In this document: positions 1 to 64,000 of the stretch, in pieces | How positions within the stretch are numbered: the stretch's first letter is position 1 | How the letters are laid out: the number at the start of each line of letters is the position of its first letter | Assembly (NCBI GenBank): GCA_035549015.1 | Contig: DASZRW010000135.1 | Location: 3,387 to 67,386 of the forward strand | DNA length: 64,000 bases | Source of the DNA: Candidatus Kapaibacterium sp. | GTDB taxonomy: Bacteria > Bacteroidota > Ignavibacteria > OLB7 | Direction: 5' to 3' | Translations under genes and position numbers: made by a program | The notes under the pieces: model-generated | Database searches by the model: none | What the model saw: the letters and a program-made list of their open reading frames with translations, nothing else | Told to the model about the DNA's origin: nothing

Positions 1-899
1 GCGACAAGATCCGCTCCGTGATCGCAAGCGGCACCTACAGCTCCTATCTCGGCGATTCGAATCTCGCGGACGAAGTGGAACTGGTGAAGTTCACACCGAT
101 CCCGCTGTCGCTGGAGGAACTCTCCAAACTCTGGTCCGTGTTCTTCCAGACGCAGTACAATCTCTCGATCGCCTATCAGGCAACCGTTGTTCTGATCGAT
201 GCGGATATGGCGCCGGTATCGCCGCTCCCCGTTCGCACGGCGAACTTCTATACGACACCGTACCAGCAGATCGTGGTGGACAAGGTTGTCAACAGTCTGG
301 ACCCGCTGCAGCCGATCACGCCATCCGATACGATCAGAATCATCGGGAGCGGACTCGATGCCGGCACGATGATGGTGCGGATCGGCGATGCCGAGGTTAC
401 GCCTGCAACCGTTTCGCCGAACGAACTGACCCTGGATCTCACAACGGTTCCGTCGGCATCGTTGAGCGCCGGGGTGCAGGGACTGCAGGTGGTGAAGAAG
501 GGTTCCTTCGGAGCGCCGCTCGTGCCCGGCGGCGATCCGGCTCCGCACACGGTGGCGGAGTCGAACGTGGCGCCGTTCGTGGTACGTCCGCTGATCACGG
601 CCGCCATCACGGCCAGCACGGACCTGGACGACGTTACCACCATCACGGTGCACGTGGCGCCGACGGTTGCCATGGAACAGCGTGTGTTGCTGCTTCTGAA
701 CGAGACAGCATCCTCCACGCCGGACTCGTACGCACTGCTCGCACCCGCGCGCGATGCCGATGGCACCACCGTCGTCTTCACGGTGAAGGGAGCAAAGGCC
801 GCCACCTTCCTGGCACGCATCCAGGTTGATGGTGCGGAAAGCCTGCTGACACGCGATGCGGATGAAACATACAACGGTCCCACGGTGACGCTGCCGTAG
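1..899 (+). CDS. 3' part of an eCIS cap/tail-terminator-like gene (DUF4255/Afp16-like C-terminal region) with an IPT/TIG-like beta-sandwich extension; 5' end lies outside the window
   Basis: The frame is open from the window edge and stops at 899. The LSLEELSKLWSVFF...LSIAYQATVVLID segment resembles the conserved C-terminal end of DUF4255 cap proteins as I recall them. A T/V/P-rich Ig-like stretch follows. It sits next to phage-tail-like genes. Confidence 0.4.
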   Translation, partial: DKIRSVIASGTYSSYLGDSNLADEVELVKFTPIPLSLEELSKLWSVFFQTQYNLSIAYQATVVLIDADMAPVSPLPVRTANFYTTPYQQIVVDKVVNSLDPLQPITPSDTIRIIGSGLDAGTMMVRIGDAEVTPATVSPNELTLDLTTVPSASLSAGVQGLQVVKKGSFGAPLVPGGDPAPHTVAESNVAPFVVRPLITAAITASTDLDDVTTITVHVAPTVAMEQRVLLLLNETASSTPDSYALLAPARDADGTTVVFTVKGAKAATFLARIQVDGAESLLTRDADETYNGPTVTLP

Positions 900-950
900 C
901 GCGCGCCACGGTTGATGCCGGGGAACGAAACCAGGGCCCGCGCTCCGCAG

Positions 951-1030
951 GCAGCGCGCAACAGATACGGAGGCAGCGCGCAACGGATGCGGAGGCTGCA
1001 CCGCAACGGGTGCGGAGGCTGCACCGCATG
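951..1030. repeat. About 3.5 tandem copies of a 22-bp imperfect direct repeat (GCAGCGCGCAACAGATACGGAG-like) in the intergenic region
   Basis: Copies are read directly at 951-972, 973-994, 995-1017 and a partial copy from 1018. They lie between the cap-like gene stop and the next start. Confidence 0.6.
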
Positions 1031-1150
1031 CAGCATCCTCTGCGTCCTTCGCGGCGCGGGGAACCGTTGAGCCGGAGCCCGGCTGATCGATACCATACAA
1101 CGTCATGCCGGCATGCCTGGAGCTGCCGGCAATCCACCATCCACGGAACA

Positions 1151-1600
1151 ATGATCCCCCAGACTATCGGCCGCTACGCGGAGCGTGATGTCGTGCTCCG
1201 AACCTTCTCCACGCTCGACGATGCAGGGGTGGACCGCCATCCCGAGGCGGCGCTGCTTCTGTGGGTCCTGGATCCTGGTTGGGAGGTTGAACGGTTTGCC
1301 GATGCCGTGGCACGATTGCTGGAATCGCCCGTTGCCTTTCTCACCGTCTCCGGCCCGCGCATCGAGGAGATGTTCATGGCCATGATCGATACCATGAACG
1401 GCTGGCCCACCGAGCCGACCACCGTCATGAATGTGATTGCGGGACTGAACGTTGCGGACAGCCTCCACGAGTTCCTGGATGCGGCGTCCGGGCATGGCGG
1501 CGCTGGGACGGACATGGTGATCGTTCTGGTCGGCGATCCGGAGATCACCGGGATCGTTGGCGGCATGCTGGCAGATTGCATGGGGGAGATCGGCGGGTAG
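1151..1600 (+). CDS. hypothetical protein (149 aa)
   Basis: ATG at 1151 inside the 1010..1600 ORF. The sequence is compositionally protein-like with no recognisable motif. It has its own intergenic spacers and is not translationally coupled. Confidence 0.45.
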   Translation: MIPQTIGRYAERDVVLRTFSTLDDAGVDRHPEAALLLWVLDPGWEVERFADAVARLLESPVAFLTVSGPRIEEMFMAMIDTMNGWPTEPTTVMNVIAGLNVADSLHEFLDAASGHGGAGTDMVIVLVGDPEITGIVGGMLADCMGEIGG

Positions 1601-1963
1601 CCGTTCGTGTATCGGGTGAGCATTGCAACAAAGATTCCTGCACGGGACTCTTTCACTGGACGTTGTGTTTCCCTATGTTTGTGCAACCATCATACGCGCA
1701 GCAATTACCGCGAGAATCCGGCAGAGAACGGATCTGTTCCGTGCCAGGCCAGCTGCCGCGGATGATGACGATGCAGGTGTGCACGGCCTTCATTCCAGAC
1801 GTGATGAAGCCCGAGCCTGTACGGTGAAGGGGCGGATGCCGCGAGGGCTGCGCTCTCACCGAGCACCACGGCACAATCGAACCCGAACGCAATAGTCCGG
1901 CCCGGCATCCGCATGCACCTGCTGTGGGGCCGTGCCCATGCACCACTACACCATACATGCACC

Positions 1964-2461
1964 ATGGCACGATTGTTCATTCAATGCGCCGGTGTTCTCC
2001 TGCTCGGCTCGTTGCTCGTGGCAGGCCGCAACATCCTGGGAACGGAAGCAGCGCCGAGGCATGGCAGGCTTCTCGAGAAAACCAATGGTCTGGCGATCGA
2101 ACTTCCGGACTCGCTGTTCGCGGAAGAGATCGATAACGGCTTCATCGTCTCGGCACAGGGTCCGAAGGATTTCCGGTATCCGGAGGAGGTGGAGATCGTC
2201 GGGGCGAAGCCGGAGGAGATGAAGCACCCGAACACGGCTTCATGCAGGACCGTGGGGAACGCAACCATGTACTATCGCTACGATGTGATTCCGATCGGCT
2301 ACGGACATCGCCACCGCCTTACCGCATGGTTCGAACAGAACGGACGTGTGATTCGGCTGCAGCAGATCGATCGTAATCAATGCACCGGCGCTCCCCGTTT
2401 CGATCTCCTCTGGGAGATTGCTCCGCACGTGGCGGTTCGTGCCGCCGAGCGGCGAAGCTGA
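1964..2461 (+). CDS. secreted hypothetical protein (165 aa) with an N-terminal signal peptide
   Basis: An internal ATG at 1964 gives MARLFIQCAGVLLLGSLLVAG, a hydrophobic signal-like N-terminus. The part upstream of this Met is His/Arg-rich and non-protein-like. Confidence 0.5.
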   Translation: MARLFIQCAGVLLLGSLLVAGRNILGTEAAPRHGRLLEKTNGLAIELPDSLFAEEIDNGFIVSAQGPKDFRYPEEVEIVGAKPEEMKHPNTASCRTVGNATMYYRYDVIPIGYGHRHRLTAWFEQNGRVIRLQQIDRNQCTGAPRFDLLWEIAPHVAVRAAERRS

Positions 2462-2510
2462 ACGGCGCAACCGAACGCGAAGCCGCGCGGCAAAGCCGGG
2501 CGGAGGGTAG

Positions 2511-3782
2511 TTGGAGAACAGGTATGACACCATCACTTCGATGAACGTGCATTCGAGAAGCATCCCGCGTCGCGATGGACTTCTGCACCCGCACATGCGA
2601 CTGCTTGGCCGCGATCTGCCGGCCTTTCATCTCTGTGCGATCGCCGGTCTGGTTGCCGGCATGGCGTTGGTTACGGCGCTGGCGCTCAGGCTTGGCCTTG
2701 CACCCCTTGTCGAGGCAGGGCTGGCGGCGATAGCCGTTGCGCTTTTTCTCCTCTATGCGATGATGCACAAGGTGATCACGGGGGAGGAGTCGTTGGTGCA
2801 CTATCGCGCGCTCCTGATGGTGACGGCCGGAGTGGCGTCTGCTGCATGGTTTGCGGGGCTTCCGGTTCTGCGTTTCATGGATATCACCATCCTCGGTGTG
2901 GGAACGTTCGCAGCCTTCGGCAGGGTTGGCTGCCTGATGGTGGGATGCTGCCACGGACGTCCCAGCCGCCGCGGCATTCGTTATCGCGAGGAGCATGCAC
3001 GCAGCGGCTTCCCGCGATCGTTCGTGGGGGTGCCGCTGCTTCCCGTACAGGCGGTGGAAGCGGTGGCGCTCGCGGCCATCGTGGCCGGCGGCTGTGCCAT
3101 CCTTCTTGGTGGCGCACGCCCCGGAAGCGCTCTGGCGTGGTACTTCGTTGCGTACGGCACGCTCCGCTTCGGTCTGGAGTTTCTGCGGGGTGATGCGGAC
3201 CGGCCGTACATGCTTGGATTTTCGGAGGCGCAGTGGACAGCGGTTGTCGTCGTTGCCGCACTCTGCGTTGCCGGCTACTGCGGCGCCCTGCCGGTGCTGC
3301 CGTGGCACAGTGGAATGCTTGGGGCCCTTGCAATGGCAATGGTTGCCGTTGCGGCAGGGCGTGGTATGGACAACGACGAGTGCTTTCAACTTCTTCATCC
3401 CGTGCACGTGTCCGAACTGGCTCGCATTGTGGCAATGCGGCGCGCAGAGCCGCGCATGCAGGGGGATGAGTTCGATTCAGCGGCGAGTGCACGTCCGATC
3501 GTTACCTCGCGTGGCGTCAGCGTCACGGGGGGATTGATCGGAATGGCTCGGGGGACTTCGTACTATTTCGCGCTCTCGCGCCGAGGACACCGCTTCGGTC
3601 TCCAAGGCACGCAGCGGCTGGCGGAGCTGATGGTACTGCTCTGCAACGGCCGAACGTGGGAGCTTGTCCGGGGACGTTGGGGTGTGGTGCATCTGTTGAT
3701 CGATGTACAGCCCCGCGGTTCCGGCGGCCATGAGAGCGCCACGAAGAAGGAGGCGTTCTATCCGTCTCTTGCCGGGGAGTAG
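2511..3782 (+). CDS. polytopic membrane protein with an Lgt (prolipoprotein diacylglyceryl transferase)-like core and a ~150-aa C-terminal soluble extension
   Basis: There are multiple hydrophobic helices. GRVGCLMVGCCHG aligns in spacing with the Lgt signature G-R-x-G-N-F-x-N-G-E but carries Cys where Lgt has Asn/Glu. YGTLRFGLEFLRGD resembles the Lgt RFxxEFxR motif. The true start may be a downstream Met at 2541 or 2595. Confidence 0.45.
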   Translation: MENRYDTITSMNVHSRSIPRRDGLLHPHMRLLGRDLPAFHLCAIAGLVAGMALVTALALRLGLAPLVEAGLAAIAVALFLLYAMMHKVITGEESLVHYRALLMVTAGVASAAWFAGLPVLRFMDITILGVGTFAAFGRVGCLMVGCCHGRPSRRGIRYREEHARSGFPRSFVGVPLLPVQAVEAVALAAIVAGGCAILLGGARPGSALAWYFVAYGTLRFGLEFLRGDADRPYMLGFSEAQWTAVVVVAALCVAGYCGALPVLPWHSGMLGALAMAMVAVAAGRGMDNDECFQLLHPVHVSELARIVAMRRAEPRMQGDEFDSAASARPIVTSRGVSVTGGLIGMARGTSYYFALSRRGHRFGLQGTQRLAELMVLLCNGRTWELVRGRWGVVHLLIDVQPRGSGGHESATKKEAFYPSLAGE

Positions 3783-3889
3783 ACCAGGTTGCGCAGGGCA
3801 GCGATAGCTGCGCACCTGCCGGGCAATCCCGAGGCTTCACCACAACCCGTACACCCCGCAACGCGGGCATCGCTGAAGGTCCATGCACT

Positions 3890-4828
3890 ATGTCGAATGG
3901 AATCTATGCACACTTCCATATAGCCCCCGGGAAACGAACGCCGAGCGACATCTTCTCCAAGATGGTTGCGGCGGTGTCCTCCTGGGAGGAAGCAGATAAC
4001 GAGTGGAAGAGTTTGAAGGTCTTTGATGGAGCGCTCGATACATGTGTCGTTGAACGATACGGCGCATTGACATCCGGCGAGGTTCTGGCCGCCACCAGAC
4101 AATGCCGGAGCCAGACGTTGAGTATCTGGAGCGATCTCTCATTCCGATGCTGGCACACTGCGGCCGGGCGACCCTTCCAGGGGTTCGAAGGCTCTACGAT
4201 CATCGCACGCGGCGATGAATGGTTGGGACGCCACGGAGCCGATCGGCGCCTTCGTGGGAATGCGGAGCTCTCCGTGTGGGAGCGGGCCCCCTTCTCCATC
4301 CTCGATGTGAAGGAGTTCGGTCCCGAAGCGGATGCCTGGAACCGCCACGTGGAGGAGAATCTGGAGATCCTGACGGCCGGCATCTTCCGTGCCATCGAGT
4401 CGCTGAAGCCGACGTCGGTGAAAGTCTACGATGGCTTCGGGGAATACCTGCCGGTGAACGCCAACTTGGCCTACTATCGGAACGAGGCCGAAGTGCTGGC
4501 CGATCTGCGATTCATGGCGGAGTTCTGGGAACGCGGCGACGGCACCGGCCAGGTGCCGCCGTTGAAATTCGGCTACAACCGCAAGCATCGAAGCCTGCTG
4601 GGCGCGCTGCGCAACGAGGCCGCGCGCGAGCGCCTGTGGCGGTCGTTGACCGCTGGGCTTGCGAATATCGGCAACGTGACCGAACGGAATGTGCGCGACG
4701 TGCTGGACTCCGGCCAGTTCGACTACTACGCAATGCCGGTGGGGTTCACCGTGCTCGATCATCCTGGATTCATGAATTCCTATCTCCACGATTTCTACCT
4801 CGCCGTGTTGAAGGCGCCGGTGGAATAA
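3890..4828 (+). CDS. hypothetical protein (312 aa)
   Basis: Clean ORF with balanced composition and no motif I can name. It lies in the gap between the cap-like and ATPase genes. Confidence 0.5.
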   Translation: MSNGIYAHFHIAPGKRTPSDIFSKMVAAVSSWEEADNEWKSLKVFDGALDTCVVERYGALTSGEVLAATRQCRSQTLSIWSDLSFRCWHTAAGRPFQGFEGSTIIARGDEWLGRHGADRRLRGNAELSVWERAPFSILDVKEFGPEADAWNRHVEENLEILTAGIFRAIESLKPTSVKVYDGFGEYLPVNANLAYYRNEAEVLADLRFMAEFWERGDGTGQVPPLKFGYNRKHRSLLGALRNEAARERLWRSLTAGLANIGNVTERNVRDVLDSGQFDYYAMPVGFTVLDHPGFMNSYLHDFYLAVLKAPVE

Positions 4829-4854
4829 GCCGGAGAAGGCTGCGACCGAACTCT

Positions 4855-4893
4855 TCCGGATGCATTCCGTCCGGATGCATTCCGTCCGGATGG
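4855..4893. repeat. Tandem 15-bp direct repeat (CCGGATGCATTCCGT, two copies plus a partial third) upstream of the ATPase gene
   Basis: Read directly as ttCCGGATGCATTCCGtCCGGATGCATTCCGtCCGGATGG. Confidence 0.55.
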
Positions 4894-4997
4894 CTGGAAT
4901 TCCCAACGCCCGGCGCCTCGATGCGGACCGTACGTCGGCATCGGGGCCCTGCCGGGTAATGGCGGTACGGAGCACGAATCGTTAACGGAGCTCATCG

Positions 4998-6980
4998 ATG
5001 CGAACCACTCGGGAGCATGACGGACATGCGGAGAATCTTGAGGCCATGGCCCCGGCCATCGCCGGCATCCGCGAACTGCTTGTACGGCATATCAACCGGC
5101 AGGCCGGCTCCGCAATCATGCAGGAGGCGCCGGCCGTGCGTGGGAGTGAAGGCGATGGTGATCCGTTGGCGCCGCTGCCGCCCGCGCTGCTGGCGCTGGC
5201 GGAGATCTTCGGCCTGACAGGATTCGAGACGAAGCTGTTGCTGCTTGCCGCCGCAACGGAGCACGATCCTGCGATCGGAATGCTTGCCGCGACCGCACTC
5301 GGCAACGAGACCATGCCGCATGCAACGTTCGGCCTGGCGTTCTCGCTCTTCGGCGAGGCGCCGCAATGCGTTCCATCGCCGGAGCGGCCGCTGCGCCGCT
5401 GGGAGCTTGTGACGCTGGTGGAGGGGACCAGCCTGGTGACATCGCCGATACGGATCAACGAGCGGATCTATCACTATCTGTTCGGTGAGGAGTACGTGGA
5501 CGAACGGCTCCGCGGGTTCCTTCGGCCCGTTGAGCATGCCGGCGAGCTTGCCCCCTCGCATCGGGATCTGGTGGTACGCGGCGAGCGTCTGCTGGCGGGC
5601 GCGCGCAATGCCGGCGAGCCGATGGCGATACAGTTGTGCGGCGGTGCGGGGGATGACCGGCTTGGGATTGCCGCTGCCGTTGCCGTGCGCTCGGGAGCCG
5701 CTGCCTTCCTGATACGCGCCGGAGACATTCCGGCGGCCGTCCGCGAGCGGGAGACGCTTCTCACGCTCTGGAACCGGGAGGCGATGCTGGAGGGACGGAT
5801 GATCGTGATCGATTGCGACGGCGCCGATGCGCAGCATCTGGCGCGGGGCGTGGCTTCGTTCGCCGACGGCGTGCACGGAGTGCTGTTCGTGAGCACGCCG
5901 GAGCCTGTTGCATTCGCGTCAAGGCAGCTTGTTCGCATCGATGTCCGGAAGCCTTCCTCCGCGGAGCAGCGCGACATGTGGGAGAGCGTGCTGGGTGATA
6001 TCGCCCTCCGGTTGAACGGGCAGGTGAATCAGGCCATCTCGCAGTTCAATCTCGGCGCCGGCCGCGTGCGCGCGGCAGGAACGGTGGTGCGCGAAGCCGC
6101 GCCGCACCTGGATGCGAAGCATCTGGGCGATCTGCTCTGGGAGACCTGCCGGCTGCAGGCCCGGCCGCGTCTGGACGATCTGGCGCAGCGCATCGAACCG
6201 GCGGCTGCGTGGGACGATCTGGTTCTGCCCGAAGGAGCGCTTGCAACCATTCGCGAGATCGCGGCGCATGTGCGCCAGCGTATGCGCGTCTATCTGGAGT
6301 GGGGATTCGCCCGTGCATCCAGCAGGGGACTCGGCATCAGCGCCATGTTCGCCGGAGCGAGCGGCACCGGCAAGACCATGGCGGCGGAGGTGCTTGCGGC
6401 CGAGCTGCGGCTGGATCTGTATCACATCGATCTGAGCCAGGTGGTGAGCAAGTACATCGGGGAGACGGAGAAGAACCTGCGCCGGATCTTCGATGCTGCG
6501 GAGGAAGGAGGAGCGGTGCTCCTGTTCGACGAGGCGGATGCGTTGTTCGGCAGGCGGAGCGAGGTGAAGGACTCGCACGACCGCCATGCGAACATCGAGG
6601 TGAGCTATCTGCTGCAGCGAATGGAGAGCTATCGCGGGCTGGCGATTCTGACAACGAACATGAAGGGGAGTGTGGACCCCGCATTCCTGCGGCGCCTGCG
6701 GTTCGTGGTGGACTTCCCCTTCCCCGATGCGGCGCACCGGATGAGGATCTGGAGCCGCATCTATCCGGACACCGTGCCGTGCAGGGGGCTGGACGTCGAG
6801 AAGCTCGCACGTCTGGATGTGTCGGGCGGGAATATCAGGAACATCGCGCTCAACGCCGCCTTCCTCGCGGCGGAGGAGAATACCGCCGTTCAGATGCGTC
6901 ACATCCTGGCCGCCAGCCGGAGCGAGTATGCCAAGCTGGAGAAGCAGCTTACCGGGGTAGAGACGGGAGGCTGGATCTGA
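4998..6980 (+). CDS. eCIS-associated AAA+ ATPase (Afp15/Pvc15-like, CDC48-type D2 domain)
   Basis: Walker A GASGTGKT, Walker B LLFDEAD, and the C-terminal helical AAA lid. A long N-terminal region is typical of Afp15-like ATPases. SD GGAG lies 7 nt upstream of the ATG. Confidence 0.85.
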   Translation: MRTTREHDGHAENLEAMAPAIAGIRELLVRHINRQAGSAIMQEAPAVRGSEGDGDPLAPLPPALLALAEIFGLTGFETKLLLLAAATEHDPAIGMLAATALGNETMPHATFGLAFSLFGEAPQCVPSPERPLRRWELVTLVEGTSLVTSPIRINERIYHYLFGEEYVDERLRGFLRPVEHAGELAPSHRDLVVRGERLLAGARNAGEPMAIQLCGGAGDDRLGIAAAVAVRSGAAAFLIRAGDIPAAVRERETLLTLWNREAMLEGRMIVIDCDGADAQHLARGVASFADGVHGVLFVSTPEPVAFASRQLVRIDVRKPSSAEQRDMWESVLGDIALRLNGQVNQAISQFNLGAGRVRAAGTVVREAAPHLDAKHLGDLLWETCRLQARPRLDDLAQRIEPAAAWDDLVLPEGALATIREIAAHVRQRMRVYLEWGFARASSRGLGISAMFAGASGTGKTMAAEVLAAELRLDLYHIDLSQVVSKYIGETEKNLRRIFDAAEEGGAVLLFDEADALFGRRSEVKDSHDRHANIEVSYLLQRMESYRGLAILTTNMKGSVDPAFLRRLRFVVDFPFPDAAHRMRIWSRIYPDTVPCRGLDVEKLARLDVSGGNIRNIALNAAFLAAEENTAVQMRHILAASRSEYAKLEKQLTGVETGGWI

Positions 6981-7450
6981 TGAGCGCCGCCGCCCCACAT
7001 GGAGCCACCCCCGCCGGCGACAACGCCCCTGCGGGCGGCAATGCTGCGGCAGTGCCGGCCATCGAGCCGGCGGTGCCGCGGCGCAGCACCGATCGGGGGG
7101 GCGATCGCCCGACGGCGACACGCGAACCCGCCCCGTTGCCTGATGCTCCGGTGAGGTCTGCACCGCCGCGCGAAACGGAACGCAGCAGCCGCCCGCGGCT
7201 GGAGCTTTCCATCGGCGAGCTTGTACTGCACGGCTTTCCCGAGCAGATGCGCGAGCGGGTTGGGGCCGCAATCCAGCGTGAACTGGAGCGACTGTTCGCC
7301 GACGATGAAACGCTTGGCCGGAATTCCTCCGCGAGCGATCATCTGGAGATCGAAGGGGGAGCATTCACGATGCAACCGGGAACCCCGCCGGAAATTGCCG
7401 GACGCGAAATTGCCCGGGCAATCGCGCGCGGCATGCGTGCAGGGCGATGA
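6980..7450 (+). CDS. small hypothetical protein (156 aa) translationally coupled to the ATPase
   Basis: Its ATG at 6980 overlaps the ATPase TGA as ATGA. It is the in-frame tail of the 6209..7450 ORF, whose upstream part is Arg-rich junk that overlaps the ATPase. The N-terminal half is Ala/Pro-rich and the C-terminal half is structured. Confidence 0.5.
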   Translation: MSAAAPHGATPAGDNAPAGGNAAAVPAIEPAVPRRSTDRGGDRPTATREPAPLPDAPVRSAPPRETERSSRPRLELSIGELVLHGFPEQMRERVGAAIQRELERLFADDETLGRNSSASDHLEIEGGAFTMQPGTPPEIAGREIARAIARGMRAGR

Positions 7451-7548
7451 CCGGCCCGCGGGTCCTGCAGGCATGCGGCAACGTGCATGCTGCGGCGCTC
7501 GAACGGCCGATTAATTTGGTTGCCGGAGGAATACGAACCAGAATTTGC

Positions 7549-7576
7549 TTGACTCCGGAAATGGATTTTGTATCTT
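7549..7576 (+). promoter_or_regulatory. candidate sigma70-like promoter (TTGACT-N16-TATCTT) for the structural operon
   Basis: Hexamers read at 7549-7554 and 7571-7576 in the AT-richer intergenic region 280 bp upstream of the tube gene. The promoter consensus of this organism is unknown. Confidence 0.25.
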
Positions 7577-7673
7577 GCAAAAGTTATCGCACACCATTTC
7601 CCAGACCGTACCAACGGTAATTCTGACCATCCATTGCGGCTCACGCTCGCCGTCGCATTGCAGCAATGAATAA

Positions 7674-7694
7674 TTGCCGGAATAATTCCGGCAA
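7674..7694. promoter_or_regulatory. perfect 21-bp palindrome TTGCCGGAAT-A-ATTCCGGCAA, a candidate operator
   Basis: Ten-bp arms pair perfectly around a single central base. It sits ~160 bp upstream of the tube gene start. A TTGCCGGAGG half-site recurs at 7520-7529 and an inverted CTCCGGAA at 7553-7560. Confidence 0.5.
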
Positions 7695-7855
7695 TGCCGC
7701 TGCATTGAGCATCAAACCCCACTGGGCTTTGTCGCCATCAATTACGGGCGGTTCCCCGCTCGACTGAACGAGATCCGGCATGCGAACGTCCGCCACGGCG
7801 AGCGCTGTTCATGTGCGGAGCACTACAGGACGCCACAACTACGCACGAGGTATAC

Positions 7856-8515
7856 ATGTCTGAGTTCCCAGGAGCGGCGCGGGTAATGAAGGGAGCGATT
7901 ATCGGGATCGACGGAAGCAGCCCTCTTTCCCGTATCGTCAGATTTCAGTACAACCCGGAATCGGTTGTCCGCAGCCTGTCACCACGAACCGGCCCGAAGG
8001 CAACGCCATCTGCCAGCGGCGCCGATGCAACGGCCAAGGAAACCTACAAGCTCACCGGACCGCCAACCGAAACAATCAGTCTGGATCTGCACCTCGACGC
8101 CGCGGATCAATTGGAGATTGCAGACCCCATCGCCGTAGGATTCGGGCTCCACCCACAGCTCGCGTCGCTGGAGCTTCTGCTCTATCCCAAGCTGGATCAG
8201 TTGAAAAAGCAGTGGGCGAAGCTGGACAAGGGCGTTGCGGAGGTGCAGCCGATGGAGGCGCCGGTGACGCTCTTCTTCTGGGGAGTGCAGCGCGTGCAGC
8301 CGGTGCGCGTGAAAAGCCTCTCGGTGACCGAATCGAATTTCGACTCGAAGCTCAACCCGATACAGGCCGTCGTGAAGGTGGAATTGGAAACGCTGTCGTA
8401 CGACGAATTGACCGGCGCCACGAAGGATCTCTATGTGGTATACCAGCAGGCCAAGGAAGTGCTCGCAACGCTGGGCGGGCTGCGGACCGTCACGTCCGCA
8501 CTGCTCGGTGTGTAG
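7856..8515 (+). CDS. contractile-tail tube protein (T4 gp19/Afp1-Afp5-like)
   Basis: The FQYNPESV motif and beta-rich composition are typical of the phage tail tube family. ATG at 7856 is preceded by GAGG. Stop TAG at 8513-8515. Confidence 0.8.
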   Translation: MSEFPGAARVMKGAIIGIDGSSPLSRIVRFQYNPESVVRSLSPRTGPKATPSASGADATAKETYKLTGPPTETISLDLHLDAADQLEIADPIAVGFGLHPQLASLELLLYPKLDQLKKQWAKLDKGVAEVQPMEAPVTLFFWGVQRVQPVRVKSLSVTESNFDSKLNPIQAVVKVELETLSYDELTGATKDLYVVYQQAKEVLATLGGLRTVTSALLGV

Positions 8516-8530
8516 GCGTTTCGGCGGCGT

Positions 8531-8556
8531 GCGTACGGATAATGGAGCGCGTACGC
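8531..8556 (+). other. hairpin made from two copies of the self-complementary octamer GCGTACG(C), just downstream of the tube gene
   Basis: GCGTACGgataatggagcGCGTACGC has no following T-run. It could be an attenuator or RNA-processing site that sets tube stoichiometry. Confidence 0.25.
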
Positions 8557-8711
8557 CCGTCGCAGCAACCGGCAACGTATCACGGCAGGCTTCGGCGCGC
8601 AGGCGTTGAAGCAGGCGTCCGAAAATACAGGCCCCACTCTGCTTCATGGCATGGAAGGCTGGGGATGCATTTCGTGGGAAGCTATCAACCGCACATCATT
8701 GAGGTGATGAA

Positions 8712-9023
8712 ATGTTCGATCAAACCAGCCGTTATTACTCCCTCCCTGTTGCCGAAATAACCATCGATGCGCGCGACGGAACGCGGCGCACGGTGCATTA
8801 CGTCCGGCGGCGGTTTATTCCGGATGTGATATCCGTAATCGCCGATGAATACATGGTGAACGATGGCGACCGCCTGGATAATCTCACGGCGCAATATCTG
8901 GGGCTCCCCACGCTCTTCTGGCGAATCTGCGACAGCAATCACCAGCTGAACCCGTTCGGCCTGCTCACCGAACCCGGAAGCAGCATCATCATCGATACGC
9001 TTACGTCGGACAGCGAGGCATAA
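8712..9023 (+). CDS. small LysM-like / phage tail protein X-like baseplate protein (103 aa)
   Basis: Its size, its position immediately before the gpD-like hub gene and the DRLDNLTAQYLG...FWRICDSN segment resemble LysM-type tail protein X. Strong SD GAGGTGA. Confidence 0.4.
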   Translation: MFDQTSRYYSLPVAEITIDARDGTRRTVHYVRRRFIPDVISVIADEYMVNDGDRLDNLTAQYLGLPTLFWRICDSNHQLNPFGLLTEPGSSIIIDTLTSDSEA

Positions 9024-9024
9024 C

Positions 9025-10161
9025 ATGCTACCACAGATTCGATTCTACGTCGGCAAGGGAACGCCGTCGGCAATGTCGCGCCAGCTTACCACGGCGGTGG
9101 AATCCGTGGAGATCACCCACAACGACACCGGTGCCTCCGGGATTCAGATCACCTTCCAGACGGGACGGCAGGGGGCGCAGGATGTGAAGGACGATCCGAT
9201 CGTGAGCGATTCCTCGCTGAAGGTGTTCAACCGCGTGGTGATCCAGACGGTGGCGCCCACCGGCGGCACGGTATTGTTCGACGGCATCATCACCCATCAC
9301 GAATATGCCCCGAGCAATACGCCCGGCCAGTCGCGCCTTACCGTGACGGGTGAGGACGCGAGCGTGATGATGGATCTGGAGGAGAAGACGAAGGAGCATC
9401 CGAACCAGCACGAGGGAACGATTGCCACGAAGATCATCGGGGATTATTCGCAATACGGCCTGACGCCCAAGGTGAAAAATCCGCCGACCATCATCGTACC
9501 CAGCGCGCAGGAACGTGTTCCGGTGCAGCACGAGACGGACCTGCAATATCTGCGGCGCATGGCGGCACGATACAACTACCACTTCTACATCAATCCCGGC
9601 GACACGCTCTTCTCGCCGCAGGCATACTGGGGGCCGCCGGTTCGCAGCGGCAATCCGCAGCGGGCGCTCTCGCTCGACCTGGGCCGCTTCACCAATGTGG
9701 CCTGGATCACCTTTCAATACAACGCCCTCGCGCCGACCAAGGTTGCGGACCGCGTGCAGGAGCGCACCAGCGACAAGCAGGCACCGGCCAAGCAGGAGAG
9801 CACCACGCTCGATACGCTCTCCAAGGAGCCCGGGCTCACGTCGCAGGGATCGAACGTGCGGAAGAGTTTCCTGCGCGCTCCGTGGGGGCTGGACAATGCC
9901 CAGACCCGGGCTCAGGCGCAGGCGATGGTGGATAATTCCGTGGAGAGTGTTGTTACCGCCTCGGGCGAACTGGATGTGGCGGCGTACGGCGATGTGCTGA
10001 AGGCGCGCGATCTGGTTGATCTGCGCGGCGTTGGCGGCTCGTACAACGGCACGTGGTATGTCAGCAGCGTTACCCACAGCATCCGCAACGGCAGCCACAT
10101 TCAGCGTTTCACACTTTCCCGCGAAGGAATCGGCGGGCTCAAGGAGGTAGTTCGGGTATGA
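9025..10161 (+). CDS. baseplate hub / spike-base protein, phage late control gene D (gpD)-like
   Basis: 378 aa. The C-terminal YVSSVTHSIRNGSHIQRFTL is the characteristic gpD-family ending. Its position is equivalent to Afp7/Afp8. Confidence 0.7.
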   Translation: MLPQIRFYVGKGTPSAMSRQLTTAVESVEITHNDTGASGIQITFQTGRQGAQDVKDDPIVSDSSLKVFNRVVIQTVAPTGGTVLFDGIITHHEYAPSNTPGQSRLTVTGEDASVMMDLEEKTKEHPNQHEGTIATKIIGDYSQYGLTPKVKNPPTIIVPSAQERVPVQHETDLQYLRRMAARYNYHFYINPGDTLFSPQAYWGPPVRSGNPQRALSLDLGRFTNVAWITFQYNALAPTKVADRVQERTSDKQAPAKQESTTLDTLSKEPGLTSQGSNVRKSFLRAPWGLDNAQTRAQAQAMVDNSVESVVTASGELDVAAYGDVLKARDLVDLRGVGGSYNGTWYVSSVTHSIRNGSHIQRFTLSREGIGGLKEVVRV

Positions 10162-10649
10162 GATCGTATTACGGGAAATATCGCGGGAAGGTGGAGGACA
10201 ACAAGGACCCGAAGAAGCTCGGGCGCATCAAGGTAAGCGTCCCCACGGTGCTGGGCGAGGGGAAGAACAGCTGGGCCTATCCCTGTACGCCGTACGCCGG
10301 CAAGGATGTGGGCTTCCTTGCACTTCCGCCTGTCGGCGCAAATATCTGGGTGGAGTTCGAAGGAGGCGATCCCGATTACCCGATCTGGGTTGGATGCTTC
10401 TGGGGCGACGGTGAGATGCCGAAGGAAGGAGGCGTCCCGGAGAAGAAGATCTACAAGACCGACAAGGCAATCATCCTGATCGACGACAAGAAGGGGGATG
10501 TGCTGATCAAGGTGAACGACGAGCAGTACATCGAGATGAAGAAGAACGAGATAACGATCGACGACGGCAAGGGGCCCAGCTTCGGGATCGTGAAGCTCTC
10601 CGGAAAAACCGTCACCATCAACAAGGATGGGCTCGAGGTGGATGGATGA
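10158..10649 (+). CDS. central spike protein, gpV/gp5 OB-fold (Phage_base_V-like)
   Basis: The ATG overlaps the gpD stop as GTATGA. It has a strong SD AAGGAGG and the N-terminal YYGKYRGKVEDNKDPKKLGRIKV motif typical of gpV/VgrG spike OB domains. Confidence 0.7.
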   Translation: MRSYYGKYRGKVEDNKDPKKLGRIKVSVPTVLGEGKNSWAYPCTPYAGKDVGFLALPPVGANIWVEFEGGDPDYPIWVGCFWGDGEMPKEGGVPEKKIYKTDKAIILIDDKKGDVLIKVNDEQYIEMKKNEITIDDGKGPSFGIVKLSGKTVTINKDGLEVDG

Positions 10650-10975
10650 ATTATGTGGTCAATATCCAGACGAAGGTCAACTGTCCGCATCAGGGGAGCG
10701 TGCAGTATGTGCTCGTGAACCCGCGGCTGTATGCGATGAACGTCAAGGTTGTGGGCGCCTCCATCGTGACCAAGATGGATAAGTATCCACTTCTGGCGCC
10801 GCCCTGCCCAAACACCCAGACGCCTCCCTGCGTGGAGGTGATCTGGAATACCCAGGCTCTTCGCGTCAAGGTGCGCGGGAGCCCCATCATTCTGTTCGAC
10901 AGCGTCGGGCTCTGTTCACCACCACAGTTGCCGAAAACCATCCCAACCATTCAACAGAGAGTAAAGGCCACCTAA
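10646..10975 (+). CDS. PAAR-like spike-tip protein (non-canonical, Cys-rich, DUF4280-like)
   Basis: 109 aa with conserved Cys and an ATGA overlap with the spike gene. It sits where Afp10/PAAR occurs. No canonical PAAR motif is present. Confidence 0.4.
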   Translation: MNYVVNIQTKVNCPHQGSVQYVLVNPRLYAMNVKVVGASIVTKMDKYPLLAPPCPNTQTPPCVEVIWNTQALRVKVRGSPIILFDSVGLCSPPQLPKTIPTIQQRVKAT

Positions 10976-11332
10976 ATGCAAGTCGATTATCCATTTCGGC
11001 TCGACAATCACGGGCTGACGGCGCTCACCACCACGAACGATCACATCCGCGACATGATCGAGCAGGTGTTGTTCACGGCGCCCGGCGAACGTGTCAACCG
11101 GCCAACGTTCGGCTGCGGGTTGATGCGGTTGATCTTCGCGCCGAACAGCGATGAGCTGATAGCCACGACGCAGTTTCTGGTGCAGGGTTCGCTCGAGCAG
11201 TGGCTGGGGCATCTGATCAAGGTGGAGTCGGTGAATGTGGCCGGAGACGATTCCACTATCAACATCACCGTGCAATACCAGGTGCTGCGCGACGGGCAGT
11301 CTCAGGTGGCACAGTTCTCCAGGGAGGTGTAA
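10976..11332 (+). CDS. baseplate wedge protein, gp25/GPW-like
   Basis: 118 aa. The RPTFGCGL motif and overall pattern match the GPW_gp25 family. Its start abuts the previous stop. Confidence 0.8.
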   Translation: MQVDYPFRLDNHGLTALTTTNDHIRDMIEQVLFTAPGERVNRPTFGCGLMRLIFAPNSDELIATTQFLVQGSLEQWLGHLIKVESVNVAGDDSTINITVQYQVLRDGQSQVAQFSREV

Positions 11333-11335
11333 GGC

Positions 11336-13909
11336 ATGGGGACCCAGTATTCATGCGGCAGCGAGCGGCGCCGAAGCGACGTCCGCGCCTCCGATCCGCC
11401 GATCAACGGCATCGACTATCTCGAGGTTGTAGACCAGGATTTCCTCCAGGTATTTCCGGGGAGCACGTACGATCAGAATGTGCGCCGCCAGCGCTATCTG
11501 CTTGTGCGGCTGTTCCAGAGCGTTCCGGTGGGGCTCGATGAATCCAACATCACCATCACCGGCGGCGTGCGCGTTTCGCATGTATCGGTTCTCTGGGCGC
11601 GCGGACTCTCCGCCATTCTCGATGACGGCGGCGCCGGGCTGAGCCCCGCGCTCGATGCGGCCGAACTGGACTATCTGGCCGCAGTGGACGATCCGGAGAG
11701 CGTGATCCTGGTGCGCACCAATGCAAGCGGCGATTTCTCCACCTACACTCTCTGGATCGTGGAGTCGCAGACGAACTCCGCACCGCTGGACGGCTTCGAC
11801 GTTCAGCTCTATCACGTGGACTTCTCCTTCAAGGTGGAATGCCCGAGCGACTTCGATTGCAGGCCGCTCGACGAGTGTCCGGCGGAGCGTGTGGAGGAGC
11901 CGCTGATCGACTACCTCACGAAGGATTACGAGAGCTTCCGGCGCCTGATGCTGGACCGCCTCTCGATCACGCTGCCGGACTGGCCCGAACGCAGCCCCGC
12001 GGATATCGAGGTGGCCCTGGTGGAATTGCTGGCCTATGCCGCCGATTACCTGAGCTACTATCAGGACGCCGTGGGGACCGAGGCCTATCTGGGCACGGCG
12101 CGCAAGCGGGTCTCGATTCGCCGCCACGCGCGCCTGCTCGATTACCCGATGCACGACGGACGGAACTCACGCGCATGGGTGACGGTGGATACCGACGACA
12201 ACGGCGTCTACCTGCCGAAGGGGACGCCGCTCCTTACCAGGAGCGACAGGATCGGCGCGCACGCCTCCTTCTTCGACGACCTCGAGACCGTGATCCAGGA
12301 TGCGGTGAACGAAGGCTCGCAGGTGTTCGAGACCATGGAGGATGCAACCTTCTACGCCGCCAACGGCACCATCAGGTTCTATACCTGGGACGACGAGGAG
12401 TGCTGCCTTCCCTCCGGCGCGCGCCGCGCAACGCTGCTCGATGAAAACGATTCCGGGCGGCTGCTTCTTCGCGCCGGCGACGTTCTGATTTTCGAGGAGG
12501 TTGGCGGCGCCGGCACCGGGCTTCCTGCGGATGCCGATCCCACGCACCGCCACGCCGTGCGCCTTTCCAGCGTGTATCCGGAGGCAATCCGAACAACGTT
12601 CACCGGCCAGGAGATCCGTATGGCGGCCGCGCCGCTGTACGATCCGCTCACCGGAAATGCCATCGTGGAGATCGAGTGGTACGAGGAGGATGCGCTGCCG
12701 TTCCCGCTCTGCATCTCCGCCGTCGTGGACGGCAATCTTGCGCGCGATCTCACGGTGGCGCACGGCAATGTTGTGCCGGCGGACAATGGCTGGACCATCA
12801 CCAACCCCGATGCGCTGGAGCCTGCGGTGGTTCCCGCGCTCGGCAAGTACCGCCCCAGGCTGAACCACAACGGCCTCACGCAGGCGCCGCCGTACGATCC
12901 CGAGGAGGCGCGCAAGGCTTCGGCAAACGATGTGATGGCGCTCCGCCTGGACAGGGCGCTCCCCGCGATTTCGCTCGCCGGCGACGGCGACGTCTGGATA
13001 TCGCAGCGCGATCTGTTGAACAGCGGCCGCTTCGCCGCGGAGTTCGTGGTGGAGATGGAGGACGATGGTTCCGCCTTCCTGCGTTTCGGTGACGACATCC
13101 TCGGGCGCAAGCCTGGTGAGGGGACGGAGTTCGTCACCACATACCGCATCGGCAACGGACGCGCCGGGAACGTGGGGGCCGGGAGCATTGCGCACGCCGC
13201 CACCGGGATCAGTTCCATTCTCAGCGTTCGCAATCCCATGCCGGCGATCGGAGGGACCGATCCCGAACCGATCGAGCAGGTGCGGCTGTATGCGCCGCAG
13301 GCATTCCGGCGCCAGGAGCGTGCCGTGCTGGTGTCGGACTATGCGGAGATGGCCGAGAGGCATCCCGGCGTGCAGAAGGCGCAGGCCACGCTGCGTTGGA
13401 CAGGAAGCTGGCACACCGTGTTCGTCACGCTGGATCGCAAGGGAGGGCTGGCGGTGGACGAGCCGTTCCGCGAGGAGATGCTGGGCTTCCTGGACACTTA
13501 TCGGCTGATCGATCGCGACGTGGAGGTGAACGGGCCCAGCTTCGTTTCGCTGGATATCGCGATGGAGGTCTGCGTGAAGGAGGGATACTATCGCGCTCCG
13601 GTGAAGACCGCGCTGCTCAAGCTCTTCAGCAACCGGATGCTTGCCAACGGCACGCTGGGCTTCTTCCATCCGGACAACCTCACCTTCAACCAGCCGGTCT
13701 ACCTGAGTGCGATGATCACGGCCGCGGCCGATGTGCCGGGGGTGAAGTGGGTTACGATGAAGCGCTTCCAGCGCTGGGGGCGGCGCCCGAACGGCGAGCT
13801 GGACGCCGGCATCATTCAGATTGGGCGCCTGGAGATTGCACGGCTGGATAACGATCCCAGCGCTCCCGAGAACGGACGCATCGACATCACCATGAAAGGG
13901 GGGCTATGA
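11336..13909 (+). CDS. Baseplate_J (T4 gp6 / P2 gpJ-like) baseplate wedge protein, paralog 1 (857 aa)
   Basis: The N-terminal region ...DWPERSPADIEVALVELLAYAADYLSYYQD...ARLLDY and the C-terminal domain are typical of Baseplate_J. It is Afp11-like. Confidence 0.7.
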   Translation: MGTQYSCGSERRRSDVRASDPPINGIDYLEVVDQDFLQVFPGSTYDQNVRRQRYLLVRLFQSVPVGLDESNITITGGVRVSHVSVLWARGLSAILDDGGAGLSPALDAAELDYLAAVDDPESVILVRTNASGDFSTYTLWIVESQTNSAPLDGFDVQLYHVDFSFKVECPSDFDCRPLDECPAERVEEPLIDYLTKDYESFRRLMLDRLSITLPDWPERSPADIEVALVELLAYAADYLSYYQDAVGTEAYLGTARKRVSIRRHARLLDYPMHDGRNSRAWVTVDTDDNGVYLPKGTPLLTRSDRIGAHASFFDDLETVIQDAVNEGSQVFETMEDATFYAANGTIRFYTWDDEECCLPSGARRATLLDENDSGRLLLRAGDVLIFEEVGGAGTGLPADADPTHRHAVRLSSVYPEAIRTTFTGQEIRMAAAPLYDPLTGNAIVEIEWYEEDALPFPLCISAVVDGNLARDLTVAHGNVVPADNGWTITNPDALEPAVVPALGKYRPRLNHNGLTQAPPYDPEEARKASANDVMALRLDRALPAISLAGDGDVWISQRDLLNSGRFAAEFVVEMEDDGSAFLRFGDDILGRKPGEGTEFVTTYRIGNGRAGNVGAGSIAHAATGISSILSVRNPMPAIGGTDPEPIEQVRLYAPQAFRRQERAVLVSDYAEMAERHPGVQKAQATLRWTGSWHTVFVTLDRKGGLAVDEPFREEMLGFLDTYRLIDRDVEVNGPSFVSLDIAMEVCVKEGYYRAPVKTALLKLFSNRMLANGTLGFFHPDNLTFNQPVYLSAMITAAADVPGVKWVTMKRFQRWGRRPNGELDAGIIQIGRLEIARLDNDPSAPENGRIDITMKGGL

Positions 13910-16900
13910 GCACCGTGAATGATAACCTCAACACCTGCGGCTGCTGCGATCCGGGGTTCGAACCGTTGCCGGTTCACTACAACCCGTCCGGCCTGCCTGC
14001 ACTCGAGTATCGGATCGGCACGCACAACGATTTCCTGCGGCGGATGCTCCACCGCATTTCGTACCAGACGCTTCCCGATGGTGACAACGCCGGCGCGCGG
14101 CCTCTCTCGGCCCTTTCCACACGCTCCACGGACGACGCATCCATTGCCCTGATCGACGCATGGGCGGTGGCGCTGGATGTTCTGACGTTCTACCAGGAGC
14201 GAATCGTCAACGAGGGATACCTGCGCACGGCCACGGAGCGGCGCTCCGTGCTGGAGCTGGCGCGGATGATCGGCTACGAGCTGAACCCCGGCGTGGCGGC
14301 CACTGCCTATCTCGCGTTCAAACTGGATGGTGCGAAGACCAGCCCGAAGAGCGTGCTGATTCCGGTGGGGATGAAACTTCAGGACGTTCCCGTGAAGGAG
14401 GCGCTGCCGCAGAAGTTCGAAGTGGCGGAGCAGGTGGAGGCACGTCCCGAATGGAACGAAATGGGAGCGCGCATGCGTTCGGTGATCCCGGTAACGCCGG
14501 ACTCCACCTCCATCATCGTGAAGGGGACCAGCGCCAACGGCCTGTCGCAGGGGGACATCGTCGTGGTGGTGAGCCAGGACCGGTTCGCATCCGCAACCAG
14601 CGACAACTGGGTTGCTGCGACGATCGCCTCCGTGGTGTTCGACGACGACAACGACATCACCGTGATCGTGCTGGAGAAGTCGCTGGCCGCGTTGAAGGGT
14701 GGGCCGCTTACGCTTACCAATCCCCGCGTGTTCGCACTCCGCACGCGCGCACGTTTCTTCGGATTCAACGCGCCGGACTGGAAGCTGCTCCTGCAGGCCA
14801 CCCGCGCCAATTACGGCAACGGGGACGACTGGCCCGGCATGCGCATCCCCGTGGATGGTGAGTTCGATCTCAACGCGGAGTACGCGCGCGTTGTGCCGGG
14901 AAGCTGGGTGATCGTTCGCGGACCGGTGATGCATGCCGAAGGGGGAGCGGTGACCACTGCAACACGGACGAAGCTGTACAGGGTGAACGACGCGCAGCTC
15001 GTCTCGCGCACGGACTTCACGCTGAGCGACATGGTGACCCGCGTGGTGCCGGACAGCACGGCTCCCGCGCATGCCCCGTTCCCGGCGGTTCCCCCTCCAC
15101 CCCCTCCGCCCGATGTCTTCATGGTGCGCGGTGCGGAGGTGTATGCACAGAGCGAGGAGCTCGAGCTGGCGGAGCAGCCGGAGGTGGCGCCGATTTTCGG
15201 CGGCGAGATCGTTCTCGATGGGATCGTGTTCGGGCTCGTGCCCGGACGCAAGGCCATCGTTACCGGCAAGCGGCCGCGCATGCACGTGCTCAGCTACGAT
15301 CTCACGCTCGGAAGCCTGGCGCTTCGCCGCGGCGATTCACTGCAGGTGACTGCGCCGCCGCAGATGCCTCCCACGTCCGCGGCCGTCGCGGTTCTCGCGG
15401 CGCTCTCCCCGGCGCTCGGCTTTCAGGGGCCGGCGGCGCTGCGCATGGGGCCGGGTGCCGCCGCCGGCGGCCTCCCACCCACTGGAGCGCGATCTCCGGC
15501 CGGCAGCCGTGGGCTGATTCTCGGGCTTCCCGATTTCATCATTCCCGACGCCGATACGGGCGCCGATACGAGTGCAGGCGGCGGCGCGAGCACCGGTGGC
15601 ACCTCCGGCACCAGCGTCACGTGCAGCACCTGCTACATCTGGAGTGTGCTGGCGCGCGGCGGTACGGCCGGCACCATCCAGCCTCCCGTGAGCGCCTACG
15701 AATGGCAGAACGCCGAGGCCGACGACGATGTGTGGAGCGAGCTCGTGGAGATCAAGAGTGTCCGGAACGACAACGTCAACACCTTCGTCACGCTCAAGAA
15801 GAATCTGGACGGCATCTACGATCGCGCCTCGTTCGCCCTGCTGGGGAACGTTGTTCGCGCAACGCACGGCGAGACGATCGTCGAGGAACTGGGCGATGGG
15901 AACGGGTCGCAGACCAACCAGCGATTCGTGCTGAAGAAGCCGCCGCTTACCTACGTCGCGGCCGCAAGCGCCACCGGCAACCAGGATACGCTGGAGGTGC
16001 GCGTGAACGGTGTGCTGTGGAAGGAGGCGCCCTACCTGTACGGGGCCGGCTCGCGCAGCGAGGTGTACATGGTGCGGAACAGCAACGAGGGGAAGACGAG
16101 CGTGATCTTCGGCGACGGCCGCAACGGAGCCAGGATCCCGAGCGGCGACGGAAACGTGACCGCCGTCTATCGCAGCGGCATCGGGCTGGACGGAAACGTC
16201 GCGGCCGATTCGCTGACCGTGATGCAGACCAAGCCGCTCGGCGTGTCGGAGGTGAACAACCCGCTCGCAGCGGAGGGAGGGGCCGATCCGGAGAATCTGT
16301 TCGAGGCGCGGTTGAATGCTCCGGTCACGGTGCTCACGTTCGATCGCATCGTGTCGCTGCGGGACTTCGAGGATTTCACGCGGGCGTTTGCGGGCGTCGC
16401 CAAGGCGCAGGCGGTGATCCTCTGGAACGGCAGCACCCAGATCGTTCACGTGACCGTTGCAGGCGCGGGGGAGAAGCCGGCCGGCACGGAGCTGCAGACC
16501 AACCTCCGCAACGCAATCGATTCGCTTCGTGACCCGACGATCGAATACAGCATCGGCGGCTATCGCGAGTGCCGCTTCAACATCGCCGCGCGCATCACGG
16601 TGGACTCCCGATATCTCCCGGAGGTCGTGAAGGCGAGCGTGAAGCAGGCGTTGAACAGCCGGTTCAGTTTCGACGCGCGCGAGTTCGGGCAGAGCGTGAG
16701 CAGTTCCGAGGTGATCAGCGTGATTCAGAAGACCGAAGGCGTGGTGTGGGTGGATCTGGACGCGCTCTACTTCGCGGCCCAGCCCGGCGCCACGGTTGCT
16801 CCCTCACTCAGCTCCGTGCTTGCGGGGCGCAAGGCCCGGTGGACCTATGGCTCCGATGGATGCGGCTCGCAGACATCGGCGCTTGCAACGCCCGCGCTTC

Positions 16901-17037
16901 CGCGCACGGGCATCGAGACACTGGTGCGCGTGACCCCCGCCACGACACCCCGTTCGCTGGCGACGATCAAAGATGCGCAGCTCCTGTTGATCAATCCGGA
17001 CGGCATCGACATCAACCTGAACTCACCTCAGCAATAA
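13906..17037 (+). CDS. Baseplate_J-like baseplate wedge protein, paralog 2 (1043 aa) with an inserted low-complexity region
   Basis: Its start overlaps the previous stop as ATGA. The N-terminal and C-terminal regions parallel the preceding gene, for example ELARMIGYELNPGVAA versus the same region of paralog 1. It contains a PPPPPPP run and a Gly/Ala/Ser/Thr-rich stretch around 15060-15620. Confidence 0.6.
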   Translation: MSTVNDNLNTCGCCDPGFEPLPVHYNPSGLPALEYRIGTHNDFLRRMLHRISYQTLPDGDNAGARPLSALSTRSTDDASIALIDAWAVALDVLTFYQERIVNEGYLRTATERRSVLELARMIGYELNPGVAATAYLAFKLDGAKTSPKSVLIPVGMKLQDVPVKEALPQKFEVAEQVEARPEWNEMGARMRSVIPVTPDSTSIIVKGTSANGLSQGDIVVVVSQDRFASATSDNWVAATIASVVFDDDNDITVIVLEKSLAALKGGPLTLTNPRVFALRTRARFFGFNAPDWKLLLQATRANYGNGDDWPGMRIPVDGEFDLNAEYARVVPGSWVIVRGPVMHAEGGAVTTATRTKLYRVNDAQLVSRTDFTLSDMVTRVVPDSTAPAHAPFPAVPPPPPPPDVFMVRGAEVYAQSEELELAEQPEVAPIFGGEIVLDGIVFGLVPGRKAIVTGKRPRMHVLSYDLTLGSLALRRGDSLQVTAPPQMPPTSAAVAVLAALSPALGFQGPAALRMGPGAAAGGLPPTGARSPAGSRGLILGLPDFIIPDADTGADTSAGGGASTGGTSGTSVTCSTCYIWSVLARGGTAGTIQPPVSAYEWQNAEADDDVWSELVEIKSVRNDNVNTFVTLKKNLDGIYDRASFALLGNVVRATHGETIVEELGDGNGSQTNQRFVLKKPPLTYVAAASATGNQDTLEVRVNGVLWKEAPYLYGAGSRSEVYMVRNSNEGKTSVIFGDGRNGARIPSGDGNVTAVYRSGIGLDGNVAADSLTVMQTKPLGVSEVNNPLAAEGGADPENLFEARLNAPVTVLTFDRIVSLRDFEDFTRAFAGVAKAQAVILWNGSTQIVHVTVAGAGEKPAGTELQTNLRNAIDSLRDPTIEYSIGGYRECRFNIAARITVDSRYLPEVVKASVKQALNSRFSFDAREFGQSVSSSEVISVIQKTEGVVWVDLDALYFAAQPGATVAPSLSSVLAGRKARWTYGSDGCGSQTSALATPALPRTGIETLVRVTPATTPRSLATIKDAQLLLINPDGIDINLNSPQQ

Positions 17038-17046
17038 GGAGCGGCA

Positions 17047-19311
17047 ATGAGCGAGACCAACGAACGCCTGTACAATCTGCTTCCGGCCATCTACCGGGCA
17101 CGCGACCTGACGGTTGGAGGGGAGACACTCCGGGCCCTGCTCGGCGTGCTCGAGACCGAGTTCAATTCCGTTGTCGACGACATCGACACGTTGTACGACG
17201 ACTGGTTCATCGAGACATGCCAGGAGTGGGTTGTGCCGTACATCGGCGATCTGCTGGGCGTGCGCCCGTTGAACGAGATCGTAAACGGCGAGTTCACGCG
17301 GCGCGCCTACGTGGCAAACACGTTCGCCTATCGCCAGCGGAAGGGAACGCCGGCCGTGATAGAACAGCTTGCGCGCGATGTCACCGGATGGCCGGCGCGG
17401 ATCGTGGAGTATTTCAAGCTGCTCGCGGTTACCCAGAACTACAACCACTCGCGCCCGGCGAATCAGTTGCTGGATCTTCGGCATCAGAGCGATCTGGAAT
17501 TGCTCGGCTCGCCGTTCGAGAAGGCCACCTACAGCCCGGAGGTGCGAAGGATTGCGCTGCAGCGCGGCAAGTACAACATTCCGAGCGTGGGCATCTATCT
17601 CTGGCGCCTGCAGGCATATCCCCTCGTGCGCGTGGATGCCGCTCCGGTGCTGGCCTCCGAGCGTTCCGATCACGCAGGCCTGTTCCGCTTCAGCCCGCTC
17701 GGCAACGACACGCCGCTGTTCAATCGGCCGCAGACCGAGGCCAGCATTACCACGTTTGCCGGTGAGGTGAACGTGCCGGGACGCCTTCGCAGGCGGCCCC
17801 TGTACGACGAGTTGGAGGAGCGCCGGCGGCTGATGTTGCTGGGGCAGTCCGGGGAGCCGGTCTACTTCGGGCCGCAGCCGGTTCTGGAATTGTTCACGCA
17901 CGCCACCGGAGCGCCCGCCAACACATACGTGGCGGTGCCCCCCGAGAATATCAGCATCTGCGATCTCTCCGATTGGCGCCGCCCCACCGATGCGTCCGGG
18001 CTGATCTCCGTCGATCCCGTTCTGGGGCGCATCTCGTTCGCGGCCCATGCAACCACCGATGCGGTGCGTGTGAGCTATCAGTACGGGTTCAGCGCCGACG
18101 TCGGCGGAGGCGTGTACAACCGCAGCGAAACGCTTGCGCCGGCCGACGACATCAACAACCTGAACATCTTCGTCTCGAAGGAGTATCCGGCCACGGTGAC
18201 CGATACCACGCTGGAGGATACCTCGCACGAGCTGCGGGTGAACTCGATCGCGGCTGCAGTTGCGTACTGGGCCGGCAAGCCGCAGTTGCACTGCGTTGTC
18301 GAGATCCGCGACAGCGCCACCTACACGCAGCCAATCAGCGTGACGTTCACACCGCCCGCCGATCCGGATCTCGGACTCTCGCTGAGAATCCAGGCTCGAG
18401 ACGGGGAGCGGCCGGCATTGATTCTGGGTTCCGGCGCTATCAAGATCACGTCACACCATCCGCGCTCCACGCTCACGCTGAACGGGCTGTTGATCAGCTG
18501 CAATGAGATCTCGGTTGCCGGCGATCTCGGCGAACTGGATATCGTTCACTGCACCGTGGTGCCGGGACGTTCGCTTGGTCCGGACGGCACGCCTGCCGCG
18601 CCGAGCGATGGGAACAGTCTGAACGTGGATGCCACGAACAACCGCCTCGTCGTCAACATCACATCGAGCATCGTGGGGCGCCTTCTGGTGCCGCTGGAGA
18701 TGCGCTCGCTCACGATCACGGACAGCATCGTCGACGGGCTGGATGGCCCCGCGATCTACGGCGGCGAGTCCGTGGTGCTCGAATTCGATGCGATGCCGCA
18801 TTCGATCGGCGGCGGAACCGGAGGTTCGCTGGCGCACGGCATGGGGGACCTCCTGGCCGGCGCACCGACGTCGATCATCAGAAGCACGGTGTTCGGTCCG
18901 GTCTTTGTCGCGGAGCTTGCCTACGCCTCCGAGAGCATCTTCACCGATATCGTGGAAGCGCGCCGGCGACAGTCCGGCTGCGTTCGCTTCTGCTATCTGC
19001 CGGTGGAATCGAAGACACCGCGCCGCTATCACTGCCAGCCGGAAACCGCCGCGAGTTCGGACATCACCGTCGTATCGGACAACGCGGCCCGGCGTGTGGT
19101 GCCGGAATTCACCTCCACGCACTACGGCGACCCCGGTTACGCACAGCTGACAATCACCACCGCCATCGAGATCAGAACAGGCGCCGAAGACGGCTCCGAA
19201 ATGGGAGTCTACTGCCAACTGAAGGGACCGCAACGAGAAGCAAATCTGCGCATCGGACTCGACGAGTACATGCGTCTTGGGCTCGACACTGGAATTTTCT
19301 TCGTCACCTAA
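17047..19311 (+). CDS. P2 gpI-like phage tail/baseplate protein (754 aa)
   Basis: The N-terminal ...YNLLPAIYRARD... matches the Tail_P2_I family opening. It follows the J-like genes as in P2-like and Pvc clusters. Confidence 0.55.
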   Translation: MSETNERLYNLLPAIYRARDLTVGGETLRALLGVLETEFNSVVDDIDTLYDDWFIETCQEWVVPYIGDLLGVRPLNEIVNGEFTRRAYVANTFAYRQRKGTPAVIEQLARDVTGWPARIVEYFKLLAVTQNYNHSRPANQLLDLRHQSDLELLGSPFEKATYSPEVRRIALQRGKYNIPSVGIYLWRLQAYPLVRVDAAPVLASERSDHAGLFRFSPLGNDTPLFNRPQTEASITTFAGEVNVPGRLRRRPLYDELEERRRLMLLGQSGEPVYFGPQPVLELFTHATGAPANTYVAVPPENISICDLSDWRRPTDASGLISVDPVLGRISFAAHATTDAVRVSYQYGFSADVGGGVYNRSETLAPADDINNLNIFVSKEYPATVTDTTLEDTSHELRVNSIAAAVAYWAGKPQLHCVVEIRDSATYTQPISVTFTPPADPDLGLSLRIQARDGERPALILGSGAIKITSHHPRSTLTLNGLLISCNEISVAGDLGELDIVHCTVVPGRSLGPDGTPAAPSDGNSLNVDATNNRLVVNITSSIVGRLLVPLEMRSLTITDSIVDGLDGPAIYGGESVVLEFDAMPHSIGGGTGGSLAHGMGDLLAGAPTSIIRSTVFGPVFVAELAYASESIFTDIVEARRRQSGCVRFCYLPVESKTPRRYHCQPETAASSDITVVSDNAARRVVPEFTSTHYGDPGYAQLTITTAIEIRTGAEDGSEMGVYCQLKGPQREANLRIGLDEYMRLGLDTGIFFVT

Positions 19312-19327
19312 TCACAGGAGTATATAC

Positions 19328-22300
19328 ATGCAAGGCGATTTCACTCGATCGACATTCGACCCGAAGAAGCATTACAGCGGCGTCCGGATGCAGCAGGGGC
19401 GTGTGCAGCTCGATGCAGACTGGAACGAGCAGGTCGATATCGATACGCACCGCGACCAGACCACCACAGCCGATGTGATCGGGCCGTCCGGCGTGCCCGT
19501 TCTCCCGGACGGCACGGCGAACGGTTTCAAAATCATGCTGCCGGGATTTGCCGCGGCCGAGACCAACATGCAGATCGGTGCAGGCCGCATCTACGTTGAT
19601 GGCGTGCTCTGCGAGAACGAGGAGACGGTGTTCCTCTCCACGCCAACGTCTCCGTTCACGGGCAACCGCCAGCCGGACTACGATGACCCTTCGCACAGCA
19701 ACGGCTATCACATCGTCTACCTCGATGTCTGGGAGCGGCACATCAACGCCATTGAGGATCCCTCGATTCGCGAAGTGGCGCTGGGCGGACCGGACACGGC
19801 AACCCGTACGAAGACGGTGTGGCAGGTAAAGACGTTGCCGATCACCTCCCACGGCTCGGGGCCGCTGCACTGTACGGACGAGTTCGCCGAATGGGATGTC
19901 GCCACCGCCCCCTCCTCCGGCAGGCTCACCGCGCGCACGGAGCCCGCACCCAGCAGCGATGGGATCGATCCCTGCATCATTCCACCGAACGCCGGATATC
20001 GCGGCCTGGAGAATCAACTGTATCGCGTCGAGATCCATCGTGTGGATACGGACGGAACGGTTACCTACAAGTGGTCGCGCGACAACGCATCGTTTCAGTA
20101 CGGTCTTGTGGAGTTCGACGCCAACACCGGCGTGGGCGATCCCACGCTGACGGTAACCAGCCTTGGCCGCGATCAGAACTCGAGCCTGGAGGTGAACGAC
20201 TGGATCGAGTTCCTGCCCGCCACGTGGGAGCTTGGCGGCATACCGGGAATCCTTGCCAAGATCACGGCCATCAGCACCACGGACAAGCGTTTGACGCTCC
20301 TGATTCCAGGGAGCGAAGGGGATGCCTCCGACGTTGATGGTGCGATCGGCGCCGGATATATCGTAAAGCGATGGGATTTCGTCGCCACGGTTCCCCCAAC
20401 CACCAAGATCAATGTGGGGGACACACCCGCCTGGATTCCGATCGAGAACGGCGTGGAGATCCGGTTCGAGCCGGGCCTGGGGGGGACCTACAAGGATGCC
20501 TTCCACGTGGGCGACTACTGGATGATCCCCGCGCGCGTCGCCACGCAGGATATCGAATGGCCGTTGGACTCGATGAACCAGTCCATCGCTCTTGCGCCGA
20601 TGGGGATCAGGCATCGCTATGCGCGTCTGGCCCTGGCGCAGTGGACGGATGACGGCTGGGATCGTGTTACGCTGAAGGATTGCCGCCCGACGTTTCTCCC
20701 GCTCACCGGCGTGCCGACACTGGTGTTCGGCTATGCCGGCGGCGACGGCCAGGAAGCCGCTCCCGGCGATGCGCTCCCGATGTACCTGGAGGCTTCCGTG
20801 GTGGAGCGCGGGAAGAAGGTGATCGGTGCGAACGTCAAGTTCACCGTGAAGCTCGGCAATGGCAAGCTTCGCAAGCTGGATGCAGGCGTTCTCGATACCG
20901 TCTACGGCCAGTCCGTCATCGCACCCACCAGCATCAACGGCGTTGCGCAGTGCGAGTTCACGCTGGACCTCGTTACCGAGATCCAGCAGGTTGAGGCGGT
21001 CCTGCTGGATGACGACGGCCTGGTACGCCCGCTCAACGTGATTCACTACAATGCCACGTTCTCCGATGCAGGCAGCAGCTTCACATACGTTGGCGGCGAT
21101 GGCCAGGAGGGGCTGCCGGGCGACTATCTGCGAATGCCGCTGGAGGTTGGTGTCAACCGGAACGGCAAGGCGGTTGGCGGCGCCAGGGTGCGCTACACCG
21201 TTACACGCGGAAACGGTTCGCTGCAGGCCACGCAGATCGCGGGCACGATTGTCACCCTTGTCATGGGGCCTCAGATCATCACGCAGACTGCAGGCGACGG
21301 CGTTGCGAAGTGCGAGTTCCTGCTCGATACCTTCACGCGCGATCAGCAGGTGGAGGCGCGCCTTCTCGACGACGACGACAACACGATCAACGTAACGCCG
21401 ATTCACTTCGACGCCTCGATCCGCTCCAACGTGGAGTTCCTCTACGTTGGCGGCGATGGCCAGGAGGGGCTCCCCGGCGCGCAGCTCGCCGTGCCGTTCG
21501 AGGCCGGGGTAGTGGACGGCGCCGTGAAGCTTCAGGGTGCGAACGTGCAGTTCACCGTTATCAGGGGGGGAGGGTCCATCGTTCCTGCCGGAGGAGGGAG
21601 TCCCGCAACACAGGTTGTGGTGCAGACCGGGCCGGACGGTGTGGCCGGCGTTTATCTGACGCTCGATGCGATCACGCCGGTGCAGCAGGTGCGTGCAGTT
21701 CTCATCGATGGCGAAGGGTCGCCGTTGAACTATACCCCGCTTCATTTCACGGCCGCCCAGGGCCTTGCGCGCGACATCGCCTACACTCCCCCCACCGGCT
21801 GCACCAAGTTCGCCGAGAGTACGACCGTGCAGGAGGCGCTGGACTCGCTCTGCGCGTGCGACTGCGCGGAGTGCCCGCCGATCCTCCATGTTACCGGCGT
21901 CTTCCTCGGCACCGGCACGCCGGCGTTGGGGCCGGAGATCCACTCCGGGGCAACGATTCCGGTGGACTCGTTGCTGCAGGGCATTCGCATTCAGACCGAT
22001 GCGAACGTGGACTCCTTCTCCGTGAAGCCGACCACGGTCTACGGCGAGGTGGAATTCCCCTATCCGATCACGCCGAGCGAGCGCCAGGAGTACGGCCTGG
22101 ACACCATCGATCCCGGCCTGCCGCTCGATGATCAGATCATCGGATATCGTCCGATCGGCGTCCGCTCGCTCGTTTCGGTGGACACGTACGACAACAGTGT
22201 TATCCACTGGGACCCGCAGGCGAATGCCGTGGCACCGCTCGTGCTTGCGTACCACCAGTATCTGCCCGCAGGCACGAAGATCCCGGTGAAGGTGATCGTG

Positions 22301-24544
22301 CGTGGAACGCAGATCTGGGCCGAAGGAGATCCGGCGCGGCTGCTCACCGGGACGGTGTCGCCGGGGACATCGAATTCCGATCCCGCATCAGGCAGGAATT
22401 GCGATCAGCCGGGAGACTTTGTGTTCAACCTGAATGTGTTCGTGCCTACATCGCCCGATCCGTGCCCGCAGATCACATCGGTGATCTTCGATACGCCGAT
22501 CATATCCGGGCAGCCTGCCACGGGCATTATCCAGTTCGACAAGGCGCTGGCGATCGGCGGTGGTGCGAACATGCAGTTCCTCACCGTGCAGAGCGACAAC
22601 AACGCCGTGATTCAGCCGACCGGCATCACGCTGGTTCCGCGGCCGCTCGCCGGGGATACCGGGCATGCCACTACGTTCAACTTCTCGATTCCAACCGAGT
22701 CGCGCCCGACGGCCGACAGGTCTGCACCGGTGGTTCACCTGACCTTCATTTCGGTGAACGGGCAGGATCCATGCCAGCGCAACTTCACGAGCACTGTGAC
22801 GGTCAATCCCGTGCCGTGCCCGCCGGTTGTTTCCTCCACCTTCACGCAGTCGGTCACCGTTGGCCAGCCGATCACCGGACGGATCAAGTTCGCCGAGGCG
22901 TACCAGGTGCAGCGTACGCTCACCATCACCAGCGACCATGCGGACTCCATCGTCCCGAATCCTGCGCCGTTCACGGTTCCGGCAGGGGCGCAGTTCATCG
23001 ACGTCACCATCCCCACGAACGCCGCATCGCCGCTGGACCAGCGTACGCCTGTGGTGCTGACTGTCAACGATCCGTGCGCCGGCCAGGGCGGCGGCGGCCA
23101 GGGTGGCGGCGGCTCATCCACGGCCACGACCGGAACGGTCTATGTTGATCCGATTCCGTGCGAGCATATCGCGCAGTTCTCGTACGATCCGGTGATCGGC
23201 GGCAACGACATCACGCTGCATCTCACGTTCGATCGCCCGCTGTCGCAGGCGCGCACGATCAACTTCAGCAGCAATCCGAGCGTGATCGAGACCAGGAGCG
23301 TGACGCTCACGCCGGCTTCCGGACAGGTGAGCTACAACGTGGTGCTGCATACGACGCAGGTGACCAACACTACCGACGTTCTGATCGCCATGGATCCGTG
23401 CGGCACCGTGGTACGATTCCCGGTGACCGTGAGCAGTCCGCCGTGTGACGATGTCGTGTCGTTCACGGTAGACACCTCCGTTATCGGCGGCCAGGTCCTG
23501 CACGGAACGCTGACGCTGGCGACTCCGCCGGCGGCCAATCGCGACATCGTTGTGCACGTTGACAAGGCATATCAACCCTATATCAACGACGGCCAGGTGA
23601 TTCACGTTACGGCCGGAAGCTCTACGGTGACGCAGTTCACATTGAACACCAATGTCGTCACCGACGTCTCGCACGATGCGGTGATGTGGATCAATCCGTG
23701 CGGCACCGTCGTGTCGGTTGGCACAACGGTCACCAAGATGCCGTGCGAGCTGGTGCAGGATTGGAACTTCCCGTCCGACGTGTACAGCGGCGGAACCATC
23801 AACGGGGTCTCGGCATACTTCAGCTCGCCGGTGGTCTCCACCGAACCGGTCGTCTTCTCCTCCAGCGTTCCGGGCCTCTTCCCCGACATCGTGATACCGG
23901 TGACCGCCGGGGCCACGAGGGTGACGCAGACCGTGCCGGTGGATGTCGCAACGGTGCCTGCCGATACGGCGTTCGACGTGATCGTCACGCGCTGCGGCAG
24001 GGAGATCTTCCGTATCCATCGCGTGATCAAGACGAACGTGATCGACTGGCCGCGAATCAAGGCGGTGACGTACTTCAATCCCGACGCGCCGGCCTCGGCG
24101 TATCAGGTGCACGTTACCACACCGGGTGCCGTTCCGCAGGTCGATATGCGTGAGCTCGGGCTTGCCACGCCGAACAACCGGCTCGGAGTCAAGGTGCAGT
24201 TCTGCGATGTGCTCCCGGATCCGGCAACGCTGAACGATACCAACTTCCGGGTTCTGCAGATCGGCTCCACCACGCCGGTGCCGGTCATGACCAGAGACAT
24301 GGTTGGCGACACGGCGATTCTGACGATCGGTGCGTGGAACCTGACCCAGGGCGGACACTACCAGCTCCAGCTGCGCGGCGCCGGAACCGGTGTGATCGCT
24401 ACCTCCAGCGGAAAGCCGCTGCATGGAGCGTTCGACGTGGTGTTGGATGGAACCGCGTGTACCGGAACGTCAACTACCGGAAGCACGGGCTCTGACTTCA
24501 TGACCAACTTCACGCTGGTCTTCGGGCCCGGAGCGGCAGGCTGA
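19328..24544 (+). CDS. giant multi-domain putative tail fibre / adhesin-like protein (1738 aa) with invasin-type Big_1-like Ig repeats and Cys-bracketed ~95-aa repeats
   Basis: ATG at 19328 has SD AGGAG 8 nt upstream. The N-terminal domain DFTRSTFDPKKHYSGVRMQQGRVQLDADWNEQ looks conserved. Three VGGDGQEGLPG...V(K/R)FTV...G repeats follow, then five to six PCP...DPCG repeats and a GQGGGGQGGGGSS linker. Confidence 0.6.
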   Translation: MQGDFTRSTFDPKKHYSGVRMQQGRVQLDADWNEQVDIDTHRDQTTTADVIGPSGVPVLPDGTANGFKIMLPGFAAAETNMQIGAGRIYVDGVLCENEETVFLSTPTSPFTGNRQPDYDDPSHSNGYHIVYLDVWERHINAIEDPSIREVALGGPDTATRTKTVWQVKTLPITSHGSGPLHCTDEFAEWDVATAPSSGRLTARTEPAPSSDGIDPCIIPPNAGYRGLENQLYRVEIHRVDTDGTVTYKWSRDNASFQYGLVEFDANTGVGDPTLTVTSLGRDQNSSLEVNDWIEFLPATWELGGIPGILAKITAISTTDKRLTLLIPGSEGDASDVDGAIGAGYIVKRWDFVATVPPTTKINVGDTPAWIPIENGVEIRFEPGLGGTYKDAFHVGDYWMIPARVATQDIEWPLDSMNQSIALAPMGIRHRYARLALAQWTDDGWDRVTLKDCRPTFLPLTGVPTLVFGYAGGDGQEAAPGDALPMYLEASVVERGKKVIGANVKFTVKLGNGKLRKLDAGVLDTVYGQSVIAPTSINGVAQCEFTLDLVTEIQQVEAVLLDDDGLVRPLNVIHYNATFSDAGSSFTYVGGDGQEGLPGDYLRMPLEVGVNRNGKAVGGARVRYTVTRGNGSLQATQIAGTIVTLVMGPQIITQTAGDGVAKCEFLLDTFTRDQQVEARLLDDDDNTINVTPIHFDASIRSNVEFLYVGGDGQEGLPGAQLAVPFEAGVVDGAVKLQGANVQFTVIRGGGSIVPAGGGSPATQVVVQTGPDGVAGVYLTLDAITPVQQVRAVLIDGEGSPLNYTPLHFTAAQGLARDIAYTPPTGCTKFAESTTVQEALDSLCACDCAECPPILHVTGVFLGTGTPALGPEIHSGATIPVDSLLQGIRIQTDANVDSFSVKPTTVYGEVEFPYPITPSERQEYGLDTIDPGLPLDDQIIGYRPIGVRSLVSVDTYDNSVIHWDPQANAVAPLVLAYHQYLPAGTKIPVKVIVRGTQIWAEGDPARLLTGTVSPGTSNSDPASGRNCDQPGDFVFNLNVFVPTSPDPCPQITSVIFDTPIISGQPATGIIQFDKALAIGGGANMQFLTVQSDNNAVIQPTGITLVPRPLAGDTGHATTFNFSIPTESRPTADRSAPVVHLTFISVNGQDPCQRNFTSTVTVNPVPCPPVVSSTFTQSVTVGQPITGRIKFAEAYQVQRTLTITSDHADSIVPNPAPFTVPAGAQFIDVTIPTNAASPLDQRTPVVLTVNDPCAGQGGGGQGGGGSSTATTGTVYVDPIPCEHIAQFSYDPVIGGNDITLHLTFDRPLSQARTINFSSNPSVIETRSVTLTPASGQVSYNVVLHTTQVTNTTDVLIAMDPCGTVVRFPVTVSSPPCDDVVSFTVDTSVIGGQVLHGTLTLATPPAANRDIVVHVDKAYQPYINDGQVIHVTAGSSTVTQFTLNTNVVTDVSHDAVMWINPCGTVVSVGTTVTKMPCELVQDWNFPSDVYSGGTINGVSAYFSSPVVSTEPVVFSSSVPGLFPDIVIPVTAGATRVTQTVPVDVATVPADTAFDVIVTRCGREIFRIHRVIKTNVIDWPRIKAVTYFNPDAPASAYQVHVTTPGAVPQVDMRELGLATPNNRLGVKVQFCDVLPDPATLNDTNFRVLQIGSTTPVPVMTRDMVGDTAILTIGAWNLTQGGHYQLQLRGAGTGVIATSSGKPLHGAFDVVLDGTACTGTSTTGSTGSDFMTNFTLVFGPGAAG

Positions 24545-24642
24545 TCGACGGCAGCAGCCGGCGGGAATCCCCGCCGGCTGCCGACCGCATGGGAACAAGG
24601 CGATGTCACCATCCAACAGGAACGGAGTAACGCAAGGCAGCT

Positions 24643-27600
24643 ATGGCAGAAAAGACAGTGATCGTAAGCCCTTCGGCCTCATCCGAGTCCGAGGTGGCCG
24701 AGATCAACACACATCTCGGCGCAGGTTGGCAGATTCGGTCCGCGTATCCGGTGGGACGCAACAGCAATGCCTTGATGGTGGTGCTGGAAGAGCGGGAGGG
24801 GGAGCAGCATCGGGTGTTCCTGATCAGAGATGTTGCCGGCGATGATTCCGCCGGTGCGTCCACGCTGAACGAGTTCCTCACATCACCGGAGGGATCTGGC
24901 GCCCTTGTTGTGCAGCGGTACGATGTGGGCGAGAAGGCGATGCTGCTGGTCTTCGGCCAGCCGGGCGCCGATGCAGCGGCGCTGGTGCGACGTTCCGTGA
25001 TGGTAGGTGATTCCCGTCCGCCGAATGCGGGCGTGGATGGAGTGAATGCATTGCTCGCCGATGGCTGGCAGATCGCTACGACATATGCTGCAGGGAGGAA
25101 CGCCAACACCATACTGGTGATGCTCGAGGAGCGCACCGGACGCCAGGTGCGCGTTCAATTGTTGTACGATGTCGCCGGAAGCTCCACCTCCGGAAGCGAT
25201 GCGCTGAACGAACATCTGACTTCTCCGGATGGACAGCTCCTCTCGGTGATTCGCCGCTACAACGTTGGCGAGAAATCCGTGCTGGCGGTGCTCGGGCTGC
25301 CGCCTGTCGATGTGGATGAAGATCCTGCATGCCCGTCGTGCCCAACCGGACCGCAGGGCCCTACCGGACCTCAGGGCGCTACCGGTCCCCAGGGCGCGAC
25401 GGGTATTGCTGGTGCAACATGGTATTCCGGTCTCGGAGCGCCCGCCGATGATCTGGGTGTTGAAGGGGACCTCTATCTCGATACCGACACGGGTGATGTC
25501 TATCTGAAGACGGCTGCGGGCTGGATCCGCGAAACCACGCTTCGTGGCACTACCGGTCCCATGGGGGCAACAGGACTTCAAGGTGCCACGGGCGTAGCCG
25601 GCGCCACGGGTCTGCGCGGAACCGCGGGACCGCAGGGTGCCACCGGCCTGCGCGGAGCAACCGGCCTCAACGGAGCGACCGGCGCCAACGGGGTTACCGG
25701 CGCGGATGGCGCTACCGGGTGGACCGGCCCGGCGGGACCACAGGGGGCCATGGGCGCTACGGGCCCGATAGGTCCGGCTGGTCCGCAAGGTGCCACCGGT
25801 GCTACAGGACACACGGGTCCCGTAGGCCCGGCCGGCCCCCAGGGTGCCACCGGGCTGAACGGTGTGACCGGCTGGACCGGCGCGATCGGCCCTCAAGGCC
25901 CGATCGGTGTGACCGGCTGGACCGGTGCGATTGGCCCTCAAGGTCCGATTGGCGCAACAGGCGCCACCGGTGCAACCGGCGCGAAGGGAGCGACCGGTGT
26001 TGATGGTGTGACGGGCTGGACGGGCGCGATCGGCCCTCAAGGTCCGATCGGCGTGACGGGCTGGACCGGAGCAATAGGTCCGCAGGGCCCGATCGGAGCA
26101 ACAGGCGCCACCGGTGCGACGGGCGCGAAGGGAGCGACGGGTGTCGATGGCGTGACCGGTTGGACGGGCGCGAAGGGGGCAACCGGTGCGAATGGCGTGA
26201 CGGGCTGGACCGGAGCAATAGGTCCGCAAGGTCCGATTGGTGTGACCGGCTGGACGGGGGCGGTAGGCCCGCAGGGTCCGATCGGCGTGACGGGCTGGAC
26301 CGGAGCAATAGGTCCACAGGGTCCGATCGGAGCAACAGGCGCCACCGGTGCAACCGGCGCGAAGGGAGCGACGGGTGTTGATGGCGTGACGGGCTGGACC
26401 GGAGCGATTGGCCCTCAAGGTCCGATTGGTGTGACGGGTTGGACCGGCGCGATTGGCCCTCAAGGTCCGATTGGTGTGACGGGTTGGACCGGCGCGATTG
26501 GTCCACAGGGTCCGATCGGCGTGACCGGCTGGACCGGAGCAATAGGTCCGCAAGGCCCGATCGGCGCAACAGGCGCCACGGGGGCGACCGGCGCGAAGGG
26601 AGCGACGGGTGTCGATGGCGTGACCGGCTGGACCGGAGCAATCGGCCCACAGGGCCCGATCGGCGTGACAGGCTGGACGGGGGCGGTAGGCCCGCAGGGT
26701 CCGATCGGTGTGACCGGCTGGACTGGAGCGATCGGCCCGCAAGGCCCGATTGGCGCAACAGGCGCCACCGGTGCGACGGGTGCGAAGGGAGCGACGGGTG
26801 TCGATGGCGTGACCGGTTGGACGGGCGCGAAGGGGGCAACCGGTGCGAATGGCGTGACGGGCTGGACCGGAGCAATAGGTCCGCAAGGTCCGATTGGCGT
26901 GACGGGTTGGACGGGCGCGATCGGCCCTCAAGGTCCGATCGGCGTGACCGGCTGGACGGGCGCGATAGGCCCGCAGGGTCCGATCGGTGTGACCGGCTGG
27001 ACCGGCGCGATTGGCCCGCAAGGCCCGATCGGAGCAACAGGCGCCACCGGTGCGACGGGCGCGAAGGGAGCGACGGGTGTTGATGGCGTGACCGGCTGGA
27101 CCGGGGCGATCGGCCCGCAGGGTCCGATCGGTGTGACCGGCTGGACGGGCGCGAAGGGAGCGACCGGTGTCGATGGCGTGACCGGCTGGACGGGCGCGAT
27201 CGGCCCTCAAGGTCCGATTGGTGTGACCGGCTGGACGGGGGCGGTAGGCCCGCAGGGTCCGATCGGCGTGACAGGCTGGACGGGGGCGATTGGTCCTCAG
27301 GGTCCGATCGGAGCAACAGGCGCCACCGGTGCAACCGGCGCGAAGGGAGCGACGGGTGTTGATGGCGTGACCGGCTGGACCGGGGCAATCGGCCCGCAAG
27401 GTCCGATCGGCGTGACCGGCTGGACGGGGGCGGTAGGCCCGCAGGGTCCGATCGGCGTGACCGGCTGGACGGGCGCGATAGGCCCGCAGGGTCCGATCGG
27501 CGTGACCGGCTGGACCGGAGCAATAGGTCCGCAAGGCCCGATCGGCGCAACAGGCGCCACGGGGGCGACCGGCGCGAAGGGAGCGACGGGTGTCGATGGC

Positions 27601-37397: not shown

Positions 37398-37838
37398 TCA
37401 GGGGATCATCCAGACTCTGCGAGCCTTGAGCCGATGCTGCAGCAGGTTTGATATCGCCTTCAGGCTATACTCGACTCCAAACCGGTCCCGCAGCCAGCGT
37501 TGAATCTCGTTCAACGTGCCGACGTGTTCCGACTTCAGTTTGCAGCGCAGTTCTTCCAGCTCGCTGCGATTGATTCTCATCCGTCCCGGATCGGCGTTCT
37601 CATCGTGGATGAGAGCATCCAGCCCATGCTGAGTATACTCTTTCAGCCATCGATGCACGCTTCGTTCTGAGCATCCGATTATGGCACTCACTTCCGACAG
37701 GGGGAGAGAGGGTGCCTCCTTCAATATCCGGAGCATCTTCAAACGATTCGTCTGCTGCTGCTGACCGGTATACTGCCGTTCCAGAGCCGCGAGGGTCCGC
37801 AGGCTCTCCTCAATTCGACCGTTCCGTTTTCGTGGCAT
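37398..37838 (-). CDS. small helix-turn-helix protein (146 aa), paralog of the N-terminal domain of the downstream LuxR-type regulator; IS630-transposase-N-terminus-like HTH
   Basis: Clear similarity to residues ~15-150 of the 39203..40474 protein, for example SLKAISNLLQHRLKARRVWMIP versus SLKGVANLLQRKLKARRMWLVS. No DDE domain follows. Confidence 0.55.
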   Translation of the reverse strand: MPRKRNGRIEESLRTLAALERQYTGQQQQTNRLKMLRILKEAPSLPLSEVSAIIGCSERSVHRWLKEYTQHGLDALIHDENADPGRMRINRSELEELRCKLKSEHVGTLNEIQRWLRDRFGVEYSLKAISNLLQHRLKARRVWMIP

Positions 37839-37880
37839 AAACGTCTTCGGTTCAACTCAATATGGGGGCGGCGCGTGTCC

Positions 37881-38051
37881 GGCGATGGTACACGCTCAGC
37901 AGCCAATGATAACCATGCTGCCGTCAACAAGAAAGCGAAGCATCCTGATACGCACATCCTGTGTTTCGCCGCGGTACCGCTGGTCCATCGATTGAATCGT
38001 CTCGATGTTTTCTTCGGCCTGAATCTGTTCGGCGTTCTTCGTGCGCTGCAT
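37881..38051 (-). CDS. unannotated 56-aa ORF, third (truncated) paralog of the same HTH-family N-terminus; possible pseudogene fragment or small regulator
   Basis: My own translation of the minus strand gives MQRTKNAEQIQAEENIETIQSMDQRYRGETQDVRIRMLRFLVDGSMVIIGC. It has SD GGAG 7 nt upstream. ETIQSMDQRYRGETQDVRIRMLRFL parallels ESLEFLLNLEQHYRGESQEPRIKVLRLL of the LuxR-type protein. Confidence 0.3.
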
Positions 38052-38418
38052 GGGAACAACTCCTGTTGAAGTTATTTGGGGGACCTTGTTATGTCATGAT
38101 CGATCCTCGGCGACCAGGCTGGTCGGCCGGTGAGGTGCCGCCCTGGTGTGGGGAGCGAGATCCGCGCCGCAGTATGCACCTCGAAAACCCTTCGGAGCAG
38201 GGTATGCAGTGCAGTCGGATCTTCGCCGGCCGTCGTGCTTGCGTTGGTGCAGGTGGCCCCATGCACCATTGCCGCCGAGGTTCCATGCCGTGCGAACGTT
38301 CTCGCACGGGTTGCGCGCCGTTTCGAAGGGATCGCATCTCTCGAATGCCGCGCGCGGATCCCTCGAGCGACGACCGGGCTTCGCGGGGCCCGATCGCCGC
38401 CCTCTTCAGACCGGATTC

Positions 38419-39042
38419 TCAGTAGATCTGGTATGCCGAGCCGGAGTAATCATCCGCCGTGGGCTCATAACCGGAGACCTGCGGGCCGATGTGCTGGCCG
38501 GGGCTCAGCGGCTGAACAACCGCGAGGCCCGTGGAGCCGAGCGAGACCGCGTACGGCCACACGCTGAAATCACCCTGATAGCAGGGATGGAACAGTGTTG
38601 TGAGGCCGGAGTTGCAGCGGAGCACATTCGGATCGGCAACAACGGTTACGTTCAGGCTGCCCGTGGTGGGAGCCGGCGTATATCCGAGCAGCACACCCTG
38701 ATTGATTGCCGCGTCGGAAAGCCATGCATAGATCGTCTTGGTCGTGGCCGCATCGACAAGCGTTCCATTCTCACCGCAGAAGCGGGTGGAGTCGCTCATG
38801 ATCTGATAGCTGACCGAACCGGTGGAAGTGCGGAACGAACCAACCACGGTGATTACAGTATGAGTCGGCCGTTGATTCTTTGCCAGGATCGGAGTGCCCG
38901 TGCCATCGTTGATAAAGCCAACCTGTACCGGGAAGGTGCCGATCAACGTTGCGGACGCATCCGGCAGGTAAACCCGGTTCTGGGCAGAGACAATGGTGTT
39001 GAGTGTCGCAAGGAGGAAGAGGGATACTACTACGTTCTTCAT
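38419..39042 (-). CDS. small secreted hypothetical protein (207 aa) with a signal peptide
   Basis: Internal ATG gives MKNVVVSLFLLATLNTIVSAQ, then a Thr/Gly/Ser-rich beta-like sequence. The opposite-strand ORF 38146..39048 is Arg-rich junk. Confidence 0.5.
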   Translation of the reverse strand: MKNVVVSLFLLATLNTIVSAQNRVYLPDASATLIGTFPVQVGFINDGTGTPILAKNQRPTHTVITVVGSFRTSTGSVSYQIMSDSTRFCGENGTLVDAATTKTIYAWLSDAAINQGVLLGYTPAPTTGSLNVTVVADPNVLRCNSGLTTLFHPCYQGDFSVWPYAVSLGSTGLAVVQPLSPGQHIGPQVSGYEPTADDYSGSAYQIY

Positions 39043-39202
39043 GAGTGATTCAGCCTGAAGGGATTGAGGGATTGACCTGAGAAGGGGAATAACCATGCAG
39101 CAGAACGCATGATCACGACCGCCACAAATTTCGCCTGTCCGGAGTACAGTGGACAATTGCACTTTTGTGGAAATCTTCAGACGTAGCACGTACGGGCCGC
39201 GC

Positions 39203-40474
39203 TCACGAATTATGGAGGTTGAGGCGAGGTGTGAAGTACTTTGCGAAGAGCTCTGTGTAGCTGCGCGTTCCGGTCTTGCGGTGCACCGATCCGAGGTGCT
39301 TCTTGATGGCGTCCTCGGAGATACTGAGCTGGTCGGCGATCTCCTTGTAGGAGAGTCCGAGAAGCCGAAGCATCACAACGCGACGTTCCTGTGTGGAGAG
39401 CCCGGCCTCCTGCGTCATGTTCTTCAACGCGTCGTGGAACATCCGGTCAACCGGGTGCGCATAATGATAGCGGGCGATGAGATCGGAGAGCATGTAAATG
39501 ATGAATGGCTCCATCAATGCTACCGTATTCCTCGATCGTTCAGACGTGACGGGCTTTGTACGGTCGCGCCAGAGAAAGATCGTTCCCAGATATGCGTGAT
39601 CATTGTAGTAATAATCGAAGCTGACGGGCGGATGGAATTGATCGACGGGAAGTCCCTGGCTGCGAAAATTATCGAGCAGGCGATCGGACGGGCGCTCGCC
39701 TTCGTGGTACGACGTGACCGACACGCCTTCCACGCCGGACGTTGCGTCCACAGTGATCATCATGTCCGGCTGATATACGTCGGGATCCTGCAGAGCACAG
39801 TTGATGTTCACATATATCGAGACGCGATCTACCTCTCCGATCAATTCCAGCAGTGCCTCGCGGTACCGGTCAACGGCACGCTGCGTGTCGTTTGTCAGCG
39901 GCAGACGGTTCAAAAAGTGAAGTACGTTGTCAGGAATAACCGCCTTCTCCGCAGTGGCGGTTACGGCCTTTCCCTCGGCAACGCGTATCTCTCCGCCATC
40001 GGAAACCAGCCACATGCGGCGCGCCTTCAGCTTGCGCTGCAACAGATTGGCAACACCTTTCAAACTGTAGCGAAGCCCGAACCGTTGCTCCAACCACGAC
40101 TGCACATCATTCAGGGTAGTGAGTTCTCCGGTGTGGAGTTTGTTGCGCAACTCATCGATCTCATGGCGGCCAAGCGTGCTTGCCCTGCTGCCGGCGCGCG
40201 TACGATTGCTGAGCAGCCCTTCGATGCCGTCGCTCTGATATGCCGCCCACCAACGATTTGCACTGCGCTCCGAACTTCCCGCGAGCGATGCCGCCTGTTC
40301 GAGAGTGCGCGTAGGGTTCTCCTTCAGAAGTCGCAGCACCTTGATGCGCGGCTCCTGTGATTCTCCCCTGTAATGCTGCTCGAGGTTGAGCAGAAATTCC
40401 AGGCTCTCGTGAATATGTGCTGTCCGTTGCCGAGCCATTGGCCGGAATCGTTCGGTGCCGTGATCAAGCCACAA
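39203..40474 (-). CDS. LuxR-family transcriptional regulator with an N-terminal IS630-like HTH domain and a central domain of unknown function
   Basis: The C-terminal VVMLRLLGLSYKEIADQLSISEDAIKKHLGSVHRKTG is a GerE/LuxR-type HTH. The N-terminal ~140 aa is paralogous to the 37398..37838 protein. Confidence 0.65.
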   Translation of the reverse strand: MWLDHGTERFRPMARQRTAHIHESLEFLLNLEQHYRGESQEPRIKVLRLLKENPTRTLEQAASLAGSSERSANRWWAAYQSDGIEGLLSNRTRAGSRASTLGRHEIDELRNKLHTGELTTLNDVQSWLEQRFGLRYSLKGVANLLQRKLKARRMWLVSDGGEIRVAEGKAVTATAEKAVIPDNVLHFLNRLPLTNDTQRAVDRYREALLELIGEVDRVSIYVNINCALQDPDVYQPDMMITVDATSGVEGVSVTSYHEGERPSDRLLDNFRSQGLPVDQFHPPVSFDYYYNDHAYLGTIFLWRDRTKPVTSERSRNTVALMEPFIIYMLSDLIARYHYAHPVDRMFHDALKNMTQEAGLSTQERRVVMLRLLGLSYKEIADQLSISEDAIKKHLGSVHRKTGTRSYTELFAKYFTPRLNLHNS

Positions 40475-41659
40475 TCAACACGCTTCAACGTTTGCGCATG
40501 CAAAATCGCTCTACACGGTTAGTTGCGGGTAGACGAAAGGATAGAAGTAGAATTGAACCAGCCGCATGTTGCCATTGTCGGCAGGCGATGGAGTTCTTGC
40601 CCGACGTGACTCTCGATTGATTGCCTGGACAATGTGTATCTGCCGGAGGGGCGAAATCGCGGCACTCAACAGGTGGGGCAGGCGTTGAATGTCTACGATA
40701 TCGTTAGGCGCGGGATGCGCAGAAGCAAGTGCACGTGCGCTCGAGTGCGATAGGTCCGTACTGCGGAAGTCGTAGGAAGCAGGAAGTCGGAATCTAGAAG
40801 ATTCGAGCGCGGCGAAGATACAATTGTGTCCGGTTGTCAACAAGATATACGGCCCGAAAAAATGGTAAGCCTATCCACTTTCCGTAGCAATGCGAAACAA
40901 TGGGACGTGTGAGGTAAACAACGGGACCCGAAGATACGAAACGAATGGGCCATACCTCATTACTCCGATAGCGATCTTCGGAGTCCGCTCATTCGTTCGT
41001 CCTCATCTTCAGAGCAAGCATCCTTCTGATAACCGGCCGAAGCGGCGAGTCTGGGCTGGACCGGCATTCATTTGCTCCGCATGAGAGCGGATGGGAAGGA
41101 CCTCGTCGTCTGCCGCACATGCACCTGTGTCGCATGCGGCATGTGTCGCAGCCCTGTCGAAACCGTCGCGGGCCTGCCCGCCGTTTCGGGATCCAGGATC
41201 TGCATCCACAAGATTTCAACTTTCCGTTGGAGTCGCAAGCGATTCCGATTCACGGAACGGGCCGTGCGTTGCGCTCCGTTTCCGCGATGAGCCCGGCCGG
41301 CACCCCGTTCGAACAGGCCTGCGCTAAACCTCCGGGGTGCTTTCTCGGCAGGGGCCAATGTACGTCATCCATGTCACCGGGCAAATATATACAATAGTAC
41401 GCATCGAATCTTCACCAATCCAACCGCGAATCAATCGCGTGCGCTCTCCTCCACGGCATCGGGCGCCGAGTCTGCGTCCCGTGTGCTCCGGGCGAACCGT
41501 TGTGCACACGCCCTCTCGTGCCGCCTGGCGCAGAGCTTCCGCCACTGCCGTGCCGGGCGGCAATTCCAGGCGGCAATTGTGTTCGCAGTTGGCTCGAAAG
41601 GCGTGGCGTGGCTGAAGAGGGTACCGGTGACGATCCGACAGCATTGAGCGGTCCGGGCC

Positions 41660-43426
41660 TCAGCGGCCGGTAAACACGATGTCCACGCCGTTCGTTGCCC
41701 ATCGCGGCCGTACGCGCACGTTCCCCTGCCAGGCAACATATGCCTCGGCGTGGCGATAGGGCATCAGCGAGCCGTAATCGTACACTCCCGTGCGGCTGTC
41801 GTCGCGGAACGCGCTGATCTCGTATTCCCCTTCCGGAAGCGCCTTGAACTCCCACGCTCCGCTCTTCACATTCCTCAGTGTGTACCGCGTGCCGGCACCT
41901 GCCGCCGTGGCCACCACCACGTGTGCCGCGCCGGGTGCCGCAGTGTCCGTTAACGTACCCTGAAGCGTTCCGCTCTGCCGCGGGAGCGTCACTGCAATCG
42001 GGAACCGTACTACGGAGTCCGGCCGGTTTCCCGCCAGGTCACGAAAGCGCCGGCGATCGATCTCCAGAATCGCCCGCTGCACGCCGACCAACGTGTCCAG
42101 CGGTCGCGCGATGAACTGTGTGGGAGATGTTCGCTCCACCGTGAAGCGTGCACGGGCGCCCTTCGCCGCCGTGTCGCGCATGACAACCGCCCCCTCGAGA
42201 ACCGTGTCGCGCACCGGCTCATCGAACGCAATCACGATCGAATCCGGAAACGCATACGCCTTCACGGAGTCGATTGCGAGCGGAAGCAGAAGCGGAGGGG
42301 TGGAGTCCTCGCCGGAGGCCACCGTGAACGTGGCGTGGGCCGCGCTGTCCGGCATCCTGTTGCCGGAGGTATCGCGCATCGCGTGAAGCGTGATCGTTGC
42401 CTCCGCCTTTGCCGGAAGCGGCGTGTGGATCACATCCACGATCAGCCTGGAGGCGGCCGTGCGCCAGACGCTGGAGACCGTTGCCGTTGTGCCGGCCGCG
42501 GTCATCGTGATGTTCGCCGCGCGAAGATCGGCTGTGTCGATCGGTTCGCTGAGCTTCAACTCCGTCAGCACCGGCGAGACCGATCGCGCACCGTACAGCG
42601 TCGGCGCCGTCAGGTCGTCCGGCGCCGGCCGAAGACGAATCGAGACGCCGGCAATCACCTCGCCGGCGGAGTCCAGCTTCACATCCCTGGTCCCGACCCC
42701 GAACGCGTCCTGGCCGGGCGTGTAGAGCTGATCGGCAGGATCGTCTACAACCGCGGCAATCCTGAAGCGCCCCGGCGGAATCCCCTCCATGGAGAACCGG
42801 CCGTCGTCGCCGATCGGTGCGATGAACTCTGGATGAATGAAATCCGGCCGGAAGCGCGCCTCGAACCCGGCCGTGTCCGCAGGGAGAAACCATGCGAAGA
42901 TGAACGCCTTCCCCTGGGCCTTCCCCAGCACGTTCCCCTGAATGCGGCCGCTGTCGATATGGTGCCCCGTTGCGAAGCGAAGCGTGTAGGGATGGCCGAG
43001 CCTGTTGTTGGAGAGATCGGTGATGGAGGAGCCCAGCGTTACCGCATACGTCCGGTCCTCCAGCAGCGGCTTGCCGAACGAGATCTCCATCGTGCTTCCG
43101 CTCCAGCTGTACTCCGGCTGTTCCGCCGGGATGGGAGTAATCACCACCGCTGCCGGCACGGCAGCTTCGTTCACATACTCGCTGAACGTGATGGAGATCG
43201 TCCGGTCGTGGTAATCGATTGTGCCGCTGGCAGGCAGCGTGGTGACCACGGTTGGGGCCGTGGTATCCGCCGGGCCGCCGGGCGGGGCGGCCTGCCAGTT
43301 GGAAGCGCACGACATAAGGCTCAACGATGCAATGCAGGCAACAATCGCCAGCACGATCCATGCCGGAATCCGCGGCACCGGCGCGCCGCCGTTTCTGAAT
43401 TCAGGATTGCTTCCGTGATGTTGCAT
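41660..43426 (-). CDS. lipoprotein with SbsA-type (Big_5-like) Ig domains
   Basis: Internal ATG at 43426. The sequence ...IVACIASLSLMSCAS is lipobox-like. Repeated Pro/Thr/Val-rich Ig-like segments include TAPTVVTTLPASGTIDYHDRTISITFSEYV. Confidence 0.5.
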   Translation of the reverse strand: MQHHGSNPEFRNGGAPVPRIPAWIVLAIVACIASLSLMSCASNWQAAPPGGPADTTAPTVVTTLPASGTIDYHDRTISITFSEYVNEAAVPAAVVITPIPAEQPEYSWSGSTMEISFGKPLLEDRTYAVTLGSSITDLSNNRLGHPYTLRFATGHHIDSGRIQGNVLGKAQGKAFIFAWFLPADTAGFEARFRPDFIHPEFIAPIGDDGRFSMEGIPPGRFRIAAVVDDPADQLYTPGQDAFGVGTRDVKLDSAGEVIAGVSIRLRPAPDDLTAPTLYGARSVSPVLTELKLSEPIDTADLRAANITMTAAGTTATVSSVWRTAASRLIVDVIHTPLPAKAEATITLHAMRDTSGNRMPDSAAHATFTVASGEDSTPPLLLPLAIDSVKAYAFPDSIVIAFDEPVRDTVLEGAVVMRDTAAKGARARFTVERTSPTQFIARPLDTLVGVQRAILEIDRRRFRDLAGNRPDSVVRFPIAVTLPRQSGTLQGTLTDTAAPGAAHVVVATAAGAGTRYTLRNVKSGAWEFKALPEGEYEISAFRDDSRTGVYDYGSLMPYRHAEAYVAWQGNVRVRPRWATNGVDIVFTGR

Positions 43427-43520
43427 TGAACAGCCATGATGTTCGCCATCGCGCGGAACCGGATTGCCGGTCTCCGCAACGGGCCGGAGCATTCCGCCCG
43501 TACGGTACGGCGCCGGGATT

Positions 43521-45194
43521 CTATTCGCGAACCAGACGCTTGTACTTGATACGATGCGGGCGATCCGCCTCGATGCCAAGCCGGCGCTTGCGGTCCTCCT
43601 CGTACTGCGAATAGTTGCCGTCGAACCAGCGCACGTTGCTCTCGCCTTCGAACGCGAGGATGTGCGTGGCCACGCGATCGAGGAACCAGCGATCGTGCGA
43701 GATCACCACCGCGCACCCCGCGAACTCCATCAGGGCCTCCTCCAGCGCGCGCAGAGTGTTCACATCCAGATCGTTGGTGGGCTCGTCCAGCAACAATACG
43801 TTCCCCCCTTCCTTCAGCATCTTCGCCAGATGCACACGATTGCGTTCGCCGCCGGAGATCTCGCTCACCTTCTTCTGCTGATCGCTACCGTTGAAGTTGA
43901 ACCGTGCCACGTACGCGCGCGAATTCACCTCACGATTGCCGAGCGCTATCAGATCCTGCCCGTCCGAAATCTCCTGCCAGATCGTCTTCTCCGGGTCCAG
44001 CGGGCGTGCCTGGTCCACATAGGAAAGCTTCACCGTATCGCCGATCGTGAACTCGCCTGCATCCGCCGTCTCCTGGCCGGTGATCATCCGGAAGAGCGTG
44101 GTCTTGCCTGCACCGTTCGGACCGATCACGCCGATGATGCCGCCGGGAGGGAGGGAGAAGCTGAGATCCTCGTACAGAAGTCGGTCGCCGAAGCCCTTCG
44201 CAACGGACTTCGCCTCGATCACGGTGTTGCCGAGACGCGGTCCGTTCGGAATGAAGATCTCCATCTCCTCGCTCTGGCGCTCGTGCTCCTCACTCAGCAT
44301 CTTCTCGTAGGCTGCGATGCGCGCCTTGCTCTTCGCATGCCGTCCCTTCGGATTCGTACGCACCCACTCCAGCTCCTCGGCCAGCGCCTTCTGCCGCTTG
44401 GATTCCTGGCGCTCCTCCAGTTCCAGCCGGCTCTTCTTCTGCTCCAGCCACGAGGAATAATTCCCCTCGAACGGAATACCCTGGCCGCGATCCAGTTCAA
44501 GAATCCAACCGGCCACGTTGTCCAGGAAGTAGCGATCATGCGTCACGGCGATGATCGTTCCCTTGTACTGTGCCAGATGGTGCTCCAGCCATGCCACGGA
44601 CTCCGCGTCCAGGTGGTTGGTGGGCTCGTCCAGCAGCAGCACGTCCGGCTCCTGAAGCAGCAGGCGGCAGAGCGCCACGCGACGGCGCTCGCCGCCGGAG
44701 AGAACAGAGATCGGCGTATCGCCGTCCGGGCAGCGGAGTGCCTCCATCGCCTGCTCCAGCCTGCTGTCCAGATCCCACGCATTCAGATGCTCGATCCGCT
44801 CCTGCAGCTTCGCCTGCTTCTCCATCAGCAGATCGAAGTCCGCATCCGGCTCCGCAAACTGCGCGCTGATCGCCTCGTACTCCTTCAACAGCGCCACCGT
44901 CTCCGCGGCTCCCTCCTCAACGATCTCGCGCACCGTCCGCGTGGGATCCAGCTCTGGCTCCTGCGAGAGCAGCCCGAACGTGATTCCCTTCTGCGCGTTG
45001 ATCTGCCCGTCGTAGTCCGGATCCACGCCGGCGATGATCCGCAGCAGCGTGCTCTTGCCGGCGCCGTTCAGGCCCAGCACGCCGATCTTCGCGCCGTAGA
45101 AGAAGGAGAGATAGATATCCTTCAGAACCTGCTTGTTGTTGCGGTGGGTTTTGCCCACCCCTATCATCGAAAAAATGATCTTGGTATCGCTCAT
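43521..45194 (-). CDS. ettA: ABC-F family energy-dependent translational throttle protein EttA
   Basis: Two ABC cassettes (GLNGAGKSTL and GPNGAGKTTLF), Walker B sites and signature motifs. The N-terminus MSDTKIIFSM..VGKTH..KQVLKDIYLSFFYGAKIGVLG closely parallels E. coli EttA. Confidence 0.85.
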   Translation of the reverse strand: MSDTKIIFSMIGVGKTHRNNKQVLKDIYLSFFYGAKIGVLGLNGAGKSTLLRIIAGVDPDYDGQINAQKGITFGLLSQEPELDPTRTVREIVEEGAAETVALLKEYEAISAQFAEPDADFDLLMEKQAKLQERIEHLNAWDLDSRLEQAMEALRCPDGDTPISVLSGGERRRVALCRLLLQEPDVLLLDEPTNHLDAESVAWLEHHLAQYKGTIIAVTHDRYFLDNVAGWILELDRGQGIPFEGNYSSWLEQKKSRLELEERQESKRQKALAEELEWVRTNPKGRHAKSKARIAAYEKMLSEEHERQSEEMEIFIPNGPRLGNTVIEAKSVAKGFGDRLLYEDLSFSLPPGGIIGVIGPNGAGKTTLFRMITGQETADAGEFTIGDTVKLSYVDQARPLDPEKTIWQEISDGQDLIALGNREVNSRAYVARFNFNGSDQQKKVSEISGGERNRVHLAKMLKEGGNVLLLDEPTNDLDVNTLRALEEALMEFAGCAVVISHDRWFLDRVATHILAFEGESNVRWFDGNYSQYEEDRKRRLGIEADRPHRIKYKRLVRE

Positions 45195-45352
45195 GGTCTT
45201 GATTGGTCGTCGTTCAGGAAAGCCCTCAAGTTACGGCGCGGGCCAATGCCTGTGCAAAGGTGGTCGGTAACCGGTGGTGACGTGGTTCGGTGCGGGAGCG
45301 GCTGCACGGAAGGATGGAGGGCCGGTTGTACCGCCATCGGCTGCGAGCGGGA

Positions 45353-46186
45353 CTATTCATTCTGCGGCCATGCCTCGTGGAACAGAACGTGTACCGGTCC
45401 ATCGTGCAGATCCGCGGCGGCGGCCTTGCGAACGGCTTCGGGAGCGTAGCCGCTTTCGATTCGTTCGGCCCGTACCGTTCTCCCCTCGAGCGCTGTCCCC
45501 TCGAGATGGAAGATCACGCGCCACGACTTCACGGCGAGCTCCAGCGTTCCATCGCTCCGCTCGCGTATTCTTCTGTACGGATGCGGGAATGGTGTTCGCT
45601 GCAGTGCCGTGCGTGCAGTGATCTCCAGGTCCACTCCGCGCGCGGCAAGCCATGCAAGCTGCCGGCGCGCGTGCTCGCTCCATTCCACACTGTACAGCTC
45701 CAGGGTGGCGGCAACGGAGTCCAGCCATCCCGCACGCGCATCGGGGTGCGCCTCCACATAGGGGAGATATGGCTTGATGTCCAGGACGGGCGTTCCATCC
45801 AGAATGTCCACGTCGGCAACGCGGAGCGTCCGCCCGCGAACATCCAGCAGCCGGAGGAGCGAGAGGCCGATCGGATTTGGCCGATGCGGCGACCGCGTTG
45901 CAAAGAGACCGCGCCGCGTGCCGTCGCCGCGCGGCGGAAGAACCTTCGGCTTCCACGTGTCGTTGCGATCGAACCAGTAGATCACCCAGATGAACTCGAA
46001 GCCGTTCAGATCGGCGACGGCCTGCTCGAAGTTGCGCCCCGCATACAGCTCGATCACTCCCTCCGCTCCCTGCCCGGCCGTGCCGGGCTGTCGCGGAGCG
46101 TCGGCGCGGTCCAGATAGGGCGTGCGGATGAAGCCTATCGGCTCCATCGTTATCCTTCGCGGGGTATCGCCGTCGTGATCGTTCAT
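45353..46186 (-). CDS. trmO: tRNA (adenine37-N6)-methyltransferase TrmO/TsaA (YaeB family)
   Basis: IGFIRTPY...GLFATRSPHRPNPIGLS...DGTPVLDIKPY are YaeB-family hallmarks. The start is taken at ATG 46186. The overlapping 45357..46277 frame is Arg-rich junk. Confidence 0.75.
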   Translation of the reverse strand: MNDHDGDTPRRITMEPIGFIRTPYLDRADAPRQPGTAGQGAEGVIELYAGRNFEQAVADLNGFEFIWVIYWFDRNDTWKPKVLPPRGDGTRRGLFATRSPHRPNPIGLSLLRLLDVRGRTLRVADVDILDGTPVLDIKPYLPYVEAHPDARAGWLDSVAATLELYSVEWSEHARRQLAWLAARGVDLEITARTALQRTPFPHPYRRIRERSDGTLELAVKSWRVIFHLEGTALEGRTVRAERIESGYAPEAVRKAAAADLHDGPVHVLFHEAWPQNE

Positions 46187-46355
46187 CGGATATCGATTGG
46201 TGATGCAAATATCGATAGGGCGATGCGATGCTCGCGTGCGCCTCTGCCGCATGATACAGAGACGAACACGCCGGCACCCACAGTCTTCACTGGATGCCGG
46301 CGTGTTGATTGTTCATGCCAGGGGAACGGGGCGTGCGCGGAGCGGACGATGTGTG

Positions 46356-47639
46356 CTATACCGCCAGGTAGGAGGATACCCAGCCATGCCTGCGCGGGAT
46401 CTCGTTGGATGAGAGAATCTCCACATCGTCGCAGGCGAGCGCGATCGGCCGTGCGCCGATGGCGTTGCTCATCAGATAGTGCGGGCCTGCGAGCGTCCCG
46501 CCGTCCTGATCGATCGAGAGCGTACCCCGTGCGCTTGCGAAGCCGATGGCTGGGAAGGCGACGGCCAGTTCGCGAACGTCGTTCTCCGTCGTCACCAGGG
46601 CGTGATCGATCAGGTTGGCAGTATCGTAGCCAAGGAGCGCGAACGCGTCCGGAGCGGTGTGCCCGGTGCGTCGGCAGCGGGAGGCGAAGAGGAGGCTCTC
46701 ATCCGGTGCGAACGCCGGTGCCCACACGCCAACGGTGTAGGTGCGAAGCCGTGAGAAGATGGTGCCTCCTCCCGGCAGGTTGCCGGCACAGAGCGGCATG
46801 CGCGGATCGATGTTCATCACGGGGATGCGGCGGGCTTCCGGCGAGGCCGCGTATGCGCCGATGAAGCCCCCATCGGTTGCGGTTGCATGCAGCGAGAGCA
46901 CGAAGTCCGGCGCGGCATTCACGATCTGCCGTACAACGGCGTGCTGCTCCGGGCGTTCCACCGGCGCGTTGGTGACAACGGAGTGCACGATTGTTCCGCC
47001 GGCACGTTCGAAGGCGATGCGGAAGGCGGGAGCGATATCGAAGCCGCTCTCCACGAACGAGGAGGCAATGGCGCAGCGGCTTCCGAGATTCCCTGCCGCC
47101 CATGTGCCGGCGCGATAGGCGCCCTGCCACATGCCGAGCGAGCTCTGGAAGAGATAGGGCGAGGTACCTGCGCGATCGGCAATTCGTTCGCCGGCGTGTA
47201 CCGCTACAAACGGAACACGGCCATCTTCAAACATGTCGCGAACCCAGCGTGCCGCGGACGGACTCATCATTCCCACGACAACGTCGGCGCTTCGATCCTT
47301 CGTAATACGCCGGGCCGCAGCGATCGCCTGGTTCACGCCGTAGCCGATGTTCACCGCGTTTACCTCGATCCCCCGGCGCCCGACGAGGCGCTCGCGCGAG
47401 CCGAGGAACGTCTCGATGCCGGCGCGGACCATTCCCGTGCCGAGGGCTCCCTTGTCCGGATGGAGCAGAGCCACGCGCACCGGCCTTCCCGAGGCGCCGA
47501 AGGGGGAGAACATCGATCCATTTCGAACGCCGTTGAAACCCGGGAGGATGGGTCTGGTGACAACCGCCGCGGATGCAAGGCCCAGCTTCTTCAGGGCGCT
47601 GCGTCTGCTGTCGTCGGTGTACGTTGTGTCCGTCTTCAT
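46356..47639 (-). CDS. ABC transporter substrate-binding protein (branched-chain amino acid / Peripla_BP_6-like) with a Tat-type signal
   Basis: SRRSALKKLGLASAAVV is a twin-arginine motif. Composition is periplasmic-binding-protein type I. Confidence 0.6.
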   Translation of the reverse strand: MKTDTTYTDDSRRSALKKLGLASAAVVTRPILPGFNGVRNGSMFSPFGASGRPVRVALLHPDKGALGTGMVRAGIETFLGSRERLVGRRGIEVNAVNIGYGVNQAIAAARRITKDRSADVVVGMMSPSAARWVRDMFEDGRVPFVAVHAGERIADRAGTSPYLFQSSLGMWQGAYRAGTWAAGNLGSRCAIASSFVESGFDIAPAFRIAFERAGGTIVHSVVTNAPVERPEQHAVVRQIVNAAPDFVLSLHATATDGGFIGAYAASPEARRIPVMNIDPRMPLCAGNLPGGGTIFSRLRTYTVGVWAPAFAPDESLLFASRCRRTGHTAPDAFALLGYDTANLIDHALVTTENDVRELAVAFPAIGFASARGTLSIDQDGGTLAGPHYLMSNAIGARPIALACDDVEILSSNEIPRRHGWVSSYLAV

Positions 47640-48131
47640 ACTTCAGCCTGTTTGGTTACGTCCGCGCCGCGTACTTGCGAAGGGAGCCAACTCTTCGCAG
47701 ACGCTACGTGTGGTAATCCATGTTTGCGCACGTTGAAGGGAATCTCATCGCGGCACAACGATGGTGCCGGCGTGCGATCACATGGGGCGCAGATCGAGTT
47801 ATGAGCTTGGATATCTACCCGTTGGCGTACACTGTTGAGCCAGTTGATGGCATCGGCGGGATGTTGGTACGCACTGAAATGGAAGCATTCCGGGCAGTTG
47901 CCGAATCGATTGTCCGGAGCCGGGAATGCGGACCCTGAACGATTCTCGTGCGGCAACAACGAGAGACGATCCTTCCATATGTTGAAAGGCGTCGCGAAGA
48001 TACAAGACTTTTGCCTGAAGGCCGCCGTGGCGGGCGGAGGTGCCGACATATTTTTCGGCAATATGCCTGCAAGGCCCATGAAACATGGCATTGCGGGGTA
48101 TTTCACAACAGTATTTCAGGGTGATAATGCA

Positions 48132-48161
48132 AACGCCCGAACGTTTGGAGCGCCGGGCGTT
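48132..48161 (-). terminator. candidate terminator downstream of recA
   Basis: 8-bp stem AACGCCCG/CGGGCGTT with a 14-nt loop. On the minus strand it is followed by TGCATTAT, a weak U-tract. Confidence 0.35.
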
Positions 48162-48224
48162 TCTGCATGTGAATGGAACTATCCGAATCGATCGTGCTGC
48201 TGCGAACGCGAGTTCGGGGAGTCG

Positions 48225-49292
48225 TTACTTGGACTTTCCCTTCGCCGGTGCGGCCTCCGGTTCCTCATCGTTCGTTCCCACCAGTGAGCCCGGTGTGCGG
48301 ATGCCGAGGCGTTCGCGAACCTGTGCCTCGAGTGCGAGGAAGGTGGGGCCCTGGTCCTGCAGCAGCTTCTTCAACTGATCGCGCCCCTGCACGCGCTCGT
48401 CGCCGAGCGTGAACCACGAACCGCTCTTCTGAATGATCCCATGTTCGATGGCGAGATCGATCACGTCTCCGACCTTGGAGATCCCCTCGTTGTACATGAT
48501 GTCGAACTCGACTTCCTTGAACGGCGGGGCCACCTTGTTCTTCACGATCTTGGCGCGGACGCGATTGCCGACGATCTCCTGCCCATCCTTCAGCACTTCC
48601 TTGCGCCGGACGTCGATACGTACCGAGGCATAGAACTTCAGTGCATTGCCGCCGGTTGTCGTCTCCGGGTTTCCGTAGATCACACCGATCTTCGAGCGGA
48701 GCTGATTGGTGAAGAGAACGATTGCATTGGAGCGGCCGATCGCCGCGTTCAGCTTGCGCATTGCCTGCGACATCAGGCGTGCCTGCGAACCCATCTGGGC
48801 GTCCCCCATCTCGCCTTCGATCTCCACGCGTGGTGTGAGGGCGGCGACGGAGTCCACCACCACCACGTCGATCGCGCCGGAGCGAACCAGCGTCTCGACG
48901 ATCTCCAATGCCTGCTCGCCGAACTCGGGCTGCGCCAGCAGGAGGTTGTTCACGTCCACACCGAGACGCGAGGCGTACTGAATGTCCAGTGCGTGCTCCG
49001 CATCGACAAACGCCGCAACGCCGCCGCGCTTCTGGGCTTCGGCGATTACATGGAGGCAGACAGTGGTCTTGCCGGAGGATTCCGGCCCATAGATTTCCGT
49101 GATACGACCGCGGGGAATGCCACCGATGCCGATCGCACCATCAAGTGAAAGCGACCCGGTGGAGATCGCCTCGGCCGGAACAACGGCCGAGTCGCTCAGA
49201 CGCATGATCGCGCCCTTGCCGAACTGCTTTTCGATCTGATCGACCGCGTTCGTAATAGCCCGCTGCCGTGCGTCCTTCGTTAGTTCTGCCAT
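48225..49292 (-). CDS. recA: recombinase RecA
   Basis: Canonical RecA sequence: GPESSGKTT Walker A, the L1/L2 loop regions and a C-terminal acidic tail. Confidence 0.9.
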
Positions 49293-49670
49293 AGAAGAGC
49301 TTCTACCAAGAGTTGGTTATCTGTCCGTGTGTGTGTTCTGCATGAGGAGGGAGCGCTTCGGGTTCCGCGATCGCAGCCAGCGCCGTACGCGCCATCGCCT
49401 GTGCGATGAAGCGGGCCTGCCATGCAATTCGGAACGGTGGTTGAAGCGGGACAAAGTTAGAGTTTTTCGAGGGACGGTGCATTGTTTTTTATCCCTCCCC
49501 TGTAGAAAGATTAGGGTATGTCCGCTCTGTATGACGACCGCGCAGCCCCATTTAGTGGGGCTTCCAGGGCGGCGGCCACAGGCCCGGCCACAGGCCGGCC
49601 GCATCGTTCGTACCAATGCGAATGCAAGTATATTGAGGGCTGCTTCAATACCCCGGGAGAAACGAAATAC

Positions 49671-50846
49671 ATGGCCGGCAACCCACTGCAATCCTTCGCG
49701 GAGCATCTCGAAACCGCTCTGGAGAACACCACGTTCGCAAAGCTGTCTCTTGGCGCATACCGCGGTTCGACGGCCGGGCTGCGGGGCATCGTAGCCCGCG
49801 AGGTGGAGATACGCGGCGAGCGCCGGCTGAACTTCACGTGGCGCTTTGCCGACCACGAGACCTCCCGGCACTATTCGCTGGCCGACGGGATCGGTCACGT
49901 GCGCGAACTGCTCGGCACGGAGTTCGCCAGCGGACACCTGTTCACAACGGAGCGTGACTGGCATCTGGAGATCGACAGCGCGCAGCGGGCGCGCATCAGT
50001 TCCGGCAGGCCATCGGTTGCCGTGCGCCCGTCAACCAGCCACGACCGCAGCAAGCCCCGGCCGACGGATCGCCGGAGCGCATGGCTGCATGCCCTGGGGG
50101 TGACCAACGAGCGGGGTGAGGTGCGGGAGAAGATGGGGGACAAGTGGCGGCAGATCAACCGGTTCACCGAGAACATCGCCGCGCTGTTCGATGCGTCGGA
50201 ACTGGCGGGGCGCTCCACGCTCTCGATCGTGGACATGGGGTGCGGCAAGGGGTACCTGACGTTCGCCGCCTACGACTACTTCGCCAACGTTCGCGGTCTG
50301 GAGGTCGCCGTGCTGGGCGTGGAGGCGCGCCCCAACCTGGCGGCATTCTGCAACGATGTGGCGCGCGAATGCGGCTTCTCCGGTCTCCGGTTTCAGGCCG
50401 GGCTGATCGGCGATCTGGACCTGCCTGCGGTGGACATTCTGATTGCGCTGCATGCCTGCGACACGGCAACGGACGAGGCGATCTACAAGGGGATTACCGC
50501 CGGCGCCTCTCTCATCATCTGTGCGCCGTGCTGCCACAAGGAGCTGCGTCCGCAGATGCATGCGCCCGATGTCCTGCGGCCGCTGCTGCGGCACGGCATC
50601 ATGATGGATCGTGAGGCGGAGATGGTGACCGATGGATTGCGGGCCCTGCTGCTGGAGCGGAGTGGGTACAGCGCGCGCGTCTTCGAGTTCATCGCAACCG
50701 AGCATACGCCGAAGAACAACATGGTGGTCGGCATCCGGCATCACCGGCCGGTGGACGTTGCCGCTGCCGAGCGCCAGATAGCATCGATGAAGCAGTTCTT
50801 CGGCATTGAGCACCAGCGGCTGGAGGAGATGCTCCGGAAAACATGA
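49671..50846 (+). CDS. class I SAM-dependent methyltransferase
   Basis: IVDMGCGKGYL motif I and ...DILIALHAC post I/II motifs. The start is taken at internal ATG 49671 because the upstream part is low-complexity. Confidence 0.55.
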   Translation: MAGNPLQSFAEHLETALENTTFAKLSLGAYRGSTAGLRGIVAREVEIRGERRLNFTWRFADHETSRHYSLADGIGHVRELLGTEFASGHLFTTERDWHLEIDSAQRARISSGRPSVAVRPSTSHDRSKPRPTDRRSAWLHALGVTNERGEVREKMGDKWRQINRFTENIAALFDASELAGRSTLSIVDMGCGKGYLTFAAYDYFANVRGLEVAVLGVEARPNLAAFCNDVARECGFSGLRFQAGLIGDLDLPAVDILIALHACDTATDEAIYKGITAGASLIICAPCCHKELRPQMHAPDVLRPLLRHGIMMDREAEMVTDGLRALLLERSGYSARVFEFIATEHTPKNNMVVGIRHHRPVDVAAAERQIASMKQFFGIEHQRLEEMLRKT

Positions 50847-50966
50847 GGGATGAGAAAAATATGAGGTGGGAGATGTGAAACATGATGGCCCATGTTCGCG
50901 GCGCTGCCCCATCCCGGAATGTGCACCACACCGGCCGCACGTGTCATAATTCCCATCCGATATTTT

Positions 50967-52361
50967 TCACGCGTTCCCTTCGCCGCCGCCGCGTGACGGG
51001 GTCTTGCGCAGCGAGAGGGAGAACTGCGCGATCCGGCCGCGTACCAGCGGACCGAAGCTGCGCGAGCGGCGGAGCACGGAACGGATGGTGAACGGCACGT
51101 AGCGGTTCATCCTCTGCGTAAGGAGTACGGCGGTAACCGTTGTGCCAAGCAGCACCGCGGTGGCCATTCCCTCGGTCCCCATGAACCACGTGAGGACCAG
51201 GCCACCCAGGATCAGCACTGCCGTTCCGATCAGTGTGCCGCGGTAGAGATCGCGTGTGTGGCCGATGCCGAGGAGCACCGCGGAGGGAACGATCACGAAC
51301 GGCATCGCGAAGCCGCCGGCCATCAGCAATTGAAACTCCTCCACGGCATCCGGCTTGTGAAGCACGAAGGGCACAATCCACGGAGCCAGGGCAATCATCA
51401 CGATGGTGAGCGGTATCATCAACGCCGCAACGGCGGCGGTTGCAAGTTCCGTCACCTCCTCGACAGCCTCGATGCGCTTCTGCGAATATGCGCGCGAGGT
51501 GGCGGGGACCAGCAGAAGCTGAACCGCGTCGCGCACCGAGTCGAAGAACCGGTAGAAGGTTCGGGCGGCATTGTACAGACCGGCAGCCACGCTCCCCTTC
51601 AGGCCGCTCACGATGATTACGTCGCTCTGCTGCTGCAGCACCGTGAGCATGCCGGTGCCTCCCTGGTGGATGCCGAGATCCAGAAGGCGCCGAAGCGACG
51701 GCATGAAGTTCCGGAACGTTGGGCGCAGCAGGCGTCCGCAGACGATGACGCCCAGCACGGAGCTGGCCGTGAACGCGATCACGTTGTAGTTCACGAACGT
51801 CACGGACGTTCGGAACGTGCCGTCGATCTCTCCGAGCACCATCAGAGCCACCAGGATCGCGAAGTAGACCAGGTCCACGAAGAAGATCGCCACGATGCGG
51901 TAGCTGATCTGCAGAACGCGGATCGCAACGGTGCGCACCACATTGGTGAGCACGAGGAGCGTCATCAGCAGGAACGACTCCGCCACCAGCGGCGACTTGA
52001 GAAGCGGGGCGAACAGCCCGCGCCCCAGCGTCACGATCAATCCAAGCACGAGCGTGAAGGCGGCATAGAGCAGGAATGCGGCAGTGATAACCGGTCGCGG
52101 GTCCTCCTTTCCCTCAGCGGCAATCTTCACCATCGGCTGGAGCACGAAGAAGTCGCCCACCAGCACGATCACCATGAACACCACCTGGAAGATGGTCCAC
52201 GCCCCCCACTCCTCCGGGCTGAGGATGCGGAGAGGAATGATGATCACGGCAATACCGTAGATCATCGGTAGCACCTTGTCGGCGGCAGCCCAGATCGCAA
52301 GCACCAGAGGAGATTTCGTGCGTCCGGATGAGGGTGACTGAACGGATTGCGATTCGGGCAT
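50967..52361 (-). CDS. polysaccharide biosynthesis/export membrane protein (Wzx flippase-like, Polysacc_synt family)
   Basis: About 12-14 predicted TM helices and the Wzx-like pattern. It is adjacent to a polysaccharide-lyase-like gene. Confidence 0.5.
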   Translation of the reverse strand: MPESQSVQSPSSGRTKSPLVLAIWAAADKVLPMIYGIAVIIIPLRILSPEEWGAWTIFQVVFMVIVLVGDFFVLQPMVKIAAEGKEDPRPVITAAFLLYAAFTLVLGLIVTLGRGLFAPLLKSPLVAESFLLMTLLVLTNVVRTVAIRVLQISYRIVAIFFVDLVYFAILVALMVLGEIDGTFRTSVTFVNYNVIAFTASSVLGVIVCGRLLRPTFRNFMPSLRRLLDLGIHQGGTGMLTVLQQQSDVIIVSGLKGSVAAGLYNAARTFYRFFDSVRDAVQLLLVPATSRAYSQKRIEAVEEVTELATAAVAALMIPLTIVMIALAPWIVPFVLHKPDAVEEFQLLMAGGFAMPFVIVPSAVLLGIGHTRDLYRGTLIGTAVLILGGLVLTWFMGTEGMATAVLLGTTVTAVLLTQRMNRYVPFTIRSVLRRSRSFGPLVRGRIAQFSLSLRKTPSRGGGEGNA

Positions 52362-52369
52362 CGGCTGGA

Positions 52370-54388
52370 TTACGGAAGTAAGCGATAAATATACGCGAAT
52401 TGGTTCGGAGCGTTCGTTCCGGCACCGATCTGCCCCGAAGTGCCGATCAGCGTTGCCTGCGCGGCCACGCCGTAGCTGGGCGAGTGCCATCCCTCGGCGA
52501 GCGTAAGCGGAGCCGATGCCTCCATCTGCATCCGCTCTCCCGATGGACGGTGCAGCTCGAGCCGGTTCGGATCGAGCTGCACCACCATCACCTCCGCCGG
52601 CAGGGTGAAGCGTGTGACGACCCGATGCGGGTGATTGGCAACGAAACTGTCCAGCACATGCAGCTCATCGCCATCCAGCTTCCACCGGCGCCGTACCAGC
52701 ACGCCCCCTCCGGGGAGCCTGCCGTACGCATGGTGTTCGGCATGGAGTGTGGCTCCGCTCTCCGTAGGGTTCCACTCCATGATGGTGACGTCGGTACGAT
52801 CATCACGCACCCTCCACAGCCCGCTGAACTCCGCGATCTCCGCGCCGTCCACCACGGGTGCGTTGTGTGCCAGGCTGGAACGAAGCTCGTTCCGCAGGTC
52901 CGCATCGCGGGAGTAGCAGTAGGTGCCGGGATCGACGATGAAGGCTCCGCTCCGGCCATGCAGTGTGAAGGAGAGCGTGTCGTTGTTGCCGTGCAGGCCG
53001 ATCGGCCCGACGTCGGCGAACACATACATGCCGTTGCCGCGCAGCGCAGCGAAGCCTCCGTTGCGGTACAGCCGCGAAGCCCGCTTCGGTGTGCCTTCCG
53101 CGGCGTTCCTGTTTCCGGGCGCTGCGGCATCGTCCGCCATCAGGAGCGCCGCCTGCGACGTTCCGCCGGCGGTCGTGTCGAAATCACTTCGCCCGAACAC
53201 CGCTGCCGCAAGGGCCAGCGTGTCGCGATGGTCGTACAATTCCTGCTCGATGCTCAGGCGCAGAATCACGCCGTCGTCGGAATCCCCGAGCTGCGGAACC
53301 GTTCCGTTCTCCGGTATGTAGTCGCGCATGAATTCCGCCATGCGCTCCACATGCGCCAGTGCCTGCTGCGGGAATGGATGGCCGCAGCGTTCCAGAGCGG
53401 CAATGGTAATCAGGTACATCTCCAGCACCAGACGGTGGTAGCAGATCGAACGCTCGTAGTGCACGCCGTCCGGAAGCACCTGATGTTCGAGTTCGGCGAG
53501 CAGCCGGCGGCGTCCCTCGCGAAGCCAGCGATCCCCCTCGGCGCTTCCTGCGAAGAGCGATCCCAGCATCACCATGCCGAAGCAGTTGGAGATGTAGTGA
53601 TTCGTCAGGTTGCTGAAGTACTCCAGGTTGTTCTCGAGATAGCTTCCGTGCCCCCAGGCGAGCGCCAGATACTCCAGCCACCAATCGTCCGATATGCCCG
53701 GCGCGCCATGGAAGAACGCATACCCCTGCACCAGCCAGAAACCGCGGATCGCCACCTCCATCGGCATCGTCCAGTTGATGCCGGTGTTGACCGGGTTTGC
53801 CGTGCGCCAGCTCTCCAGCCGCGTCGTGAACTCGCGCGCCCAGCGTTCATCATCCGTTGCCCACCAGGCCTTTCCCAGCCAGCCGATCCAGTACATCCGG
53901 TTCAGTTCCCACACGTACTTCACGTCGGCGCCGGGAACATCCAGGAAGCGGATTGCATCGAATGGTGCGGCCGGCCACACATGCCCGCATCCGTAATCCA
54001 TGGCCCAGTTGTACGTGCTCGTTCCGCCGGCGAGGCAGAGCCCGAGGGCTTCGAAGTGGCCGGCGGCGAAGAGCTCTGCATCGCGTTCCATGTTCCGTCG
54101 CGATTGAAGCGTCAGCAGGCGCTCCATCAACCCGCCGCTCCGCCCCTCAGCCGTGAATGGAAGGCGCCCGGATGCGTTGCGATGGAATGCCTCCAGGAAG
54201 TTCGTTCCGGCGGCGACCGGTGGAAACGATTCGGCAAGGTGCGCGGGTGCGGGAGGGGGGATGGGGGATGCAGCGTATCGCCGGCGGCGAAGCTCCTGCC
54301 GGAACACTTCCACGACGTGTGCCGGACCATGACGCTTCGCGGAGGCAATCAGAAACTGGAATCGTCGCGCCAGCTTTTTATCAGCCAT
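52370..54388 (-). CDS. heparinase II/III-family (alginate-lyase-like) protein
   Basis: A Trp/Tyr-rich (alpha/alpha)6-type N-terminal region (WELNRMYWIGWLGKAWWATDDERW...) plus a beta-rich C-terminal region, in a polysaccharide context. This is a recollection-level family call. Confidence 0.4.
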   Translation of the reverse strand: MADKKLARRFQFLIASAKRHGPAHVVEVFRQELRRRRYAASPIPPPAPAHLAESFPPVAAGTNFLEAFHRNASGRLPFTAEGRSGGLMERLLTLQSRRNMERDAELFAAGHFEALGLCLAGGTSTYNWAMDYGCGHVWPAAPFDAIRFLDVPGADVKYVWELNRMYWIGWLGKAWWATDDERWAREFTTRLESWRTANPVNTGINWTMPMEVAIRGFWLVQGYAFFHGAPGISDDWWLEYLALAWGHGSYLENNLEYFSNLTNHYISNCFGMVMLGSLFAGSAEGDRWLREGRRRLLAELEHQVLPDGVHYERSICYHRLVLEMYLITIAALERCGHPFPQQALAHVERMAEFMRDYIPENGTVPQLGDSDDGVILRLSIEQELYDHRDTLALAAAVFGRSDFDTTAGGTSQAALLMADDAAAPGNRNAAEGTPKRASRLYRNGGFAALRGNGMYVFADVGPIGLHGNNDTLSFTLHGRSGAFIVDPGTYCYSRDADLRNELRSSLAHNAPVVDGAEIAEFSGLWRVRDDRTDVTIMEWNPTESGATLHAEHHAYGRLPGGGVLVRRRWKLDGDELHVLDSFVANHPHRVVTRFTLPAEVMVVQLDPNRLELHRPSGERMQMEASAPLTLAEGWHSPSYGVAAQATLIGTSGQIGAGTNAPNQFAYIYRLLP

Positions 54389-54945
54389 ACGTCGGTCGGT
54401 GAGTTGCGCACAAGGCGAAGCGTGGCTCGCCCTTCGATGCGGAAGAGATCGTTCGCCTGCAATGCAATCGTCAGCGTGTAGGAGCGGGATACATCCGTCA
54501 GGAGCGAATCGCCGTCCTGCGTCACGTACTCGTTCCACTGCAGGTCTATCTGGTCCGCACCCTTGAAGAGATTGTAGGTCGTGCGCACCTCCTCGTCGCG
54601 ATTGAACGTGACATCGGTTGCGCGGTCCGGGTTGTAGTAGCGGAACTGGAAATCGGGGTGGAGCAACTGCCCGTAGATCAGCGTATCGCGATAGGTGTAT
54701 GCGTACTGAATATTCTGGAATATCCCGGACACCGTTCGCTGGTCGCCAAGCGTCGTCAGGTTCGGCTGCAATGCCGGTTCCAGCTTCGGCGCGAACGGAT
54801 TTGTGCAGCCCACGACCAGCAGCGCCGGTAGAAGCAGCGTTGCAGCCAGGGCGAACCGATATGGCGTTGTGCGAATCAAGGGAACGTGGATATATGCACG
54901 CGTATGTCCGCGGAATGTGCAGGGTGCAACGTACGCCGCGAACAT
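54349..54945 (-). CDS. lipoprotein of unknown function (paralog A)
   Basis: LLLPALLVVGCTNPF lipobox. The C-terminal WLIKSWRDDSSF parallels the neighbour's WSLIKARFIDK. The start is uncertain: ATG 54945 or TTG 54879. Its 3' end overlaps the predicted start of the heparinase-like gene by ~40 bp. Confidence 0.4.
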   Translation of the reverse strand: MFAAYVAPCTFRGHTRAYIHVPLIRTTPYRFALAATLLLPALLVVGCTNPFAPKLEPALQPNLTTLGDQRTVSGIFQNIQYAYTYRDTLIYGQLLHPDFQFRYYNPDRATDVTFNRDEEVRTTYNLFKGADQIDLQWNEYVTQDGDSLLTDVSRSYTLTIALQANDLFRIEGRATLRLVRNSPTDVWLIKSWRDDSSF

Positions 54946-55017
54946 GCGCCGCCGTATTTCATATGTCCATCGGCGCAGCACCGGCCGAAGACCCGCGCCC
55001 GCGGAAACGGCCTGTGC

Positions 55018-55650
55018 CTACTTGTCGATAAACCGGGCCTTGATCAACGACCAGCTGGTCTTGTTCGGAATGGCCACGTCGCGCCAGGCGGAAATGTACC
55101 ATTCGTTCTGTTTGGAAAGGCGGAACGTGAAGACAAGCGTACCATCGGCGTCGCGTTCGGCGTTATCACGCGTGTGCGGAAAGTGCACGGAGTACGTGGC
55201 GCTGAATTGCAGCGAGTCCGCAATCGGAACGTCGGTAACATCGGTCGGCGAGAACTGAACGGAACAGACGCTCCCCTTCATCAACTCCGCGAAGATGTTG
55301 CCGATGTAGGTCTCCTCCTGATCGATCCCCCACTGCACGAACTTCGAGGGAGCAGCCGATAGCCCCTGTGCGGAGGGATAGAAGATGAACGGTGGAAGCC
55401 CGAGCGACGTATCGCTGAAGCACTTGCGGTAGTCGCCCGCATTTGCAGATGTCAGCGCGCTCTCCAGATTCCTCAGCACCACCGAAGGCGTGGTGGGCTG
55501 CTCGAACGTGGAGCCGGCGTTGATCGGATTCTCCGGCTGGCGCGTGTCGAACAGTCCGCAGCCGGCTGCGAGAGCAACCATCGGAACAAGCAGCAGCAAC
55601 GGCCGCGCCGCGCCGTTCCGCTTCCGAGCATATCGTTCTGCCTGCTTCAT
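55018..55650 (-). CDS. lipoprotein of unknown function (paralog B)
   Basis: Internal ATG 55650 gives MKQAERYARKRNGAARPLLLLVPMVALAAGCGLFD, a signal peptide plus lipobox. Same length and end motif as paralog A. Confidence 0.5.
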   Translation of the reverse strand: MKQAERYARKRNGAARPLLLLVPMVALAAGCGLFDTRQPENPINAGSTFEQPTTPSVVLRNLESALTSANAGDYRKCFSDTSLGLPPFIFYPSAQGLSAAPSKFVQWGIDQEETYIGNIFAELMKGSVCSVQFSPTDVTDVPIADSLQFSATYSVHFPHTRDNAERDADGTLVFTFRLSKQNEWYISAWRDVAIPNKTSWSLIKARFIDK

Positions 55651-55736
55651 GATCGTTGTCGCTGCTCGCAACAGCATGCCTCTCCATACTCCGGCGGCCG
55701 TTCGCGCACGTTCTGCCGAAGCCGCATCGGTGCGGC

Positions 55737-56564
55737 TCACGCCCGCCTGCTCAACACCAGCATCCGTTCGGAGCGGGCGGGATCGTACCGGTCACCGTCA
55801 TAGCTTCCGAACCATTCCACCGGCTCCAGACCGGCATCGAACAGCATCCCCTCGATCTCGTCCGGCGAGTAGAGCCGTACGGACTCGGTGAACTCGCGGG
55901 TCGTGCCGCCGCTCACCGGGATCGTCATCCGCTTCTCCACGCGGCCGTTCGCGATGCGCCGTTCCTCGCGGATCGTGACCCCATCCACTTCCTTCGTGCT
56001 CTGCGCCACGAGCGTCGCGCGAAGCTGCTGCTCGTTGATCAGGTCCAGCGCATAGAAGCCGCCCGGGAGGAGGGAGTTGCGGACCCGCCGGAGAACCAGT
56101 GCATCATCGGCATGATCGTCGAAGTAACCGAAGCTCGTGAACAACTGCAATGCAAGATCGAACTCACTCTCGAACGCAATTGCGCGCATGTCGGAGCGGA
56201 CGAAGCGGATCGATAGTCCCTCGGCGTCGGCTTCGGCGCGCGCATACGCGAGAAGCGTGGGGGAGAGGTCAACTGCGGTAACCAGGAGCCCGCGCTCCGC
56301 GAGCGCTACGGCATGACGTCCGGGGCCGCACGCCAGATCCAGGGCATGCGGTTGCTGCCGGTCCGCACGCGGCAGATCCGTTGTCCGGAGAATCAGGTCC
56401 ACGCAGGCATCGGCCTCCTCGCGGTCGCGATGGCCGTACAGCTTCAGATAGTAATCGCTGCGGAACCACTCCTCGAACCACGCCGCGCTCGCGTCGGCGT
56501 GGGAGCCGCCTTCCCCGTCCGGTGGACGGCCGTTCTGCCGGTCGTCGTATGCTGAATCCGTCAT
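55737..56564 (-). CDS. class I SAM-dependent methyltransferase
   Basis: [19 protein letters not shown] motif I and [16 protein letters not shown]. Its stop overlaps the next gene by 4 nt. Confidence 0.6.
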
Positions 56565-57157
56565 ACCGTTACACGTCCTTCCAGCGCACGGGAGATCGTT
56601 GCCTCGTCGATGAACTGCAGTTCGCTTCCGAGCGGTATCCCGCGGGCGATGCGCGTCACCTTGATCTCGAACGGCTTCAGCATCTTGGCCAGGTAGAGCG
56701 TGGTCATCTCTCCCTCCACATTCGGGTTGAGCGCCAGGATCACCTCATGCACGCCGCTCTGCACGCGCTGAATCAGTTCGCGCACCTTCAGCTCCTCCGG
56801 GCCGACGCCTTCCAGCGGATTGATCACGCCTCCCAGCACGTGGTACAGGCCGGTGTAATCGTTCGTCTTCTCCACGGCCAGCACATCGCTCGGCTCCTCG
56901 ACCACGCACACCATGCTCCGGTCGCGTTTGGCCGACTGGCAGATCGGGCATGGATCGGTCTCGGTGATGTTCTGGCATACCGAGCAGTAGTGCGTGCGCT
57001 CCTTCATTCCCACCAGCGCCTGTGCAAGCCCCGCCACCTCCTCGTGAGGCTGCTTCAGCAGATAGAGCGCGATGCGTTGGGCGGTCTTTCGCCCGATGGT
57101 TGGAAGACGGCTGAGATGTTCGATGACGGCTTCCAGCGATTCCGATGTGTACAGCAT
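56561..57157 (-). CDS. recR: recombination protein RecR
   Basis: HhH N-terminus ([13 protein letters not shown]), the C4 zinc finger [16 protein letters not shown] and a Toprim domain. Start taken at ATG 57157. Confidence 0.8.
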
Positions 57158-57322
57158 GCCTGACGTGTGCCAAACGTGGAGAGGAGCACGGTATAGTGAC
57201 ACAAGATACGGCCGGCATGGCGGACGGCATAGGAAGATGACGAACGGCAACAATCGTTTTGTTCCGCTATCTTTCGCCTTCGTCCGGCACGCCGAAGCCG
57301 TTCATGCCCGGGCCACGCACCG

Positions 57323-58504
57323 ATGAAACTCCAACCCTCGATTCCACACGGCACTCCTCCGGAGATCGAACTGCTCCTGCTGCTGCTGCGCGCCGATGAC
57401 GCCGCACGTGCCGGCCGGCTTGTTGCGTCCGGGCCGGACTGGGAGGGGGTTCTTCGTTTCGCGCATCGGCATCGCCTGGTGCCGATGCTGCATCACCGGT
57501 TGCAGGCGGCCGGCACTCCCGATCTGCCGGATTCGTTCCGGGAGGCCGTGTGCCGGCAGGCGGAGGCGAACGCACGGAACAATCTGCTTCTGAGCGGCGA
57601 GCTGGTCGGTGCGCTCGCGCTGCTCGGCCGCAACGGTGTGAAGGCCCTTCCGCTCAAGGGACCTTTCCTCGCTCAGGAACTGTACGGCTCGCTCTCCATG
57701 CGCTCCTACAGCGACATCGATCTCCTTGTGCGGGCTGCGGACGCCTCCCGATCGATCGACCTTCTGCGCGGCATCGGCTACCAGCCGCGGCCGGAACTCA
57801 CGGCCGCCGCGGAGGCAGCGTATCTCCGCTATGAGTATGATCGCTCCATGGAGAACACGGCCAACGGCGCGCATCTGGAACTGCACTGGCGGCTGCTGGA
57901 GCGAACGATTGCGTTCCCGCTGAAGGAGGAGGAGCTCTGGGCGCTGCTGCGCGACGGTGCGTTTGCCGGCGCACCGGCAATGGTTATGCCGGACCATCTG
58001 CAGCTTCTATTCCTTGCCGTGCACGGAGCCAAGCACGCCTGGTCCATCCTCGGCTGGACGCTGGACGTGGCAAGGCTTGCAGGGAGGGAGGGAATGGAGT
58101 GGGACCGGCTTCGGGCGCTCGCGCGTGATGGCGGCTGCCGGCGGCTGCTGCATGCAGCGCTGGTGCTTGCCGGCCGGCTCTGGGGAGTGGAGCTGCCGGA
58201 GACATTTGCCGCGGAGGTGATGGCCGATGCTTCCGCCGCCGATATCGCAGAGGGCATCCTCGAGCGCTCCGTCGTGCGCGCGCAGGAAGCGATCTCCAGC
58301 CGGGAGGAGGCGCGCTGCTATCTCTCCATGCGCGAACGCCTTCGCGATCGAATGCGTTTTCGCTGGCTGTGGCTGGTTACTCCCAATCTCGCGGACCGGC
58401 GCGCCTTGCGCTTCCCTGCCTGGCTCTCCTTCCTCTACATCCCAGCCCGCCCCCTTCGCCTTGCATGGCGGGCCTTCGCACGCCGCGGTGCTTCCTCGCC
58501 GTGA
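57323..58504 (+). CDS. nucleotidyltransferase-like protein (NTP_transf_5 family of uncharacterised nucleotidyltransferases)
   Basis: The GS...YSDIDLLV motif and size are typical of this family, which is often found in exopolysaccharide or peptide-maturation loci. Confidence 0.45.
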   Translation: MKLQPSIPHGTPPEIELLLLLLRADDAARAGRLVASGPDWEGVLRFAHRHRLVPMLHHRLQAAGTPDLPDSFREAVCRQAEANARNNLLLSGELVGALALLGRNGVKALPLKGPFLAQELYGSLSMRSYSDIDLLVRAADASRSIDLLRGIGYQPRPELTAAAEAAYLRYEYDRSMENTANGAHLELHWRLLERTIAFPLKEEELWALLRDGAFAGAPAMVMPDHLQLLFLAVHGAKHAWSILGWTLDVARLAGREGMEWDRLRALARDGGCRRLLHAALVLAGRLWGVELPETFAAEVMADASAADIAEGILERSVVRAQEAISSREEARCYLSMRERLRDRMRFRWLWLVTPNLADRRALRFPAWLSFLYIPARPLRLAWRAFARRGASSP

Positions 58505-58558
58505 CCGGCGAACCGAATGCGAGCGTGGTGCAGGCAGCGGGCCGGCGAACGCGGCCTC

Positions 58559-58927
58559 TCACTCCATCCGGTCGCGGTACAGCCGCGCATCGAACAACGT
58601 TATCGGGATGATGCCGACGAGATAGGCCAGGAGATCCAGCGGATCGAACGTGGAGCCGAATGCGATGCGGAGGATGCCCTTGAACGCCAGACGGTCCGCA
58701 AGGTGAAGCATCTGCAGAAATTCCACTGCGAATGCGAAGCCCAGTACGCCGACGGCGATCGAGAGGGAGGAGGCGCGCGAGCCGATGCGCACCAGCGAGA
58801 AGATGAAGATCACCACCATCACGTCGCCGCCGTATCCCCTGATGAATTCACCGAGAGGGAGGAACGCGATCAGCAGGCCGGGCAGGAGGGTTGCGAGTGC
58901 GACGATGATGGCGGTGCGTCTTGGCAT
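58559..58927 (-). CDS. small membrane protein (DUF2809-like)
   Basis: Three or four TM segments with a C-terminal GSTFDPLDLLAYLVG motif. Confidence 0.4.
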   Translation of the reverse strand: MPRRTAIIVALATLLPGLLIAFLPLGEFIRGYGGDVMVVIFIFSLVRIGSRASSLSIAVGVLGFAFAVEFLQMLHLADRLAFKGILRIAFGSTFDPLDLLAYLVGIIPITLFDARLYRDRME

Positions 58928-59056
58928 GGAGTGAGGACGGGAGGGAAGGAGGAGTAGGATGTGAACCGTTCCGGCGCCGGCGTCTGCATCGGAGGTTCGG
59001 TGCGTCGTGTGAAGGCGGCCCGGAGGTATCTCCCCGGACCGCCTTCACGCTGCGTT

Positions 59057-62000
59057 CTACGGCCGGCTCTCCTCGATGGACTTTGCATCGGCCGGCATCC
59101 AGAAGTCGCGCGGGTAGAGGCGATAGAGCCTGGTGGCTGCCCCCTCCGCGGACTGTAGATACTGCTCGTACAACGCCATCTGCTTTTCCGGTCCGATCAC
59201 GAAGAAGATACCGCCGCGCACATCCGCCGCCTTCACGCCGTAGCCCGGGAGCACCTTGCCGTAGACGGAGGGCATCCGGTCGAACAGCGCATTGCCGAGT
59301 CCGGCCGAGCTGCGGAGCGCGAGGATTCCCTTGCGGAAGTTCCGCACCACCTCCGGCGTTGTGCCGTCCGCCAGATCGCCGGCGATTGCCTCGCCGCGCG
59401 ACTCGTATCCGGATGCCGCGCGCGATTCATCGAACGCGAGCGCGATCGCGTACTCGGCAAGGTTGGTGTCGCGCGGCGCCTTCTTCAGTTCGTCGATCAC
59501 GAAGCGGAGCGTCTGCGGCAGCTCCGGGCAGCGTTCGGCATAGTAGGCGAGACGGCCGCTGTTCGGCGAGTTGGACAGGCCGTTGCTGTAGGCGAGGCCG
59601 GCTCCCCAGGTCTTCATGAAGATGCCGTGCGATCCGTGGCCGCTGTACAGCTTGCCGGTGAGAATCTCCAGCAGCGCGTCGCGGCTGGTGTCGCGATAGG
59701 TGGGGGCGGGTGCGGAGTTCAGGAACACACCGCTCGATGTGTTCGGGTTCACAAGGCCAACGAACACCGGCTTCGCGCCCGGCATGCGATCCAGAAGCCG
59801 GGCATCCACGTAGCGGGAGTTGGAGGCCGGCAGCCGCTGCATCGGCATGGTGGCAAGGCCGCCAAGCAGATCGTTGACGGAGCCCTGAAGCGCCTGCTGG
59901 CTTTCCGTGGAGCCGATCATGAACATCCGCGCCCCTCCGGTCACCAGCAGATGCCTGCGAAGATTGTTCATCTCGTTCAGCGCCTGCGCCGGCGGCACCA
60001 GCAGGTCGTGGCGGATCTCGAGACAGAGGTAGCGCCAGTCGTGCGCCAGCGATGCGTCCGGAATGTCGCCCAGCAGAACGGCGAGGTCTCCGGCGGCGTC
60101 GTGCGCATTGGTCTGTGCACTCCCGGGGAGCTTCGCCATCTCATCCATGTATTCCTTCATCGATGCCGGGAGCGCGGCCGCTGCCTCCCGGCTGCCGCCG
60201 AGCGCCTGGGCCAGCGTGAGCAGGTCCGCGCGCGACGCCCCCTTCGCAGCTTCCGTGAGGTGCGAAAGGAAGCCGGCGATCGCCCTCCCCTCCGCAGGCG
60301 TTCCCGGATCCTTCAACAGCCACCGCAGCCGGTGCGCGTTGTGCGCACGCGTGAGGAACGATTCCGTTGCAAGCATCAGCCCGTCATCCTGCCAGCGGTA
60401 GGCCGCGGCCGGTCCGTTCACCCATCCCTCCTCCGGCCCCTTCATCGTATTGCGCAGGCCGCTCAATGTCTGGTCCACCACGTCGCGCAGGCGCGGCAGA
60501 TTCTCCGTGCGCCAGTCCGGATACAGAAGCACGCGCTTCATCCAGGTGATTGCGCGCTTCGACTCCTCCAGGTCGTTCCCGGAGCCCCGCACAACGATCT
60601 CGTGGCGGCCGGTGCGTGCGTTGGTGCTGAACGAGGCGTTCAGACTCAGGATCTCCTCGCGCAGGCGGCCGCTCATCTCGTCGTACGGAATCGTCCTGCC
60701 GTTCTCGTAGATGCCCGCGCTCGTCATCAGCGTTGGCAGAAGGGAGAGATAGACGTAGTCCTTGTCCGCGACGCCGTTCAACCGGAGCGCGATGCCGGTG
60801 GTTGCGCTGGTCATGTTGTCGAACGTAGAGGCCACCATCGGAACATTGCCGGCCAGCGTCGTGCTCTTGAAGTCCAACTGGTCATCCAGCGTCATCGGCG
60901 GCGAGTCGATGAACGTCGCGCGCTTCGCGGTTGCCGCAAGCCGTTCGATCTCCGCGGAGCCGGCATCGTAGTCGCTCCGGTACTTCGCGATGGCGGCCTG
61001 ATCGTCACCCACGCCGTAGTGCTTCTCCAGGCGTGCAACCTCCGCGTCGATCCTCTCCTTACGCTCCTGCGTCTCCTTTGCCAGCAGTGCTGCGCTCGGA
61101 TGTGATGCGCATGCTATCGGAAGCTGGTCCAGCATTCGCCATGCGGCGATCCGGTCGCGCCAGAAATTCTTTCCGTTGTCCAGCAGCCGCTCGATATCAC
61201 CCAGCTCGCGATGCAGCGTAACCTGCTTGCTGAAGCCGCTCCGTTCGGCGAGATGATCCAGATGATTCATCCAGGCCGATCCCGTGCCGCGGAATCCGAA
61301 GCCGGGTGGGGTGTTCACGAACTTGGCCAGGTTGCGCCGCTGCTCGATCACACGGTTCCGCATGCGCGCGTTGAACTCCTTCACCTCGGGCGAGTTGTCT
61401 CCCCAGGAGGCGATCGTCTTCAACTCCTCCATGATGCGCCCGCGTATCGCCTTGATCTTCTCCTCCGTCATGTTCGATTGCGGCAGGTTATCCAGGCCGA
61501 TGTACATCGGGGAGCCCTGATCGTCCGAAGCCCAGCCGAACACGCCCTGCGCACCGACATCCATCGAGCGCGTCTTCGTGTCGATGAAGACGCGGTAGAG
61601 ATTGCTTGTCTCGTCGCTCGCAACATTCTGAACGAGGAGCGACTGCAGAAGCTGCTCCTCCGGCGTCAGGTTCAGTTGCGCCGGCCATGCGAACACCAGC
61701 GGCGCCGGCTCCTGCTCGTTGGCCGATGGGTACGGGGCATTGATGATGGTGCCCGGCGCGGCCCCGGACGGCTTCGGCAGGTTCTTCACCGTCATCACGT
61801 TCAACGGCGCCAGCGAGCCCGGCTGCAGCGCATTGAGCATCTGATCGGTGCGGCGCAGGATCTCATCGGTCTTCATCTCCTTCGGGAACGATCCCACCAT
61901 GCCCATGTTGTCCAGCCGGTAGTGATCGTGATGGAAGCGGCGGATATCCTCCGGCTGCATCACACGGATTGCAGAGGGAAGGCCGCCGGAGACGAAGGTC

Positions 62001-62680
62001 ATCGGATGTCCCTTGCCGTAGGTTGCGATATCCAGCTCGTACCCCAGGTGCGTCCACGGACGCTCGAACGTGCTCACCATCTCGTTGTACACGGTTCCCT
62101 TCTCCTCCAGGCGAAGCCGGGAATCGCCCGGGTTCACCGAGACGCCGAAGTTGCAGACCTCGCGGCGTATCTCTTCATCCGTATAGTCCGGATACAGGAG
62201 CGCGTTCATCCGCCGTTCGAACTGCTGGTAGAAGACCTCGGAGCCGGCGGAGGTGAAGAAGTCGTAGCAGGTGCGTAACTGCTGCGTGAATGCGGAGGAG
62301 CCGCTCAGCGACATCCCTTCCAGATTCGCCGTGTAGCGTCCGTTGTTCCCCTTGCCGAGCAGCAGATGCTCCTGCGTGTGCGGCTCACCCATGTCCGATG
62401 TGGGAATGCTGTTCACCCAGATGAAGCCCTGCGGCACGGACTGGATCTTCAACAGATCCAGGACGAAGCCGGTGCGGACATGCCGGAAGCGTGCGCCCAT
62501 CGGGCGGTCGGCGTCATCGAGATAGAGCGCCTCCGCGCGGAAGCCGTTCAGAACCATGCCCTCCTGAAGGTTGGAGAGCGTGCCATCCGCGGTCTGTGCC
62601 CGTGCAACCGGCGATGATGCCAGCAGCGAGCCGAACATGAGAGCGGTTGCAAGTCCGGTGTAAAGATGGTGTCGCAGCAT
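59057..62680 (-). CDS. large secreted M16-family (pitrilysin/insulinase-like) zinc metallopeptidase (1207 aa)
   Basis: The inverted zinc motif HTQEH (HxxEH) sits near the N-terminus with a downstream Glu. Signal peptide MLRHHLYTGLATALMFGSLLASSPVARAQ at internal ATG 62680. The long C-terminal region is consistent with tandem M16 half-domains. Confidence 0.6.
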   Translation of the reverse strand: MLRHHLYTGLATALMFGSLLASSPVARAQTADGTLSNLQEGMVLNGFRAEALYLDDADRPMGARFRHVRTGFVLDLLKIQSVPQGFIWVNSIPTSDMGEPHTQEHLLLGKGNNGRYTANLEGMSLSGSSAFTQQLRTCYDFFTSAGSEVFYQQFERRMNALLYPDYTDEEIRREVCNFGVSVNPGDSRLRLEEKGTVYNEMVSTFERPWTHLGYELDIATYGKGHPMTFVSGGLPSAIRVMQPEDIRRFHHDHYRLDNMGMVGSFPKEMKTDEILRRTDQMLNALQPGSLAPLNVMTVKNLPKPSGAAPGTIINAPYPSANEQEPAPLVFAWPAQLNLTPEEQLLQSLLVQNVASDETSNLYRVFIDTKTRSMDVGAQGVFGWASDDQGSPMYIGLDNLPQSNMTEEKIKAIRGRIMEELKTIASWGDNSPEVKEFNARMRNRVIEQRRNLAKFVNTPPGFGFRGTGSAWMNHLDHLAERSGFSKQVTLHRELGDIERLLDNGKNFWRDRIAAWRMLDQLPIACASHPSAALLAKETQERKERIDAEVARLEKHYGVGDDQAAIAKYRSDYDAGSAEIERLAATAKRATFIDSPPMTLDDQLDFKSTTLAGNVPMVASTFDNMTSATTGIALRLNGVADKDYVYLSLLPTLMTSAGIYENGRTIPYDEMSGRLREEILSLNASFSTNARTGRHEIVVRGSGNDLEESKRAITWMKRVLLYPDWRTENLPRLRDVVDQTLSGLRNTMKGPEEGWVNGPAAAYRWQDDGLMLATESFLTRAHNAHRLRWLLKDPGTPAEGRAIAGFLSHLTEAAKGASRADLLTLAQALGGSREAAAALPASMKEYMDEMAKLPGSAQTNAHDAAGDLAVLLGDIPDASLAHDWRYLCLEIRHDLLVPPAQALNEMNNLRRHLLVTGGARMFMIGSTESQQALQGSVNDLLGGLATMPMQRLPASNSRYVDARLLDRMPGAKPVFVGLVNPNTSSGVFLNSAPAPTYRDTSRDALLEILTGKLYSGHGSHGIFMKTWGAGLAYSNGLSNSPNSGRLAYYAERCPELPQTLRFVIDELKKAPRDTNLAEYAIALAFDESRAASGYESRGEAIAGDLADGTTPEVVRNFRKGILALRSSAGLGNALFDRMPSVYGKVLPGYGVKAADVRGGIFFVIGPEKQMALYEQYLQSAEGAATRLYRLYPRDFWMPADAKSIEESRP

Positions 62681-62748
62681 GATCGGATGGATTGAAGTTC
62701 CCTGTATCGCGTCCGCACGGCCTGCGGCCGCGGGCCGTGCCGGATGGG

Positions 62749-62988
62749 TTACGGCAGGAACTGTTGGTTGTTCGGGCCGGCGGCGCAGCGGGCGCATAGG
62801 CACGCCCGTCCGCGGGCATCCTCGGGTACGGCCTCCAGCGCTTCGGGAGCGAACGCGGCCGTTTCACACCAGCAGGGCTCGCCGGCAGCAGCCAGTGCAC
62901 CGGCGGCGTCGATGGCGCGTGCAGCAATCGTGCAGTGATTGGGGGCCGCGCAGAGCGGGCATCGCGCCGGATCGAACGTCGCTGGCAT
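62749..62988 (-). CDS. small cysteine-rich protein (DUF1289-like, 79 aa)
   Basis: A CPLC...NHC...CWC...CLCARC Cys pattern. Start taken at internal ATG 62988. Confidence 0.3.
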   Translation of the reverse strand: MPATFDPARCPLCAAPNHCTIAARAIDAAGALAAAGEPCWCETAAFAPEALEAVPEDARGRACLCARCAAGPNNQQFLP

Positions 62989-63237
62989 CTGTCCGGAGAC
63001 CTGTCCTGAACTGGAGATGACGCCCGGAACGCGAGAACGTTCTTTGGGCACGGAAACCGATCAACATAGAGCTTTGCTGCGCGTCCGGCAAGAACCAGTC
63101 GCGGTCCCTGGCGGCTTCCTCATGCGCCGCGTCTTTTGCCGTTAATCAAGAACTGCAGGAGGGCAGGGAGCGATGTTCCGGCAGGGAGCGGCGCCGGCCG
63201 CGGGGAGCGGAGGGGAGAGTCCGCGAAAGCCGGGGAG

Positions 63238-64000
63238 CTATTTGGAGGTGACTGTAAACTCCACGCGCCGGTTCTGCTGCCGCCCTTCATCGGTTTCGTT
63301 GGAGGCCACCGGCCGGGACTTCCCGTAGCCGGCCCAGCCCAGGCGGTCGTTCGCCACCCCCTTCTCGGTCAGATACTGCACCACGGCGCGCGCGCGATTC
63401 ATCGAGAGCGTCATGTTGCTCTGGTCCGATCCGACATTGTCCGTATGTCCGGCGATGTCGATATGCATCGTCGGGTTCTGATCCATGAGCTGCACCACGC
63501 GGTTCAGTTCCGGGAACGATTCGGGCATCAGCGTCGCCTTGCCGAACTCGAAGAAGATGTTGTTCAACCGGATGGTGCTCCCCACCTCGATCGGCACCAG
63601 GAAGAGATCCACGGACTGCTCCCGGTACTCCAGCACCTTCGAGAGATCGATGTTCGTGTTGATCGGATAGTAGCCGGGCGCCTCGCCGCGCACACCGTAG
63701 TGGGCGCCCCCCGGGAGCGTGAGCTTGTAGCCCTCCACCGGCGTGGAGTTCGCCACCCCGGCCTCGCGCCCTTCGGGAAGAAACTCGTAGCGGATTCGCG
63801 CGCTGATTGCCTTCCCGGTCTTCGAGTTGAATGCCTTCCCGGAGATCAGCACCACCGGCTTCGGCTTCACGGCCTGGCGCAGCCGCACGCGGAAGATATC
63901 GGCCATGCCGAAGGAGTTCTTATAGGAGACGAGGTAGGCGTAGTCGCCGGCGGCGGAGATGGTGTAGTAGGCATCGAACGCCGGCGAGTTGATCGGTGCG
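63238..64000 (-). CDS. OmpA-family protein (C-terminal OmpA-like peptidoglycan-binding domain); 5' end outside the window
   Basis: NRVVQLMDQNPTMHIDIAGHTDNVGSDQSNMTLSMNRARAVVQYL...NRRVEFTV is a canonical OmpA_C domain. My translation shows the minus-strand frame stays open to the window edge. Confidence 0.65.
   Translation of the reverse strand, partial: APINSPAFDAYYTISAAGDYAYLVSYKNSFGMADIFRVRLRQAVKPKPVVLISGKAFNSKTGKAISARIRYEFLPEGREAGVANSTPVEGYKLTLPGGAHYGVRGEAPGYYPINTNIDLSKVLEYREQSVDLFLVPIEVGSTIRLNNIFFEFGKATLMPESFPELNRVVQLMDQNPTMHIDIAGHTDNVGSDQSNMTLSMNRARAVVQYLTEKGVANDRLGWAGYGKSRPVASNETDEGRQQNRRVEFTVTSK

Follow-up and report, generated by a model that had tools for sequence, protein, structure and literature searches.

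An eCIS accessory gene block in a Candidatus Kapabacteria MAG with predicted immunity proteins and a conserved Lgt-fold membrane protein

The window, a 64-kb stretch of DNA, carries a locus for an eCIS, a phage-tail-like injection system, of a Candidatus Kapabacteria MAG, as identified from its Pvc16, AAA ATPase, CIS_tube, GPD, Phage_base_V, gp25, two Baseplate_J, and P2_I genes. An accessory block of ∼4 kb in this locus comprises four plus-strand genes, here called A to D. On its 5' side lies the 3' part of a cap/terminator-like gene with Pvc16_N and IPT/TIG domains (1..899, plus strand; Pfam PF14065, 4e-14, and PF01833), which is cut by the window start but is full-length in loci L001 and L005; the product in L001, a longer contig, has 417 aa. 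The 3' boundary is the gene for an AAA+ ATPase of the Afp15/Alg15-like type (4998..6980, plus strand; WHD and AAA; PF00004, 1e-24, and PF22977, 2e-13). As the original prediction had it, four plus-strand ORFs of 149, 165, 413 or 423, and 312 aa lie between the cap-like gene and the ATPase, and they are nonstructural genes in the variable cargo/accessory slot of the eCIS. It was also right that A to D have separate spacers of 49 to 363 nt (251, 363, 49, 107, and 169 nt from the cap-like gene through A, B, C, and D to the ATPase), whereas the coupled structural genes 3' of the block overlap or abut (6980/6980, 9023/9025, and 13906/13909). The B-C spacer measures 49 nt with a TTG start for gene C and 79 nt with an ATG start.

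A repeat search found tandem repeats in two of the spacers. Three copies of a 23-nt repeat, CGCAACGGATGCGGAGGCTGCAC, lie 5' of gene A (957..1024) and may be a regulatory site; alignment with the sister MAG locus, L008, showed that this repeat is not kept there. Two exact copies of a 15-nt repeat, TCCGGATGCATTCCG, lie 5' of the ATPase gene (4855..4884). We consider A to D to be real genes because their GC3 (0.69 to 0.76) exceeds their GC2 (0.45 to 0.50) and their dN/dS values relative to L008 are low (A, 0.17; B, 0.10; C, 0.10; D, 0.045). All four are under purifying selection.

Gene B (1964..2461, plus strand) encodes a 165-aa Tsi3-family protein with a hydrophobic N terminus, MARLFIQCAGVLLLGSLLVAG, that forms a signal-like or anchor segment. 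The protein scored above both curated cutoffs (PF22211, 28.0 bits against a cutoff of 26; NF038331, 49.8 bits against 45), and the family profile matched the Tse3-specific immunity protein in the PDB (3WA5_B; E = 5.4e-7; positions 9 to 155). Homologs are present in L008, L002, and L013. By sequence, then, gene B is a Tsi3 homolog, and homology and context together predict a periplasmic protein of the immunity type. Once exported to the periplasm, such a protein would protect the producing cell itself, as Tsi3 blocks the muramidase Tse3. No Tse3-like gene was found beside gene B or anywhere in the 64-kb window.

Gene D (3890..4828, plus strand) is an ORF for a 312-aa cytoplasmic protein with no match in Pfam or the PDB. 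Fold searches on AF2 models succeeded for C, which has the Lgt fold (see below), and not for D, whose model was poor (pLDDT, 61) and returned no match. Each of the eight close homologs of D lies beside an eCIS ATPase, and within the sub-lineage of the window the gene is kept next to the ATPase, on either side, in 6/6 loci. The contexts of the wider family (153 representatives) are those of toxin-immunity pairs: in five independent cases (L088, L090-92, L093-95, L098/99, and L100), distant members start 10 to 18 nt 3' of a gene for a large protein (an Rhs protein, a DUF4157 protein, and three other large proteins). All five carriers end in one PD-(D/E)xK-like C-terminal domain of ∼165 aa (HMM E values, 1e-70 to 1e-80; pairwise identity, 35 to 43%; motif, [SA]xDVV..x13..E[AGC]KG), and neither this toxin domain nor the D family was found in Pfam. 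Because the distant members sit directly behind a shared toxin domain, they occupy the position of an immunity gene. This context is observed for the distant members themselves; the proteins of the family presumably neutralize the PD-(D/E)xK toxin domain. The window gene, only ∼30 to 36% identical to the members beside toxins, encodes a predicted immunity protein without an adjacent toxin. It would stay in the cytoplasm and counter the nuclease-like PD-(D/E)xK C-terminal toxin domain of Rhs or DUF4157 (eCIS cargo) proteins.

In the window and in L001 to L087 we detected no cognate toxin for B or D, no muramidase, and no copy of the PD-(D/E)xK-like domain. With both cognate toxins absent from the 64 kb, B and D would serve as orphan immunity to the effectors of competitors or kin, or would counter cargo whose genes lie elsewhere in the genome.

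Gene A (1151..1600, plus strand) is an ORF encoding an acidic (pI 4.1), cytoplasmic ORFan of 149 aa without a match in Pfam, NCBIfam, or the PDB, and its sole homolog among 5.8e9 proteins is the copy in the sister MAG (90% identity). The 149-aa start is supported because indels relative to the sister MAG break the frame 5' of position 1151 and conservation starts just before the ATG. In the same alignment gene A has no coding N-terminal extension, and the extension called in L001 is noncoding. This lineage-specific ORFan of the variable region may encode a small cargo or an additional immunity protein, and it is the only remaining cargo candidate among the four.

On balance, we regard the block as probably the accessory part of an eCIS cargo module with no toxin inside it, in which B and D would serve self-protection, C would be a conserved membrane element, and A is an ORFan; our confidence in this reading is moderate. 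The original prediction offered A to D as candidates for novel cargo; in this reading the four proteins, those of 149 aa and 312 aa above all, would be new toxins or effectors that the particle carries as payload. Their place in the variable region by the cap and the ATPase, where related loci hold DUF4157 cargo genes, would suit such a role, as would the lack of a known family for A and D and the lineage specificity of A, which is common for cargo. We nevertheless find it unlikely, as the relatives of D stand in the immunity and not the toxin position, B is Tsi3-like, and C is a conserved eight-helix membrane protein. Further, searches of Pfam and NCBIfam gave no DUF4157 domain and no recognizable toxin domain in A to D, and there is no DUF4157 gene anywhere in the 64-kb window. 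Thus, the view that none of the four belongs to a recognizable toxin family stands, while the proposal of novel cargo is mostly unsupported and leaves A alone as a candidate. As for the N-terminal packaging signals that the original prediction suggested looking for in the 149-aa and 312-aa proteins, A has no coding N-terminal extension. The N terminus of D is conserved and, in the model, forms a β-strand and then a helix; the loading sequences known from eCIS cargo are, by contrast, disordered.

The presence and position of the genes vary among homologous loci, and the four are not found at the same place in all of them. Gene A is restricted to this MAG and the sister MAG; B and D, among homologous eCIS loci, are confined to this sub-lineage and vary in order; and C is widespread but variable in position. 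The expectation that genes in such a spacer region are poorly conserved therefore fails for C.

Gene C (2511..3782, plus strand) encodes a polytopic membrane protein (PF01790, 4.2e-16) of 423 aa from a TTG start or 413 aa from the ATG equivalent to position 2541, which is the start in the NCBI annotation of the sister MAG. The AF2 model (pLDDT, 90.3) has the Lgt fold, with eight helices and a C-terminal α/β domain (about residues 290 to 400, ∼115 aa). In a Foldseek search with this model, E. coli Lgt (5AZB) was the top PDB match and the sole one of high probability (1.0), with moderate TM-scores of 0.39 and 0.55 and an rmsd of 8.3 Å; a profile of the C family did not match E. coli Lgt among PDB sequences. 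Pfam, the AF2 model, and Foldseek thus agree with the earlier description of an Lgt-like protein with a soluble C-terminal extension.

The C family has >200 homologs and is conserved across ∼90% of its length. The equivalents of E. coli R143, G145, G150, G154, Y235, R239, E243, and R246 are kept at identical spacing, among them the catalytic center (R143, Y235, R239, E243, and R246). At E. coli positions N146, N149, and E151 the family invariably has Cys, Val, and Cys, followed by Cys-His, with W153 replaced by His, and the signature GRxGCxxxGCCHGRP is invariant or nearly so. In a set of 93 sequences that spans many phyla, the invariant residues are R138, Y215, R219, E223, R226, D228, R231, and the Cys-Cys-Cys triad, and H148 is nearly invariant. 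Motif mapping found no HGGL motif in C.

We found 169 genome loci for the C family. Neighboring genes were counted within 10 kb on either side of C in 80 loci with a relative, from at least eight phyla. Of these loci, 70/80 have a DUF4157 cargo gene, in most cases directly beside C, and 33/80 have eCIS structural genes in the 10-kb flanks; DUF4157 proteins are eCIS cargo loaded in the lumen, with the ATPase mediating loading. Of the 80 large genes directly adjoining C, 58 matched PF13699, and others had HopA1, EndoU, DAGK, or trypsin domains. The C family is also the most frequent direct neighbor of DUF4157 cargo genes, and in L006, L007, and L010 gene C is located within the structural operon, where it overlaps or abuts the gene that follows. 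These Lgt-fold relatives linked to eCIS and DUF4157 genes in many phyla seem to be undescribed, and our literature search turned up no publication that connects Lgt with contractile injection systems. Public annotation of C as "prolipoprotein diacylglyceryl transferase," together with the Pfam LGT match, would fit a housekeeping Lgt or a paralog placed in the locus by chance. We consider this highly improbable, since 74/80 homologous loci carry DUF4157, CIS-type AAA ATPase, or eCIS structural genes, NCBIfam equivalog scores fall far below their cutoffs (50 against 334 and 23 against 118.9), and C has an altered signature motif, an extra helix and domain, and a reversed charge bias.

This charge bias bears on the orientation of C. 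In the C family, K+R on the head side number ∼11.6, compared with ∼1.8 on the opposite side; the values for E. coli Lgt are 5 and 13. Three C homologs carry a soluble PF03692 module (200 to 260 aa, without a signal peptide) fused at the N terminus, and one carries it at the C terminus. Because of the eighth helix, the C-terminal domain, the reversed charge bias, and the soluble fusions at the termini, the active site of C probably faces the cytoplasm. The protein is probably inserted opposite to Lgt, with its cavity, head, and both termini cytoplasmic. C would then be an inner membrane protein whose cavity opens to the compartment where eCIS particles are assembled and loaded, and it may act on or dock cargo or particles at the inner membrane face. 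It could be a membrane adaptor or a putative lipid (or other) transferase whose substrate would be a thiol in the cytoplasm. A particle-associated membrane function, which the original prediction allowed for the block, is a live option for C. Lipidation of B by C is disfavored because the window copy of B adjoins C but lacks the lipobox Cys, while the L002 copy has one (SVGC) with no C gene in the recovered 4.8 kb.

If C is an adaptor, it might be catalytically inert, with the Lgt fold as a scaffold and the C-terminal domain recruiting particle or cargo loading, by analogy with Streptomyces CisA. CisA offers a precedent as a CIS-cluster membrane protein that is outside the particle and required for firing; the conserved soluble domain of C is predicted to be cytoplasmic, and C has a substitution at E151, a residue that E. 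coli Lgt requires, and lacks HGGL. The invariant R, Y, E, and D residues and the Cys triad in the 93 sequences would, however, fit an active, ligand, or metal site and not a bare scaffold, and we therefore hold the inert adaptor to be possible but doubtful. A role apart from cargo handling appears improbable, be it protection from or immunity to DUF4157 effectors that target membranes or lipids, or service as a lysis or release factor for the particles. It would suit the direct adjacency of C to DUF4157 effector genes in most loci, the two immunity-type genes that flank C in the window, and the many antibacterial eCIS toxins without identifiable immunity genes (Geller et al., PMC8213781). Yet a single family with 35 to 44% identity across phyla accompanies diverse DUF4157 toxin ends (AHH, EndoU, HopA1, trypsin, and DAGK), unlike specific immunity proteins, and C also occurs in eCIS loci without a recovered DUF4157 gene, namely the 64-kb window and the 21 kb of L010. 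We thus prefer to view C as a membrane element that would handle cargo or particles.

The block can be compared with several known systems. Genes A to D share the variable operon slot of DUF4157/eCIS_core cargo such as AlgoCIS Cgo1/Cgo2 and Anabaena Alr3311/Alr3312, but all four lack the DUF4157 domain. Tsi3 (PA3485; PDB 3WA5, 4LUQ, and 4N7S) is a periplasmic lipoprotein that confers immunity to the T6SS muramidase Tse3; gene B resembles it in passing both family cutoffs, in the full-length alignment of the profile, and in its export-type N-terminal segment, but is encoded in an eCIS rather than a T6SS locus and has no counterpart to the lipobox Cys (LLAC) of P. aeruginosa Tsi3. As in polymorphic (Rhs) and eCIS toxin-immunity pairs (Geller et al. 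2021, PMC8213781), distant D genes trail a C-terminal toxin domain, whereas D genes of the sub-lineage have no upstream toxin and are kept beside the eCIS ATPase instead.

Gene C exceeds the Pfam gathering score for LGT (PF01790), and among PDB folds only Lgt (PDB 5AZB), its best match, is convincing. In contrast to Lgt, C has eight helices instead of seven plus a C-terminal α/β domain, has substitutions at the phosphatidylglycerol-selecting N146, N149, and E151, lacks HGGL, and sits in eCIS cargo modules and not in a housekeeping locus. CisA of the Streptomyces coelicolor CIS (PMC12237407) is a cluster-encoded membrane adaptor with a cytoplasmic domain, thought to tie the particle to the membrane without being a particle component. 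C is likewise a CIS-cluster membrane protein and could link the particle to the membrane in a similar way; compared by their descriptions, CisA is bitopic and found only in Streptomyces, whereas C is an eight-helix Lgt-fold protein with a conserved catalytic-type site that occurs in at least eight phyla.

The plus strand of the window carries, within positions 1-29,337, the larger part of an extracellular contractile injection system (eCIS) operon. A Pvc16_N/TIG cap-like gene, truncated by the window start and ending at 899, is followed by the four genes considered here: A (1151-1600; 149 amino acids [aa]), B (1964-2461; 165 aa), C (2511-3782; 423 aa, or 413 aa if the ATG at 2541 is used), and D (3890-4828; 312 aa, with a protein 100% identical to an NCBI entry named Candidatus Kapabacteria). 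Behind D come a gene encoding a WHD and AAA ATPase (4998-6980), a gene for a small 156-aa protein that is conserved behind the ATPase (6980-7450), and then, in order, the genes for a CIS_tube protein, GPD, Phage_base_V, and gp25, all on the plus strand. Two Baseplate_J proteins and a P2_I-like protein are encoded further on in the same orientation. Near the operon end, a 1755-aa DUF6519 protein (19277-24544) is followed by a 1564-aa collagen-triple-helix repeat protein (24643-29337), both also on the plus strand, and these two are probably fiber or target-binding proteins. The region of the collagen-repeat gene has a GC content of 0.71 and a strong GC skew.

The structural genes overlap or abut, whereas genes A to D are set off by spacers of 251, 363, 49, 107, and 169 nt. 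All four have the GC3 excess that is usual for this genome, and their dN/dS values against the locus of the sister MAG (L008; 90-98% amino acid identity) were 0.17 for A, 0.10 for B, 0.10 for C, and 0.045 for D; thus, they are real genes. On this point the ORFs, GC3, and dN/dS all agree with the original prediction, which placed four genes with their own spacers between the cap-like gene and the ATPase gene. A sigma-70 promoter scan of positions 800-5100 found 0 sites, and the terminator-like matches in the same interval all fell within gene C, with a frequency that matches chance expectation. Two of the spacers contain tandem repeats, one of 3 x 23 nt (957-1024) located 5' of gene A and one of 2 x 15 nt (4855-4884) located 5' of the ATPase gene. 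The former has no conserved counterpart in the sister MAG, and both could be regulatory or could have arisen by slippage.

Two further proteins near the block are worth describing. The 156-aa protein (6980-7450) overlaps the ATPase stop codon and has a Pro/Ala/Arg-rich, disordered-looking N-terminal half and a conserved C-terminal portion of ∼80 aa (LELSIGELVLHGF...). It had no Pfam match, and an iterated HMM search recovered relatives in 23 of 80 Lgt-like loci as well as in the related loci L002 and L004, directly behind the ATPase wherever tblastn located them. Just upstream of the window, on the longer contig L001 (L001:807-2924), the gene for a 705-aa protein lacking a Pfam match separates a T4_baseplate-like gene from the cap gene. 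In acidobacterial relatives, the corresponding slot holds a ∼304-aa protein, and the 705-aa protein is possibly tape-measure-like or an effector.

Gene C encodes an Lgt-like membrane protein. It matched the Pfam LGT family PF01790 at 59.4 bits (cutoff, 24.9; E = 4.2e-16) over profile positions 82-235 of 240 only, and it scored far below the cutoffs of the NCBIfam equivalogs TIGR00544 (23.1 bits; cutoff, 118.9) and NF000778 (50 bits; cutoff, 334). More than 200 homologs of ∼400 aa were found, conserved over ∼90% of their length including the C-terminal extension. A genome scan for the family located 169 loci, distributed among Acidobacteriota, Chloroflexota, Bacteroidota, Cyanobacteriota, Planctomycetota, Desulfobacterota, Myxococcota, and Pseudomonadota. 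Cultured strains with a member of the family include Calothrix sp. NIES-4105, Variovorax ureilyticus P51, Roseateles chitinivorans P36, and Mitsuaria sp. PDC51.

We counted neighboring genes at 80 of these 169 loci, seeking structural genes within 10 kb. A DUF4157/eCIS_core gene was present at 70 of the 80 loci, the ATPase gene at 39, and structural eCIS genes within 10 kb at 33, such that 74 of the 80 had at least one of the three. The genes directly upstream or downstream of the Lgt-like gene formed one cluster of 63 proteins, and the curated Pfam model PF13699 (eCIS_core) was found in 58 of 80 large direct neighbors; other large neighbors carried HopA1, EndoU, DAGK_cat, or trypsin domains. 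The C family usually sits between the ATPase gene and a tube-like gene. In a Bacteroidota MAG (L010:9151-12600), the Lgt-like gene lies within the baseplate block, between spike/PAAR-like genes and gp25, and no DUF4157 gene was found in 21 kb at that locus. DUF4157 proteins are established eCIS cargo loaded into the lumen, and the ATPase drives this loading. Because of its association with DUF4157 and ATPase genes, C is a conserved companion of the cargo module and not variable cargo.

The AlphaFold2 (AF2) model of C (pLDDT, 90.3; pTM, 0.88) contains eight helices (residues 38-60, 65-90, 97-114, 119-144, 179-199, 206-222, 239-256, and 264-286) and an α/β domain at about residues 290-400. A Foldseek search of the PDB returned E. 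coli Lgt (5AZB) as the top match (probability, 1.00; E = 2e-3; target-normalized TM, 0.55; 294 columns) and as the only high-probability one. Together with the PF01790 match, this upholds the earlier description of C as an Lgt-like membrane protein with a C-terminal extension. Searches of PDB sequences with the C-family profile gave nothing, the profile of the C-terminal domain gave spurious matches to designed helical repeats only, and single-sequence PDB searches with each of A to D yielded nothing significant.

An HMM alignment to E. coli Lgt was used to relate positions of C to the residues that Mao et al. described in the E. coli enzyme. The catalytic network of R143, Y235, R239, E243, and R246 is kept in C with the same spacing as R138, Y215, R219, E223, and R226, and all five are invariant in 93 C-family sequences. 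In contrast, the signature motif has changed from GRLGNFINGELWG in E. coli Lgt to GRVGCLMVGCCHG in the C family (G142-RLGNFINGELW-G154 versus G137-RVGCLMVGCCH-G149), so that Cys, Val, Cys, and His stand in the places of Lgt residues N146, N149, E151, and W153. All three cysteines of the C motif are invariant in the 93 sequences and the His is nearly so. In E. coli Lgt, the E151A and E151Q variants are inactive. A possible further difference lies at the start of TM3, where Lgt has the H103-GGL motif; the C family has no HGGL in this poorly aligned segment and instead carries E-E-x-L-x-Y-Y-H-H-E ahead of the helix aligned to TM3.

The predicted topology of C also departs from that of Lgt, which has seven TM helices, a periplasmic N-terminus and head, and a cytoplasmic C-terminus. 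Because four helices precede the head loop, the N-terminus and head of C lie on the same side, as in Lgt, and because of the eighth helix the C-terminal domain lies on the head side too. On that side, K+R counts in the C family were ∼4.8 at the N-terminus, 0.4, 4.0 at the head, and 2.4, plus a basic stretch after helix 8; the K+R figure for the head side was about 11.6, compared to 1.8 for the four short loops of the opposite side. E. coli Lgt, with its periplasmic head, has the opposite bias (5 on the head side versus 13 on the other side). Moreover, a soluble module of 200-260 aa that has no signal peptide and contains a PF03692 (CxxCxxCC) metal-chelating domain is fused to four C homologs, N-terminally in P0059, P0104, and P0123 and C-terminally in P0083. 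Based on the charge bias, the E. coli control, and these domain fusions, the head side of C is assigned to the cytoplasm. Sequence and model together thus predict an N-in/C-in protein, inverted relative to Lgt, in which an Lgt-type cavity would open to the cytoplasm.

A possible partner for such a cavity is found in the cargo proteins. A conserved four-Cys motif, LQRKCxCG-x(7-10)-CxxC(K/R)KK..LQR, precedes the DUF4157 domain in 30 of 168 DUF4157 ORFs, representing 18 of 70 loci (among them L015, L019, L020, L023, L024, L029, L037, L039, L040, L043, L044, L050, L056, L059, and L085), compared to 2 of 2604 other ORFs of the same loci. This motif in the N-terminal region of the cargo may be a zinc knuckle, and it is a candidate for the place where the Lgt-like protein interacts with the cargo or modifies it. 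It is conceivable, although we regard it as rather improbable, that the C family is an undescribed, widely conserved eCIS accessory enzyme, in which an upside-down Lgt fold with a cytoplasm-facing catalytic cavity and a Cys-Cys-Cys/His site would covalently modify (e.g., lipidate) or process DUF4157 cargo or particle components before or during loading.

By its sequence, B is a Tsi3-family protein. It matched PF22211 at 28.0 bits (cutoff, 26) and NF038331 at 49.8 bits (cutoff, 45), and a four-member profile of B and its relatives from L008, L002, and L013 matched a chain of a solved Tsi3 structure, 3WA5_B, the Tse3-specific immunity protein of P. aeruginosa (E = 5.4e-7; query 9-155 against chain 2-142, nearly full length). 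The N-terminus of B contains a hydrophobic segment. The lipobox Cys is present in P. aeruginosa Tsi3 and in the L002 relative but absent from B of the window. Given the Lgt-like neighbor, we considered whether C lipidates B; this is unlikely because the lipobox Cys is missing from B precisely in the loci where B adjoins C. B in the window is flanked by A and the Lgt-like gene and has no Tse3-type effector gene as a neighbor; no muramidase was found among those eCIS-region ORFs, a subset of the window's ORFs, that were scanned with Pfam. At the related locus L002, a PG_binding_1 and CHAP peptidoglycan hydrolase (L002:4029-4793) is encoded ∼3 kb downstream of the Tsi3-like gene. It has no counterpart in the window and may be a cell-wall-targeting effector of the L002 locus.

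Gene D had no Pfam, NCBIfam, or PDB match, and only 8 close homologs were found among 5.8 billion proteins. In every sub-lineage context recovered, it is found beside the eCIS ATPase gene, but in differing arrangements: D lies between the Lgt-like gene and the ATPase gene in the window, L003, L008, and L013, follows the ATPase gene in L004, and comes after the ATPase gene and a Tsi3-like gene in L002. An exhaustive profile search expanded the family to 153 representatives at 50% identity, most of them ∼310 aa long. A narrower D-family alignment recovered two metagenome loci and no viral loci. The D-family profile found nothing among PDB sequences; the AF2 model of D, built from 8 sequences, had a pLDDT of 60.9 and no Foldseek match in the PDB at E ≤ 0.001. 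The N-terminus is conserved, and it is modeled with low confidence as a strand (5-11) and a helix (18-30).

Distant members of the D family start 10-18 nt past a large protein gene in 5 of 5 independent contexts examined. The upstream partners are an Rhs protein of 1012 aa encoded close to VipB and Imm6 genes (L093-95; carrier at L093:4947-7985), a DUF4157/eCIS_core protein of at least 1248 aa (L098/99; L098:1-3747), a protein of at least 1330 aa (L100:1-3993), and two proteins cut by contig ends (L088:112-987 and L090-92, with L090:2-877). All five end in a common C-terminal domain of ∼165 aa, with pairwise identities of 35-43% and HMM E values of 1e-70 to 1e-80, that carries a PD-(D/E)xK-type motif, [SA]xDVV-x13-E[AGC]KG. 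Neither this domain nor 50 D-family members had a Pfam match. In polymorphic toxin-immunity systems, a small conserved gene comes immediately after the variable C-terminal toxin domain. As the layout seen here is that of a standard polymorphic toxin-immunity pair, we read the D family as cognate immunity proteins of a PD-(D/E)xK-like, nuclease-like toxin domain, which they are predicted to neutralize. This would be a toxin domain and an immunity family that are absent from Pfam and common to Rhs and eCIS cargo proteins. A search with the domain HMM found the toxin domain neither in the window nor in any sub-lineage relative, where the gene upstream of D is Lgt-like, Tsi3-like, or the ATPase gene. 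D in the window therefore appears to be an immunity-type gene that lacks a neighboring toxin.

The only homolog of A found was the copy in the sister MAG. The protein is acidic (pI 4.1) and has no signal peptide. With regard to an N-terminal packaging sequence, the upstream extension of A is non-coding: a 190-aa call for A in L001 was rejected, as the sequence upstream of 1151 contains frame-breaking indels between the two MAGs. A as cargo is left as a residual possibility only.

Taken together, we interpret the block of A to D as part of an eCIS cargo module, namely its accessory half, which would consist of a conserved membrane factor (C), a periplasmic (B) and a cytoplasmic (D) immunity-type gene, and a lineage-specific ORFan (A). 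In related loci, DUF4157 toxins and probable immunity genes occupy the same region. For instance, L013:488-7859 contains two tandem pairs of DUF4157/eCIS_core (629 and 564 aa) and ankyrin-repeat (584 and 607 aa) genes directly upstream of its Tsi3-like/Lgt-like/D/ATPase block, and the ankyrin proteins look like immunity partners. A tblastn search with four DUF4157 proteins detected no DUF4157 in the window, and none of A to D had a match to PF13699 or to a recognizable toxin domain. Outside the block, a 542-aa metallophosphoesterase behind the fiber genes (29404-31032) was considered as cargo and rejected, being membrane anchored and of a housekeeping type. Of the two roles originally suggested for A to D, the accessory one is retained; novel cargo toxins are not, since B and D are immunity-type, C is conserved, and toxin domains are lacking, with A as the sole remaining candidate. 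B and D may confer protection from kin or competitor effectors, or from cargo whose genes lie elsewhere in the genome.

Cargo handling, self-protection of the producer, and the relation between particle and membrane are open matters in eCIS biology. Geller et al. noted missing immunity genes and the unexplained role of DUF4157, and an Anabaena eCIS study left open an "unknown thylakoid membrane protein." The presence of two immunity-type genes in the locus suggests that such eCIS are used in conflict between bacteria. We found no paper that brings diacylglyceryl transferase together with contractile injection, or PF01790 together with eCIS, and the Pfam enrichment table of Geller et al. has LGT in 2 eCIS genes, without enrichment (q = 0.89); an Lgt-fold family of predicted inverted topology, associated with the cargo genes of eCIS across at least eight phyla, thus appears to be undescribed. 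The C family, whose conserved membrane proteins have a catalytic-type site and are encoded next to those cargo genes, is a concrete, testable candidate for a factor still missing from the eCIS picture. Further, an enzyme with the fold of Lgt and the inverse of its topology would, if true, be of enzymological interest in its own right.
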